Positions 1-64,000 of a stretch of DNA of 64,000 bases are shown here, one piece after another; the first letter of the stretch is position 1; each line of letters begins with the position of its first letter. Source of the stretch: Candidatus Helarchaeota archaeon (GTDB lineage Archaea > Asgardarchaeota > Lokiarchaeia > Helarchaeales > RDOG01); contig JAHPZH010000002.1 of NCBI GenBank assembly GCA_019058315.1, forward strand, positions 544,001-608,000, written 5' to 3'. The translations under genes were made by a program, and so were the position numbers. The notes below the pieces were generated by a model, which saw nothing but the letters and a program-made list of their open reading frames with translations, was not told where the DNA came from and did not search any database.

Positions 1-224
1 CAACCAGCCACGATCAAAATTTCTCCAAAGTTCATGTAAATAAATTTTGCATCCTTTAAAGAAATACTGTCAATTTCACCCTTTCCACTTTCTTTAGCAA
101 ACGTATCAAGTGCAATAAAAAATCCAGAAATTAAATCTTCTCCCATTTGAATAGTAGAGTTTCCAAAATTTTTATGGAATAAATTTTCCCCGCTATTTTT
201 AATAATCCATATATTGTTAATCAT
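1..224 (-). CDS. Longin-domain protein, partial (runs off window start)
   Basis: Not in ORF track; hand translation from ATG at 224: MINNIWIIKNSGENLFHKNFGNSTIQMGEDLISGFFIALDTFAKESGKGEIDSISLKDAKFIYMNFGEILIVAG. Matches the Asgard longin pattern (hhhxxxSG-x-x-LF ... LISGFhxAhxxF). Confidence 0.75.
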   Translation of the reverse strand, partial: MINNIWIIKNSGENLFHKNFGNSTIQMGEDLISGFFIALDTFAKESGKGEIDSISLKDAKFIYMNFGEILIVAG

Positions 225-854
225 TTCAAATTGTCCCTTCTAATGAATAAAAATCGGAGCCATTTATGTCATATTTAGGATTTTATGATAATTAAGGTTA
301 CTAATTTCACATAATACCCGTTTCATTTAAAAAACTATTGTGGGAAAATTAGAAATAAATACAAAAAATATTGTGAAATTCTTAAATATTTAATAAAAAC
401 ATTGTAAATTTTAAATAGACCATTAGAGAATCTTAAAAATTGATAAATATTTTTGTGAATTTCGAAAAAAAAGCTTGATATTAAAAAAAAAATCTACTTA
501 AATATTTTTATTTCTATTCCTTTCAAATAAGCCTATTCATCTTTTTAATTCAAATTTGGGAGAAAAGATATATAAGACCATATATAATTAAAGCTTGAAT
601 ATTATTCTCATATTTAAATGATAATAATAAATTAAATCAACAAGATTGGAAATTTTTATATGAAAATATCAATGTAGAAAACTATTTTAATAACAAAAGA
701 TTATGAGATATTTAGAGGAATGATAAATAAAATTTTTTAAATAACCCCGAATTAATTATCAAATCTTTTATAATTCAGAATTAATTTCAAAATTTTTTTA
801 ATTAATGAAAAATATCATTCTATATTTGACGAATTATCTTACATTGGTGTTTAA

Positions 855-2759
855 ATGAAGGAGGAATCGAAAGAAAATTCATTAAAATTAACTTCAGAAG
901 AGACTTTAAAATCATATGGTTTAGATGCGAATAGTATTAATACGTATTTCAACTTAACTGGGAGAGGTCCCGTTGCTATAGGGGAAATTAACATTTTAAC
1001 TGGATTATCGACTGAAGAGGTCCAGAAAATTATCGATGTATTGCTCGAGAAGGGTCTAGTTAGAAGTATTCCTTCTATTGTTCCTAGATATGAAGCACTT
1101 CCCCCATATATGGTGCTATTACAACAGTTAAATGATTTTCAGGATTTCGTTAGAAATCTTCAATCAGGTTCATCAAGTTCATTAGGCATTCAATTAAAGA
1201 AAGTACAGGATAGTATTGATAAAATTAAACAATTAAAAGATTTTCAAAACTCTCTAAATGAAGTTAGAGATAGTGTACCTAAATCTATAAATGATCAATT
1301 AAAGAAATTTGAAGATCAAATTAGTGAATTTACACATTTAGAGAAAATTCGTTCTTTTATTCATCAAACCGAATCCGATATGACAAAATCGTTAGAAGAA
1401 CAATTTGGCGATTTTGAAGAAAAGTCAGATACACAAATACTGAAACAATTTACAGAATTTGAAAATTTTATGAATGAAATAAAAATGAAATTTATGCAAG
1501 ATTTGCAGATTCAATTTGGTAATTTTATGGGACAATTTGGTAGATTAATGGATAGTTTCATGAGCTTTTCTCAATTTATCGTTAATACTAGTGAAATGAC
1601 ACCTGATCTTCTACGAAAGGAATTTAAAAAATTTGAAGACCAAGTTCAAGGTTTAAAATCAAAAATATCTCAGGAATTTGAAACTCGATTCAAAATGAAG
1701 GCCTTTAAGCAATTTATAGAAAATTTTGTTCAGGATATTGTAATCAAAGAATTTAATTCCATTCGTGAAAGTTTTCAAGATGATGTTATTAAAGTAACTG
1801 CTTCAACTTTTTCAAGAATTGAAGAACAAACTGAAAATATTTCAGGAAATATGTTAACAGAAATTGATAATTTAAAATCATTATTTAGTGAAAAAATTGT
1901 CCAAGGTGTAGAAAATAATGTTAATAATATAGATAGTCAAATGAAAAGCATATCAAATGCTGTTAAAACTCAACTTATAACTCTTGAAGAACTATTTAGA
2001 AAGGGAATTATTAACAAATTACAAGAAAATATGCAAGAAGCAGAAAAAAAGATTGATGGCTCAACTCAAAGCATTACCGACGATCTTAAAGTTTGGCTAA
2101 CAGAAAGTCTTGGCAAAAATATCCGCGAAAATTTAATTCACACTCTTAATAATCTTGATAAACAATTAAGTACATCATCAAGTGATATTTTAGATATTTT
2201 TACAAATTTAGAGAATATTTTTAGAGAAAATATAATTAACTCCCTTCAAGAAGTATTAAAGTCAATTGAGCAAAGAATTGAACTTTCAGAGAAGACTATG
2301 AAAGATTTTTGGCAAATTGCTAAAGAAAAAGCTGTCTTTAAATTTGAAGATATTTGGTTTGTTCGTGGCAGGGAAGGAATGATCGCTCAAATAAATGAAT
2401 TAATAAATCATACAAAAGCAAGAATTCTAATTGTAGCACCAAATTTAGAGGACATTGATGTGACTTCTCTTAAGAATTTATCATCACATATAAATGTCCG
2501 AATAGCTGCAAAAATAAATTTGGACAAACCTACATGTAAAGATATATTGAACCAACTCCAAAAATTTTCAAATATTGAGTTAAGAAACTATATTAAAAAA
2601 GATCTTTGGGGAGCAGTAAAAGATGGAGAGGAAATCGTTATAGGAGTAGCCTCTGAGAAAGAAGTTGCTGGAATGGCTTCTATTTTAATAGATCATGTCC
2701 GTATGTTTCTAAATCCTCTCGAAAATGCTTGGCTAATTGGAAAAAAACAATGGCAGTGA
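855..2759 (+). CDS. TrmB-family protein with ~410-aa repetitive helical insertion between wHTH and C-terminal effector-like domain
   Basis: N-term wHTH ending LLEKGLV..PRYEALPP; C-term IWFVRGREG..LINHTKARILIVAP..KDGEEIVIG typical of TrmB C-domain; long amphipathic helical middle; GGTG SD at 846. Confidence 0.7.
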   Translation: MKEESKENSLKLTSEETLKSYGLDANSINTYFNLTGRGPVAIGEINILTGLSTEEVQKIIDVLLEKGLVRSIPSIVPRYEALPPYMVLLQQLNDFQDFVRNLQSGSSSSLGIQLKKVQDSIDKIKQLKDFQNSLNEVRDSVPKSINDQLKKFEDQISEFTHLEKIRSFIHQTESDMTKSLEEQFGDFEEKSDTQILKQFTEFENFMNEIKMKFMQDLQIQFGNFMGQFGRLMDSFMSFSQFIVNTSEMTPDLLRKEFKKFEDQVQGLKSKISQEFETRFKMKAFKQFIENFVQDIVIKEFNSIRESFQDDVIKVTASTFSRIEEQTENISGNMLTEIDNLKSLFSEKIVQGVENNVNNIDSQMKSISNAVKTQLITLEELFRKGIINKLQENMQEAEKKIDGSTQSITDDLKVWLTESLGKNIRENLIHTLNNLDKQLSTSSSDILDIFTNLENIFRENIINSLQEVLKSIEQRIELSEKTMKDFWQIAKEKAVFKFEDIWFVRGREGMIAQINELINHTKARILIVAPNLEDIDVTSLKNLSSHINVRIAAKINLDKPTCKDILNQLQKFSNIELRNYIKKDLWGAVKDGEEIVIGVASEKEVAGMASILIDHVRMFLNPLENAWLIGKKQWQ

Positions 2760-2808
2760 AGCCTATCCCAATTTAAAGTTCTCGATTTCAGAATAAGTCT
2801 TATTGAAC

Positions 2809-3900
2809 TTAGCTATAATTTTTTTCCAATAGTTCAAAGTGCTTTACAGCAAGAGGTCTATCTAATTTTCGAAGTCTAAGTAAATTTCTGATATTTTCAA
2901 GTAAATAACTTGGAAAAAAGGTTTGGAACTTAATATCACTTGTTAATAATGTCCATTTTTTTAATTTATGGTCTTTAAACTCAGCAAAAATGTTCATTCT
3001 CAATAAATTTTGGTATACATCTTCAATTTCTTCTTTATCAAAATCTGAATGCTTTGAAATTTCTTCAGTGAGTATTGGTTGTTTTCGTAGTATTGAAATT
3101 AAATCATAATATATAGGATTTGTAATAATTTCAGCTAACCTTTCGATGTCTCTTGAGGAAGGTGTATATGCTTTAAAATATTCTATAAGATATTGAATGT
3201 AATCATTAGCCATAACAGAGGAAAATTTTTTTGACTGAACTTTTGAGATAATATCATATGGCGGAAACCGAGTCCCATAAAAATCGCGAATTAAGAAGAC
3301 ATTTTCAACTCTTCCTTTCTTAATAAAATCTCTAATAATTAAATTGCCTCTTATCAAATGGGATAATAAACTATCCATATTGGAAATGGTCTCTCCAAGT
3401 TCTTTTTCTAGTCTATCTTTTAGATCCATTATTGTTAATGGCCCTTCTTTAAGGATTTCAAAAAGCTTATTCAATTTATAATCTTTTAGAATAAATGCAT
3501 AAATTTGTTCCTGAGTTAATTTACTGGATTTAACTATATACAAGAAAGTTTTTGACAAAATATCTTTAAATTTCTCTGTTCCAACATTTGAAATAATATT
3601 ATTCACTGATTCTAATAGTGGATCTTCAAACCAATTTGTATCTTCATCAATATCTAATAAAATAGCAATTGCATATTGAGTTTGGACATCAATTCCTGTA
3701 AAATAACTCAAAACATTATCTGCACCTGATAATTTAATGGATAATAATCCTGGTCTTCCTTCTCCCATTGCATGTGATGTATAGATTCTCATAATTTCAT
3801 CTTGTTCAATTTTAAGATCTTCGGGATATTTTGAATCTAATATAACTCCTTCTTTATCGTCCCATTTTATAACTGCTATTCCTTTAGGGATTTTAATCAC
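2809..3900 (-). CDS. uDENN/longin domain plus tandem winged-helix protein
   Basis: N-term IAVIKWDDKEGVILDSKYP resembles the uDENN/NPRL-type longin start (hhxFDxxxGPxhxxxYP); two wHTH-like segments follow; GTG start 18 bp after upstream stop with AAGGAA. Confidence 0.6.
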   Translation of the reverse strand: MIKIPKGIAVIKWDDKEGVILDSKYPEDLKIEQDEIMRIYTSHAMGEGRPGLLSIKLSGADNVLSYFTGIDVQTQYAIAILLDIDEDTNWFEDPLLESVNNIISNVGTEKFKDILSKTFLYIVKSSKLTQEQIYAFILKDYKLNKLFEILKEGPLTIMDLKDRLEKELGETISNMDSLLSHLIRGNLIIRDFIKKGRVENVFLIRDFYGTRFPPYDIISKVQSKKFSSVMANDYIQYLIEYFKAYTPSSRDIERLAEIITNPIYYDLISILRKQPILTEEISKHSDFDKEEIEDVYQNLLRMNIFAEFKDHKLKKWTLLTSDIKFQTFFPSYLLENIRNLLRLRKLDRPLAVKHFELLEKNYS

Positions 3901-3918
3901 TTCCTTAATTTAATTAAT

Positions 3919-6900
3919 TTATTTCTTTTTACCTGCTTTTTTTTCCATTTTTCCAAAACCTTTTTTCTTACCAGTTAAAGGTATTAAAATTTCATTCTGG
4001 AATTTTTCAAAATCTTTTTCGACTAACCCAGAAATTAGATCTGTTCTGGAGCCAACTTCAAATGGTTTAACGGTCTTTTTCTTTTTAATATTCTTAATTG
4101 CCTTTCGCATTCTCCTTACAATCACCGGATATCTAAAATGTCTATACCAAGCCATATATACCGATAATCCTGCAATTGCGCCTACCATAGGAATTATTAT
4201 CATTGCTAATAATGGCCTAATATCTTCTGGTGGGAAAAATAGTGGTGGCTGTTCTTTTCCAGGTTCTTGTGGTGGAAGTTGAACAACAAGATAAATTATT
4301 ATATTTAAAGCTGTATAATTTTCTTTGAATGCTGAAATAGTAATATCATATGTTTTTGTTGTCATAGGGGCATCCATTGTAAATTCATATGTCCCATCTA
4401 GATTATCGGTTAAATTTCCTTCTCCTCTTACCCAATAGTATGTTACTGTGGCGTTCTTTATGAACTCTATCCAACCCGTTGAAGAATTATCAACCTCAAA
4501 AGTAACTCTAATCGTGAAACTACTTCCAGGTGTAACATTTAATATATTATATTCAGCTGTCAGAATGGTTGGTATGTTAAAAATTTTTAATAAAAATGTA
4601 TCAGTTTTTATTTTATAACCTAAATTAGAACCGTTAGCTTTAACAAATATATAATAAACACCAATACCAAGATTACTTGTATTTAAATTTAAATAGTAGA
4701 AACCAGAGCTATTATAATTAAAACCACCAGCACCTAATGAATCCTCACTATAGGTAATATTTGCGTTTTCAATTGGTTTGCCACTTGAATCATTATAATA
4801 TAATTTCAATGTAATATTTTGTTTTAAATAAGTGTCATCAAGATCTTCTAATATAAGAGTTGCATCTATAAGTTCAATAAATATACTAATAGGGATTGAA
4901 GCATTTGCATAATTTGACTTATTTGCGGTAATATAAATCAAAAATGTTCCTACTCGACCAAAGATCGAAGTATTAAAGGTAAGATTATAAATTCCAGATG
5001 AAGAAATCTCAAAGTAAGAATAATTACTTAAAGACCAGTATTGTGCTCCAAACTCGAAGCTAACAGATAGATTTGCATCAGAAATTAATGTATTATTATC
5101 AGTATCACCATATGAAATTAGAATTGAAATATTAGATCTAAATTCAACAGGATCTGGTTGAATATAACTGAGATTTGTAAATATATTGTGAATATTTATT
5201 GATATGTAAATTTCTCTTGTTTCATATTTCGACTTACTTGCATTAATTTTCAAAGTGTAGGTTCCAATTGTTTTTGATGTCGAATTTAAAGTTATTGTAT
5301 ATTTTCCTGATCCCACCTCTTGAATTGTATAATAACCCAAGTCCCAATTACATTGAATAGTAGCATTTGAAATCCCTTGTGTTGAAGTTTCATTATAAAA
5401 TATTTCTATAGTTTCATTTCTTCCCCAAGGAACAAATACTCCACCTACTTGAGGGGATGTGAGCGTTGTACTTCTATCGACAACAAAAATACTAATGGGA
5501 TTTGTAGCATTAGCATAATTTGCTTTATATGCGGTTACATAGATCACATATGTTCCTCCACCTCCAAAAATGGAAGTATTAAAGGTAAGATTATAAGTTC
5601 CAGATGGAGAAATCTCAAAGTAAGAATAATTATTTAAAGGCCAATATTGAGCACCCAGTTCAAAGCTAACCGTAATATTTGCATTTGATATTAATGTACC
5701 ATTATCTATATCTCCATATTCAAGTTGAATAGTAATATTTCTATCTATTCCAACGGGACTGGGTTGAATGTAAGTTAAATTTGTATATATATTACGGATA
5801 TTTATTGAAATAAAAATTTCCTTTGTTTCATATTTTGCCTTACTTGCATTAATTTTTAACGTATAAGTCCCAATCGTTTTTATTGTTGTATTTAAAGTTA
5901 TATTATATTGACCAAAACCCACTTCTTGAATGGTATAATAACCCGAGTTCCAATTACATTTTACAGTTGCATTCGAAATCCCTGGTCCAAGTGATTCATT
6001 ATAATAAACATCTATAGTTACATTTCTTCCCGAAGGAACGAATAGACCCCCTATCTGAGGAGAGGTGAGCGTTGAAGTTCTATCGCCAACAAAGATACTA
6101 ATAGGGGTTGTAGCGTTCGCATAATTTGATTTATTTGCTGTGACATAAATCACATAAGTCCCTCCACCACCAAAAACCGAGGTATTAAACGTGAGGTTAT
6201 AAGTTCCTGGGGAAATCTCTTGATAGGAGAAATTATTTAGAGGCCAATATTGGGCATCAAAATCAGAGCTGACAGTGATGTTTGCACCTGAAATTAACGT
6301 GCCGTTATCAATATCTCCATATGTAAGTTGAATAGTAACGTTTCTATCTATTCCTATAGGGCTGGGCTGAACATATGTGATATTTGTATATATATTGCGG
6401 ATATTTATTGATATGAAAATTTCTTGACCTATATATTTCAACTTACTTGCATTAATTTTTAACGTGTAGGTTCCAATCGTCTTTACTGTTGTATTTAAAA
6501 TTATTCTATATTGCCCTGAGCCCATCTCTTGAATGATGTAGTAGCCTGCGTCCCAATCACATTTTACCGTTGCATTAGAAATCCCTAAGCCAAGTGATTC
6601 ATTATAATTAACATCTATGGTAATATTTTTTCCCCAAGGAACGAACAGCCCACCTATCTGAGGAGAAGTGAGAGTCGTACTCCTATCGCTAACAAAGATA
6701 CTAATAGGGGTTGTAGCGTTCGCATAATTTGATTTATTTGCTGTGACATAGATCACATAAGTCCCTCCACCACCAAAAACCGAGGTGTTAAACGTGAGGT
6801 TATAAGTTCCTAGGGAAATCTCTTGATAGGAGAAATTATTTAAAGACCAATATTGAGCACCAAGATCAGAGCTGACAGTGATGTTTGCACCTGAAATTAA

Positions 6901-9360
6901 TGTGCCGTTATCTATATCTCCATACTTTATTTGAACAGTAACATTTCTATCTATTCCTACTGGACTGGGTTGAATGAAAGTGAGATTTGTGTAGATATTG
7001 CGGATATTAATAGATATATAAATTTCTTGATTGACATGCCCAGTTTTACTTGCATTTATTTTTATTGGATAAATTCCTATCGGTTTTATAGATGTATTTA
7101 AAATTATTTGATAATGACCTGAACCAATTTCTTGAATAGTATAATAACCTAAGTCCCAATCACATTTTATAGTTGCATTAGTGATGCCTTGATTTAAGGA
7201 ATCATTATAGTTGACGTCTATGGTCACATTTGTTCCCCAAGGAACGAATAGTCCACCGATTTGTGGAGATGTTAGATTCGTAGTTTGTGTAACTTCAAGC
7301 TGAATTAAATCTTGTTTATATTGGGATTTATAATATGTCTTATTTGCGGAAACCGATACATTATATAACCCATATTGCCAACCAGCGGTATCAATTTCTT
7401 CAATATAGATCCCACCACCGTAATATTGCATAGAACCTTTTATTTCTGTCGCATTATCAATTGTATAATTCACAGTTGCCCCAATAATACCCTCTTCTTC
7501 ATTTATATCTGTATAATTTACTTTAATAAGCACTGTATCCCCAGTAAAAATAGGAGTAACTAAAGCATCTTGATCCTCAGCCCGATCTAAAGTTGTATCG
7601 TGAGTTACATCAAAATTTAAAACGATTAAGCCGACTTGGGATGCATTTCCACCATTCCATCGAATATTAACTGTATATTTGCCTGCACTTGCATTTTTAG
7701 CTCCTAAAGTAAAGGTATCAAACTCAACATATCCAGAAGAATCGGGTGATTTATTTTGAGATACTTGTTTCCATGTAGTGCCGTTTGGATAAAAAACAAG
7801 CAATGAAGCGTTTGTTTGGGTTAGATCAGGAATTAATTGATCATTTATTGTTGCATTAATTTTCATAGTATCGGAAATTTCAAAGCTAGTATTTTTTTCC
7901 CATGTGGAAATAGCCCATTTCCAAATTGTCGCGTTTAACACATAATTAGGAGCCTCGGCTATAAATTTCCATCTACCGTTAATGGCAATACTATTTGGGA
8001 TAATTAAAGTAGAATTTCCGGGACCTGAAGTCGGTAAAACATCATTAATTTTGTCATTACCGTAAGGATCAATCACTTGAGTTATATTCCAATTCACAGG
8101 CTTCGAAACATTAAAATAATAATCTATTTCATAAGTTCCTGGTATAGAAACCCCAAAATACATTGTCCATTCCGCTCTTGTTTCATTTCCTACTTTAAAT
8201 TTACTTCCTTGTAATCCAAGATCTGTGGTTGTAAAAGTAGAAGATGTAGCATTAATGAAGATATCAGTATCAATATAAACCAAACCTGATGAATTTGATG
8301 AAAAAGAAAAGTTATACTCAGAACCTCCTGCAGTTCCCAGCCAAGTATCATTAAAAGAAGAAGAACCTGTACCAGGATCACCTAAGTCTGAAATTTCTAC
8401 TGTTGTTCCATGTTCATTATCGGTTAAGTTAAGCGCAATTTGAGATGGTTTTGGAATACTTGACATTTTTAAGGTAATATTATCAAAATAAATCGATATA
8501 TTTGCAGCTGGACTAAATAAACCATTACCAAATGCAACACCAAATCGAACACTTATATTTCCTGGTGGATTAAAACCATAAAGTTCTGGATTAAATGGAA
8601 CTATTATATCTGAATACCAAGTATCATTTTCTATATCGTTTCTTAGAGAAACCAATTTGAATGCTGTTTCTACTCCATTTAAACCTATACTACAATAAAG
8701 GGAGGTACCTCCTGGTGCGTCTCTATTAACGATCCAATCAGTATCATTTGTTATTAATCTATAATTAAAATCAATAATCCAATCTTCAAATGGAATTTCA
8801 TTTCTATCAAAATTAAAAGTATAATTCCAATAAGAATCTGTATTTTGCCAGTTATTTGAGGCATTTGCGATAAATTTAAGATATATGGAGTCGTTTGAAT
8901 CAAGAGGCTCATCTAACCAGCCAAATTCCGCTAATTCTGGGTCTGAACTCGTAGTATAATTAGTCCAAGAGGTGCTATCATATCCAAAATCAAAAGTATC
9001 ATTTATCCATAACCTATCATATTCATAAATATCTGTGATGTTAAATCGAATTTTATTTGCTTCCCAATTCTCAGGAACAATTATAGATGCATTTCCAGAT
9101 TTTGATAAATTAAGCCCATTTTCTTGGAAAATTCCTCGTCCAAACTCCGTCACATTTTGATGAATTCCAACTCCCGAATATTCCGCTGAATTGGATTGAA
9201 TAGAAATAATTGGGAACTCAATATTAGATTCGGATCTATTGATAAATTGAGAGTACAAATTGTCATCATTAGATAAATTATAGGTATTTAAATTAGTAAA
9301 AATCATTATTGAGAGAAACATGAGTGTTAAAAAAAATGATTTTAATCTTTTTGTTGGCAT
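3919..9360 (-). CDS. Giant single-pass cell-surface glycoprotein (1813 aa) with tandem Ig-like repeats and basic cytoplasmic tail
   Basis: N-term hydrophobic signal, beta-rich body with many NxS/T sequons, four ~200-aa repeats, C-term TM (LLAMIIIPMVGAIAGLSVYMAW), ~70-aa tail. Confidence 0.85.
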   Translation of the reverse strand: MPTKRLKSFFLTLMFLSIMIFTNLNTYNLSNDDNLYSQFINRSESNIEFPIISIQSNSAEYSGVGIHQNVTEFGRGIFQENGLNLSKSGNASIIVPENWEANKIRFNITDIYEYDRLWINDTFDFGYDSTSWTNYTTSSDPELAEFGWLDEPLDSNDSIYLKFIANASNNWQNTDSYWNYTFNFDRNEIPFEDWIIDFNYRLITNDTDWIVNRDAPGGTSLYCSIGLNGVETAFKLVSLRNDIENDTWYSDIIVPFNPELYGFNPPGNISVRFGVAFGNGLFSPAANISIYFDNITLKMSSIPKPSQIALNLTDNEHGTTVEISDLGDPGTGSSSFNDTWLGTAGGSEYNFSFSSNSSGLVYIDTDIFINATSSTFTTTDLGLQGSKFKVGNETRAEWTMYFGVSIPGTYEIDYYFNVSKPVNWNITQVIDPYGNDKINDVLPTSGPGNSTLIIPNSIAINGRWKFIAEAPNYVLNATIWKWAISTWEKNTSFEISDTMKINATINDQLIPDLTQTNASLLVFYPNGTTWKQVSQNKSPDSSGYVEFDTFTLGAKNASAGKYTVNIRWNGGNASQVGLIVLNFDVTHDTTLDRAEDQDALVTPIFTGDTVLIKVNYTDINEEEGIIGATVNYTIDNATEIKGSMQYYGGGIYIEEIDTAGWQYGLYNVSVSANKTYYKSQYKQDLIQLEVTQTTNLTSPQIGGLFVPWGTNVTIDVNYNDSLNQGITNATIKCDWDLGYYTIQEIGSGHYQIILNTSIKPIGIYPIKINASKTGHVNQEIYISINIRNIYTNLTFIQPSPVGIDRNVTVQIKYGDIDNGTLISGANITVSSDLGAQYWSLNNFSYQEISLGTYNLTFNTSVFGGGGTYVIYVTANKSNYANATTPISIFVSDRSTTLTSPQIGGLFVPWGKNITIDVNYNESLGLGISNATVKCDWDAGYYIIQEMGSGQYRIILNTTVKTIGTYTLKINASKLKYIGQEIFISINIRNIYTNITYVQPSPIGIDRNVTIQLTYGDIDNGTLISGANITVSSDFDAQYWPLNNFSYQEISPGTYNLTFNTSVFGGGGTYVIYVTANKSNYANATTPISIFVGDRTSTLTSPQIGGLFVPSGRNVTIDVYYNESLGPGISNATVKCNWNSGYYTIQEVGFGQYNITLNTTIKTIGTYTLKINASKAKYETKEIFISINIRNIYTNLTYIQPSPVGIDRNITIQLEYGDIDNGTLISNANITVSFELGAQYWPLNNYSYFEISPSGTYNLTFNTSIFGGGGTYVIYVTAYKANYANATNPISIFVVDRSTTLTSPQVGGVFVPWGRNETIEIFYNETSTQGISNATIQCNWDLGYYTIQEVGSGKYTITLNSTSKTIGTYTLKINASKSKYETREIYISINIHNIFTNLSYIQPDPVEFRSNISILISYGDTDNNTLISDANLSVSFEFGAQYWSLSNYSYFEISSSGIYNLTFNTSIFGRVGTFLIYITANKSNYANASIPISIFIELIDATLILEDLDDTYLKQNITLKLYYNDSSGKPIENANITYSEDSLGAGGFNYNSSGFYYLNLNTSNLGIGVYYIFVKANGSNLGYKIKTDTFLLKIFNIPTILTAEYNILNVTPGSSFTIRVTFEVDNSSTGWIEFIKNATVTYYWVRGEGNLTDNLDGTYEFTMDAPMTTKTYDITISAFKENYTALNIIIYLVVQLPPQEPGKEQPPLFFPPEDIRPLLAMIIIPMVGAIAGLSVYMAWYRHFRYPVIVRRMRKAIKNIKKKKTVKPFEVGSRTDLISGLVEKDFEKFQNEILIPLTGKKKGFGKMEKKAGKKK
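4875..7280 (-). repeat. Four tandem ~600-bp intragenic repeats (each probably two Ig-like domains)
   Basis: Unit start (T/S)xLTSPQ(I/V)GG(L/V)FVP recurs near 7280, 6680, 6080, 5477; near-identical DNA between units, e.g. 6721-6840 vs 6121-6240. Confidence 0.9.
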
Positions 9361-9592
9361 TTATTTCCTTCCTTAATAAATTTTGATAATACCCACATAT
9401 TTAATGTAATTTGGGAAGAGTTTCCCCATATTTGAATTTTTAATCAGCAATTAAATTATTTATAAATGTTATAATATCTTATCAATACTAATATATAGTT
9501 TTAACGTTAAATTTTAGTTCAGAGTAAGAAAAATAAAGTTCCTCAAAAATTCTTTATTAATTATTAGAAGTGAATATATAGAGGGATTCCCG

Positions 9593-18229: not shown

Positions 18230-20389
18230 TCAATTTTTTTTATCAAGATTAAATACTTTATTAAAAATATCTTTAGTATTTTGAAATTGCGAAATATTTC
18301 CTGCAAATGATTCGAGTCTATCCTCATATTGTCTTTCAAATTCTTTTACAAAATTGAATAAAGATCGAACTAAATATTCATTTGTTTTACCATTAATTAG
18401 GAGAAGTGCTTGAATATAATCCCCTGTTTCAACTTCTATATTATAATTTTTATATTTTAGACCTGTTACAGGTGTTTCTTTTTTAGAAATTTCAGTACCA
18501 AAACTTTGTATTGCTGTGATGAATCCACTTATTAAATCAGCATCTAATTTAATTGCACCTAATTGGTCTTGATAAATAGCTAGGCCATTATTCTTATGTA
18601 CTACGATAACATAATTAAGAATTGAAAGCGCATATATTCTTTCTATTAAAGCTAAGTTTTTATCGATATTTTCTGTTCCTATTTTAAAATCTTCCGTATA
18701 TTTATCAAAATCTTCATATGTATCTTTAAATGATGAAATATCATGAGTTGCTAGCTCCCGCAGTTCTTTTACCCATTGAATTAATTCATATTCTAATTCT
18801 ATCGCTGTATCATCATCAATGCAGCTTTCTTCCTCATACATTCCTTGAAATTTTAAAATCCATTTGTTCATGGATTCCAAAATTCTAAAATCAGGATAAT
18901 ATTTTTTCAAACCATTTTTAATTTTTGATAATGATAAAGTTATTTTTTTGATTTTTTCCTCATTACAACAAATATTAAAACATTCCTTTAATTCATTACT
19001 ACAATTAAATATTTCTGTTATCTTTGTAGCCACTTCCTCAGATTTTTCTAAGGTTTTTAAAGAATGTTGTAATGATATCGTTATTAAATTTCGTATATAA
19101 GCCAATAATCCAGTTGTTTGAGTTAAATCATTAGCCCAAACTTCAATAATTATATTAGGTTGATCCAATCTGACATTCACTACAATTTGTTGTCCTGTAA
19201 CTTTTACTTTACCAGAATAAAGTGTCGATAAATTATTTTTGTCTTCTTTAACTTTGGACAGATCCAATGCCTCAATTTGGCTAAGAGCAATATTTAATGC
19301 TTGTTTTTTGGAAATATCTCCATAATCTATTTTTGTAGTAGATTTTTTTAGCTTACTAATCCATTCATTTATCTCATACTCGGACATTGACTGTGGAATT
19401 ACCAAGGGACACTTTATCGCTATCTCTTTCGGATTTATTGTTAATGTATGGGCATTTCCATATGCATCTTGGTATGAAACTGCCCCAAAAACGGTTGATT
19501 TTCCACAAGTATTTGGAATTAATGTGAAATCTACCCCTCTTGAATTGTGTGGAGGTAAATTTGTAATTTTTTGAACAGATTCATCCCAAAAAAATTGATC
19601 TGATGGGTTTAACGTTACTAAAATATTATTTATACTCATGTCTGTATTGTTTTGTACCGCTACTTTGAATCTAATATTACCACCAAGATAATCAAATTCT
19701 CGTTTAACTGCAACCATTTCTGTAGGTACAGATATTTTTGGAGAGTAATAAATGATTTTATTTTCTACTGTGGAATCTATTAAATTGTATTCTAATAATT
19801 TCTTTAAATGTGGCTGGATTTGACCATGACTTAAACTTAAATATCTTTCAAGGTCGGATAACCTGATTTTTTCATAACGAATTATATGATCAAAAATTAA
19901 TTTTGTTCTTTCTTTCTTTAAAACTAATACTTTATCATCTTGAGTCTCATCAAATTCGAATAAAAAGTATGCCTTTTTATTCATAAATTTCTTGCTTCTA
20001 AGATATCCAAATTTTTCAAGGAATTTAAGATGTCTAAAGGCCATATACGATCCTAAATCAAAGGCTCTCTGAATTTCTCTAACATGAGAACCAGGATTAT
20101 TCTTTATATAATCGTAAATTCGAGCTCTTTTCTCGCTTTCTAACACATTAGCTTTAGTTACACTTGAACCTTCAATTAAGTAACCCTTTTGATACATATA
20201 ATTTAATGAACTTGTAATTTCATCTTCTGAATTACTAAGTTTGGAAGTACATAATTTATAAATATCATCAAAATTGAAGAATTTCTTCCTACTTCTAAGT
20301 TGTGAAGCAATTTCCAAAATTTTTTTTTCTAGCTTGCCTAAACCCTTTAACTTCGATATATAGAAAACCCCCTTATCGTTTCGGGTCAT
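18230..20389 (-). CDS. Fusion: tandem wHTH + adaptin/coatomer appendage-like (Ig plus platform) + helical region + C-terminal longin
   Basis: RARIYDYIKNNPG..HLKFLEKFG (COG3398-like HTH); VKREFDYLGGNIRFKVAVQN..IKCPLVIPQSMSEYEINEW; VIVVHKNNGLAIY..DADLISGFITAIQSFG. Confidence 0.65.
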   Translation of the reverse strand: MTRNDKGVFYISKLKGLGKLEKKILEIASQLRSRKKFFNFDDIYKLCTSKLSNSEDEITSSLNYMYQKGYLIEGSSVTKANVLESEKRARIYDYIKNNPGSHVREIQRAFDLGSYMAFRHLKFLEKFGYLRSKKFMNKKAYFLFEFDETQDDKVLVLKKERTKLIFDHIIRYEKIRLSDLERYLSLSHGQIQPHLKKLLEYNLIDSTVENKIIYYSPKISVPTEMVAVKREFDYLGGNIRFKVAVQNNTDMSINNILVTLNPSDQFFWDESVQKITNLPPHNSRGVDFTLIPNTCGKSTVFGAVSYQDAYGNAHTLTINPKEIAIKCPLVIPQSMSEYEINEWISKLKKSTTKIDYGDISKKQALNIALSQIEALDLSKVKEDKNNLSTLYSGKVKVTGQQIVVNVRLDQPNIIIEVWANDLTQTTGLLAYIRNLITISLQHSLKTLEKSEEVATKITEIFNCSNELKECFNICCNEEKIKKITLSLSKIKNGLKKYYPDFRILESMNKWILKFQGMYEEESCIDDDTAIELEYELIQWVKELRELATHDISSFKDTYEDFDKYTEDFKIGTENIDKNLALIERIYALSILNYVIVVHKNNGLAIYQDQLGAIKLDADLISGFITAIQSFGTEISKKETPVTGLKYKNYNIEVETGDYIQALLLINGKTNEYLVRSLFNFVKEFERQYEDRLESFAGNISQFQNTKDIFNKVFNLDKKN

Positions 20390-20532
20390 ATCATTATTTT
20401 TGATTTTATGGATTAATAATAATTAATAATTGTTAATAATTATTTCGGTAATTGTTATCATATGATATAATATCATAATTTACATTTTTATTTAATTTAG
20501 GATGATTTAATAGCAAATTTATCCCCCATATT

Positions 20533-20555
20533 AAAAAATAAAAAAAGAAAAAAAA
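20533..20555 (-). terminator. Putative oligo-T terminator
   Basis: Long T-tract on the minus strand immediately after stop of 20558..26005. Confidence 0.5.
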
Positions 20556-20557
20556 TA

Positions 20558-23500
20558 TTATTTTTCTAGTTCTTCTAGTTCAGTTAACCATTCTTCTATT
20601 TCATCTTCTTCCAAAGTAACTAAATCTCTCAGTAATAATTGCTTTTCTTGCTCTGTAAGACTTTTTAGGTTTTGAACTCTTATATATACTTCTTCTGAAA
20701 TACTTGAGATTGGGCTAGTTATCATTGATTTTAGCTCTTCATAGGATACTTTTCTAAGTTTCAATGATTCGTCAGATTCTCTTAATACTTTCCGTATCTC
20801 TTCTGCACCTATACCGACTTTCTTTTTGACTTTTGTTTTCATGACCCTCTTGGTTTTTACTCTTGTGGATCTTCTCTTAACTAGTAATGTTGCTGTGACC
20901 GTTGCACTTGCTGCAATACTACCGATAATAATTATGATTATTATCGTAATGTCTTCTCCTGGTGGTATGAAGATGATAGGGTTTGGATTTTTTTTCACTT
21001 TAAATTGATAAGTTGCTGATATGTCAATTTGTCCACTTGTATCATTTACCCAAACTGAGTAATTAATTGTTTTTTTACTGGCATTCAAAGGAACATATGA
21101 AACAAAGCTCCAATAACCATCTGTGGTGCTTCCAGAAATAAAATTCATTTCAATATATTGGAATGAACCGTAGAGATTTGTATATAGAAATACATGCGAG
21201 ATTCCTTGATCGTCTGTTACATGTGCAGTTATATTAATGATGTCGAGAGGTCGTGGTTTATTATTATCAATGCTAACATCTATTATAGAAGGTGCGTCAT
21301 CCAAGATTATTTGATATTGGTAGCCACTAACACTATCCGAATTATCATTAGAATCATTTGTCCAGATGGAATAAGTAATTGTTGTACCAACAGAACCTTG
21401 AGGAATTATATAGTCCCAATAACTATCTTGAGCAGTGCCTGAGAGGAAATTCATTGAATAATCTTGAGAACTACCAGTGTAATTTGTATTGATTATAACT
21501 GAGTTAATTCCTACATTATCAGTTATATGTACAGTAATATTCACTGTGTCAAAATTATCTGGAATCAATGGGTCTTGTGAAACACCAACAATATTTGGAT
21601 CTTCATTATCTGTTATAAGATATTGGTAAGATATTGAAGTATTTGGATTATCAGAAGTATCATTAACCCAGATGGAATAATTGATTGTTGTTCCAGCCGC
21701 ACCTTGAGGAATAGTATAATTCCAATAACCATCTTGAAATGTGCCTGATAGAAAATCCATTTCGTGATCTAATGGGATTCCGGTGTGATTTGAATTGATT
21801 AAAACCGTATCAACTGCTTCATTATCCGTGATGTGGACAGTAATATTAACGGAATTCAAATTACCAGGGCTTAATGGGTCTCTTGAAACTGAAATTATAT
21901 CAGGGACTTCGTTGTCACCAATTATATATTGATATGGTCCAACGGTGTCTGAATTAGTGTTTGTATCATTCACCCAAATTGAATAAATGATTGAAGTTCC
22001 AATGGGATATGCGGGGATAGTAAAGTTCCAATAACCATCTTGAGTAGTTCCTGAAAGAAAATCCATTTCATAATTTGTTGGGGTTCCGCTGTGGTTAGAA
22101 TTGATTAAAACTGTGTCTACTTCTACATTATCAGTAACATGGACAGTAATATTTACTAAATCTAAGTCACTAGGACTATTAGGATCCCTAGAAACTATAC
22201 CTATATTAGGATCTTCGTTATCCACAACAAGATATTGGTAAGAATTTGTATTATTCGAATTGCTACTTGTATCATTTACCCAAATGGAATAATTGATTAT
22301 TGAACCAGCAGCAACTTGAGGAATTTGATATTTCCAATAACCATTTTCAACCTTACCAGATATAAAATTCATTGAGTAATTTACGAAACTTCCAGAATGA
22401 TTCGTATTAATCATTACTTTATGAACACTAACGTTATCGGTAATGTGTACTGTTATATTGACGATATCCAAATTGCCAGGTGAAGTTGGATCTTGTAAAA
22501 CCTCGAGGATATTTGGTACTTCAGTATCATTAAAGACGCATCTAGGGCCTAAAGGATTAATAGTAGGTGGATTTGCTATAAGGGTATCATATAAATCGTC
22601 AACAAAATCTTGTTTATCATTAACATTTGTCGAACCTACATCTTTATAGAATTGCCAGAACCCGAAACTGTTGGTAATCGCAGTGTTACCACTCTCTACT
22701 CCGATAGCAATAGAAATAGAAGCAAGAGGGTTACTAGGAAATTCACATTCTCTAATCCGCATGTCATTTAAATACGGATCCGGAGTCATATCCCATAAAG
22801 TAATTAAAGTATCGGAATCACCAGTATCTTCTGTAAACATTTTTCCCTCGTCTAACACTATATAATGATCTTGCCAACTAATGCCAGTATAATCAAAAGT
22901 TTCACTTGACCAAGCCCCACTTGTATAGTAATACTGTGCATCAAAGTCAATAATTTTATCTTCGGCCTGAAAACCTCCTCTAAACCAACAAGTCCCTGAA
23001 CCAGGATAATTTTGATATCTGTAAATATAAGAATTTTCGTAAAATCTAAAGTACGTCCAATAATTGTCATCCGCAATTTGCCATGCTTCAATAAAAATTG
23101 GACCATCATTGATTATTGGAGTAGCATATAAATTGCCGAAAGGATTACAAGCTACATGTCCCATTTGATAACGGGTTCCTCCACCAAGATGTTCGTTTCC
23201 ATCAGTATCGAACTGGCGAAGAACTGCCATATTATCAATATTCATTATTGCTGAACCACCATCCATAAAATTTACCGTGTAACCTGTCCTTGAAATATCC
23301 GTATAACCTGCAGGATTTGTTGGAGTACTATTATAATAAACTCTATATGATTTAGTTTCTGATGCACTTAAACTATCTATGAATGCAATATTTGCAGAAG
23401 ACACATATAAAATTTCATCTTCTTCATATCCACTTGACCATGAATTATCTGTAGCAGCTACATAGATACCTGCTTTAAAATTACCACTTGTATGAAGATA

Positions 23501-26005
23501 TTCCCTATATACAGAAGTTTGTGGAATAACAAAATCAATATTTACCCCAATCACAGACCAATTCAGACTATTCTCGTCCCAATACCAAACATTATATTTA
23601 TCAGTACCACAATCAAATGTGCATTTAAAAGTATACCACTTGTTGGTTTCGTATGCAATTCCAGTATCCTGAGCTGCACCATCACTATAATAAAAGTTTC
23701 CAGTATTATAAAAACCAAAACATACAGCATATCCACCGGATCCGACTAATGCAATAGCATGATATGTATCTATTGTAGCCATAGCAGTAATATAATATGT
23801 TCCACTTACTTGTGCAGTAAAGTCCTTTTCCATCTCACAAAAATCTCCAGTAGTACTATTGTCAATACACTCTACGACATTTTTATATCCCATAAAGCGT
23901 GGTAAAACCTGAATTTGTGTATTTGATCTTTCTGTAATCGTCCAACCGCTCGGATCTCCGAAATCAGATGAATTAGAAAATGTCTCATTCGCATTAGGTA
24001 CTATATTATAGACTTGTGAAATCAGCTCGTCTCCAGGACTATAGGGCGATTCATATATACGTAGAGAGTCTTTATAGCAGTACTTTCCTTCTTCAGTGAA
24101 AATTACAGGATCTATGATAACATCTGTTTGATTTACACCTGTATTTTCAGTAACTTGGAATTCTTTAAAAAGTATTAAAGTACCATTTCTGGAGTCTAAT
24201 GTTCCAATGGTAGGTGGATTTTCAATTAATGAATTATGTAAATTATCAACGAAATCTTGTTTATCGTTAATATTTGTCGACCCCGCATCTTTATAGAACT
24301 GCCACGCCCCCATGCTATGAGTAACTGCAGGTTCATATGTAGAATTTATTCCGATGGTTACACCAACACTTGCAGGTTCTGGAAAGTCGGCTTCTCTTAT
24401 CATTATATCATCCAAGTAAGGATCCGGTGTCATATCCCATAATGTAATTAAAATATTTGGGTCTCCAGTTTCTTCTTGAAACATTTTACCCGCATCTACT
24501 ACATTGAGATTACTTTGCCAAGATCCACCTGTATAATCAAATTCTTCATATTGCCAGCTACCAGTTTGATGAAAATAAGTTCCTTCAAAATCGAAAGTCG
24601 CTATACCACTACCTGAACCAAAAACAGCCCAAGCATAAACACCCACACCTGAATAATTATGATATTTATAGATATAAGAATTTGCATAATATCTATAAAA
24701 ACTCCATTCGCTTGCGGTATCAACGTGCCAGGCTTCGATAAAGATAGGACCATCAGATATAATTGGAGCAGCCGCTACGGAACCACCACCTCCATCATAT
24801 TCATGGGTAACAGTATTTTTATAAAAAGAATCTCCAGACATGCGCTCATCCCCATTTTTATCAAATTGGCGAATTAGTTCAAGGTCATCAACATACATCA
24901 TAACAGATCCACCATCCGTGAAATTCACTGTATAATTTGTCCTTGCGATATTAGTATATCCTGCTGGATTTGTCGGGGTGCTATTATAATATACGCGATA
25001 ATCTTTAGTTTCTGAGGCAGTTAAATTATCTATAAATGCAATATTAGCAGAAGACACATATAATATTCTATCTTCTTCGTATCCACTTGACCATGAATAA
25101 TCAAGAGCTGCTATATATAAGGCTTGTTTTATTAGTGAGCTATGAATCCAAGTTTGGTATAAAGTAGCACTATAAACATATAAATTAACATCCAATGCTA
25201 TAGAAACCCAGCTGAAAGAGGTTTCATCCCAATACCATACTGAATATTCATTTACTGAACAATCAAAGTCGATTTTAAAGGTGTACCATTTATTAGTCTC
25301 ATAATAAATTCCACTATCAAATGTTGCTCCTCCACTAGCATAGCAAATAGTTCCTGTTTGATTAAAATATAAACTAACTCCATATCCTGATGCACCATTT
25401 ATTGAAAATTCAAAGGTTGTGTTTTCTGTAGTTGTCATGAGTGTTACATAGGCTGTCCCAGAAACTTGATTTGAAAAACCATTTTTCATATCAACCATAT
25501 CACTACTTGAATTGTCAAACATTTCAACTACTTTTTTATAACCATTAAAACGTGGTAAAACCCTAATTGAAGTATTTAGAGGTTCAGTTACTGTCCAACC
25601 ACTCGGATCTCCGAAATCAGGTGATGTGGAAAATGTTTCATACGCATTGGGTACAAGGTTATAAACTTGTGAAATCAGCTCGTCTCCAGGATTATAAGGC
25701 GATTTATATACACGTAAAGAATCTTTATAACAGTATTTTCCTTCTTCAGAGAAAGTTACAGGATCTATTATAACATCTGTTTGATTTTTTCCCGTATTTT
25801 CAGTAACTTTAAATTGTCTAAAATATTCGAAGTCGGTAGCTGCTTTTATATCCATAATTGAATTGTTAGTTATCTTAGGATCTTTAGCATAAGGAAATAT
25901 TGGTAAATTATTGCTTAATAAAAAACTGCAAAATATAGCTGTGTTAAGGATTATTGCACCTATAATTAAGAAGGTAATGCCTTTATTCTTTTTAAGGTTT
26001 CCCAT
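20558..26005 (-). CDS. Giant single-pass surface protein (1815 aa): two ~551-aa repeats, five ~102-aa Ig-like repeats, TM, ~100-aa cytoplasmic tail
   Basis: Signal segment, duplicated lectin-like modules, repeated DNExPxI..VNITVHITDN..GYWNYTIP units, TM ITIIIIIIIGSIAASATVTATLLV. Confidence 0.85.
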   Translation of the reverse strand: MGNLKKNKGITFLIIGAIILNTAIFCSFLLSNNLPIFPYAKDPKITNNSIMDIKAATDFEYFRQFKVTENTGKNQTDVIIDPVTFSEEGKYCYKDSLRVYKSPYNPGDELISQVYNLVPNAYETFSTSPDFGDPSGWTVTEPLNTSIRVLPRFNGYKKVVEMFDNSSSDMVDMKNGFSNQVSGTAYVTLMTTTENTTFEFSINGASGYGVSLYFNQTGTICYASGGATFDSGIYYETNKWYTFKIDFDCSVNEYSVWYWDETSFSWVSIALDVNLYVYSATLYQTWIHSSLIKQALYIAALDYSWSSGYEEDRILYVSSANIAFIDNLTASETKDYRVYYNSTPTNPAGYTNIARTNYTVNFTDGGSVMMYVDDLELIRQFDKNGDERMSGDSFYKNTVTHEYDGGGGSVAAAPIISDGPIFIEAWHVDTASEWSFYRYYANSYIYKYHNYSGVGVYAWAVFGSGSGIATFDFEGTYFHQTGSWQYEEFDYTGGSWQSNLNVVDAGKMFQEETGDPNILITLWDMTPDPYLDDIMIREADFPEPASVGVTIGINSTYEPAVTHSMGAWQFYKDAGSTNINDKQDFVDNLHNSLIENPPTIGTLDSRNGTLILFKEFQVTENTGVNQTDVIIDPVIFTEEGKYCYKDSLRIYESPYSPGDELISQVYNIVPNANETFSNSSDFGDPSGWTITERSNTQIQVLPRFMGYKNVVECIDNSTTGDFCEMEKDFTAQVSGTYYITAMATIDTYHAIALVGSGGYAVCFGFYNTGNFYYSDGAAQDTGIAYETNKWYTFKCTFDCGTDKYNVWYWDENSLNWSVIGVNIDFVIPQTSVYREYLHTSGNFKAGIYVAATDNSWSSGYEEDEILYVSSANIAFIDSLSASETKSYRVYYNSTPTNPAGYTDISRTGYTVNFMDGGSAIMNIDNMAVLRQFDTDGNEHLGGGTRYQMGHVACNPFGNLYATPIINDGPIFIEAWQIADDNYWTYFRFYENSYIYRYQNYPGSGTCWFRGGFQAEDKIIDFDAQYYYTSGAWSSETFDYTGISWQDHYIVLDEGKMFTEDTGDSDTLITLWDMTPDPYLNDMRIRECEFPSNPLASISIAIGVESGNTAITNSFGFWQFYKDVGSTNVNDKQDFVDDLYDTLIANPPTINPLGPRCVFNDTEVPNILEVLQDPTSPGNLDIVNITVHITDNVSVHKVMINTNHSGSFVNYSMNFISGKVENGYWKYQIPQVAAGSIINYSIWVNDTSSNSNNTNSYQYLVVDNEDPNIGIVSRDPNSPSDLDLVNITVHVTDNVEVDTVLINSNHSGTPTNYEMDFLSGTTQDGYWNFTIPAYPIGTSIIYSIWVNDTNTNSDTVGPYQYIIGDNEVPDIISVSRDPLSPGNLNSVNITVHITDNEAVDTVLINSNHTGIPLDHEMDFLSGTFQDGYWNYTIPQGAAGTTINYSIWVNDTSDNPNTSISYQYLITDNEDPNIVGVSQDPLIPDNFDTVNITVHITDNVGINSVIINTNYTGSSQDYSMNFLSGTAQDSYWDYIIPQGSVGTTITYSIWTNDSNDNSDSVSGYQYQIILDDAPSIIDVSIDNNKPRPLDIINITAHVTDDQGISHVFLYTNLYGSFQYIEMNFISGSTTDGYWSFVSYVPLNASKKTINYSVWVNDTSGQIDISATYQFKVKKNPNPIIFIPPGEDITIIIIIIIGSIAASATVTATLLVKRRSTRVKTKRVMKTKVKKKVGIGAEEIRKVLRESDESLKLRKVSYEELKSMITSPISSISEEVYIRVQNLKSLTEQEKQLLLRDLVTLEEDEIEEWLTELEELEK
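21000..22530 (-). repeat. Five tandem ~306-bp intragenic repeats
   Basis: DTEVPNI, DNEDPNI, DNEVPDI, DNEDPNI, DDAPSII unit starts near 22530, 22223, 21917, 21611, 21302. Confidence 0.9.
22540..25820 (-). repeat. Two tandem ~1653-bp intragenic repeats
   Basis: F(K/Q)VTENTG.NQTDVIIDPV.F.EEGKYCYKDSLR occurs near 25800 and 24150; offset 1653 bp. Confidence 0.9.
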
Positions 26006-26472
26006 TTTACATTCTCCATTTTTATTTTCGATTTTAATTAGTATTTTTTAAATTTATAGAATTACTTAATTTAAGTAAAAAGAATAAAAAATTCAATTTA
26101 AATCAAGAGGGGGCAATTTTATGCAAAAAAAACAGTAAATAAAAATGATTAAAATAAAATAAATTCTTAACTTATTATCTCCTGCATTGTTCTAATTCAA
26201 AGCTCTAGTATGTTCACATAATTTTTAATATTTAAATCTATTTAATTAGATAAAATATAAAATTTATTAAGTAATTATATAAATATGTAATCGTGAGTAA
26301 TGAAATTTTAATATGTGACTTGAATTCTATTGTAATTCATCTTCATTCTCAATTTTGATTTATAAATAAAATGAAGAATACAAAATTTCCTCTAATAATT
26401 TATAATAAAATAATATCTTCTTGTTAAGAAGGGACAAAGATTTTTTAATTCTTTTAATATGAAATAAATTAA

Positions 26473-27324
26473 ATGAATTTTTTAAAGAGTCTAGTCAAAA
26501 AATTGAAATATAATATTTCAAAAATTTTAAAATCAAAAATTCTACAGTTAGTTAGATATTTTAAGAAAAAATCACCAAAATTGGAGAAGTTAATTAGTGA
26601 AATAAAATATTTCTTACGTGGTCATGGCTTATATAGCATAAATACAAATAATATGACAAGGTTCAACGGAGATTCAATTCTAGCATCACTGATTGATGAA
26701 ATAATTACCTATTTTAATATATCTTCCTTAATAGAGACTGGAACTTTTTTAGGGGCAACTTCATTAATTATGGCACAACAATATTCAAAGTTACCTATTC
26801 TAACTTGTGAAGTGGAAAAAAAAATCTATAATATCGCAATTCGAGTTCTAAAAAGGCATAAAAATGTAAGAATAGAAAATATTAGTTCAGAAAAATTTCT
26901 GAAAAAATTATTTAAATATAAAAAAAATTATCAAACTATATTTAAATTTCCTTTAATTTATCTTGACGCGCATTGGTATGATTTTTGGCCACTTCAAAGT
27001 GAAATAAAGGAAATTTCAAATGAATTAAATAAAACTATTATAGTAATTCACGATTTCGAAGTTCCAAATAATCCTGAATTTAATTATTATGTTTACTTAA
27101 GTTCAGATACAAAAAAAATTCACTGTAATTTATCTTTGATTAAAAATGAATTAAACAGTAAAAATCATTATTCCCTTTTATATCCTAAATATAATAAAAA
27201 AGAAGCAAAAGTATTAAAATTAACAGGATATATCATAATATTTCAAAATCTTAGGGAATTATTTAACAATTTTATTAATAATAAATTAGTTAAAAAGAAC
27301 TTTTTTGAATTTAAAAACGAATAA
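26473..27324 (+). CDS. Class I SAM-dependent methyltransferase-like protein
   Basis: LIETGTFLG, TCE, YLDAHW, IHDFEVP; paralog of 47617..48531. Confidence 0.7.
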   Translation: MNFLKSLVKKLKYNISKILKSKILQLVRYFKKKSPKLEKLISEIKYFLRGHGLYSINTNNMTRFNGDSILASLIDEIITYFNISSLIETGTFLGATSLIMAQQYSKLPILTCEVEKKIYNIAIRVLKRHKNVRIENISSEKFLKKLFKYKKNYQTIFKFPLIYLDAHWYDFWPLQSEIKEISNELNKTIIVIHDFEVPNNPEFNYYVYLSSDTKKIHCNLSLIKNELNSKNHYSLLYPKYNKKEAKVLKLTGYIIIFQNLRELFNNFINNKLVKKNFFEFKNE

Positions 27325-27393
27325 ATTAAGTAATTTTTATTAAGACTGTTAAGGTTATGCATTTAAGAGAATTAAACAATAATTATTCAAGAA

Positions 27394-28461
27394 TTACTCT
27401 GAATATATTAAATCTTCATTTGAATTTATAATTTTTGTATATTTATAATGTCTATGGATATTTTTAAGAATAACATTATATTTTTTCTTAATTATGCTTA
27501 AATGTCTGAGATAATTATCTTCATTATTTATGTAATCTGGTATAGATTTATAATTTAAATTTCGTAAATCAACATAACTCCCTTTAGGTAGATAATCACT
27601 AGGGTAGGGACCCCCAAGTACTATAGGTACACAACCAGATAATATTGCATTAAATATCTTCTCTGAAAAATAGTTATTTATATTCCTATTTTCAATACAC
27701 AAACACCATCTATACTTGAATAGAGTTCCCCAAATATCATTTATGAGACCATTATAATTCTTTGTACCTTTCCATCCTGATCTCCCATAAATATCTATAA
27801 TATTTAATTTATCAAAGTATCTTACTATTTTGCTTCTAATCCCATATAATTTATTAAATTTTAGTCCAGCAACTTTAAATTTTGCATTGGGATGTCCAAT
27901 TATTTGCATTGCTAGAGAACCAAATTTCTGCAAATTATTAAAGGATGAAATTAAATTATTTGGATTAAATAGATCCCAGCGAGAATGTTCTGAGAGAATT
28001 ACTGCTATTTTATCAATTTTTTCATTAAAATTTATTAATTCAAGATTTAGAGCTTTATTATTGTGTTCTGAAATTGCGGATATATTTCCTAGAAAGAATA
28101 TATTTCTATTATTCGTCAGGGGCTTAATATAAGTATAAATTTTATTAAAAATTTTAAGAAAAAAATTTAAATTATTATAAATTCTTTTTATACCTTTCCT
28201 CCAAGGAGCTTCACCTATTAAAAGTATTTTTTGATTAAACTTAGATTCTATAATTCTTTTTATTAAATTATTTGAGAATCCTAGGGAACCAATTCTAACA
28301 ATAAGATTATCACCTTTTGTAACTTTTAAAAAAGGATTCCACTGCTCTTCGTAACTGCATTTTAAGTAAAGTTCAGATGGAAATTTACTAAAATTTTCAG
28401 TAAATTCAGGTAATGGTTTTTTTGTGATTTGATCACTATTTAACCATAGATAAGTTACCAT
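27394..28461 (-). CDS. GT10 alpha-1,3-fucosyltransferase-like glycosyltransferase
   Basis: YRWCLCIENRNINNYFSEKIFNAILSGCVPIVLGG matches the GT10 motif YxFxLxxENxxxxxYxTEK..VPIxxG. Confidence 0.75.
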   Translation of the reverse strand: MVTYLWLNSDQITKKPLPEFTENFSKFPSELYLKCSYEEQWNPFLKVTKGDNLIVRIGSLGFSNNLIKRIIESKFNQKILLIGEAPWRKGIKRIYNNLNFFLKIFNKIYTYIKPLTNNRNIFFLGNISAISEHNNKALNLELINFNEKIDKIAVILSEHSRWDLFNPNNLISSFNNLQKFGSLAMQIIGHPNAKFKVAGLKFNKLYGIRSKIVRYFDKLNIIDIYGRSGWKGTKNYNGLINDIWGTLFKYRWCLCIENRNINNYFSEKIFNAILSGCVPIVLGGPYPSDYLPKGSYVDLRNLNYKSIPDYINNEDNYLRHLSIIKKKYNVILKNIHRHYKYTKIINSNEDLIYSE

Positions 28462-28636
28462 GATCCTTTATTTTGATAACTTTCTTATTTATATTTTGAA
28501 TTAATTTGTTTACAATCTGGTTCTTACTTACATCACAGAATTATAAATTTAAAAAATAGGAATTGAAAATTTATAATGAAATTTTATTAAATATAAAAAT
28601 TCCATTAAATTCATTTATGATATAATAGGTGCTTAT

Positions 28637-29392
28637 ATGAAAAGGTTCAAGAAATTTATGAAACGTTGGCTATCTCAAATTATAGATATTCATAGATTGA
28701 AATATGCATTTCCAAATTATTTGAGGTACTTAAGAGATTGGAAAAAATATTCAAGGATGGAAGGAGCTGAACCAATTAGAATTCTTGATACTTTTCCTCA
28801 GATACACGATAAAACCATGACGACTAGCTTTGATATTCATTATTTCTATCAAGATATTTGGGCATTTAAAAGAATTTTTGAATCAAAGTGTGCTCATCAT
28901 ATTGATGTGGGTTCAAGGATTGACTTTATTGGTTTTTTAACAGTAATCACTAAGGTAACCTTTATCGATATTCGTCCATTATTAGCTAATTTAGAGAATT
29001 TCGAATCTAAAAGAGGAAGTATACTTGCAATGCCCTATAAAAAAAATTCAATACCATCTATATCTTGTTTACATGTTGCAGAACACATTGGATTAGGAAG
29101 ATATGGTGATCCGCTTGATCCTTTAGGTACAAAGAAAGCCGCTAAGGAGTTATCACGGATTCTCGCACCCAAAGGAAATCTTTATTTTTCATTACCAATA
29201 GGTAAACCGAGATTATGTTTTAATGGACATCGAATTCACTCGACCAAGCAAATTATTAATTATTTTTCTAGTTTATCAGTTATTGAACTTTCAGGTATTG
29301 ATGATAATGGTAATTTTATAAGAAATATTGATAGAAAAATCTTAGATTCCTGTAATTATGGATGTGGTTTATTTTGGTTTAAAAAGGAATAA
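28637..29392 (+). CDS. DUF268 family methyltransferase-like protein
   Basis: HYFYQD, HIDVGSRID, LHVAEHIGLGRYGDPLDP, FNGHRI. Confidence 0.8.
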   Translation: MKRFKKFMKRWLSQIIDIHRLKYAFPNYLRYLRDWKKYSRMEGAEPIRILDTFPQIHDKTMTTSFDIHYFYQDIWAFKRIFESKCAHHIDVGSRIDFIGFLTVITKVTFIDIRPLLANLENFESKRGSILAMPYKKNSIPSISCLHVAEHIGLGRYGDPLDPLGTKKAAKELSRILAPKGNLYFSLPIGKPRLCFNGHRIHSTKQIINYFSSLSVIELSGIDDNGNFIRNIDRKILDSCNYGCGLFWFKKE

Positions 29393-29554
29393 AGTGTTCA
29401 ATATTTAGATTTTATTAAAGCGATTAGTAAAAAATTATAAAAACAATTAAAATATATATGAAATAAATTTTATCTATGGCTTCAAGACTGTTTGAAGTTC
29501 GGATCTTGTATCATTAAATGAATCTGTTTAATTTTTTTTAAGGAAGTTATCAAA

Positions 29555-30343
29555 ATGCCTTTATTAAACCGAGCTATTTCATTAATACCTAAGAATAGGT
29601 TTTTTTATAAATTGTTTAGTCAGTTTGTAGACTCTTATAATGGTAATAACAACCATAATATAAACACAAATGGAGAATTACGCTTTATAAAGAATAACTT
29701 TAGACAAATTAGTATGATATTTGATATTGGAGCACATTTTGGTCACTGGACAACCCTTGCCCTAAAGATAAATAAAAATTTAAACATCCATTGCTTTGAA
29801 CCAAGCCCTTATACATTTAAAAGGCTAATTCATAATAAATTTCCTCCTAATGTAGTATGTAATAATTTTGGTCTAAGTTCGATTACAGGTGAGCAAAATC
29901 TCTACATATTCGAGAATGGGTCAGCACTCAATTCATTATACCAAAGGAATGGGTTGCAAGATGGTTGGGGAATACAACCACAAGAAAGACAAGAGAAAAT
30001 TCATCTTGATACATTAGAAAATTACTGTAGCAAGAGAAATATTACAGAAATAGATTTTTTAAAAGTTGATGTTGAGGGGCATGAACTTGAAGTTTTTAAG
30101 GGGGGAAAAAGTCTATTTGAAAATAGCAAGATTAAAATGATTCAATTTGAGCATGGAGGATGTGCAATTGATGCACGAATATTTCTGAAAGATTTTTTTG
30201 ATTTTTTCAAAGGAATGGAATATAATTTCTTCAAAATTCTTCCTCACCGTCTTAAGTTTGTAAAACGATATAATCAAAAATATGAAAATTTCCAATATCA
30301 AAATTGGTTAATCATTAAAAAAAATTACAAATTTATTCCTTAA
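29555..30343 (+). CDS. FkbM family methyltransferase
   Basis: IFDIGAHFG, HCFEP, FLKVDVEGHELEVFKG, IQFE. Confidence 0.9.
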   Translation: MPLLNRAISLIPKNRFFYKLFSQFVDSYNGNNNHNINTNGELRFIKNNFRQISMIFDIGAHFGHWTTLALKINKNLNIHCFEPSPYTFKRLIHNKFPPNVVCNNFGLSSITGEQNLYIFENGSALNSLYQRNGLQDGWGIQPQERQEKIHLDTLENYCSKRNITEIDFLKVDVEGHELEVFKGGKSLFENSKIKMIQFEHGGCAIDARIFLKDFFDFFKGMEYNFFKILPHRLKFVKRYNQKYENFQYQNWLIIKKNYKFIP

Positions 30344-30415
30344 TTATGAAATTCATTAAATACATTAAAATATTCATTTTATTCCCTTATGGAAAAGATA
30401 AAAACCCATATCATT

Positions 30416-32227
30416 TTAGTTTAAAAACCATTTTTCATACCACAAATTAAAAATTAATAGCATCCAAAGAATATTGTAAAAATTCTCACTTTTTTCTATG
30501 ATTCGTTTTATATAATTCTTATTAAATAAATTATGAGATTTATTTTCTAAAACATGTTCAATCAATAAATCTTTCAGTTCTTTTTTAAAATAATATTTAA
30601 GAGGTACACCAAAACCATGTTTCTTTCTATAAAGAATTTCATGTGGTAATATGTTTGAAAAAGCTTTTTTTAATATATATTTCGTAATGTAATTATTAAT
30701 CCTAAATCGTGCAGGAATCTTACAGACAAATTCAGTTAATTTATGATCAAGAAAGGGTACTCTTGCTTCTAAACTAACTGCCATGGATGCTCTATCTACT
30801 TTAGTTAGATTATTATATGGAAGATAAATGTGAAGATCAGCTTCTTGAAGATTATCTAAATAATGATTATATTTGAAATAAGGTTTAAAATCTTTATAAT
30901 CAATTTTAAGATTCAAATTAGAAAACTGAGTTTGTTCCTTTATTGGTGCTGTCATTTGTCCAAAAATTTCATAATCTTTATAACTAGCTTTTTTAATCAA
31001 GTTAAAACCCTTTTTATTTATAACTTTAGAAGTTAGATTAACTATGGGAGTAATTCCATATTTTTTTAAAAAATTGGGTAATAAATTGAAAATATTTAAT
31101 TTTTTGTAATCAAGATAGGTACTATATCCCCCAAATAATTCATCCCCTCCCTCCCCAGTTAACGAAACTTTAACATGCTCCCTGGCGACTTTGCTAACAA
31201 GATAAGTAGGAATCATTGCTGGATCTGAAAAAGGTTCATCATAATAATAGATAATTTCACGAATTAGTTTTCTTACATCTTTTGCTGAAAATTGAATTTC
31301 ATAATGATTAGTTCCAAATATATCTGAAACCATTTTAGCATACTTACTCTCATCAAATTCTTGATAATCAAATTTTATTGAAAAAGTGTCTAAATCCTCC
31401 TTGAATTTTGAAATAATTGCTACAACAGAAGAGCTGTCTACTCCACCAGACAAAAAAGCTCCAACAGGAACGTCAGCAATCAATCTTCTCGATATACTCT
31501 CCTCAAACAATTTTAGAATAATCTTACAATATTCATTTTCATCTAGAAAGTATTTCTTCGAAAAATCTGTGTCCCAATATTTTGAATACTGTGTTATTTT
31601 CCCATTTTTCAAGTCATAAATTAAATAATGTCCAGGTTTTATTTTATAAATATTTTTAAAAATACTATGATTCCCAATAATGTATCTAAAAGTTATATAA
31701 TCCCTAAAACCGGCGAGATTAAGTTCTCTTTTTATTCCTGCTTCTAAAATCGATTTAATTTCTGAACTAAAAATAAATTTTTTGTCTTTAAAATAATAAT
31801 AAAGCGGTTTTATTCCAAATCTATCTCGAGCTAAAAATAAAATACCCTTCTTTTTATCATAAATACAAAAACTGAATTGTCCATTGAATTCTTTTAGACA
31901 ATCTATAAAATCTTGTTCATATGAATGTATTATCACTTCAGTATCAGTATTTGAATAAAATTTATGCCCTAATTTTTCTAATTTAGTTCTTAAAGATGAA
32001 AAATTATATATTTCTCCATTAAAAATAACCCATACAGTTTCATCTTCATTATGCATTGGTTGACGACCTTTTTCACTTAAATCAATTATACTTAATCTCT
32101 TATGGCCTAGAGTAATATTTTCATCATTATAAAATCCATCTTGGTCAGGTCCTCTATGATTTAAAAGATCTGTACTTTTTTTTATTAAATTTCTATCGTC
32201 CCAATTAAATCCATTTATTCCACACAT
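30416..32227 (-). CDS. asnB: Asparagine synthase (glutamine-hydrolysing) family amidotransferase
   Basis: MCGI N-term Cys, HRGPD, RLSIIDL, NGEIYN, LSGGVDSS, GEGGDELFGGY; probably amidates glycan given context. Confidence 0.95.
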   Translation of the reverse strand: MCGINGFNWDDRNLIKKSTDLLNHRGPDQDGFYNDENITLGHKRLSIIDLSEKGRQPMHNEDETVWVIFNGEIYNFSSLRTKLEKLGHKFYSNTDTEVIIHSYEQDFIDCLKEFNGQFSFCIYDKKKGILFLARDRFGIKPLYYYFKDKKFIFSSEIKSILEAGIKRELNLAGFRDYITFRYIIGNHSIFKNIYKIKPGHYLIYDLKNGKITQYSKYWDTDFSKKYFLDENEYCKIILKLFEESISRRLIADVPVGAFLSGGVDSSSVVAIISKFKEDLDTFSIKFDYQEFDESKYAKMVSDIFGTNHYEIQFSAKDVRKLIREIIYYYDEPFSDPAMIPTYLVSKVAREHVKVSLTGEGGDELFGGYSTYLDYKKLNIFNLLPNFLKKYGITPIVNLTSKVINKKGFNLIKKASYKDYEIFGQMTAPIKEQTQFSNLNLKIDYKDFKPYFKYNHYLDNLQEADLHIYLPYNNLTKVDRASMAVSLEARVPFLDHKLTEFVCKIPARFRINNYITKYILKKAFSNILPHEILYRKKHGFGVPLKYYFKKELKDLLIEHVLENKSHNLFNKNYIKRIIEKSENFYNILWMLLIFNLWYEKWFLN

Positions 32228-32315
32228 AACTTAATACTAACCTTAGTTAAGAATAAAAAATATTCGAAATTATCTATACTATTAAATCTCAAAATTATTA
32301 TATTTTTCATTCTAA

Positions 32316-33359
32316 TTGCTATTTATGGATCATCAACAATCAAATAAAATTAAAATCTCCATTTTGATTTCAACTTATAATCGTGTTGAGGAATTAAAAA
32401 GTTGTATAAATTCTATATTAGAAGTCGATTTCCCTAAAAATCATTACGAAATCTTAGTCGGTGATGGTGGGAGCACCGATTCCACATTTGAATTTATGTC
32501 AAATTTGGTAAAAAAATCTGAAAAATTTCCTGATCAATTACCAATAATTAAATATTTTCGTAATAATAAAAATTTGGGGGCAATGGGAAATAGAATGACT
32601 TCATTTCGTGTTGTAAAAGGTAAATATATGTGTGTTTTGGATTCAGATGCAACAGTTCCTAAAAATTGGTTGAAAAACATATATAATCATATGGAAAAAA
32701 ATAAATTAGACGCATCTGGTGGATTAAATATTACAAATCCTAAAGAAGGACCAATTCTTGGTGCTGATGTAGGTTCAAATGGAATAATTCAACCTTGCTA
32801 TCGCAAAAATGATCCTCTTTTTATAAGTACAGTTAATGCATTTTTTAATACAAGAACGTTAAGAAAAATGGGCGGATTGGATCCAATAATGGCGTATGGG
32901 GGTGCGGACATGGAATTAGGGATTAGAGCTAGATTATTTGGTGCAAAAATTTCAGGAGAAATGAACACAATAGTAGATCATACTAGAAAACCTAAAGGAG
33001 AACACTTTAGAGCCCGTAAAAATATTGAAAAATTAACCTATTATCAATTATCAAGACATATTTATTTATTTCTTAAAAATTTTGAATGGAGATTTGGTAT
33101 AATCTTTTCCTTAAGAATATTTCTTTTCAAATCAATTCAATTAATGGGAGCATTAATTAAGAAAAATTTAGGTTACATTAAAGGTTATATAAAAGCGATT
33201 TTCTGGATATTATCTAATTTAGGAACAATAATTCTAAATCATAATAAAGTAAAGAGAAAAATTAAAAGTTTTAAAATTGTAAAAAAATACTATCATCCAA
33301 AACCAAGTCTTATTTCAATTTGTGTGAGAAATTACCGTTCTATATTTAAGAAATACTAA
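32316..33359 (+). CDS. GT2 glycosyltransferase
   Basis: ISILISTYNR, DGGSTD, LDSD. Confidence 0.9.
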   Translation: MLFMDHQQSNKIKISILISTYNRVEELKSCINSILEVDFPKNHYEILVGDGGSTDSTFEFMSNLVKKSEKFPDQLPIIKYFRNNKNLGAMGNRMTSFRVVKGKYMCVLDSDATVPKNWLKNIYNHMEKNKLDASGGLNITNPKEGPILGADVGSNGIIQPCYRKNDPLFISTVNAFFNTRTLRKMGGLDPIMAYGGADMELGIRARLFGAKISGEMNTIVDHTRKPKGEHFRARKNIEKLTYYQLSRHIYLFLKNFEWRFGIIFSLRIFLFKSIQLMGALIKKNLGYIKGYIKAIFWILSNLGTIILNHNKVKRKIKSFKIVKKYYHPKPSLISICVRNYRSIFKKY

Positions 33360-33456
33360 TTTTTTAAAATGAGAAATTTTGATTCATTTCTAATAAAGTA
33401 AAGAACAATAAATCACAAAAATTAAATATAAATAGCCCATTAAGAAGATTAGAAAA

Positions 33457-34515
33457 ATGAAATTACTTTTTAATACAGTAACTACAACTGGATACGAAAT
33501 AGATAAAAATTTTTACGAGACTTTCAAGGATTTGGGATTCGAAACAATTAAATTTAATTCAACTGAGCATAATATTAAGTTTGGGAAAAAAAAAACTGAT
33601 GAAATTTTAATAGAATTAGTAAACACCAATAAACCAGATGTAATTTTTACATTCTTAAATAAATACGAAATCTCAAAAAATACATTCAAAAAAATTAAAG
33701 CGAAATCAATTAGTCTTGCTTGGTTTGCAGATGATCACTGGCGGTATAATATTTATTCAAAATATATGGCACCTTTCTTTGATTACTGTTTAACAACTTC
33801 AAAAACAGCTTTTGAACATTACAAAAGAGATGGATTTGGTAATGTTATTAAAACTCAATGGGCAGCCAATCCACGTTATTATAAAAATCTTGATCTTGAA
33901 AAAATTTACGATGTTTCGTTTATTGGCTATAAATATGGAATACGTCCACATATTATTAATACAATTAAGAATAATAGAATAAATATTAAGGTCTTTGGAA
34001 AGGGATGGACTGAACTTCCAGTAAGAAAAAAAATAAATAAAAAAATTAAAGGTATTTTTAAAATAAATACCTTAAGAGAGCTATCATTTTTTGAACAAAT
34101 CTTAAATAAATTTCAAGTTACTTCGTTTTTTAAACCTCAAAAAGAAAATGAATCGAAGTTTATATCATTTTCAAAATTAGTTAGATTATATAATATATCA
34201 AAAATCAATTTAAATTTGGCAGAATCTTCAGCAAATGAAAAAATTTTACAGATTAAAGGTAGAAATTTTGAAATCCCGATGTGTGGGGGATTAATACTCA
34301 CAAAATATATACCTGAATTAACTGAATATTATGATATAGGTGAAGAAATTATCTGTTATGAAAATTTAAATGACTTAATTAATAAAATAAATTATTTTCT
34401 CAAACATGAAGAAGAAAGAGAAGATGTTGCTAAAAGAGGATATGAGAGATCAATTAAGGAACATACTTATGAAAAAAGATTTAAAACAATATTTAATGAG
34501 ATTGGTATTTTTTAA
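33457..34515 (+). CDS. CgeB-family (Glyco_trans_1_2) glycosyltransferase
   Basis: WFADDHWR, YDVSFIG, SKINLN, IKGRNFEIPMCGG, EHTYEKR. Confidence 0.85.
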   Translation: MKLLFNTVTTTGYEIDKNFYETFKDLGFETIKFNSTEHNIKFGKKKTDEILIELVNTNKPDVIFTFLNKYEISKNTFKKIKAKSISLAWFADDHWRYNIYSKYMAPFFDYCLTTSKTAFEHYKRDGFGNVIKTQWAANPRYYKNLDLEKIYDVSFIGYKYGIRPHIINTIKNNRINIKVFGKGWTELPVRKKINKKIKGIFKINTLRELSFFEQILNKFQVTSFFKPQKENESKFISFSKLVRLYNISKINLNLAESSANEKILQIKGRNFEIPMCGGLILTKYIPELTEYYDIGEEIICYENLNDLINKINYFLKHEEEREDVAKRGYERSIKEHTYEKRFKTIFNEIGIF

Positions 34516-34565
34516 TATCATTATAAATTGTCTAGTAATATATAAAAATTTAAACTTATGAATTA

Positions 34566-35753
34566 GTGAATGGAATGAGTATAATATTTTTCACTTACAA
34601 TTTAAATCTATTTAAATATTCTAATTTATATGATGGACTTATGTATCTCTCAAAATCTGCTAAAATACATATAATTGGTGGCGGATACATCCCCAAAGGG
34701 GTTAAAGTCCCAAAAAATATTATTATTCATTCAATAAAAAAACCAAGATTTAAAACAATGAAAAATCTTTTTTTTACAATAAAAATGTTATTTAAATCCT
34801 TAAAAATAATAAAGTCAAATAAAATTAATGTAATTTTTGTTCTTAATGATATTTTTCCTCAAATTTTAAGTTATTTTATATGCAAATTGACTAAAATTCC
34901 ATATTTTGTAGATTATAGGGGAAATGTTTCATATGAAAGAGAATTAGATCTTAAAAAATTTTCTTTCTTAAAAAAACTCATTCGTTTGTATTTAAATAGA
35001 TCATATGATGCGCTAGAAGATTTTACTCTAAAAAAAGCAAAAGCAGTAATTTGTAATAATCATTTATCAAAAAAATTATTATTAAGAAGATCTATTAATA
35101 ACGATAAATTGCATGTAATATGGCATGGAGTGAATCTAGAAAAATTTAATTCAAAAAAATATTCAGATAAGGAAAAATCCCTCTTAAAAACAAACCTTAA
35201 ATTAAAATCTGACGATTTTATTTACTTATTTATTGGAAGATTAGTACCAAATAAAGGTTTATTTTACCTTTTACGTGCAATGAAAGAATTAAAAGTAGAA
35301 TTTCCTAAAATAAAACTCTTAATTGTTGGTTATGGACCGCTGGAGAAAGAACTAAAAGAATTTGCTATAAAAAATGAAATTTTCGAAGTAAAATTTTTAG
35401 GTAAACAATCTCATGATAAGATTCCAATTTTTTATGCTATATCTAATAGTTTTGTATTACCAACATTAAGTGAAGGACTTCCTAATGTCGTCCTAGAAGC
35501 TATGGCTTCTGCCATTCCTGTAATTTCTACCAAGGTAGGTGATGTTCCTAGGTTAATTGGAAAATCAAAGAATGGTAATATTCTAATTGATTCAAGAGAT
35601 TTAGAACAATTAGTTAGTGGAATGAAACAATTTTACGAAAACAGAAACGATCTAACACAAATTGGAAGAAATAATAGAGAATTTATTTTAAATAATATTA
35701 GTTGGAAACATTTTGCTATTAAATTAATAAAACTATTTAAATTTTCTTCATAA
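34566..35753 (+). CDS. GT4 glycosyltransferase
   Basis: FIGRLVPNKG, EGLPNVVLEAMA (EX7E); true start may be ATG 34575. Confidence 0.9.
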   Translation: MNGMSIIFFTYNLNLFKYSNLYDGLMYLSKSAKIHIIGGGYIPKGVKVPKNIIIHSIKKPRFKTMKNLFFTIKMLFKSLKIIKSNKINVIFVLNDIFPQILSYFICKLTKIPYFVDYRGNVSYERELDLKKFSFLKKLIRLYLNRSYDALEDFTLKKAKAVICNNHLSKKLLLRRSINNDKLHVIWHGVNLEKFNSKKYSDKEKSLLKTNLKLKSDDFIYLFIGRLVPNKGLFYLLRAMKELKVEFPKIKLLIVGYGPLEKELKEFAIKNEIFEVKFLGKQSHDKIPIFYAISNSFVLPTLSEGLPNVVLEAMASAIPVISTKVGDVPRLIGKSKNGNILIDSRDLEQLVSGMKQFYENRNDLTQIGRNNREFILNNISWKHFAIKLIKLFKFSS

Positions 35754-35767
35754 TAAAAGATATGATC

Positions 35768-36577
35768 TTATAAAATCCTCTTAGAAATAAAATTACGAAT
35801 TCTATCTATTTGTCTCCGAGCAATAATCTTTTTGGTCTCTTTAAATCTAGGCAATTTAATAATTCGAGCTTCTATATAACCAATCAAAGTAGAAATAATT
35901 TCTGGTAATGTAAATGGATTTCTTATCAGTTTAAAAAGAAGATGTAAAATTGTAAAACCGAAAGGAAAACATAATTGATATCTAGCCCAACCCTTTCTAA
36001 TTCCTTGATTAATATATTTACGAGATCTAAAAGGTCGCATCTCATATGCAATTGCTTTTTTATTAGCAATTACTTCAAAACCTTTTTTTTCAATTAACAA
36101 ATCTTGATATGTATCAAAACCAATCAAATCCTTACATCTAACCTCTTTCAATAATTGAGTTCTAATTAATCTACAACCTCCTAAAAAGGTCTGATAATTT
36201 GGAATTCCAAAAATTCCTTTAGTAATACAGGTTCCACTTACAACTCCTATTTTAGGATTCTTAATACTTTTTATCATATTTTTCATGAAATTATTAGTCA
36301 GATAAAGATCCGCATCACATAGAAAAGTATATAATCCATTTAATTCATCGATTCCAAAATTAATGACTTCAGCTCTAGGATTTGACCATTTTTTAAAATT
36401 CTTCTCAAGAACTCGAATATTATTTTTTTTTGCAATATTTATTGTTCTATCAGTACACCTATCTGCTACAAGAATTACTTCTTTAATGCCAACTTGATTA
36501 ATGACGCTTTTTAAACAAATATTTAAGGTTTTTTCTTCGTTATGTGCTGGAATTAAAACGCTTACTTCTTTTTGCAA
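35768..36577 (-). CDS. GT2 glycosyltransferase
   Basis: VLIPAHNEE, DRCTDRT, DAD. Confidence 0.85.
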   Translation of the reverse strand: MQKEVSVLIPAHNEEKTLNICLKSVINQVGIKEVILVADRCTDRTINIAKKNNIRVLEKNFKKWSNPRAEVINFGIDELNGLYTFLCDADLYLTNNFMKNMIKSIKNPKIGVVSGTCITKGIFGIPNYQTFLGGCRLIRTQLLKEVRCKDLIGFDTYQDLLIEKKGFEVIANKKAIAYEMRPFRSRKYINQGIRKGWARYQLCFPFGFTILHLLFKLIRNPFTLPEIISTLIGYIEARIIKLPRFKETKKIIARRQIDRIRNFISKRIL

Positions 36578-36644
36578 AGAGAATACCCTAAATAGTTAAT
36601 AAGATTTAAAAATATTTGAAATTATGTGGAATATCTTATAAATT

Positions 36645-36962
36645 TTAAGATATTTTAATTGATTCAATAAATTCCCGTAATTCATTTATGGATTTAGCCG
36701 CAATTTCTTTCTTAATTATTTTGCCATTTTTAAAAATTATATAAGTGGGAACTCCTTCTATATTATATTTTGAAGCAATAGCTGGATTTCTATCAACATT
36801 AATTTTTCCAATTTTCACTTTTCCCTGATATTCAATTTCTAATTTTTTTATAGCAGGTTCAATCATTTTACATGGAGGACACCATGAGGCCCAAAAGTCA
36901 ACAAACACTGGTATATCTGATTCTATGACCTCTCTTTTAAAGTTTTTAGTTGTAAATTCCAT
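36645..36962 (-). CDS. trxA: Thioredoxin
   Basis: VFVDFWASWCPPCK, GVPT. Confidence 0.9.
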   Translation of the reverse strand: MEFTTKNFKREVIESDIPVFVDFWASWCPPCKMIEPAIKKLEIEYQGKVKIGKINVDRNPAIASKYNIEGVPTYIIFKNGKIIKKEIAAKSINELREFIESIKIS

Positions 36963-37038
36963 AAGTAATCATTAACATGCTTTTATACTAAATTTCAACA
37001 AATTTTTTAATTATTCTATAAAAATATCATTTTAAAGT

Positions 37039-38565
37039 TCATTCATTACGTTCTTCTGTGATAAGTTTTGGTTCATAACCTTTTAGTTCTTTAGTTCCTG
37101 GCTTATAAACTTCTAAAGTCTCTACTTGTTTCTTATCTCCACTCCACCACGTTTCAGGTAAAATTAAATGTGCCTTTTCTTCAATTTTTTTCCTAATTGG
37201 TTCTTGAGTTAATAATTGAAACATTCTTGTTATTTCCTTTTCTAAACTTACTTTAGGTTTGAATCCAAATGTATTAGGTAATTTTTGAGATACGACATTA
37301 AAAGGGTGCTTTTCAGCTTCTACTCTAGGGTTTTCTACTCTTTGAATTTTTACATCTATTCCAAATTTTTCCTTTCCTACCTTCGCAACAGTTTCTGCTA
37401 ATTCTCTTATTTTATAAAGTCCGGAAACTTGATTTACTACATCATATTGACCCGGTTCCGGAGGAGAGATTATCAATCTTGTCATACACTCCATAGCATC
37501 TTCAAGAGCTATAAAACCTCTAATTTGTTCACCTTTGCCGTATATAGTCAGAGGAAATCCCATTACCGCTTGGGCTACAAATCGATTGACTACTGTTCCA
37601 AACCATTCGTCTATATCAAGCCTGGTTCTGAGTTTTTCATCAGCAGCCACTTGTTCTGTATGAACTCCATAAATTACTCCTTGCATAACATCATAAGATC
37701 GAAGCCACCAATATTTACAAGCTTCATAAATATTAAATGTATCTTGAACTTTACTCACATGGTAAAAACTCACAGGATCTCTTGGGGTTAATTCTCCTCC
37801 CAAACTCCATTCTGTATTATTCCAATTTAGAACTGCTTCTCCAGGAAAGATTCCTTCAAAAAGAGCTCTTCCAGTTAATGGGCTACCATATTCGCCTAAT
37901 GTGCCCAATTTTATTAAGCTAGTTTCTGGTACAATTTCTTTCATTAAAAATAATAATCCGAGGGTTCCTATTACATTATTTGTTTGAACTTTTATTGCAT
38001 GATCACAATCTACCATACTATAAGGGGCGCTAGGACATTCTGCATAATGAACTATAGCCTCTGGTTTAACTTCATCTAAAAAATTTCTTAATTCTTTTCT
38101 ATCTAAAATATCAATCTCTTTAAATTTTATTTCTATACCTAATATTTCCTTTGCTGCCTTAATTCTTTCATGAATATTATTAATTGGGATTACACTATGA
38201 GAATCCTTTTCATCAACACAATTTCTTCTAAAAAAGTTATCAATACCGCTGATTTTACAACCCAAACTACCTAATTTAAGTGCCAATGTCCATCCTAAAT
38301 ATCCATCAATTCCAAGGATCATAATTCGCATATTTTTTAACATATATCCATATTCTGTCAGTTGCCACTCTGTACATTGTTCTAATGTAATCGAAGGTTC
38401 ATAGAGACCCAAATCAGGTCTACGTTCACATTCGATCATTATACTCTGTTCGCCATCTACAAATTTTGGTTCAATGGATTGACCACATGCTCTAAAATCC
38501 ACATGACCTTTAAATATTGCTGCTGGACAATTCCAACAAGTTTTATTTGCATTTTTTGCTTTCAA
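37039..38565 (-). CDS. sqdB: UDP-sulfoquinovose synthase (SqdB/SQD1/Agl3)-like SDR with Cys-rich N-terminal extension
   Basis: GIDGYLGW, SAPYSM, KLGTLGEYG, FYHVSKV, QGVIYG, FGTVVNRF, NPRVEAEKH. Confidence 0.8.
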   Translation of the reverse strand: MKAKNANKTCWNCPAAIFKGHVDFRACGQSIEPKFVDGEQSIMIECERRPDLGLYEPSITLEQCTEWQLTEYGYMLKNMRIMILGIDGYLGWTLALKLGSLGCKISGIDNFFRRNCVDEKDSHSVIPINNIHERIKAAKEILGIEIKFKEIDILDRKELRNFLDEVKPEAIVHYAECPSAPYSMVDCDHAIKVQTNNVIGTLGLLFLMKEIVPETSLIKLGTLGEYGSPLTGRALFEGIFPGEAVLNWNNTEWSLGGELTPRDPVSFYHVSKVQDTFNIYEACKYWWLRSYDVMQGVIYGVHTEQVAADEKLRTRLDIDEWFGTVVNRFVAQAVMGFPLTIYGKGEQIRGFIALEDAMECMTRLIISPPEPGQYDVVNQVSGLYKIRELAETVAKVGKEKFGIDVKIQRVENPRVEAEKHPFNVVSQKLPNTFGFKPKVSLEKEITRMFQLLTQEPIRKKIEEKAHLILPETWWSGDKKQVETLEVYKPGTKELKGYEPKLITEERNE

Positions 38566-38568
38566 TTT

Positions 38569-39852
38569 TTATACGCCATATAATCTATTCATAATAGGAA
38601 CCACATCTTCCACAGAAGGATTCTTCGGTACAGACTCTATATTATTTTTTCCTTTAATTAATAAAAATGCATTATCGTAAGAATGTTTTCCAGTATAAAT
38701 ATCACTTTCAAAAATCTCCTCTCTATGAAGATTTCCTCTTAAATTATATCCCTTATTCGATAATAAAACTAGATCAGGTGCATTTTTCAAATAGGGACCT
38801 TTGTATATTTCATGATTTGTAAATATTCTGTTAATAACTTTATCCTGACTATATTTCAATCTTTTAAATGAACTAATAATATCTTTAATTAAATCTTCTG
38901 CTTCACTAGGTGTTACACATCCTTTTGGATATTTTCCTTCTTTATTAAGATAAATTCTGGAAGGAAATAAACAAAATGCTCGAGTTCCTTCTTTGATGTT
39001 GTTAAACTTTTTTTTAGGTTCATTTCCTAGTTTTAAAAATCCTTCTTGAACTAGATGAGTGTTTAAATTTACATTTAATTTTGTATTTTCCATACCATGG
39101 TCTGATATCATGATCAAAATATCATTTTTATTCAATTGCTCTTTTATTTCTCCAATTACAGAATCAATTCTTATAAAAAATTCCAAAAACTTTGCATGAA
39201 ATTCATGTTCTTTGTTTTCATAAGCAGTCCATAGGAAGTGTTCTAATCTATCACTTCCTGTAAATACTAACATAAAATAGTCCCATTCAATTTCTTTCCA
39301 AAGAAATCTATATAGTTTAATACGATTTTCGAGGGTTTTGAATAAATACTTAAAAAATAAAGAGAGAGATTTATGTGCTGTGCTTGAATCTACATCGACT
39401 TGATAATTTAAATTTTTAAGTTTAGTAATGTATGAAGCAGGATATACAGATTTTTCTAAATCTGGTGAAACAAATCCAGAAACTAAAAATCCATTAAGTT
39501 TTTGAGCAGGGTATGTCATTGGAACATTTAAAATGACATATTTCTTCTGTTCATCTTTTTGCCAAAATGGTTGAGCTTTTAATTTTAAAATATTTGTAAA
39601 AGAAAGTGTATATGTTCCCTCAATTATATTTGTAAATCCAAAAATACTATGTTCACCTGGATTTTTTCCTGTAATTATGGAACTCCAAGAAACAGACGAT
39701 TCCTCAGGTAATGAGGAATACATTTTTTTAAAAATTCCCTCATCCTTCAATTTTTTAAAATTTGGCATTATGTCTCTATTTGAAAGATCCTCCAATAAAT
39801 CATAGGGAACTCCATCAATCCCAATTATAATGACTCTCTTTTTATTTTTCAA
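38569..39852 (-). CDS. Alkaline phosphatase superfamily, type I phosphodiesterase/nucleotide pyrophosphatase (COG3379-like)
   Basis: IIGIDGV, SWSSIITGKNPGEH, DRLEH, SDHG, APDLV, GKH. Confidence 0.85.
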   Translation of the reverse strand: MKNKKRVIIIGIDGVPYDLLEDLSNRDIMPNFKKLKDEGIFKKMYSSLPEESSVSWSSIITGKNPGEHSIFGFTNIIEGTYTLSFTNILKLKAQPFWQKDEQKKYVILNVPMTYPAQKLNGFLVSGFVSPDLEKSVYPASYITKLKNLNYQVDVDSSTAHKSLSLFFKYLFKTLENRIKLYRFLWKEIEWDYFMLVFTGSDRLEHFLWTAYENKEHEFHAKFLEFFIRIDSVIGEIKEQLNKNDILIMISDHGMENTKLNVNLNTHLVQEGFLKLGNEPKKKFNNIKEGTRAFCLFPSRIYLNKEGKYPKGCVTPSEAEDLIKDIISSFKRLKYSQDKVINRIFTNHEIYKGPYLKNAPDLVLLSNKGYNLRGNLHREEIFESDIYTGKHSYDNAFLLIKGKNNIESVPKNPSVEDVVPIMNRLYGV

Positions 39853-39987
39853 TTTTCTTACTCAAACGAATTAGTTGATTTAAAAAATTAATAGAAAATA
39901 TATATATGTTTTTTAATTAAAGAATTTCATTTATAGCATTTTTAGATGAAATTTAAAATCAATTAAAAAAAAATATAAGGAAATATT

Positions 39988-40923
39988 ATGAAAATTTTAA
40001 TAACGGGTATATTGGGATATATAGGTTCAAGATTGGCTATATTAACAAGGGATAAACACGAAATTACGGGAATAGACAATGGATATGCTGCACAAATAAG
40101 TAAAATAGATGGTATAGATCTATATAATCTGGATATAAGAGACCATAAAAAAATTGAGTCTATAGCTTCTAAATTAGACTTAATAGTGCATCTTGCTGCC
40201 ATTAGTGGAGTAGATACTTGTAAAAAAAATCCTTTATTAGCTCATGATGTAAATACTCTGGCAACCATAAATTTAGCTTGGATTTGTAGACAGAATCAAA
40301 TACCTTTAATTTTTCCAACGAGTATGGCGATGTTAGGGGATCCAGTTAAATTTCCAATAGATGAAAAACATCCTAGAAAACCAAAAAATATCTATGGTTA
40401 TACTAAATATATTGCTGAGCAAAATATTAATCTCTATGCCCAAAATAGTTTCCCTGCTATTATGTTTATGACGAGTAATATATATGGACACCATATAATC
40501 GATGGAAAATTAATTTTGAAAAATACTGTTATAAATAAATTCATTGGATTGGCAAAAAATGGCAAACCTCTAACAGTTTACAGTCCAGGAACTCAAGCAA
40601 GAGATTTCCTACATTTAGAAGACACCGTTAGAGCTTATATAGATGTTATTAATAAAATTAATGAGTTTAAAAATGAGGCTTTAACTATGACACTTGCAAG
40701 CGGAAAAAGTACACAAATGAATGATATTGCTGAAATTATTTTCAATGAAGCACAAAAACGAGGTTATAAAACAAAAATAAATCTGATTAAAAATCCTCGA
40801 AATAATGAAACCTTAACTGATAATTTTAAAATTAATATTAGTAAGATTGAAGAATTGATTAATTTTAAACCCATGTTTACTATCCAAAGTGGAATAAAGG
40901 AAATTTTTGATTTAAAATATTAA
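39988..40923 (+). CDS. NAD-dependent sugar epimerase/dehydratase
   Basis: ITGILGYIG, HLAA, YGYTK, RDFLH. Confidence 0.9.
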   Translation: MKILITGILGYIGSRLAILTRDKHEITGIDNGYAAQISKIDGIDLYNLDIRDHKKIESIASKLDLIVHLAAISGVDTCKKNPLLAHDVNTLATINLAWICRQNQIPLIFPTSMAMLGDPVKFPIDEKHPRKPKNIYGYTKYIAEQNINLYAQNSFPAIMFMTSNIYGHHIIDGKLILKNTVINKFIGLAKNGKPLTVYSPGTQARDFLHLEDTVRAYIDVINKINEFKNEALTMTLASGKSTQMNDIAEIIFNEAQKRGYKTKINLIKNPRNNETLTDNFKINISKIEELINFKPMFTIQSGIKEIFDLKY

Positions 40924-41043
40924 AAAATTTTTATTTTAATTAAAATTGTGTTCATAATTCTCTCATATTATTATATTATCGATTTTCTATCAAAAAATAT
41001 TAAATCATTAATTAATTGATATGGTCAAGACAGGTGATTTAAA

Positions 41044-42414
41044 TTGAATTTAATGGAATTTTCCGAGGATCAAGTAAAAAAAGCTATAAAAAATGGACAA
41101 ATTACTATTTCAGTTATCGGTTTAGGTAGAATTGGTCTGCCGACTGCAGTTCTTTTTGCTGAAAGTGGAGCAAATGTTATTGGTGTTGATATAGACCCAA
41201 AATTAATAGAATTATTAAAAGATGGTAAAAATGAATTAGATGAACCAAGTTTAGACGAATTAATTAAAAAAAATATTAAAAATGGGAAATTAAAAATAAG
41301 TTTGGATTTAAAATTTACAATAAAAAATTCCCAAGTTATTATTATATGTGTTCCTACCTCAATTAATAAAAATCATTCAGCAAATTATTCAATTATTAAA
41401 AAAGTTATCGAAGATCTTTCTGGGATCATAATTCCAAATCAAATAATCATCATAGAAAGTACAATCTCACCAGGTATGGTCGAAAATTATATGATTCCTG
41501 TACTAGAAAGAGGGTCAAAACTGAAGTGTGGTAAAGATTTTTTTATTGCAAGCTGTCCAGAAAGAGCTAATCCTGGAAATATTATAAAAACTTTTAAAAA
41601 TACTCCCAGAATAATTGGTGGAATTACTCAAAAATGCACAAATATTGCTAGTGCAATATATTCTTCGGTTATTGATTCTGAAATTATCAAAACGACCAAT
41701 CCAAAAACTGCTAATGCAGTAAAATTAACAGAAAATATTTTTAGAGACATAAATATAGCATTGATGAATGAATTGGCAATTCTTTATGAAAAACTTGAAA
41801 TAAATATTTTTGATGTTATTAAAGCCTCATCGACCAAATGGAATTTTATTCCACATTATCCAGGTCCTGGAGTAGGTGGCTCTTGTCTTCCTGTTAACCC
41901 CTATTATTTAATTGATGAGGCTAAAAAAGTTGGGTACGAATTAAATTTGATTCTTATGGCTAGAGAAATTAATGAACAAATGCCAGAACATATTGTTCAA
42001 TTGATAGGTAAGAGCCTAGAGATTGCAAAGAAATCTATTAAAAACTCAAATATATGTATACTAGGCTTATCTTATAAACCTGATATAAAGGATATACAAT
42101 TATCTCCCGCAATTTCCATTATAAATAAATTAAAACATCTCGAAGCTAAAATAAGACTATTTGATCCTTATTTTAAAAATCAAAATATTTTAGATATTAA
42201 GGTTAATAGTTCACTAGAAAATGCTGTAAAAGATGCGGATTGTTTGGTTATAGTAACTAAACATAAATTAATTAGTAATATTAATCTCCAAAATATTCAA
42301 AAATTAACTAAGAGTCCACTAATTATTGTTGATGGAAGAAAAACTTTTAATTCTGAAAATTTACCAAATAAAACTATTTATCAATGTGTTGGTTGTCCAC
42401 TTATTATATCTTAA
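41044..42414 (+). CDS. UDP-N-acetylhexosamine 6-dehydrogenase (WecC/WbpA family)
   Basis: GLGRIG, PERANPG, KLTENIFRDINIALMNEL, GPGVGGSCLPVNP. Confidence 0.9.
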   Translation: MNLMEFSEDQVKKAIKNGQITISVIGLGRIGLPTAVLFAESGANVIGVDIDPKLIELLKDGKNELDEPSLDELIKKNIKNGKLKISLDLKFTIKNSQVIIICVPTSINKNHSANYSIIKKVIEDLSGIIIPNQIIIIESTISPGMVENYMIPVLERGSKLKCGKDFFIASCPERANPGNIIKTFKNTPRIIGGITQKCTNIASAIYSSVIDSEIIKTTNPKTANAVKLTENIFRDINIALMNELAILYEKLEINIFDVIKASSTKWNFIPHYPGPGVGGSCLPVNPYYLIDEAKKVGYELNLILMAREINEQMPEHIVQLIGKSLEIAKKSIKNSNICILGLSYKPDIKDIQLSPAISIINKLKHLEAKIRLFDPYFKNQNILDIKVNSSLENAVKDADCLVIVTKHKLISNINLQNIQKLTKSPLIIVDGRKTFNSENLPNKTIYQCVGCPLIIS

Positions 42415-42472
42415 AACATCTATGGAATATTTTTACTTTGAATTGGATGTAAATTTCTTTTTTAATAATTAA

Positions 42473-43432
42473 TCATTTTTCAATTGTAAATTTTAAAAAT
42501 GCATCTTCTAAGCTTGGGGTAATTGATTTAAATTCAGAGATTTTATATTTTGAGATTACATCCATTAGTGTTGGTAGATTTTCTTCGAAATGGAATTGAA
42601 CTTCAATCCGATTTTCAGCTATCTGTTTAATATGTTCAATAAATTCTAAATTGTTTAATTCATTAGTTAGTTTAGCTATATCCTTAGTTTCAATTTGATA
42701 AATAAAACTAGATAACACACTATGTCTAAGTTTTTCAGGAGTATCAATTGCAATAATATTTCCTTGTTTTAATAATGCTATTCGTGAACAAACATCATTG
42801 GCAACTTCCATATTATGAGTTGTAATGATAATCGTTTTCTCCATTTCTTTTAATAATATTCTGATAAACCTAGAATTCTCTGGATCTAATCCCAAAGTCG
42901 GTTCATCTAGAATAAGGATTTCTGGGTCGTGAATAAGTGCCCTTGCTAGTGCTAATTTTGATTTCATTCCTAATGAATAATTCTCTACATATTGATTTTT
43001 CCAATTAGTTAAATCAACCAAATCTAAAAGTTCGTTAATTCGTTCGTTATAATTAAGAATATTATAAATCTTGCAATAATATTTTAAATTATCATACCCA
43101 GTTAATCGATAATAGATCATTGTATTACCAAACATAGTTCCTGTCATTGATTGAATTTTGAAAAAATTTTTACTTACATCTTTATTATCTATTATAATTG
43201 AACCCGATGTAGGTTCTAATAAACCACAAAGAATTTTTACTATGGTTGTCTTACCTGCTCCATTTGGTCCTAATATACCAAAAATTTCATTTCTCATAAC
43301 TTCAAAACTTACATTTTTAACAGCCAAAAAATCTTGATATACTGGCAATATAAGATTTCTAATAGACCCTTTGTCCTTCTTTATTTTATAATATTTTGTT
43401 ATGTTTCTAACATCAATAAATACATTTGACAT
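42473..43432 (-). CDS. ABC-2 type transporter ATP-binding subunit
   Basis: GPNGAGKTT, YSLGMK, ILDEPT; start moved to ATG 43432, just past the permease stop. Confidence 0.9.
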   Translation of the reverse strand: MSNVFIDVRNITKYYKIKKDKGSIRNLILPVYQDFLAVKNVSFEVMRNEIFGILGPNGAGKTTIVKILCGLLEPTSGSIIIDNKDVSKNFFKIQSMTGTMFGNTMIYYRLTGYDNLKYYCKIYNILNYNERINELLDLVDLTNWKNQYVENYSLGMKSKLALARALIHDPEILILDEPTLGLDPENSRFIRILLKEMEKTIIITTHNMEVANDVCSRIALLKQGNIIAIDTPEKLRHSVLSSFIYQIETKDIAKLTNELNNLEFIEHIKQIAENRIEVQFHFEENLPTLMDVISKYKISEFKSITPSLEDAFLKFTIEK

Positions 43433-43436
43433 AGTT

Positions 43437-44345
43437 CTAATATCCATGAATTCCGTATTTTTTCCAAATATTATTAAATAAGAATACGCCAAGAAAAACC
43501 ATGACTATTGAAAAAATAACTATATATACAATTGAAAAAATGATATTTGGACTATAAATTCCAAAATACACATTTTGAGCTAAGCTAACTCCATGATAGA
43601 ATGGATTCAAAAATATTATAGGTTGTAGGAAATCTGGGAAAAATTCAAAGGGTATACTATAACAACTCAAAAATAGTATAATAAATTGTATAAGTTCAAA
43701 TATTGCACGATAACTTTCAGTTGAAATAAAAACAGCCCCCTTCATCAATCCTATCCCTGCTGATGCAATAATCATTAAACATGCTATTAAAAATACAAAA
43801 ATTATCTGAATAAATGAAACAGGAACAATCAGGTAACTAATAATTATTAATAAAATAAAAAATAACAGAGATTCAAATAATGTTATAAGAATAAAGCCAA
43901 ATAACAATATATATCGATTAACCGGTGCTAAGATAATTCCTTGAATTGTGTTCCAAAATTTTTCTAATTGAAATCGCTCTATAAATGCGTTAAATCCATT
44001 TCTTGAAAAAACAAAAACAACATTACCTATTAATAACCAAGATAAATAATTTGACTGATTAAAAGATGAAAGGAAATTTGCTTCAATAAATTCATATAAA
44101 TAGTAATAGTAAATTACGCTATTTGGCTCATATTGATATGCTAAATATATGTTTATTAATGAAAATATATTGGGGTTCTGGGTAAAAAATATACCTGCAT
44201 ATAGAATTACAAATGGAATTATTGATACAAAAGGTTTTATAAGTGTTCTAGTGAAGAAATAGATTGGAAACCGTAATTTAAGCTTAAATTCTTTTTCTGA
44301 GATTCCAATTGTTTTTCTATAAATTCTATTTAATCTTTGTAACAT
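43437..44345 (-). CDS. ABC-2 type permease
   Basis: Six TM, FPDFLQPIIFLNP motif, adjacent ATPase. Confidence 0.85.
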   Translation of the reverse strand: MLQRLNRIYRKTIGISEKEFKLKLRFPIYFFTRTLIKPFVSIIPFVILYAGIFFTQNPNIFSLINIYLAYQYEPNSVIYYYYLYEFIEANFLSSFNQSNYLSWLLIGNVVFVFSRNGFNAFIERFQLEKFWNTIQGIILAPVNRYILLFGFILITLFESLLFFILLIIISYLIVPVSFIQIIFVFLIACLMIIASAGIGLMKGAVFISTESYRAIFELIQFIILFLSCYSIPFEFFPDFLQPIIFLNPFYHGVSLAQNVYFGIYSPNIIFSIVYIVIFSIVMVFLGVFLFNNIWKKYGIHGY

Positions 44346-44533
44346 TAAACTTAACCCAATGTTTGATTATTTTTTATTTGTAAAGTATTCTATTTTTTTT
44401 TTTGGTATGTGTATTGAATTAAGAAAACTTAAAAATCTAATAAGAAATTGAAATAAATAAAATTTTATCAATAATTTCGTAAGAAATGTAGATATTTGAA
44501 TTTTAAAGTTTTACTCAAACCGGAGATTTAAAA

Positions 44534-45859
44534 ATGGAAATAAAAAATATTGGAATTGTCGGTTTAGGGTATGTCGGATTAACAACTGGAGTTGGCTTCG
44601 CTTTTAAAGGATACAATGTGATAGGTATTGATATAAATAAAACAAATGTTGAAAGAATTAATTCGGGTGAAGTTACTTTTTATGAACCAGGTTTGGCAGA
44701 ATTGCTTAAAAAAATGATAGAGAAACAGAAATTCAAAGCCAGTGTTAATATTAATGATCTTTTAATTTGTGAAGTTATTTTTATTTGTGTAGGCACTCCT
44801 CCAAAAGAAACTGGTGCTAGTGACTTAAATCAAATTGAAAGTGCGGCAATTGAAATAGGTAAAATATTACAGAAAATGAATAAGAATCCAATAATTATTA
44901 CCAAAAGTACTGTTCCACCCGGTACAACACAAACAGTAGTATTACCTTTATTAGAAAAATATTCTGGAAAAAAAGTTGGAAGAGATTTTTCCATTGCAAT
45001 GTCTCCGGAATTTTTAAAAGAAGGGAATGCATTAAACGATTTTCTTCATCCTGACCGTACAATATTTGGAGCATATGATGATAAAACATCAAAAATTTTA
45101 TATGATTTCTTTAAAATTTTTGATAATCCAATCTTTGCTGTTAAAAATATCTCCACTGCTGAAATGATTAAATATATAAATAACGCATTTTTGAGCACAA
45201 AAATATCATTCATCAATGAGATAGCAAATATTTGTAGGCTAATTGAAAATGTAGATGTAACTGATATTGCAAAAGGTATAGGAATGGATGAAAGAATAAG
45301 TGAAAAATTTCTTAGAGCAGGTTGTGGATTTGGGGGCTCGTGTTATCCTAAAGATGTAAAAGCTATAATTGCTTTTGCGAAAGGTAGAGGATATTCTCCT
45401 TTATTATTATCATCTGTTTTAGAAGTAAATGAAAATCAAGCTCAAATTACTGTAGATATCTTAAAAAACGCCCTTCCGGATTTAAGCAATAAAAAAATCT
45501 CTATATTAGGGTTAGCATTTAAGCCTGAAACTTCTGATATGCGTGAAGCATGTTCGCTTAGGATAATTAATATTCTTAAACAAGAAAAAAATGCAGAAAT
45601 AACTGTTTATGATCCTAAAGCAATGGAAGAAGCACGAAAAATCTTAGGTAATACAGTACACTTTACAAATTCTATTGAAGAATGCATTGAAGGAGCTGAT
45701 GCATGCATTATCGTAACCGAATGGGATGAATTTAAACCTTTAAAACCAGAGTTTTTTCTAAAACATATGAAAAATCCCCTCATTATTGATAGTAGAAAAA
45801 TTTATGATCATGAGAAATTTTCTAAAGTTCTATCTTATTACGAAATAGGACGACTTTAA
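44534..45859 (+). CDS. ugd: UDP-glucose 6-dehydrogenase
   Basis: GLGYVG, KSTVPPGT, PEFLKEG, GFGGSCYPKD, GLAFKP. Confidence 0.92.
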   Translation: MEIKNIGIVGLGYVGLTTGVGFAFKGYNVIGIDINKTNVERINSGEVTFYEPGLAELLKKMIEKQKFKASVNINDLLICEVIFICVGTPPKETGASDLNQIESAAIEIGKILQKMNKNPIIITKSTVPPGTTQTVVLPLLEKYSGKKVGRDFSIAMSPEFLKEGNALNDFLHPDRTIFGAYDDKTSKILYDFFKIFDNPIFAVKNISTAEMIKYINNAFLSTKISFINEIANICRLIENVDVTDIAKGIGMDERISEKFLRAGCGFGGSCYPKDVKAIIAFAKGRGYSPLLLSSVLEVNENQAQITVDILKNALPDLSNKKISILGLAFKPETSDMREACSLRIINILKQEKNAEITVYDPKAMEEARKILGNTVHFTNSIEECIEGADACIIVTEWDEFKPLKPEFFLKHMKNPLIIDSRKIYDHEKFSKVLSYYEIGRL

Positions 45860-46452
45860 TCTCTGTTCCTAATAACTCTACACGGATTTCCATAAGCTAC
45901 TACATTTTTGGGAATATTTTTCGTCACAATTGAACCAGCACCAATAAGTGAGTGTTCTCCAATCTCAATCCCTGGTAATATAATAGATCCTGCACCAATT
46001 GCGCAATTTTTTCTAAAAATAGGACCTTTTAAAAGATTTTTATCTGTAACTGGGGGATATTTATCATTTGTAGTAATTACACATGGTCCAATAAATACCC
46101 CGATTTCAATTTTTACTCCCCATGTAATATAAACTCCACTTTGAATATTAACATTATTTCCTATGATACAATTTCCATCTACAATGCTATTGGTGCCAAT
46201 TAAAACATTATCTCCAATATTTGTCTTCTCTCTAATCATTACATTATGGCCAGTTTTGAAATTTTTTCCAATTTTTACCTCCCCATAAATTTTAGAACCG
46301 CTTCTTATCAATAATTTTTCCCCAATTTTTAATCCTTTATCATTAATCCCCAATTCCACATTATTTCCAATAATGGATTTATCATTTAATTTCACATTTT
46401 TATGAATTATGACATTTTTTCCCTTTTCAATGGAATTTTTCATATTAATCAT
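45856..46452 (-). CDS. Hexapeptide-repeat sugar acetyltransferase
   Basis: IGxN repeats, TNDKYP, IGAGSIVTKNIP..GNP. Confidence 0.9.
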   Translation of the reverse strand: MINMKNSIEKGKNVIIHKNVKLNDKSIIGNNVELGINDKGLKIGEKLLIRSGSKIYGEVKIGKNFKTGHNVMIREKTNIGDNVLIGTNSIVDGNCIIGNNVNIQSGVYITWGVKIEIGVFIGPCVITTNDKYPPVTDKNLLKGPIFRKNCAIGAGSIILPGIEIGEHSLIGAGSIVTKNIPKNVVAYGNPCRVIRNRD

Positions 46453-46553
46453 CCAATTTGAGAATAAATAAGTATTTTAGGTTATCTTGACTTTAAAATT
46501 TAAGATTTTTGAAACATGAAATTATTAGTTTATTTAGTTGATAAAAGAAAAAA

Positions 46554-47024
46554 TTATTTGAGAAGTGATTCATCCGCATATGCTTCTAGAATTTCTCCGA
46601 AATAAAGACGATGGGAACAAATAGACCCTGATTCTGCTTCATGAATAATTTTACACTCGTAATTTATCATTGCTTCAGCTATTATGGGAACATCTATGAT
46701 TTTTGCTGGTTCTAAAGTTAAACCCGCCATTTCAATTTTATCTGTAGTTCTACCAGAATAAGAACCAGCAATGGATACAGCTGATCGAATTTTTGGTGAT
46801 GGAACATTCAATGAAAATTCCTTGACTTCTCCTAATAATGAAAAAGAATAGCGACTCGGAGCTACTGCAATTACACAAACAGGATCTCCCCATAAATTAC
46901 CAATGGTTTTCCAATCCAAAGCCATCATATTAGTTTTTCCTTCTTTAGATTGTGTGACTAGAAGCGCAGTTTTACTAACAGTTATGTTCGCTAATTGGAA
47001 AGGATCAATTTTTACTTTCTTCAT
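46554..47024 (-). CDS. Flavin reductase-like FMN-binding protein
   Basis: NMMALDW, RYS, EFSLNVP, SGR..DK, YECK, H..YFGEI; start likely ATG 47024. Confidence 0.8.
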   Translation of the reverse strand: MKKVKIDPFQLANITVSKTALLVTQSKEGKTNMMALDWKTIGNLWGDPVCVIAVAPSRYSFSLLGEVKEFSLNVPSPKIRSAVSIAGSYSGRTTDKIEMAGLTLEPAKIIDVPIIAEAMINYECKIIHEAESGSICSHRLYFGEILEAYADESLLK

Positions 47025-47074
47025 AAGTAACTTATAAAGGAAGATATAATTATAAAATAATTTGATCAATTGAT

Positions 47075-47284
47075 TTGGAATCGATGATTTTGGTAAAGTT
47101 AGTAATTAACTATGATAAATGCACAGGTTGCGGAACTTGCGTCGAAACTTGCCCTGTAAATGTATATAAAATAGATGAAGACAAAGGAAAAACAAAAATT
47201 GTTGCTATTAATGAATGTCTCGATTGTAAAGCATGCGAAGTTCAATGTCCAGAAGAATGTATCGAAGTTATTTCTGAAGATTAA
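47075..47284 (+). CDS. 2x[4Fe-4S] ferredoxin
   Basis: CTGCGTCVETCP and CLDCKACEVQCP. Confidence 0.92.
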   Translation: MESMILVKLVINYDKCTGCGTCVETCPVNVYKIDEDKGKTKIVAINECLDCKACEVQCPEECIEVISED

Positions 47285-47376
47285 TTTATTTGTTTAATTT
47301 TTTATTCAATATTTAAAAAACCGTTCAATTTATAAAGAATATTTAATTTATGAAAAATATAAAAATACCAAGAACT

Positions 47377-47507
47377 AGCCCGGTGGTGTAGCGGCCAAGC
47401 ATATAGGGCTTTGGTAGATTTAGTGAACATTAGATCTGGAGAAACCCTGCGACCCCAGTTCGAAAAGCTGAAAAATATTCAGTTCGAAAATCTGGGCCGG
47501 GCTACCA
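47377..47507 (+). tRNA. trnQ: tRNA-Gln(UUG) with two introns (47415-47443 at 37/38; 47465-47490 at 59/60), encoded CCA
   Basis: Acceptor AGCCCGG/CCGGGCT + A + CCA; anticodon stem TAGGG/CCCTG with CT-TTG-G; T stem CCCAG/CTGGG; both inserts fold as bulge-helix-bulge. Confidence 0.93.
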
Positions 47508-47515
47508 ATTAATTA

Positions 47516-47533
47516 TTTTCATTTATTTTTTTT
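47516..47533 (+). terminator. Putative oligo-T terminator after tRNA
   Basis: T-rich tract ~10 nt after CCA. Confidence 0.45.
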
Positions 47534-47616
47534 AATTTATCAATAAGATGTGAAAAAAAATCTTTAGCTTTAAAATTTACAAAAAATTTTAAAGGTCCGC
47601 ATATAAACAAATTATA

Positions 47617-48531
47617 ATGAACCGTTTAAAGAGTAAATTAAAAAAATTTGAATGGGTACTATCTAATCCTTTTACTAAATTAAAACTTTATTCATTAAAA
47701 TCTAGTTCAATAAAAAAAATAATATATATTTTAATTGAAACTTATAATAAAAACAGAATTTTAACCCGAATGAAAGACCTTTTAAAAAGCAAATCGTTCA
47801 CAAAAAAGGCATTGGCGGTACTTGATAATGAATTAAGTGTTCATAGTTTATCAAGTATCGGTGAAAGTAAACCTAAAAGATTTCAAGGAGATGTCAAATT
47901 AAGCTATTTAATCGATAGAATAATAAAATTTTTTAATATTTCATCTTTTATCGAAACTGGAACTCACTTAGGGGGAACTTCATCAGTAATGGCAATTTTA
48001 CATCCAAATTTACAAATATTTACATGTGAAATAAATAGAAATTTCTATAAAATAGCAAAGGAGGGGCTTAAAAAATATAAAAATGTTTATATTGAAAATA
48101 AAAATTCTAAATCTTTTTTATTAGAATTGATTAAAAATAAAAAAATATCAGATGTTCCATTGTTATTTCTCGATGCTCATTGGTATGATTTTACACCACT
48201 TCAAATCGAGGTAAAAGTAATTTCTTCAAAAGTGAATAAAGCAATTTATGTTATTCATGATTTTGAGGTTCCTAATAAACCCGAATACCATTACGATATT
48301 CAGAGAAGATCAAGTAAAAACCCAATTGCATGTAATCTTGCTCTTATAAAAAATAATTTTAAATCTAGAAATCAATACAATCTTTTATTTCCGAATTATG
48401 GTAAAAGCAACTCAAATTTATCTAGACTAATTGGATACGTTGTAATTTTTCAAAATCTTTCAACATTATTTAATAAATTTTTAAATATTAAATATATTCA
48501 AAATAATTTTTTTGAATATAAGGAATTTTGA
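47617..48531 (+). CDS. Class I SAM-dependent methyltransferase-like protein, paralog of 26473..27324
   Basis: FIETGTHLG, FLDAHWYDF, IHDFEVPN. Confidence 0.7.
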   Translation: MNRLKSKLKKFEWVLSNPFTKLKLYSLKSSSIKKIIYILIETYNKNRILTRMKDLLKSKSFTKKALAVLDNELSVHSLSSIGESKPKRFQGDVKLSYLIDRIIKFFNISSFIETGTHLGGTSSVMAILHPNLQIFTCEINRNFYKIAKEGLKKYKNVYIENKNSKSFLLELIKNKKISDVPLLFLDAHWYDFTPLQIEVKVISSKVNKAIYVIHDFEVPNKPEYHYDIQRRSSKNPIACNLALIKNNFKSRNQYNLLFPNYGKSNSNLSRLIGYVVIFQNLSTLFNKFLNIKYIQNNFFEYKEF

Positions 48532-48552
48532 AATACAAATTTTACTTTAAAA

Positions 48553-49278
48553 TTAGCGATTAAAAACCAAATTACAATTTGGACATATTATATCCTTAAC
48601 TTCGAGTGTTTCAAAGCCATGACCACATTTAGGGCATATTAAATAATTTTCTAAATTGAATGGTTCTGCCTTTAATAAAACGTCTTCTTCAATCTTATCC
48701 TTCCATTTTTGAAGAAATTCTTTTTCATGCTTTACTTTTCGTATTTCATCAGGGAGCATTTGAGGAATTGTTTCAATAATCGGATACCATCTATTACATT
48801 TTCTACAAGTCATAATTCCTTCTTCAATTTCTGCAAAAAATAAGAACCAATTTAATAAATAAATATTAAATTTAAGTTTCTCGAAAATATTAGGCTGTTT
48901 TTCTATTCCACTATTATTTTTATACTCAATAATTTTATTGAACAAATCATTTTTAATTAAATCTAAAATTTTACTCGATTTTGTATTTGACTTATCTTCA
49001 ATGGATAAAATATCGTCATAAATTTTATCAAGTTCCTTAATATAATCGGATAGAGGTTTTTCTGACCGTGAAATGTAGTCTTTCACTTTAATTTCGTTCT
49101 CAATTTTTAAAACTTTAATTTGTATATCTTTTTTTAGGTCCTCAATTTTTTTTTCTTCAATTATACTTTCTAAATGTTTGAATTTATCGCTATCTGTCTC
49201 CCATTTAAAAATTTTTAATTGTAATGGAAAAAATTTACAAATAGGACAAGCTAATAGACTGAGTAGACCCGATTTCAA
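48553..49278 (-). CDS. trm112: Trm112-family protein with long helical insertion and C-terminal Zn ribbon
   Basis: LLSLLACPICK..PL at N-term and EIEEGIMTCRKCNRWYPIIETIPQML; extra CPKC..CPNC at C-term. Confidence 0.75.
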   Translation of the reverse strand: MKSGLLSLLACPICKFFPLQLKIFKWETDSDKFKHLESIIEEKKIEDLKKDIQIKVLKIENEIKVKDYISRSEKPLSDYIKELDKIYDDILSIEDKSNTKSSKILDLIKNDLFNKIIEYKNNSGIEKQPNIFEKLKFNIYLLNWFLFFAEIEEGIMTCRKCNRWYPIIETIPQMLPDEIRKVKHEKEFLQKWKDKIEEDVLLKAEPFNLENYLICPKCGHGFETLEVKDIICPNCNLVFNR

Positions 49279-49335
49279 TAGTAATTCCTCAAAAAATTAT
49301 GTCAAATATAATTTTATTTCTTAAATATAATAAAT

Positions 49336-50481
49336 TTATTTTTTATTTTTGAAAAATATTTCATCTGCTGCTTTGACTCCTTTTCCAAGATTTTTCAAAA
49401 ATCCTAATTGGCTTAAAGCTAACTCAATTAGAGATAAAGTTACTAATATTTCCCTTTCCGTAACAACATTCATATGGGCGATCCTAAATATCTTACCCTT
49501 TATTTTACCTTGACCACCAGCGATTAATACTCCCTTATCTTGAATGGCTTTTCGAAATTCTTCATCTTTTATGCTATTAGGATAGCTGACAGCTGTTACT
49601 GTATTTGAAGCAAATTTTTCATCTGCAAATAAATCTAACCCTATAGCTTTAATTCCTTCTCTTGTTGCTTTACCCATGATTCTGTGCCGTTTAACTCGAT
49701 TTTCAAATCCTTCCTCTTCAATCATCAAGAGAGATTCGTGTAATGCATAAATATGCGGGATAGAAGGAGTAAATGGCATATGATCTTCCCTATATTTTAA
49801 GAGATTTAAATAATATGACGGAATAAATTTCCTAGATTCAATAATTTCCCATGCTCTTGGTCCAACCATAATCATACCCAAACCTGGAGGGATACCCACA
49901 CATTTTTGACTTCCTCCAGCTAAAATATCAAAATTCCATTTGTCTGGATAAACATAATCTCCACCAACAGAAGTTACTCCATCAACAATTAGTATTTTAT
50001 CATATTCTCTTGCCACTTTTCCGATTTCTTCTGCTGGATTTAAAATTCCAGTAGAGGTTTCATTATGGCATATGGTTATAAATTTTATATCCTTATTTTT
50101 TTCTAGACTCCTCGCAATATCTTCTCCTCTTACAGCTTTTCCCCATTCAATATTTAGAACTATTGATTCTCCTCCATAAGCTTTTGTTAATTCCAACCAT
50201 CGTTCTGAAAATTTACCTTGAACTACATTTAATACTTTATCTCCTGGTGAAACAACGTTAGCAATAGCTGAATCCATAGCTGAAGTTGAAGAGCCAGTAA
50301 GTAGAAATACCTCGTTTTTAGTTTGGATTAGTTTTTTAAACATATTTATTGTTTCTTCAAAAAACTCCTCGAATTCCGGAGTTCTATGTCCAATTAGAGG
50401 TCTAGAAAAAGCCTCATATATTCTCGGATGCATAAATACTGGACCAGGTATCATTAATAAAGGTGGATTGTCATGTTTCAT
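49336..50481 (-). CDS. Class V PLP aminotransferase (serine-pyruvate/alanine-glyoxylate family)
   Basis: LMIPGP, HNETSTG, VDGVTS, GSQKC..PPG, FRIAHM. Confidence 0.92.
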   Translation of the reverse strand: MKHDNPPLLMIPGPVFMHPRIYEAFSRPLIGHRTPEFEEFFEETINMFKKLIQTKNEVFLLTGSSTSAMDSAIANVVSPGDKVLNVVQGKFSERWLELTKAYGGESIVLNIEWGKAVRGEDIARSLEKNKDIKFITICHNETSTGILNPAEEIGKVAREYDKILIVDGVTSVGGDYVYPDKWNFDILAGGSQKCVGIPPGLGMIMVGPRAWEIIESRKFIPSYYLNLLKYREDHMPFTPSIPHIYALHESLLMIEEEGFENRVKRHRIMGKATREGIKAIGLDLFADEKFASNTVTAVSYPNSIKDEEFRKAIQDKGVLIAGGQGKIKGKIFRIAHMNVVTEREILVTLSLIELALSQLGFLKNLGKGVKAADEIFFKNKK

Positions 50482-50629
50482 CTGATATTCTCCATTATTT
50501 AGGTATTTTAAATGGATTATATAATAAAAAGAATTTTATAAATCTTCTTTCATTCCATTCAAATTAGTTAAAATATATTTTATGGTTTGATTTTGAATAT
50601 TGTAATTAAATCCAAATCTAATTTAAAAG

Positions 50630-51448
50630 TTGAGAACTTGGATGAAACGGCGAATTATAACACTATTAACAGATTTTGGTCTTCAAGATCCTTATGTATC
50701 TGTTATGAAAGGTGTAATACTAACAATCTGTCCTACTGCCGAAATTGTTGATATTTCCCACCAAATAGGGAAATTTAATATTCGTGAAGCGGCTTTTAAA
50801 TTGGCTTTTACTGCAAAATATTTTGAGCCAAATACAATTCACTTAGTTGTAGTTGATCCAGGTGTGGGGAGTTCTCGAAAATCTCTGATAATATCAACAG
50901 AAAATTATTTTTTTATCGGTCCCGATAATGGAGTTCTTTCATTAGCAGCGGAAAAAGACGGGATTAAACGAATTATAGAAATAACCAATGAAGATTTATT
51001 TCTTAAACCTGTTTCTAATACGTTCCATGGGCGAGATATTTTTGCACCAGTTGCTGCACATGTAGCAAATCATATTCCATTAAATAAAATCGGTTCTGAT
51101 AGGAATGAGATGATTAAATTGTCTCTCACAAAAGCTGCTATGATTAGTAATGAAATTTTTGGTGAAGTGTTATATACTGATGGATTTGGAAACATAGTCA
51201 CGAATATTAATTCTGATTTGCTTAAGAAATTAAATATTTCTCATAAAACCAAAATGGAAATAGAAATAAAAGCAAAGTTAGAGAATATTATACTATGCAA
51301 CTCCTATAATGAAGTAAAAAAAGGAGAATTACTTGGAATAATTGGATCTAGTGGTAATCTAGAAATATCAGCTAACCAAAAAAGCGCAGCAAATTTATTA
51401 AATGCCGAAATTAATGATAAAATTAGAGTTAGAGTATTTAAAGTTTGA
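50630..51448 (+). CDS. SAM hydroxide adenosyltransferase (DUF62)
   Basis: ITLLTDFG, VVDPGVG, GPDNG, TFHGRDIFAP, DGFGN. Confidence 0.92.
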   Translation: MRTWMKRRIITLLTDFGLQDPYVSVMKGVILTICPTAEIVDISHQIGKFNIREAAFKLAFTAKYFEPNTIHLVVVDPGVGSSRKSLIISTENYFFIGPDNGVLSLAAEKDGIKRIIEITNEDLFLKPVSNTFHGRDIFAPVAAHVANHIPLNKIGSDRNEMIKLSLTKAAMISNEIFGEVLYTDGFGNIVTNINSDLLKKLNISHKTKMEIEIKAKLENIILCNSYNEVKKGELLGIIGSSGNLEISANQKSAANLLNAEINDKIRVRVFKV

Positions 51449-51965
51449 GCTTTGTCTCGCCTATCGCTTTAATTCTTTCTACTCCCCCAATATCCTTAAT
51501 AAATTCGGCAACAGATGAAGGTACTGATTCCTCCCAAGGTTTTCCTTCTATTATTGCTGTCCGTATTAATGTAGCAGTGTATTTTTTTCTCTCAAAAAGT
51601 TTTACTTCTCCTATTTTAAAACCACTTTCAGTAAGTAATCTCCTTACTAGAGGATTATTTGAAAAAACAATTTGAAAAGAAGGAGTTAAAGATACTAAAT
51701 GAGCAACCCATATTCGATTATCATTAGTATCTGGAACTGGAATGAGATAATATCTATTTGGATCAATATTATTTTCATCTAGGGCTTTTTTAACAAAAGT
51801 AATCCGCTCTCCTGCCGTAAATGGATTACTAAAAGAATGACTACACTGCGCACTGCCTATAACAATTATAAGTTCATCGACTTGTTTTAGAATTTCTTTT
51901 ATTGCTTTAATGTGACCTTTATGAATAGGCTGAAATCTTCCAATAAATACTCCTCGTTTTACCAT
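51438..51965 (-). CDS. nadM: Nicotinamide-nucleotide adenylyltransferase (archaeal)
   Basis: GRFQPIHKGH, GSAQ, NPFTAGER. Confidence 0.93.
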   Translation of the reverse strand: MVKRGVFIGRFQPIHKGHIKAIKEILKQVDELIIVIGSAQCSHSFSNPFTAGERITFVKKALDENNIDPNRYYLIPVPDTNDNRIWVAHLVSLTPSFQIVFSNNPLVRRLLTESGFKIGEVKLFERKKYTATLIRTAIIEGKPWEESVPSSVAEFIKDIGGVERIKAIGETKLKL

Positions 51966-51993
51966 TTTGACAATTATCCTGTTAATTAAGGGG

Positions 51994-52335
51994 TTATTTC
52001 AATAATATAACTTTAGAAACTAAATATTTGTTTAAATTAATTTTACCATTATTAATTTCAACATTTTCGTTTCTTAATAATTTTTCCTTATTTTCTGGTC
52101 CCGAGGCAAAACCACCAATTTTTCCATCACTTCTAACAACTCTGTGACATGGTACTTTTATAGGATATGGATTTTTATTCAAAGCATTACCCACAGCTCT
52201 GTATGACTGATTTCCAATTACTTCTGCAATCAAACCATACGTTGCAACTTTCCCTTTTGGGATTTTTTGTGTAATTTTATATACTTTCTTTTGAAATTCT
52301 GTTAGTTTGCTAAAATCAAGCCCCATTTTATTCAC
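51994..52335 (-). CDS. ogt: O6-methylguanine-DNA methyltransferase
   Basis: RAVGNAL, PCHRVV active site. Confidence 0.92.
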   Translation of the reverse strand: MNKMGLDFSKLTEFQKKVYKITQKIPKGKVATYGLIAEVIGNQSYRAVGNALNKNPYPIKVPCHRVVRSDGKIGGFASGPENKEKLLRNENVEINNGKINLNKYLVSKVILLK

Positions 52336-52341
52336 TTAATA

Positions 52342-53421
52342 TTAAATTTGGGTACAACAAGAGATTTTTATTAAATTATTCAATTTTTCAGATTGAAATT
52401 TTTTATTAATAAACTGTTCTAAAAGCCAAATATTAGTTTTTGCATGATTAGTAAATTTAGATGTTAGAAATTCTGATTTTCCATCATCTGCCATAGCCAT
52501 ATATGGCAATAACTGATCCGAAAGAAAAGTATCACAAGTAGCCTTGCTTTGATATGTATTTATTAAAAAATCTGCACATTTTTGGCCAATAACTTCAGCA
52601 CGAACTCCTCGTTCTCCTACATTATCTGAACCTAAAATAACTCCTGAATTGGTCTTTAACCAAATGGATATTCCAGAACCTGGAGATAATGTATCAACAT
52701 ATTTCGTTTTAATAAAACAAGATTGGTTTAATTTATTCCTTATTTTTCTTTTTACAGCCTTAGCTTGTCTTTCGGCTACATTTTGTTTTTTTAAAAGATA
52801 TGACGCAATAGAAATACCATTAATCTCTTCGATGTCACCTAGTTCAATCAAATGAATTGGTTTTAGTTTTTTTACCGTTTTAATTCTTATTCTGGCTTTA
52901 GCTCCTCCTTTTGGATAAAAACCATCTTTAATTATGTCGATTTCAGCTTTGTAACCCATTTTTTCTAATATTTTTAAGGTGACATTTTGGATGTATAAAA
53001 TTGTAGGAGCCCATTTGCCAAAAGTTGCACCACCATCAATATTTAATTGGATTTCAGATTTACTTTTTATACATGCAATTTGAATTGCTTGTAAAAGAAG
53101 CCCAATGCTACCTGCTGTTGCAATTTTGACATTTAAAGGTCCATTTTTTATTTCATTGGGTTCAAAAAAGATTTCGGTAGTACCTACTTTTGCATCTGAT
53201 AATTTTCCTTGACTTAATTCAGCTAGACTTTTTAATCCTACTAAATGTTGTGTACGTAATCCCGGTTTGGGTCGATTTTTTCTAATGTTATAAATCCTTA
53301 TAGGCGATTTAGTCAAAACAGAAAATGCTGCAGATAAACGTAATATCGAACCTCCTCCCTCTCCATAGCTACCATCAATCAAATAAAATTTTTTAGAATC
53401 AGAAAAGGAAGAACTCAACAT
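52342..53421 (-). CDS. rtcA: RNA 3'-terminal phosphate cyclase
   Basis: DGSYGEGGG, IRKNRPKPGLRTQH, GFYPKGG, DQLLPYMA, HAKTN. Confidence 0.92.
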   Translation of the reverse strand: MLSSSFSDSKKFYLIDGSYGEGGGSILRLSAAFSVLTKSPIRIYNIRKNRPKPGLRTQHLVGLKSLAELSQGKLSDAKVGTTEIFFEPNEIKNGPLNVKIATAGSIGLLLQAIQIACIKSKSEIQLNIDGGATFGKWAPTILYIQNVTLKILEKMGYKAEIDIIKDGFYPKGGAKARIRIKTVKKLKPIHLIELGDIEEINGISIASYLLKKQNVAERQAKAVKRKIRNKLNQSCFIKTKYVDTLSPGSGISIWLKTNSGVILGSDNVGERGVRAEVIGQKCADFLINTYQSKATCDTFLSDQLLPYMAMADDGKSEFLTSKFTNHAKTNIWLLEQFINKKFQSEKLNNLIKISCCTQI

Positions 53422-53552
53422 TTATCACATTTTTATAAATTTAAAACCTTATTTAATTAAATTATGTTTTATAAAATTTCATTATAAGCATATTTAATAA
53501 AAAATCCTTTCAAATTTTTAAAATTGGAAAAAAAAAGAGAATTCAATAATTT

Positions 53553-54434
53553 TTAGTGTCTTGACTTCACAACAGCAGTTATGATAATAGCCCCAACAAC
53601 TAATAAAGAAATACCTATTATTATAAATACTCCAGAAGTCCCTAAACCTACGCCTCCACCAATATTAGGTCCCATTGTCAGTAATAATAATTCTATTGGA
53701 ATTCTTCCGTCTTCTCCTATAAGCTTCTGTTCCATCACAAGTATCCAACCACTTGTTATAACCAAATACTGTCGAGAAAGGATTAGTACTCCTTTGCTGT
53801 TATAACTGTAAGTAATCCTCGAACTCCCAGGAGTACTAGCATTTCCTACCGTTATATCCCATGTTCCAGAAATACTTGGGGGTGTTGGAGCCGTATAGCT
53901 AAAAGTAAAACCAAAGGATACTAAGACTGCCATTGCTGAATAAGTTAAATTAACAATAGTATGATTAGCTGTTGTATAATTTTGAGGGATAATATTTAAA
54001 CCCCAAGAATAATATTGCCCTGTATAATTATACATACCACCTACATTATAAGCTGTAATTGGGGTTGTTGAGTTATATGCAGCAATTAATGATTCACTAT
54101 AACTTGTCCAACTTTGTGATGTACTATTATAATAACGCCCTGTAGCCCATATCATATCTGCTATCCAACCAGACGTTAGATTACAAGTACCACTATCAAT
54201 AGAATTGTTCATTGTAGTAATAGTTGTTTCTATTTTATCACCAGAGGAAACCAAAGTTCTAATTGCCATAGTCCATGTATCATTTACAGCAATTGTAAAC
54301 CCATCAGAACCTTCTGTTAAGTTAGGTCCAATCGCTTGTATACGTTGAACTGGAAAACACAATAATAAAGAAGTGATTAACATAGTTAATAAGGGCAAAG
54401 ATATTACTATTCTTTTCATTTTAGTTTGTCCCAC
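53553..54434 (-). CDS. Secreted membrane-anchored glycoprotein of unknown function
   Basis: Signal peptide, NxS/T-rich beta domain, Gly-rich linker, C-term TM plus basic end. Confidence 0.7.
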   Translation of the reverse strand: MGQTKMKRIVISLPLLTMLITSLLLCFPVQRIQAIGPNLTEGSDGFTIAVNDTWTMAIRTLVSSGDKIETTITTMNNSIDSGTCNLTSGWIADMIWATGRYYNSTSQSWTSYSESLIAAYNSTTPITAYNVGGMYNYTGQYYSWGLNIIPQNYTTANHTIVNLTYSAMAVLVSFGFTFSYTAPTPPSISGTWDITVGNASTPGSSRITYSYNSKGVLILSRQYLVITSGWILVMEQKLIGEDGRIPIELLLLTMGPNIGGGVGLGTSGVFIIIGISLLVVGAIIITAVVKSRH

Positions 54435-54690
54435 CGTTTGCTTTAATTTTAAGTGATTTAAAAATGGATTATAAAATATCTCTTTTTAATTTATTAAAAT
54501 ATTTTCTAACAAAAATAAGAAGTTTTATTTAATTTTATTTTTTATATTTTTTTTTCAATAAAATAAATGAGATATAACCAAATTTAAATTAGAATCAAAA
54601 ATTAATTTATAAAAAATCTTTAAAGAAATTTAAGATGTTTACATTACTATTAGAATTTTCTATTCATTTGAAAAACTTGAATTTTTGACT

Positions 54691-55185
54691 TTAAAATGCA
54701 ATTAATCCTAAAACTATAAACAAAATTCCGAAGAAAATCAAAGCAACTCCCATAATAGATAACCGAATTTGTTTAGTCGTTTCGATTAACTCTGCTTCAA
54801 CTACATCACTTGCTAATCTTTTATAAAAATGTGGTACTAATATTTCTGCACTTATTATACAGACGATACTTATCCACCATGTAAAATTAGGAATTCCATC
54901 AATTGATGTAAAAGAAAACATTAAAGATATTAAATTAAGGTTACGAGAATAAAACATTAATAAACCAGATCCAAAAAATAGTCCTAAAAAAGTAGCTAAT
55001 GCTAATAATAATGTTTGAACTATCTTATTTTCAAAAACATCACGAATACCATATCGTGAGAACCCTCTCATTGCGATTTCTCGTGTTTCTCTTAATTGTA
55101 TTTTGGCTAATTCTTTTTGTTTCTCTTCTTCAATTTTTTTTTCTATTTTCATAAGATCTTCTTTAGATTTAGACAAAAAAATCAC
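54691..55185 (-). CDS. Hypothetical membrane protein (N-term charged helix, ~3 TM)
   Basis: Hydropathy pattern; CAGGTG overlapping GTG start. Confidence 0.65.
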   Translation of the reverse strand: MIFLSKSKEDLMKIEKKIEEEKQKELAKIQLRETREIAMRGFSRYGIRDVFENKIVQTLLLALATFLGLFFGSGLLMFYSRNLNLISLMFSFTSIDGIPNFTWWISIVCIISAEILVPHFYKRLASDVVEAELIETTKQIRLSIMGVALIFFGILFIVLGLIAF

Positions 55186-55269
55186 CTGAATTAATTGAAC
55201 TTATAGTTGATTCTCCTATAAATATATATTTCATAGATTAAAAAATAAAAAAATAAAGGAATGAGGTTG

Positions 55270-58200
55270 TTACTCTTTTTTAGTTTCTTCTTCCTTAGTT
55301 TCTCCTTTTAATCCTGCTATAAATTCTCTCTGATCAGATGGAGAGAGATCTTTTATTTCTTTCAAGAATAAGCGTTTTTCTTCAGAGGTAAGATCTGTTA
55401 TTTTTTCTAAGTCTGCTTTAATTTGTTCTTCAGTAAGTGGGGATAATTCTTTTTCTAGTTCTTCCTTCTTTATGACTTTTGTGATTGGTGGGGGTAATTT
55501 CTTGGGAGAAATAGGTTCTAATTTCACACCAAATATTGATAATTTTACTTCTGCTTCCTCGGTTATCTGTTGCTCCCGTGATTTCATAATTCCAGCGTGT
55601 GTTTTTCGCCTTCTTTTAATTTTCTTATCGGTATCTTCTATCATTCGTAGTGGATATGGAACTCTTAAAATCCTGATTGTATAATAAGTGGAATATGCTC
55701 CAACAACCGCAACTGTACCTATTACACCTAATATCATTGCACCCGTTAAAGGTCCAAAAGGGCCAGCGGAATTAATATTAATGATTAGTGACCTTTGATT
55801 TGTCGTAAGCATTGCCGCAGTATCATAATCATTATAATTACCATAGTCATCATTGGGATCAAAGGAGTTCGAAAAACCTTTCAATCTGGCCTCAAATATA
55901 TACATACCTGGCTCTTTTGGGTCAAAAAATGAGTCCCATGTGTCTAATGATGTAATATACAATCCATTTCCCATGTCTACCATAAAACCTAAAACCGGAA
56001 TCAAGGGATTAATTCCAGGACCCTTTATCTCATATTCAATATTTGCTCCTCTCAAATTTTTAGGAGAATTTCCAGTGGCTGTAGGATCAGTAACTTTTAA
56101 AACGATAAATAACAGTTCTCCTTGCGTTGCAACAGGATACATTGCTTCTTCCATAACAACAGGTATTGGTAAAACTTTTATATTAAAAAATCTCTCTGCA
56201 GGACTAATTTTATATTGTTGGTAATTAGTTTCTGAAGTAACTACTTTTTTAGCCGAGAGTGTTACTCGATATTCCGTGTTTATTTTTAGACCTGTAGTAT
56301 CTATAGTAAAATTATAAATACCATCATTATTATCTGCTAAATTATCCTCCCAATATATACCAGGTAAAGCGGGTATTGCACCTTCTGTTATGTTGATCCA
56401 CGCATATGCATCATTAATTGGCCCTCCATTTCGTGTACAAGTATCATTGTAAAAAAAACTCATTGTAAATATTCGATTTTTAGGAATCAAGTAAGGGCTG
56501 GCTTTATATCCAGATGCATCTAATGTTAAATTCTCATAAATAGCCAAAATATCTCCCAAGTCTTCGGTCTTTTCCATTACACCACCAATATCTACTCCGT
56601 CTAATGAAGTTGGTCGGGAATTCAAGAAGAATGTAATTTCCTTCTGTGGTATAATTGGAGGTGTCCCATCATCATCAATAGTATAATTCTGTAAATCTCC
56701 TATGATTTTAAATTTAAATTCTTTTCCAGGAGCTTCTTCTTGGGCTTCTAAAGAATATGTGGAATATGCTGCAACATATTTTCCATTGATCTCAGGTATA
56801 TTTATACTTGCATTGATTGGAGTTAATGGACTAGCCATATCTATTAAATCGAACTCAAGATCAAACCCTTCTACTTCCCACGATCCATCAGGGTGGTCAG
56901 CAGTGACTGTCCCATTATTTAAAGCATCCCATGCTGTTAAATTTAACGTTAGAATATCATTCCAATAATATTTAAGATCAGTCGTATCATGGATTAAATG
57001 GTTATTCCTTTGAATGAGAACTACAGGATTATCATTAACATCTATATCTAGTGTTTTAACTACTTTACCAAATTTATATGGAGGGTTTGCTCCGCCTATC
57101 ATAGTTTCATTGTACCAGACTTTATCTAATTTCTGACATGTTATATACAATGTATATTGGCGAGCGAGTGCTTTGTGGACTGTAAAATTTTGATAGTACC
57201 ATCCCCATGTAAGATTATTGTTTATATCCCAAGGAATTAAATTACCTGTGTAATATCCATCAGTCGTGTTAATCTCTGGCACCAAACTATAGTGACCACC
57301 AGTATCACCTGTCCATCTGTATGGAATAGCTTCTATCCAGTCTTTGTTCCAAGCAGTTCCCTCTGCTTCTGATCTAATAGATACATCTCCAGCATTTACT
57401 CGTTTAAGATTTTCTCTTAAATATGAGACATTACCTTCTCGCAAAGCAATACTATCGTTATAATACGTAGAATTAACAAATCCAACGTGTGAATTTAATC
57501 CAGAAAATGGTCTACTAATATCATCTTCTAAACCATAGTATCGGACATATATTGTTATGTTATCATTATCCCAATCATACCAATATACATCGATATCGGT
57601 TTGTTGTATTGGATCTTCAGCCCATGTAACGTCAGAACTTACAACAAATTTATATTCTGCTTCTTCTACCGAAAATTTAACCCATTTGAGCTTCTCATAT
57701 GGAGTACCAACCATTCTTTCGTCACTGGTTGTACTTTCATTCATGAGATATACTTGTTCGAATTCCCAATCTAATGAATCATTCCTAGCAATAGTAACAG
57801 AGAAGTTTAAATAGTAATACTGCTCCCACCAATTAGAAGATCCTTCATCAGTAGCTTCACAAGCGGAATCTATATCAATAACAGCATCAAAAGTACCTGG
57901 TACTTTTTGAGATAACAGACCACTAGTTTCATTTTGTGCCCAAAGAGTTCTAATTAAATTTTTTATAGTGGCATTTCCAAGTACAAGAGACCAATTAACT
58001 GTAACTAACCCATAATATTCGCTGCCAAAGCTATTATTATCTATGAGTTTATTATGAGATTCATCGTATATATACACTAATAGATTAAGAGGATCTCCTT
58101 GATCATATTCATCAATAACAGGTAAAGGATTAGGAAATGTCGGTTCTATTCTAATATCCACCATAACGAAAAAACTACCATTTATTTTTCTAGAGTCAAG

Positions 58201-61062
58201 TTCACCGTCTATTTCTGTAGATTCGCTAAATAATTCAATAGTAAAATTATGAGAACCTGTATAACACCAGCCAAAGTAATCTGAAAAACCAATCTTATAA
58301 TAAAAATTACTCCCATCTCTTGACATTTCAAATTCATTTGTAGTATATGGTGGTTTATCGTCATATGTAGGATAATCTGCGTCGATTGTAATATTCGCTG
58401 TTTCATAATAATTAACAGGTGTACCCCAATGATCATCAGTCCAAGTGATATTTATATACAAAGGGTCTCCGTCCAATGTTATATTTGCAGGTTTATTAAG
58501 ATCTGAGCCATTACCAACCAAACCAGAGTCTACTTGGCTAAACATTACTTCCGTAGTAGTAGTTCTTCTTCGTACATCCATAACTATAGTAACATGTCCA
58601 ACTTCAGTAATTTGCCCAGGTGTGAGGGAATTATTCCACCATAGTACATAAATCCATTTTCCTGGTATTGAATCAAGAGGAATTACCCAAGGTGTAGAAT
58701 ATGTCACTGAAGTTCCAACATCAAATTTTTGATTATGCTCAATACCAAAATTTCCTGTAAAATCTGGTCCCGTCCTCGAAGCATTCATTATTGTCATATT
58801 CAAATATCCGTTATCATCAAATGCCTTTACTCGCAACCTTGTGTTGTTAGTAGGATAAACGATTGAACGATTGGTCCAGCCACCAGTATCCTCTTGAATG
58901 CGGATACTTGAAATTGTATCATTCAATTTATTGGGTGAAGATGCAGTAAATGTATAAAGTGTATTTGAAGTTGACCCAGTAACCCTCAAAGTACCAACAG
59001 CTGGTCTCGATGCAGTTTCTGTAGCATTTGTTATTGGATTGATATTGGTATAAGCGGCACCCCAATCATTAGGAACTCCAGTTATATCCATTTGTTCCGA
59101 ACTAGTTCTATTTTCCATTCTTTTTTGAGATGAATTCCATGTTAAATACCAATCATTTGTTGCATTTACTGCACATGAGAAGCTTGTAGTTGCAAGGGTA
59201 GTATTTGATTCCGCCATATATATATCACCATACCCGATAATTATATTTGTACTTCCTCTGCAGTAAGGATCGGTAATAACCCATTGGAATGAAGGTGTTG
59301 TACCACCATTATATGTTCCCGTCCAAGACCATGCTGCTCCCGAGTCAAAAGTTCCAGTACCAAAACCTGTATTCGTTACTGCAATATCACCTTGAACTGT
59401 TTCACGTAGATATAGCCCAACCTCATCTGGTCGGACAGAGGCAGTAAAATCAAACTTAAGATTATCAAAATCGAAGTTTAAATTTGAGTCAGTAAGCGGT
59501 CCCCAGTTATCTGTCCAGCGAATTGTTAATCTGAAGTAAAAGGAAGAAACAGCTCCAAATGTACCCAGGGGTATCTCAAGAGGTATTATAGCATCCGTAA
59601 TTGCATGCCAAGCATTATCTTTGACGAATAGACCATCATCATCTAATGAGTGAGTCCAAACATCTGCACCAGATGGACTAGAAGCTGTTGAAGACATATA
59701 AAGAACAGCCTCTGCATGATCACAAGCTGCAGTATTGCCCGTAGTATCATCCCAAAGAGCTGGTAATCTATAAGAAAATGTAAAGTTCCCATCTATTGTA
59801 TTTTTAAGATATTGATAAGTATCACTTTGAAATCCCGCTTCGCTGCCAGAAGAGAATTGACGTGCTTGGTTATAATTGATGGTTAAATAAACATAATCGA
59901 TATTACAGTCAATGTCTTGGTCATCATTTGAATTATCTGCATATAAATATGCATAGAATCGGAATTGAATCCTAAGATTAGTATTGTAGGTTGTTGATTG
60001 TAGAAGTGATGTTACATCCCAATTCTCAATATTATAACTTGATGTATCACCTTCAGTCCATACTTCATGGGATGAATAAGAAGAACCGCCATTGGTACTT
60101 AAATATACGTACAAATTAGCATCATTAGTACTAGCTGTATAACGAACTTCGCTGTTTACGATCGAACGTACACTTAAAGTTGCCCCTGTTATCTCATATC
60201 CTCCACCTAGACCTGTATTATAACCATGTTGAAAATTAGGTGATGTTATATAGAAATAATGAGTGTCACTATCTGCATGTTGAACAGTATCGTAATTACA
60301 CCAGATATCATGGTTCTCTAGAGTTGTATATCCATCTTCTTCAAGTTCAAACCAATAAGTGGATTCACCACCATACGTTGAATAGCCATAACTGCGAGAA
60401 CCTGTACTATGGTCACCAGTATCACTTGTACTCGATTCTGTAAAAGTCCAGTCGTCCGTTTGATCCATATCTGCATCGAATCCATCATCATCATCTAAAG
60501 TAACTGATCCAGAATCTTTTATTCCATCCATAGCTATTCTGACACTCCCTGATGTCCAAGTTTCACTCATTCTACTTAGATCAGCTGCTGGTCCTGATTC
60601 ATAAGCAGTCCAATTCTCAGTATCACTAGTAAACGGGTTGTTAAATGCATTTGGATGGTCTTCTATAAGAGAAATTACAGTTCCAAAAACCTTATTAGCA
60701 TCTTGTGAGGGAGTACCCCCATCTATAGGAATAGCGACAGGATTATTGTATCGTAAATTTGATGCGCTTGTAGCATATTCAATGACCTCATTAAATGTTT
60801 CAGTAACAGTATAAGTATCTCCAATACCTGTATAAGCAGGTGGGCCATATTCTTCGGAAAGTGTAACTAAATTAAGTTCATTATCATTAATAGGATTGGT
60901 TATCGTACCTGGATTATTATATTTGTAAAATGAACTATTTGGAAAAATTGGTAGATTATCATTAGCAAAAAGATAGGATGGTAAAAATGTAGCAAAAGAA
61001 AATACCAAAGTCATTGTTATTAAAGTTGATGTTAAAATTTTTCTTTTTGTAAAAATTTTCAT
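55270..61062 (-). CDS. Giant single-pass surface glycoprotein (1930 aa), distant paralog of 3919..9360
   Basis: Signal segment, beta-rich NxS/T-rich body, TM GAMILGVIGTVAVVGAY, ~135-aa tail; collinear motifs with 3919..9360. Confidence 0.85.
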   Translation of the reverse strand: MKIFTKRKILTSTLITMTLVFSFATFLPSYLFANDNLPIFPNSSFYKYNNPGTITNPINDNELNLVTLSEEYGPPAYTGIGDTYTVTETFNEVIEYATSASNLRYNNPVAIPIDGGTPSQDANKVFGTVISLIEDHPNAFNNPFTSDTENWTAYESGPAADLSRMSETWTSGSVRIAMDGIKDSGSVTLDDDDGFDADMDQTDDWTFTESSTSDTGDHSTGSRSYGYSTYGGESTYWFELEEDGYTTLENHDIWCNYDTVQHADSDTHYFYITSPNFQHGYNTGLGGGYEITGATLSVRSIVNSEVRYTASTNDANLYVYLSTNGGSSYSSHEVWTEGDTSSYNIENWDVTSLLQSTTYNTNLRIQFRFYAYLYADNSNDDQDIDCNIDYVYLTINYNQARQFSSGSEAGFQSDTYQYLKNTIDGNFTFSYRLPALWDDTTGNTAACDHAEAVLYMSSTASSPSGADVWTHSLDDDGLFVKDNAWHAITDAIIPLEIPLGTFGAVSSFYFRLTIRWTDNWGPLTDSNLNFDFDNLKFDFTASVRPDEVGLYLRETVQGDIAVTNTGFGTGTFDSGAAWSWTGTYNGGTTPSFQWVITDPYCRGSTNIIIGYGDIYMAESNTTLATTSFSCAVNATNDWYLTWNSSQKRMENRTSSEQMDITGVPNDWGAAYTNINPITNATETASRPAVGTLRVTGSTSNTLYTFTASSPNKLNDTISSIRIQEDTGGWTNRSIVYPTNNTRLRVKAFDDNGYLNMTIMNASRTGPDFTGNFGIEHNQKFDVGTSVTYSTPWVIPLDSIPGKWIYVLWWNNSLTPGQITEVGHVTIVMDVRRRTTTTEVMFSQVDSGLVGNGSDLNKPANITLDGDPLYINITWTDDHWGTPVNYYETANITIDADYPTYDDKPPYTTNEFEMSRDGSNFYYKIGFSDYFGWCYTGSHNFTIELFSESTEIDGELDSRKINGSFFVMVDIRIEPTFPNPLPVIDEYDQGDPLNLLVYIYDESHNKLIDNNSFGSEYYGLVTVNWSLVLGNATIKNLIRTLWAQNETSGLLSQKVPGTFDAVIDIDSACEATDEGSSNWWEQYYYLNFSVTIARNDSLDWEFEQVYLMNESTTSDERMVGTPYEKLKWVKFSVEEAEYKFVVSSDVTWAEDPIQQTDIDVYWYDWDNDNITIYVRYYGLEDDISRPFSGLNSHVGFVNSTYYNDSIALREGNVSYLRENLKRVNAGDVSIRSEAEGTAWNKDWIEAIPYRWTGDTGGHYSLVPEINTTDGYYTGNLIPWDINNNLTWGWYYQNFTVHKALARQYTLYITCQKLDKVWYNETMIGGANPPYKFGKVVKTLDIDVNDNPVVLIQRNNHLIHDTTDLKYYWNDILTLNLTAWDALNNGTVTADHPDGSWEVEGFDLEFDLIDMASPLTPINASINIPEINGKYVAAYSTYSLEAQEEAPGKEFKFKIIGDLQNYTIDDDGTPPIIPQKEITFFLNSRPTSLDGVDIGGVMEKTEDLGDILAIYENLTLDASGYKASPYLIPKNRIFTMSFFYNDTCTRNGGPINDAYAWINITEGAIPALPGIYWEDNLADNNDGIYNFTIDTTGLKINTEYRVTLSAKKVVTSETNYQQYKISPAERFFNIKVLPIPVVMEEAMYPVATQGELLFIVLKVTDPTATGNSPKNLRGANIEYEIKGPGINPLIPVLGFMVDMGNGLYITSLDTWDSFFDPKEPGMYIFEARLKGFSNSFDPNDDYGNYNDYDTAAMLTTNQRSLIININSAGPFGPLTGAMILGVIGTVAVVGAYSTYYTIRILRVPYPLRMIEDTDKKIKRRRKTHAGIMKSREQQITEEAEVKLSIFGVKLEPISPKKLPPPITKVIKKEELEKELSPLTEEQIKADLEKITDLTSEEKRLFLKEIKDLSPSDQREFIAGLKGETKEEETKKE

Positions 61063-61260
61063 TGATATCCCTTAATTTTTTGTTAATAATACGGTATATC
61101 AACTGAATACCTTAAAATGTTCATTTTTAATATGTATATAAATGTCTTTTGAAAAGTTCAAAAAATGCCTATTGAAAGAATAGAGCAAAAAAATAGTTAA
61201 TATGGCTAGAATTTCTTGATTTCTATTATCCAATTTTAATTTAAACAATTAATTTCATGT

Positions 61261-62778
61261 CTATATCCTTTTTCTTGAGAACTCTGCTTTTTTTTCCCTA
61301 TATTTTGCTTCGTCTTTATGTATTTCCAATTTATATAAAAATAGTAAATTGAATACTATTATGGTAGCAATAGAACCAATAATGAAAGTTTTTTTATAAA
61401 ATAATAGCGGATCTTCTTCGTTCCATATAAAAATATTTGTAAATGATGAATAATAATTAGAATGATTGTAGATCCTACATAAAACTATTAGAGGAATAAA
61501 TTGTTCAATTGCATATTTTCTAGAGTCATTTACACCAAATATTAGATTAAATCTTCTACAAAAATAATTATCAATTTTCATATTTTTTATGATGTGACTA
61601 ACCGAATTTAATATATAATTGCTATATGAGCTTAAATTAAAGTTTTCTGGTATCTCCAGAATAGATTTAAGAAAAATAGAAATATCGGAAGGTCTAACTA
61701 TAAAATATTGTCCAACGCCATTTCTAGAAGTGTTTCCTACAAATTGTTTGTAATTACTATTCCATAAGTATCTAATAATAAAATCTAAAGTGGGAACAAG
61801 GTAATCATCAATTAAACTAAAATTATTAAGAATAGTCACTGCTTTTGTAATTGCAGATATCCCACCCCCTTGGTGAGTTAGATATTTTGTATAACCTTTA
61901 GGTACTGGAATACTACCGTTCTTTAGACTATAGTGGTAAAAACCTCCATATAAATCATCATACAAATAGGTTAATAAAAAATTTAAACTTTTATTAGCAT
62001 ACTGTGCATAGGTAATATTACCAGTTGTCTTATAAGCTTCGAGTAAAGCAATTATTGGCCATTGTTGATACCATGATTCCTTTTCAGTATCAATTTGACC
62101 ATTGTAATAATATGTTCTATAAAAACTATTATTATCAGCATCCCATAAAGTAGTTATTAGAAAATTTAACATAGGAATAGCATAATTATTTAAATATGAA
62201 GCGTTATTTGTCAAATTGTAAGCATCTAATAGTGCTAATATTGTATATGCTTGATAAAAAGATATTTGTTCTGTTGAAGAATTAAAATCGCTAATTTTTA
62301 GAGTTGAAGGAAGTGAACCATTCTCGAAACACCAATGATAAACTCCATAATTTGATTTATTGAAAAGGTGTGTTAAAATATATTCTAAATTAGGGATAGA
62401 GTAATTATAATAATAGCTAAAATTATTAGTCAATTGAGAAATTTCTAACATTGTGAAATAGCTCCAAGCACAGTATGAAGTGTGAAATCTTCTTCCCTCT
62501 TCTTCAAACGAACCATCCTCGTTCTGAAAAGTAAAAAATGCCTCCTCTGCGGTTGACCATAAATTCTCCAATGTAAAATTTAAATTTTCAAATATAGAAG
62601 AATTCACCACAGTAGAATCCAAATTTTTAGCTATGGGTTTCTGGCCGGTATCGATAAAAATATGGGATTTTAAAGGGATTGATAGGGAATATATTAATAT
62701 AAATAAGTTAATAAACAGAATTAGGTTTAATCCTATTCCGATAATTATTTTTTTCTTTTTATTTTTCATTAAAACCAA
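61261..62778 (-). CDS. Membrane-anchored (alpha/alpha)6-barrel protein, AGE/GH76-like
   Basis: Repeats such as ILALLDAY..T.N..YL..A...LNFL...LWD, LYDDLYGGFY; N- and C-terminal hydrophobic segments. Confidence 0.65.
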   Translation of the reverse strand: MVLMKNKKKKIIIGIGLNLILFINLFILIYSLSIPLKSHIFIDTGQKPIAKNLDSTVVNSSIFENLNFTLENLWSTAEEAFFTFQNEDGSFEEEGRRFHTSYCAWSYFTMLEISQLTNNFSYYYNYSIPNLEYILTHLFNKSNYGVYHWCFENGSLPSTLKISDFNSSTEQISFYQAYTILALLDAYNLTNNASYLNNYAIPMLNFLITTLWDADNNSFYRTYYYNGQIDTEKESWYQQWPIIALLEAYKTTGNITYAQYANKSLNFLLTYLYDDLYGGFYHYSLKNGSIPVPKGYTKYLTHQGGGISAITKAVTILNNFSLIDDYLVPTLDFIIRYLWNSNYKQFVGNTSRNGVGQYFIVRPSDISIFLKSILEIPENFNLSSYSNYILNSVSHIIKNMKIDNYFCRRFNLIFGVNDSRKYAIEQFIPLIVLCRIYNHSNYYSSFTNIFIWNEEDPLLFYKKTFIIGSIATIIVFNLLFLYKLEIHKDEAKYREKKAEFSRKRI

Positions 62779-62927
62779 TTTATTTTATAATTCTGAATTT
62801 ATAAATATCTTATTTTCAAAGCTAAAATTAATGTATTTTTAAGAAGATCTGGATATAGCAATTTTATTTAAAGTATCGAATTTAAGTTCAAATATTAAAA
62901 TGATAATAGGAATTTGGAGCTTCATAA

Positions 62928-64000
62928 GTGAAAATATCTTTAGTTTTTCCAAATCGTAACATAGGTAGAAAAAAAAAACTTGACGCAGTTACTCCACCAT
63001 TAGGCTTGGCATATTTAGCTGCTATATTAGAAAAAAATAATTTTAAAATAAATATAATTGATTGTTATGCAGAAAATCTTGGATTTGATGATTTAAAAAA
63101 AATTATTAATGAAATAAAGCCTGATGTAGTTGGAATAACAACAAATGTTGATATTATCTATCATTCATTATTAACAGCTAAAATAATAAAAGAAATATTA
63201 CCAAACACAATAATTTTATTAGGGGGACCTCAGGCAACAAGCACTTATAAGTATCTATTAAAATACAATTTTATTGATTATATAGTTTTAGGAGAGGGTG
63301 AATATACTACTCTCGAATTACTACAAAAAATTAAAAATAATGAATCAGTCGAAACTGTAAAAGGAATAGCATTTAGGAAAAATAATAAGATTATTAGAAC
63401 TCAAGATAGAGGGTTCATTGAGAATTTAGATGAATTACCATTTCCAGCATGGCATTTTTTTCCAAATTTAAAAAAATATAAATATTTTACTTTAACTAAT
63501 AGGCCTTTGCCAATTTTAACAACACGTGGCTGTCCTTACAAATGTATTTACTGTACTAAATGTATTCATGGGTATAAAGTTAGATATAGAAGCCCTGAGA
63601 ATATAGTTGATGAAATTAAACACTGTATAAAGAAGTATAAGGTTAAAGAATTTGGGATTGCCGATGATCATTTTACATTTGATGCCAAAAGAACAATTAA
63701 ACTGTGCGATTTAATAATTAAATCCAAATTGAAGATAAAAATGACATTAAGTAATGGAATCCGTGTAGATACAATTTCAAAAAAATTGGTTAATAAATTA
63801 TATAGTGCTGGTTGTTGGTTCATTGCAATAGGAATCGAATCAGGAAATCAGCAGGTATTAAATAAAATTGGAAAAGAAATCAAACTTGAACAAATTACAA
63901 AAAGTATAAAGATTATAAAGCAAAAAAATATTATAGTTGCTGGGTATTTCATTATTGGCTTACCTTATGATAACCTAAAAACTATAAAGGATACAATAAA
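62928..64000 (+). CDS. B12-binding radical SAM protein, partial (runs off window end)
   Basis: Not in ORF track; GTG at 62928 after GGAG; MKISLVFP..PPLGLAYLAA, GGPQAT, GEGE, TRGCPYKCIYC, GIESG. Confidence 0.9.
   Translation, partial: MKISLVFPNRNIGRKKKLDAVTPPLGLAYLAAILEKNNFKINIIDCYAENLGFDDLKKIINEIKPDVVGITTNVDIIYHSLLTAKIIKEILPNTIILLGGPQATSTYKYLLKYNFIDYIVLGEGEYTTLELLQKIKNNESVETVKGIAFRKNNKIIRTQDRGFIENLDELPFPAWHFFPNLKKYKYFTLTNRPLPILTTRGCPYKCIYCTKCIHGYKVRYRSPENIVDEIKHCIKKYKVKEFGIADDHFTFDAKRTIKLCDLIIKSKLKIKMTLSNGIRVDTISKKLVNKLYSAGCWFIAIGIESGNQQVLNKIGKEIKLEQITKSIKIIKQKNIIVAGYFIIGLPYDNLKTIKDTI

Follow-up and report, generated by a model that had tools for sequence, protein, structure and literature searches.

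Introduction

In eukaryotes, single-pass receptors of the integrin type carry juxtamembrane motifs that are read by cytoplasmic adaptors. The longin fold can also read a short segment of another protein's cytoplasmic part, as seen in the solved complexes of the VAMP7 longin with Hrb or delta-adaptin fragments and of AP2 sigma2 with dileucine signals. NPRL2/NPRL3, FLCN/FNIP and SMCR8/C9orf72 are longin-domain regulators of small GTPases in eukaryotes, and none of them is known to pair with the tail of a surface receptor. In archaea, the archaeosortase signals (PGF-CTERM) consist of a signature motif before a helix, the helix itself, which lies within the last ~25-30 residues, and a terminal basic cluster a few residues long.

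Published work describes a catalytic arginine and a 'GP' motif in GAP longins (PMC12290439), as well as cultured Asgard archaea whose surface bears many complex proteins in place of an ordered S-layer (PMC9834061). Asgard multidomain proteins of the 'Vps28-C + adaptin appendage + longin' type, with helix-turn-helix/PCI-type domains, are described as well, with a proposed link to trafficking (Makarova et al., 2024, mBio, PMC10936438); the available sections of that paper contain no mention of a surface-protein partner or of a juxtamembrane motif.

Here we analyse a stretch of 64,000 nucleotides from a Candidatus Helarchaeota genome (contig JAHPZH010000002.1, positions 544,001 to 608,000; hereafter the window), in which two giant surface proteins, P0001 and P0002, share a short stretch just inside the membrane. 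We show that this stretch forms the inner tail, conserved in sequence, that a family of Asgard membrane proteins carries. Our literature searches gave no description of the tail motif or of the gene pair to which it belongs.

Results

Translation of the minus strand at 3919..9360 gives P0001, a predicted single-pass surface protein of 1813 aa. A signal or anchor at its N-terminus precedes an ectodomain rich in sequons and in repeated units, and the protein closes with a membrane helix and 73 residues of cytoplasmic tail. The helix (residues ~1717-1739; 4144..4212, minus strand) was placed from a hydrophobic stretch and from the match of a helix-plus-tail profile at residues 1720-1790. The ectodomain contains 106 N-x-S/T sequons, compared with a shuffle mean of 31.5 (maximum 43), and the tail contains none. 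Against Pfam, P0001 produced Ig-like matches below threshold only and no family name. P0002 (55270..61062, minus strand) is likewise single-pass by its translation, with 1930 aa and a 134-aa cytoplasmic tail; its membrane helix (residues ~1772-1796; 55675..55749, minus strand) was placed in the same way, with a profile match at residues 1776-1847, and Pfam assigned it no family.

A sequence-only reading of the window had quoted one 35-residue string from each protein as a shared cytoplasmic motif. Both strings were found letter for letter, at residues 1742-1776 of P0001 (4033-4137) and 1799-1833 of P0002 (55564-55668), and they begin 2-5 residues past the hydrophobic C-terminal helix. The best BLASTP segment between the two proteins covered the membrane helix and the tail (E 2e-5, 27% identity, 86 residues). 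We searched 9189 ORFs with a leave-out profile of the tail only, without the membrane helix, trained on 8 copies that occur in 6 further ORFs of the genome. P0001 (E 2.8e-8, residues 1742-1788) and P0002 (E 0.002) were the two best matches outside the training set, both at the right position, and the next had an E value of 0.65. None of 2000 shuffles of either tail scored as high as the tail itself: the shuffles peaked at 11.8 bits where the real tail had 41.0, and at 12.1 bits where it had 24.2. With the leave-out profile and the shuffle test as basis, the motif extends over residues 1741-1788 of P0001 (3997..4140, minus strand), where it is of type I, and over residues 1799-1845 of P0002 (55528..55668, minus strand), where it is of type II. 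We also considered whether basic composition alone could explain the resemblance: in 121 ORFs the genome encodes 124 segments in which a strongly basic tail follows a membrane helix; the 7 of them that fell below E 1e-4 were all family members, and the best non-family segment reached E 0.15. By profile search, the tail motif was absent from the third giant protein that the window encodes (minus strand, 20558-26005). As for the ectodomains, the four collinear motif pairs that had been proposed are weakly supported, three of them lying inside one BLASTP segment whose 424 columns show 21% identity (E 0.004 in a single comparison); the ectodomain similarity on which P0001 and P0002 were called paralogues is marginal (BLASTP, E 0.003-0.004).

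The genome carries 10 copies of the motif in 8 ORFs, two of which bear the whole unit (anchor, ectodomain, helix and tail) twice. A search of Asgard proteomes with the tail profile, together with a tally of neighbouring genes, showed that the motif marks a family across Asgard archaea with a recurrent neighbour gene. Among 1.84 billion representative proteins there were 185 motif matches at E <= 0.001; in the best 150 of these 185, the motif ended at most 30 residues from the C-terminus in 125 and a hydrophobic 17-mer lay just upstream in 130 of the 134 copies with enough upstream sequence. The motif always followed an outside-to-inside membrane helix. The tail occupies ~45 residues past this helix and consists of an invariant proline (64 of 64 aligned tails) and then a strongly basic amphipathic helix, in which lysine or arginine is fixed column by column (e.g., R 0.97, K 0.91, R 0.89) and the hydrophobic positions of the alignment stand 3-4 apart. 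Median pairwise identity was 0.57 for the tail, 0.41 for the head ectodomain and 0.40 for the membrane helix (1653 pairs, 58 proteins). This head, an N-terminal domain of ~410 aa, is common to 54 of the 73 uncut motif ORFs and absent in the remaining 19; when its profile was compared with single sequences by hhalign, P0001 gave E 0.13 and P0002 E 0.0094, no clear match in either case. The tail was also found on ectodomains that have no detectable similarity to one another.

The neighbour gene of P0001, hereafter the partner gene (2809..3900, minus strand), begins 18 nt past the P0001 stop and encodes a 363-aa protein with a longin domain (1-125) and two winged-helix modules. A homologous gene of ~370 aa adjoins 6 of the 8 motif ORFs of this genome on the same strand, the window partner being homologous to the 5 other neighbours (partner-profile match E 1.1e-154). 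We fetched 78 loci via the partner from MAGs labelled Loki, Hod, Hermod, Odin, Thor, Heimdall, Atabey and Hel. The tail motif was present in 64 of them and on the opposite strand in none. In 58 of the 66 loci with more than 250 nt of upstream sequence, the motif ORF ended between 30 nt inside and 300 nt before the partner start, and in 4 more it lay just downstream; one, two or three tandem surface genes preceded a single partner in 37, 16 and 7 loci, respectively. Across the phylum, the partner profile matched 310 of 400 genomes and the tail profile 268 of 400, and the per-family tallies ran in parallel (both 0 in f12, f14, f15, f17, f28 and f29; both 1/31 in f13); phyletic statistics of this kind, like those drawn from the tree below, overstate independence because kin share history.

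In addition, tail and partner occur as a single protein. All 7 of the 7 long frames inspected, which come from 6 Lokiarchaeia genomes, encode a surface protein whose membrane helix leads into the motif and then into a complete partner domain; the helix-plus-tail profile matched at E 5e-11 to 8e-9, and the partner domain at E 1e-78 to 8e-85. These natural fusions argue that the surface and partner parts work together. There was no tail-partner fusion among the 78 fetched loci, and no longer, fused relative was found in a collection of 5.8 billion proteins at E <= 1e-5, which is weak evidence.

Behind the partner there is usually a third gene: in 56 loci it comes next on that strand, with a median gap of 7.5 nt, and downstream sequence of at least 1500 nt is present in 68 of 76 loci. 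In the window, the gene at 855..2759 (plus strand), convergent with the partner gene, matched the profile of the partner's downstream gene (56-59 loci) at E 9.1e-125, and the stretch 855-9360 holds the complete set of surface gene, partner and third gene. The predicted third protein of 634 aa comprises a TrmB-type winged helix (Pfam TrmB, 1.9e-8), a long coiled coil and a small alpha/beta domain. Its homologues flank 3 motif genes of this genome, counting that of the window. The model of the third protein is of low confidence (pLDDT 59.7) and had no Foldseek match at E <= 0.001.

The AlphaFold2 model of the partner reached a pLDDT of 88.6. Its residues 7-125 follow the strand-strand-helix-strand-strand-strand-helix order of the longin fold, and the structural matches of this domain had Z values of 10.7-11.8. 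The partner has no Pfam or NCBIfam name; neither the window partner nor 64 members of its family had a Pfam NPR2/NPR3 match at E <= 0.01, and the nearest protein-atlas clusters are labelled 'hypothetical protein' only. Small GTPase genes showed no enrichment around the module (10 ORFs, spread over 7 of the 78 loci, where ~22 would be expected at the density of this genome), so a role as GTPase regulator is without support from gene context. A protein of the Vps28-C + appendage + longin type is encoded in the window at 18230-20389, adjoining the third giant surface protein. It belongs to a family different from that of the partner, with no BLASTP match between the two at E 1e-4 among the neighbourhood proteins.

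The two tails of the window differ in type. P0001 combines a type I tail with an adjoining partner of clade A, and the motif of type I loci precedes the partner start by a median of 79 nt; P0002 has a type II tail and no nearby copy of the partner. Partner clade, gene order and tail type change in concert. In the tree of the partner family, which comes from a quick search and places the window's own partner on a long branch, the label 'surface gene upstream' required 2 changes, against a shuffled mean of 11.3. The correlation of distances was 0.55 between tail and partner and 0.43 between head and partner, with a partial r of 0.46 (666 pairs, not independent). In the type II loci of this genome (C1, C6 and C5_350115) the partner is present and the third gene does not adjoin it.

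At E <= 1e-6, P0002 had relatives in 8 further genomes of its class, of which the weakest (G130, E 2.8e-7) is doubtful, and the orthologues of 5 other genomes retain the tail motif (helix-plus-tail profile, E 6.3e-19 to 7.5e-9). The P0002 tail has a second conserved element, a predicted helical C-terminal motif at residues 1869-1925 (55288..55458, minus strand), which is conserved among the orthologues and is shared with a 3583-aa motif-bearing protein elsewhere in the genome (contig C3, 800487-811238); jackhmmer detected 3 copies of it in 2 genome ORFs. No partner gene adjoins P0002 on the same strand, no partner match was present in the fetched flanks of 5 orthologous loci, and the third gene, with its TrmB winged helix and coiled coil, was not found near P0002. 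The 3583-aa protein is also without an adjoining partner-like gene. We considered the proteins encoded downstream of P0002 (164 aa and 293 aa; hhalign E 0.5 and 0.81 against the partner profile) and of the 3583-aa protein (172 aa) as hidden partners and rejected them, since the three resemble neither the partner profile nor each other. A 371-aa neighbour on the opposite strand was also rejected, being an iron-sulfur protein. An unlinked long paralogue of the partner is present in 7 of the 8 genomes with a P0002-type tail, compared with 11 of 160 genomes overall; in the genome studied here it is a 603-aa protein (contig C10, 120949-122757).

Discussion

The family described here is nearly always encoded beside, or fused to, a longin protein, so the tail is probably the meeting point of both. 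The sequence-only reading had interpreted the tail as a docking site kept by receptors or adhesins, in contrast to passive S-layer subunits. A docking role is strongly, if indirectly, supported by a dedicated partner gene in a conserved operon, by natural fusions and by a tail type that tracks the partner clade; the idea of a single common partner did not hold. P0001 and P0002 cannot simply be taken as paralogues sharing one partner, as one combines type I with an adjoining clade-A partner and the other type II with no nearby partner. The longin, appendage and PH proteins of the window, which had been named as possible partners, gave way to the 363-aa protein with its longin domain and tandem winged helices. 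Our analysis identifies the tail motif as the common element of the family, distinguishes two types of tail, and adds a third gene as well as the P0002 type, in which tail and partner are unlinked.

We consider it rather probable that the tail serves as a docking or packing helix for the longin protein, gene context suggesting direct contact between the two. In the mechanism that we propose, the tail would dock an acidic protein of the cytoplasm that is dedicated to it and combines one longin domain with two winged helices; the median net charge of this partner, -12, is complementary to the +12 of the first 35 tail residues. The partner gene stands in one of four arrangements: right behind the surface gene (type I, as in P0001), right ahead of it (type II), joined to the tail in one frame (some Lokiarchaeia) or at another site of the genome (P0002 type). 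Docking would thereby keep a longin platform on the cytoplasmic side of the membrane, beneath a variable, glycosylated ectodomain, with the third operon protein as a likely scaffold or output. The motif persists in the fused proteins, where recruitment is unnecessary; therefore, tethering cannot be its sole role. The module may have a part in signalling or sorting.

Further points count against docking. One is that P0002, its orthologues in 5 other genomes and the 3583-aa protein keep the motif without an adjoining partner gene. Another is that a very basic helix placed right after a membrane helix could bind acidic lipids instead. The tail would then be a lipid-facing or topogenic basic amphipathic helix on the inner leaflet, which orients the membrane helix, or clusters or anchors the surface protein, its contact with the longin protein being of another kind or genetic only. 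The median net charge of +12 in the first 35 residues, the start so close to the membrane helix and the spacing of the hydrophobic positions fit such a helix, as does the retention of the motif in fusions and in P0002-type proteins. Generic membrane binding, however, requires neither an invariant proline nor columns fixed for lysine or arginine; moreover, only 7 of the 124 helix-plus-basic-tail segments of the genome match the profile, all of them from the family, and tail type shifts together with partner clade and gene order. We regard the lipid-facing tail as unlikely.

It is less probable still that the tail docks the third operon protein, or its complex with the longin protein, and not the longin protein alone. 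The third gene does follow the partner at a short distance in 56 loci, and its homologues flank three motif genes of this genome, but the fusions join the tail to the longin protein and not to the third protein, and loci C1, C6 and C5_350115 have a partner with no adjoining third gene. Lastly, the weak collinear similarity of the P0001 and P0002 ectodomains and the short median distance from type I motif to partner start could point to mere common ancestry without a function of the tail itself, or to a nucleotide-level signal for expression of the downstream gene, but we find this very improbable, given a tail more conserved than either ectodomain or membrane helix, its presence on mutually dissimilar ectodomains and an amino-acid motif that survives in fusions, in loci of inverted gene order (type II) and where a following partner gene is missing (P0002 type).

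Docking of the longin protein, the reading that we prefer, makes the tail family a concrete and testable link between surface and cytoplasm, formed by a short conserved tail and a soluble partner that is confidently modelled with the fold of eukaryotic longin regulators. The two tail/partner types open the way to specificity tests, and the tail motif itself provides a simple annotation signature for a family that has no Pfam or NCBIfam name. If the contact between tail and partner is real, an archaeal receptor tail would be read by a longin-type adaptor, which bears on the origin of eukaryotic sorting and of membrane-anchored signalling modules. As a tentative extension, the family could represent a widespread modular transmembrane coupling system of Asgard archaea, in which interchangeable glycosylated ectodomains connect through the helix and basic tail to an NPRL2/3-like longin adaptor and a winged-helix/coiled-coil output. 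The two tail types with their matched adaptor clades would form separate channels, and the system might be a prokaryotic forerunner of the recognition of receptor tails by adaptors in eukaryotes, either in cargo selection or in membrane-anchored longin regulators.

Compared with known systems, the Asgard tails resemble PGF-CTERM signals in that a C-terminal membrane helix of an archaeal surface protein is followed by basic residues. We rejected an archaeosortase signal because the tails are too long, with 73 (P0001) and 134 (P0002) residues past the helix and the conserved sequence after the helix. The Vps28-C + appendage + longin proteins, as far as the available sections of their description go, are like the partner in being Asgard-specific, longin-containing and cytoplasmic. 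In architecture, the partner resembles NPRL2/NPRL3 (yeast Npr2/Npr3; GATOR1/SEACIT), FLCN/FNIP and SMCR8/C9orf72, with a longin domain at the N-terminus and, behind it, modules of helical and winged-helix type. When its model was compared as a whole chain by Foldseek, the best matches were GATOR1/SEA complex entries containing NPRL2/NPRL3 (E 1.2e-4 to 3.9e-4), and its longin domain matched the SEA complex (Z 11.1), GATOR1 (Z 10.9) and FLCN-FNIP2 (Z 10.7), the Npr/NPRL chains over 124 residues. The partner differs from NPRL2/NPRL3 in having no Pfam family match and whole-chain TM-scores of only ~0.25, and its operon contains no GTPase gene. Judging from the model, the partner is NPRL2/NPRL3-like in fold and shares the build of the nutrient-sensing regulators of eukaryotes.

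Entries that, by their titles, are peptide-bound longins also rank among the best matches of the longin domain (4afi, Z 10.8; 2vx8, Z 9.7; 2jkr, Z 9.0) and offer a precedent for docking. The ligands of VAMP7 and AP2 are acidic or hydrophobic eukaryotic sorting signals, whereas the candidate ligand in Asgard archaea, as deduced from sequence, is a strongly basic juxtamembrane helix. By analogy, the family is comparable to integrin-type receptors in combining a variable glycosylated ectodomain, one membrane helix and a short conserved membrane-proximal tail; there is no relation in sequence or fold between the two, and the candidate adaptor on the Asgard side would be a longin/winged-helix protein.

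A basic juxtamembrane tail shared by two giant surface proteins

The translated open reading frames of the giant surface proteins P0001 (3919-9360, minus strand; 1813 aa) and P0002 (55270-61062, minus strand; 1930 aa) each show a hydrophobic N-terminal anchor, a very long ectodomain and a single hydrophobic C-terminal helix, followed by 73 residues in P0001 and 134 in P0002; plus-strand translations of both intervals contain stops throughout. The two 35-residue strings that the sequence-only reading had quoted as a juxtamembrane motif were found exactly, at 4033-4137 and 55564-55668 (both minus strand), a few residues past the helix. The ectodomains have an excess of N-x-S/T sequons (106 against a shuffle mean of 31.5 in P0001, or 3.4 times the mean; 43 against 25.0 in P0002) and neither tail has any, in agreement with a topology of ectodomain outside and tail inside. 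A Ribophorin-I-like protein and glycosyltransferases (13761-17948) are encoded in the same window as the sequon-rich P0001.

The best BLASTP segment between P0001 and P0002 was the helix plus tail (E 2e-5). Between the ectodomains, for which collinear motifs had been proposed earlier, the similarity reached just E 0.003-0.004. We then used a tail-only profile trained on eight copies from six other ORFs of the same genome, with P0001 and P0002 left out; among 9189 ORFs the top non-training matches were P0001 (E 2.8e-8) and P0002 (E 0.002), the next being at 0.65. In a control set of 124 segments from 121 ORFs, in all of which a tail of at least +6 net charge comes after a membrane helix, only seven segments scored better than 1e-4, all of them family members (next, 0.15), and none of 2000 shuffles of either tail matched the real score. 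Positive-inside composition, which the sequence-only reading had named as an explanation that could undo its proposal, therefore does not account for the tail similarity.

Iterated local searches of the 5.79-Mb genome identified ten strong motif copies in eight ORFs of 383 to 3583 aa. In the ORFs of 1104 aa (C11 425963-429277, L001) and 1903 aa (C5 1330797-1336508, L002) the whole unit of anchor, ~410-aa ectodomain, helix and tail is doubled, with both motif copies on the cytoplasmic side; a tandem in a single ORF is also found at locus L068 (2131-5355). This arrangement predicts four membrane passes and two ectodomains. Beyond its second tail, the 1903-aa protein continues into ~650 cytoplasmic residues made up of repeated helical units. 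The window's third giant protein (20558-26005, minus strand; 1815 aa) did not show the motif in family searches of the genome. It has a different conserved tail, which five or more other ORFs of the genome share (phmmer E 4e-33 to 2e-6), and adjoins a 719-aa winged-helix/appendage/longin protein (18230-20389, minus strand).

One proline is kept in all 64 aligned tails, and conservation reaches 90% or more at seven basic positions. Most of the basic columns hold specifically Lys or specifically Arg, for example R 0.97, K 0.91, R 0.89 and K 0.92, and the two residues are mixed in only two columns. Median pairwise identity is 0.57 for the tail, 0.41 for the head ectodomain and 0.40 for the membrane helix (1653 pairs, 58 proteins). 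The head, a ~410-aa domain, is common to 54 of the 73 uncut members and absent in 19, among them the largest proteins; P0001 and P0002 have no detectable relation to it. A search of 1.84 billion representative proteins gave only 185 tail matches at E <= 0.001, and in 125 of the best 150 of these at most 30 residues follow the motif.

A longin and winged-helix partner encoded beside the tail genes

A homologous gene of ~370 aa lies beside six of the eight motif ORFs of this genome, on the same strand, overlapping or within ~20 nt in five cases and separated by one intervening gene in the sixth. The P0001 partner (2809-3900, minus strand) starts 18 nt past the P0001 stop. At locus L006 (C6, ~5283-6419), beside a 1549-aa surface protein, the partner profile match starts 219 nt 5' of the first ATG/GTG/TTG, inside an open frame of 378 aa, suggesting either that the start codon is unusual or that the sequence contains an error.

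Profile searches of Asgard genomes and an examination of neighbouring genes showed that the pairing recurs. The partner profile matched 310 of 400 sampled genomes of the phylum, mostly in several copies, and the tail profile alone matched 268 of the same 400. Per-family tallies of both run parallel, each being absent from six families and present in 1/31 genomes of f13 and 1/12 of f18, with shared ancestry inflating such phyletic and tree statistics; in four families (f22-f25) among the 400 genomes the tail was not found and partner matches were weak. A public-genome scan gave 78 partner loci, from MAGs labelled Loki-, Hod-, Hermod-, Odin-, Thor-, Heimdall-, Atabey- and Helarchaeota, 64 of which have the helix and tail motif, invariably on the partner strand. 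Upstream of the partner, more than 250 nt were available in 66 loci. In 58 of these the motif ORF stops somewhere between 30 nt past and 300 nt short of the partner start, in four (Odin, Atabey) it lies just 3' of the partner, and in four it is missing; these frequencies are conditional on partner presence because the loci were retrieved via the partner. One surface gene precedes a single partner in 37 loci, two in 16 and three in 7.

Several related genes were also observed. Stand-alone homologues of the partner longin domain (126-139 aa; E 1e-18 to 3e-25) lie a few kb from partner genes at C6 274244-274624, C1 442729-443118 and C11 119798-120187, and 16 of the fetched loci encode a related ~314-aa protein (cluster of 17) 5' of their surface genes.

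For the window's partner, AlphaFold2 gave a confident model (pLDDT 88.6, pTM 0.82) with a longin-type strand and helix order at residues 7-125; two winged-helix modules and their connecting helices come after it. No family match was found in Pfam or NCBIfam. The top whole-chain Foldseek matches were GATOR1/SEA complex entries with NPRL2/NPRL3 (E 1.2e-4 to 3.9e-4, TM ~0.25), and the folliculin complex (FLCN-FNIP2) was also among the best. In an all-against-all structural search the longin domain was nearest a Lokiarchaeal roadblock-longin protein (Z 11.8) and Npr/NPRL chains (11.1, 10.9), followed by the VAMP7 longin domain (10.8) and FLCN-FNIP2 (10.7), and the second winged helix was nearest ArsR/SmtB-type regulators (Z ~8).

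A third gene of ~630 aa is present in 59 of 76 partner loci, 68 of which have at least 1500 nt of downstream sequence. In 56 loci it lies directly 3' of the partner on the same strand, at a median gap of 7.5 nt. Its profile matched the window at 855-2759 (E 9.1e-125), so that surface gene, partner and third gene all fall within 855-9360; unlike the co-directional order of the 56 loci, the window copy is convergent with the partner. The protein combines a TrmB-type winged helix (Pfam) with a small alpha/beta domain and with long helices that span ~400 residues, and a Foldseek search from a poor model (pLDDT 59.7) returned no clear structural relative.

Two tail types, natural fusions and P0002

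All 86 partner sequences were kept in a quick maximum-likelihood tree, which placed 72 on one side, where all known gene orders are surface gene then partner; the window's partner lies here, on a long branch. The other 14 include the cases with partner then surface gene (Odin, Atabey, three of this genome) and several solo partners. The tail differences accord with these two sides. Type I tails have two prolines followed by an Arg/Lys run; type II tails have one proline, acidic residues clustered behind the first basic ones and a Trp/Leu-Gly-Leu element ~40 residues on. P0001 is type I and P0002 type II. The two, described earlier as divergent paralogs, belong to one superfamily but to different branches of it.

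All seven of the long reading frames retrieved, from six Lokiarchaeia genomes, join the membrane helix, a type II tail motif and a complete partner domain in a single ORF (helix-plus-tail profile E 5e-11 to 8e-9; partner domain E 1e-78 to 8e-85), the partner domain starting a few tens of residues past the motif. The three complete fusion ORFs reach ~2660-2670 aa and contain an ectodomain of ~2190 aa in addition to the N-terminal anchor, and the two fused domains compared (G204:C6, G169:C9) are nearest the partners of this genome in clade B, one of the partner clades. These fusions are the strongest evidence that tail and partner act as one unit. In a 98-aa predicted protein from the representative search (P0048), the N-terminus matches the first 29 partner-profile positions and the tail motif occupies residues 36-97; this order is the reverse of that in the natural fusions and may reflect a mis-call or misassembly.

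In this genome two of the eight motif bearers, P0002 and a 3583-aa protein (C3 800487-811238, L005), have no adjacent partner; the estimate of how commonly motif genes lack one is based on this genome and on the P0002 orthologues. According to jackhmmer, both share a second, C-terminal tail motif, once in P0002 (55288-55458, minus strand, at the far C-terminus) and twice in the 3583-aa protein; by eye, the third giant and a 1388-aa protein also seem to have more distant look-alikes of it in their tails. Orthologues of P0002 in five further genomes retain both tail motifs, and their fetched flanks contain no partner. This genome also encodes two solo partners. One of them is longer, at 603 aa, and is extended by helices at its C-terminus; among 160 other genomes of the class, 11 have clear orthologues of this long form (E <= 6.5e-78; next best 2.3e-57). 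The P0002-type tail occurs in eight of the 160, seven of which are among these 11. Outside the window's order, three of four tail-bearing genomes, from three genera, are among the five of 149 with the long partner; the fourth has the weakest tail match (E 2.8e-7). This co-occurrence, a correlation among related genomes, suggests that P0002 may use an unlinked partner.

A possible role for the tail

We consider it probable that the tail helix serves as a contact or packing element for the longin and winged-helix partner, which it would hold at the inner membrane face beneath a receptor-like ectodomain; the sequence, position, operon, fusion and distribution of the tail and partner are what the data show, and both the contact and any downstream role are what we infer. 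Median net charge is +12 over the first 35 tail residues and -12 in the partner (pI ~5.1). Pairwise distances among partners correlate at r 0.55 with those among tails and at 0.43 with those among heads (partial r 0.46; 666 non-independent pairs), which lends the tail-partner reading modest support. The chief alternative, in which the tail would be a basic helix with a lipid-facing or topogenic function, accounts for the charge and position of the tail but fails to explain its residue-specific conservation and its co-variation with partner clade, and we regard it as unlikely. As to the role of a tail-partner contact, persistence of the motif in the fusions speaks against pure recruitment, and the lack of small GTPase enrichment near the module counts against a GTPase-centred function. 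This genome has ~117 small-GTPase-like ORFs, as identified by iterated searching from the Ras-like domain encoded at 9629-10576.

Passages from four publications (Makarova et al., 2024, PMC10936438; the 2020 Asgard diversity preprint, 10.1101/2020.10.19.343400; the Lokiarchaeum ossiferum paper, PMC9834061; and a 2025 survey of longin GAP complexes, PMC12290439) make no mention of the tail or of the surface gene-partner pair, and nothing closer to either emerged from full-text literature searches. For Asgard archaea these sources do describe longin families resembling NPRL2, fusions of longin domains and 'complex surface proteins', and the 2020 preprint places most eukaryote-like Asgard genes outside conserved neighbourhoods and lists other operons (10.1101/2020.10.19.343400).
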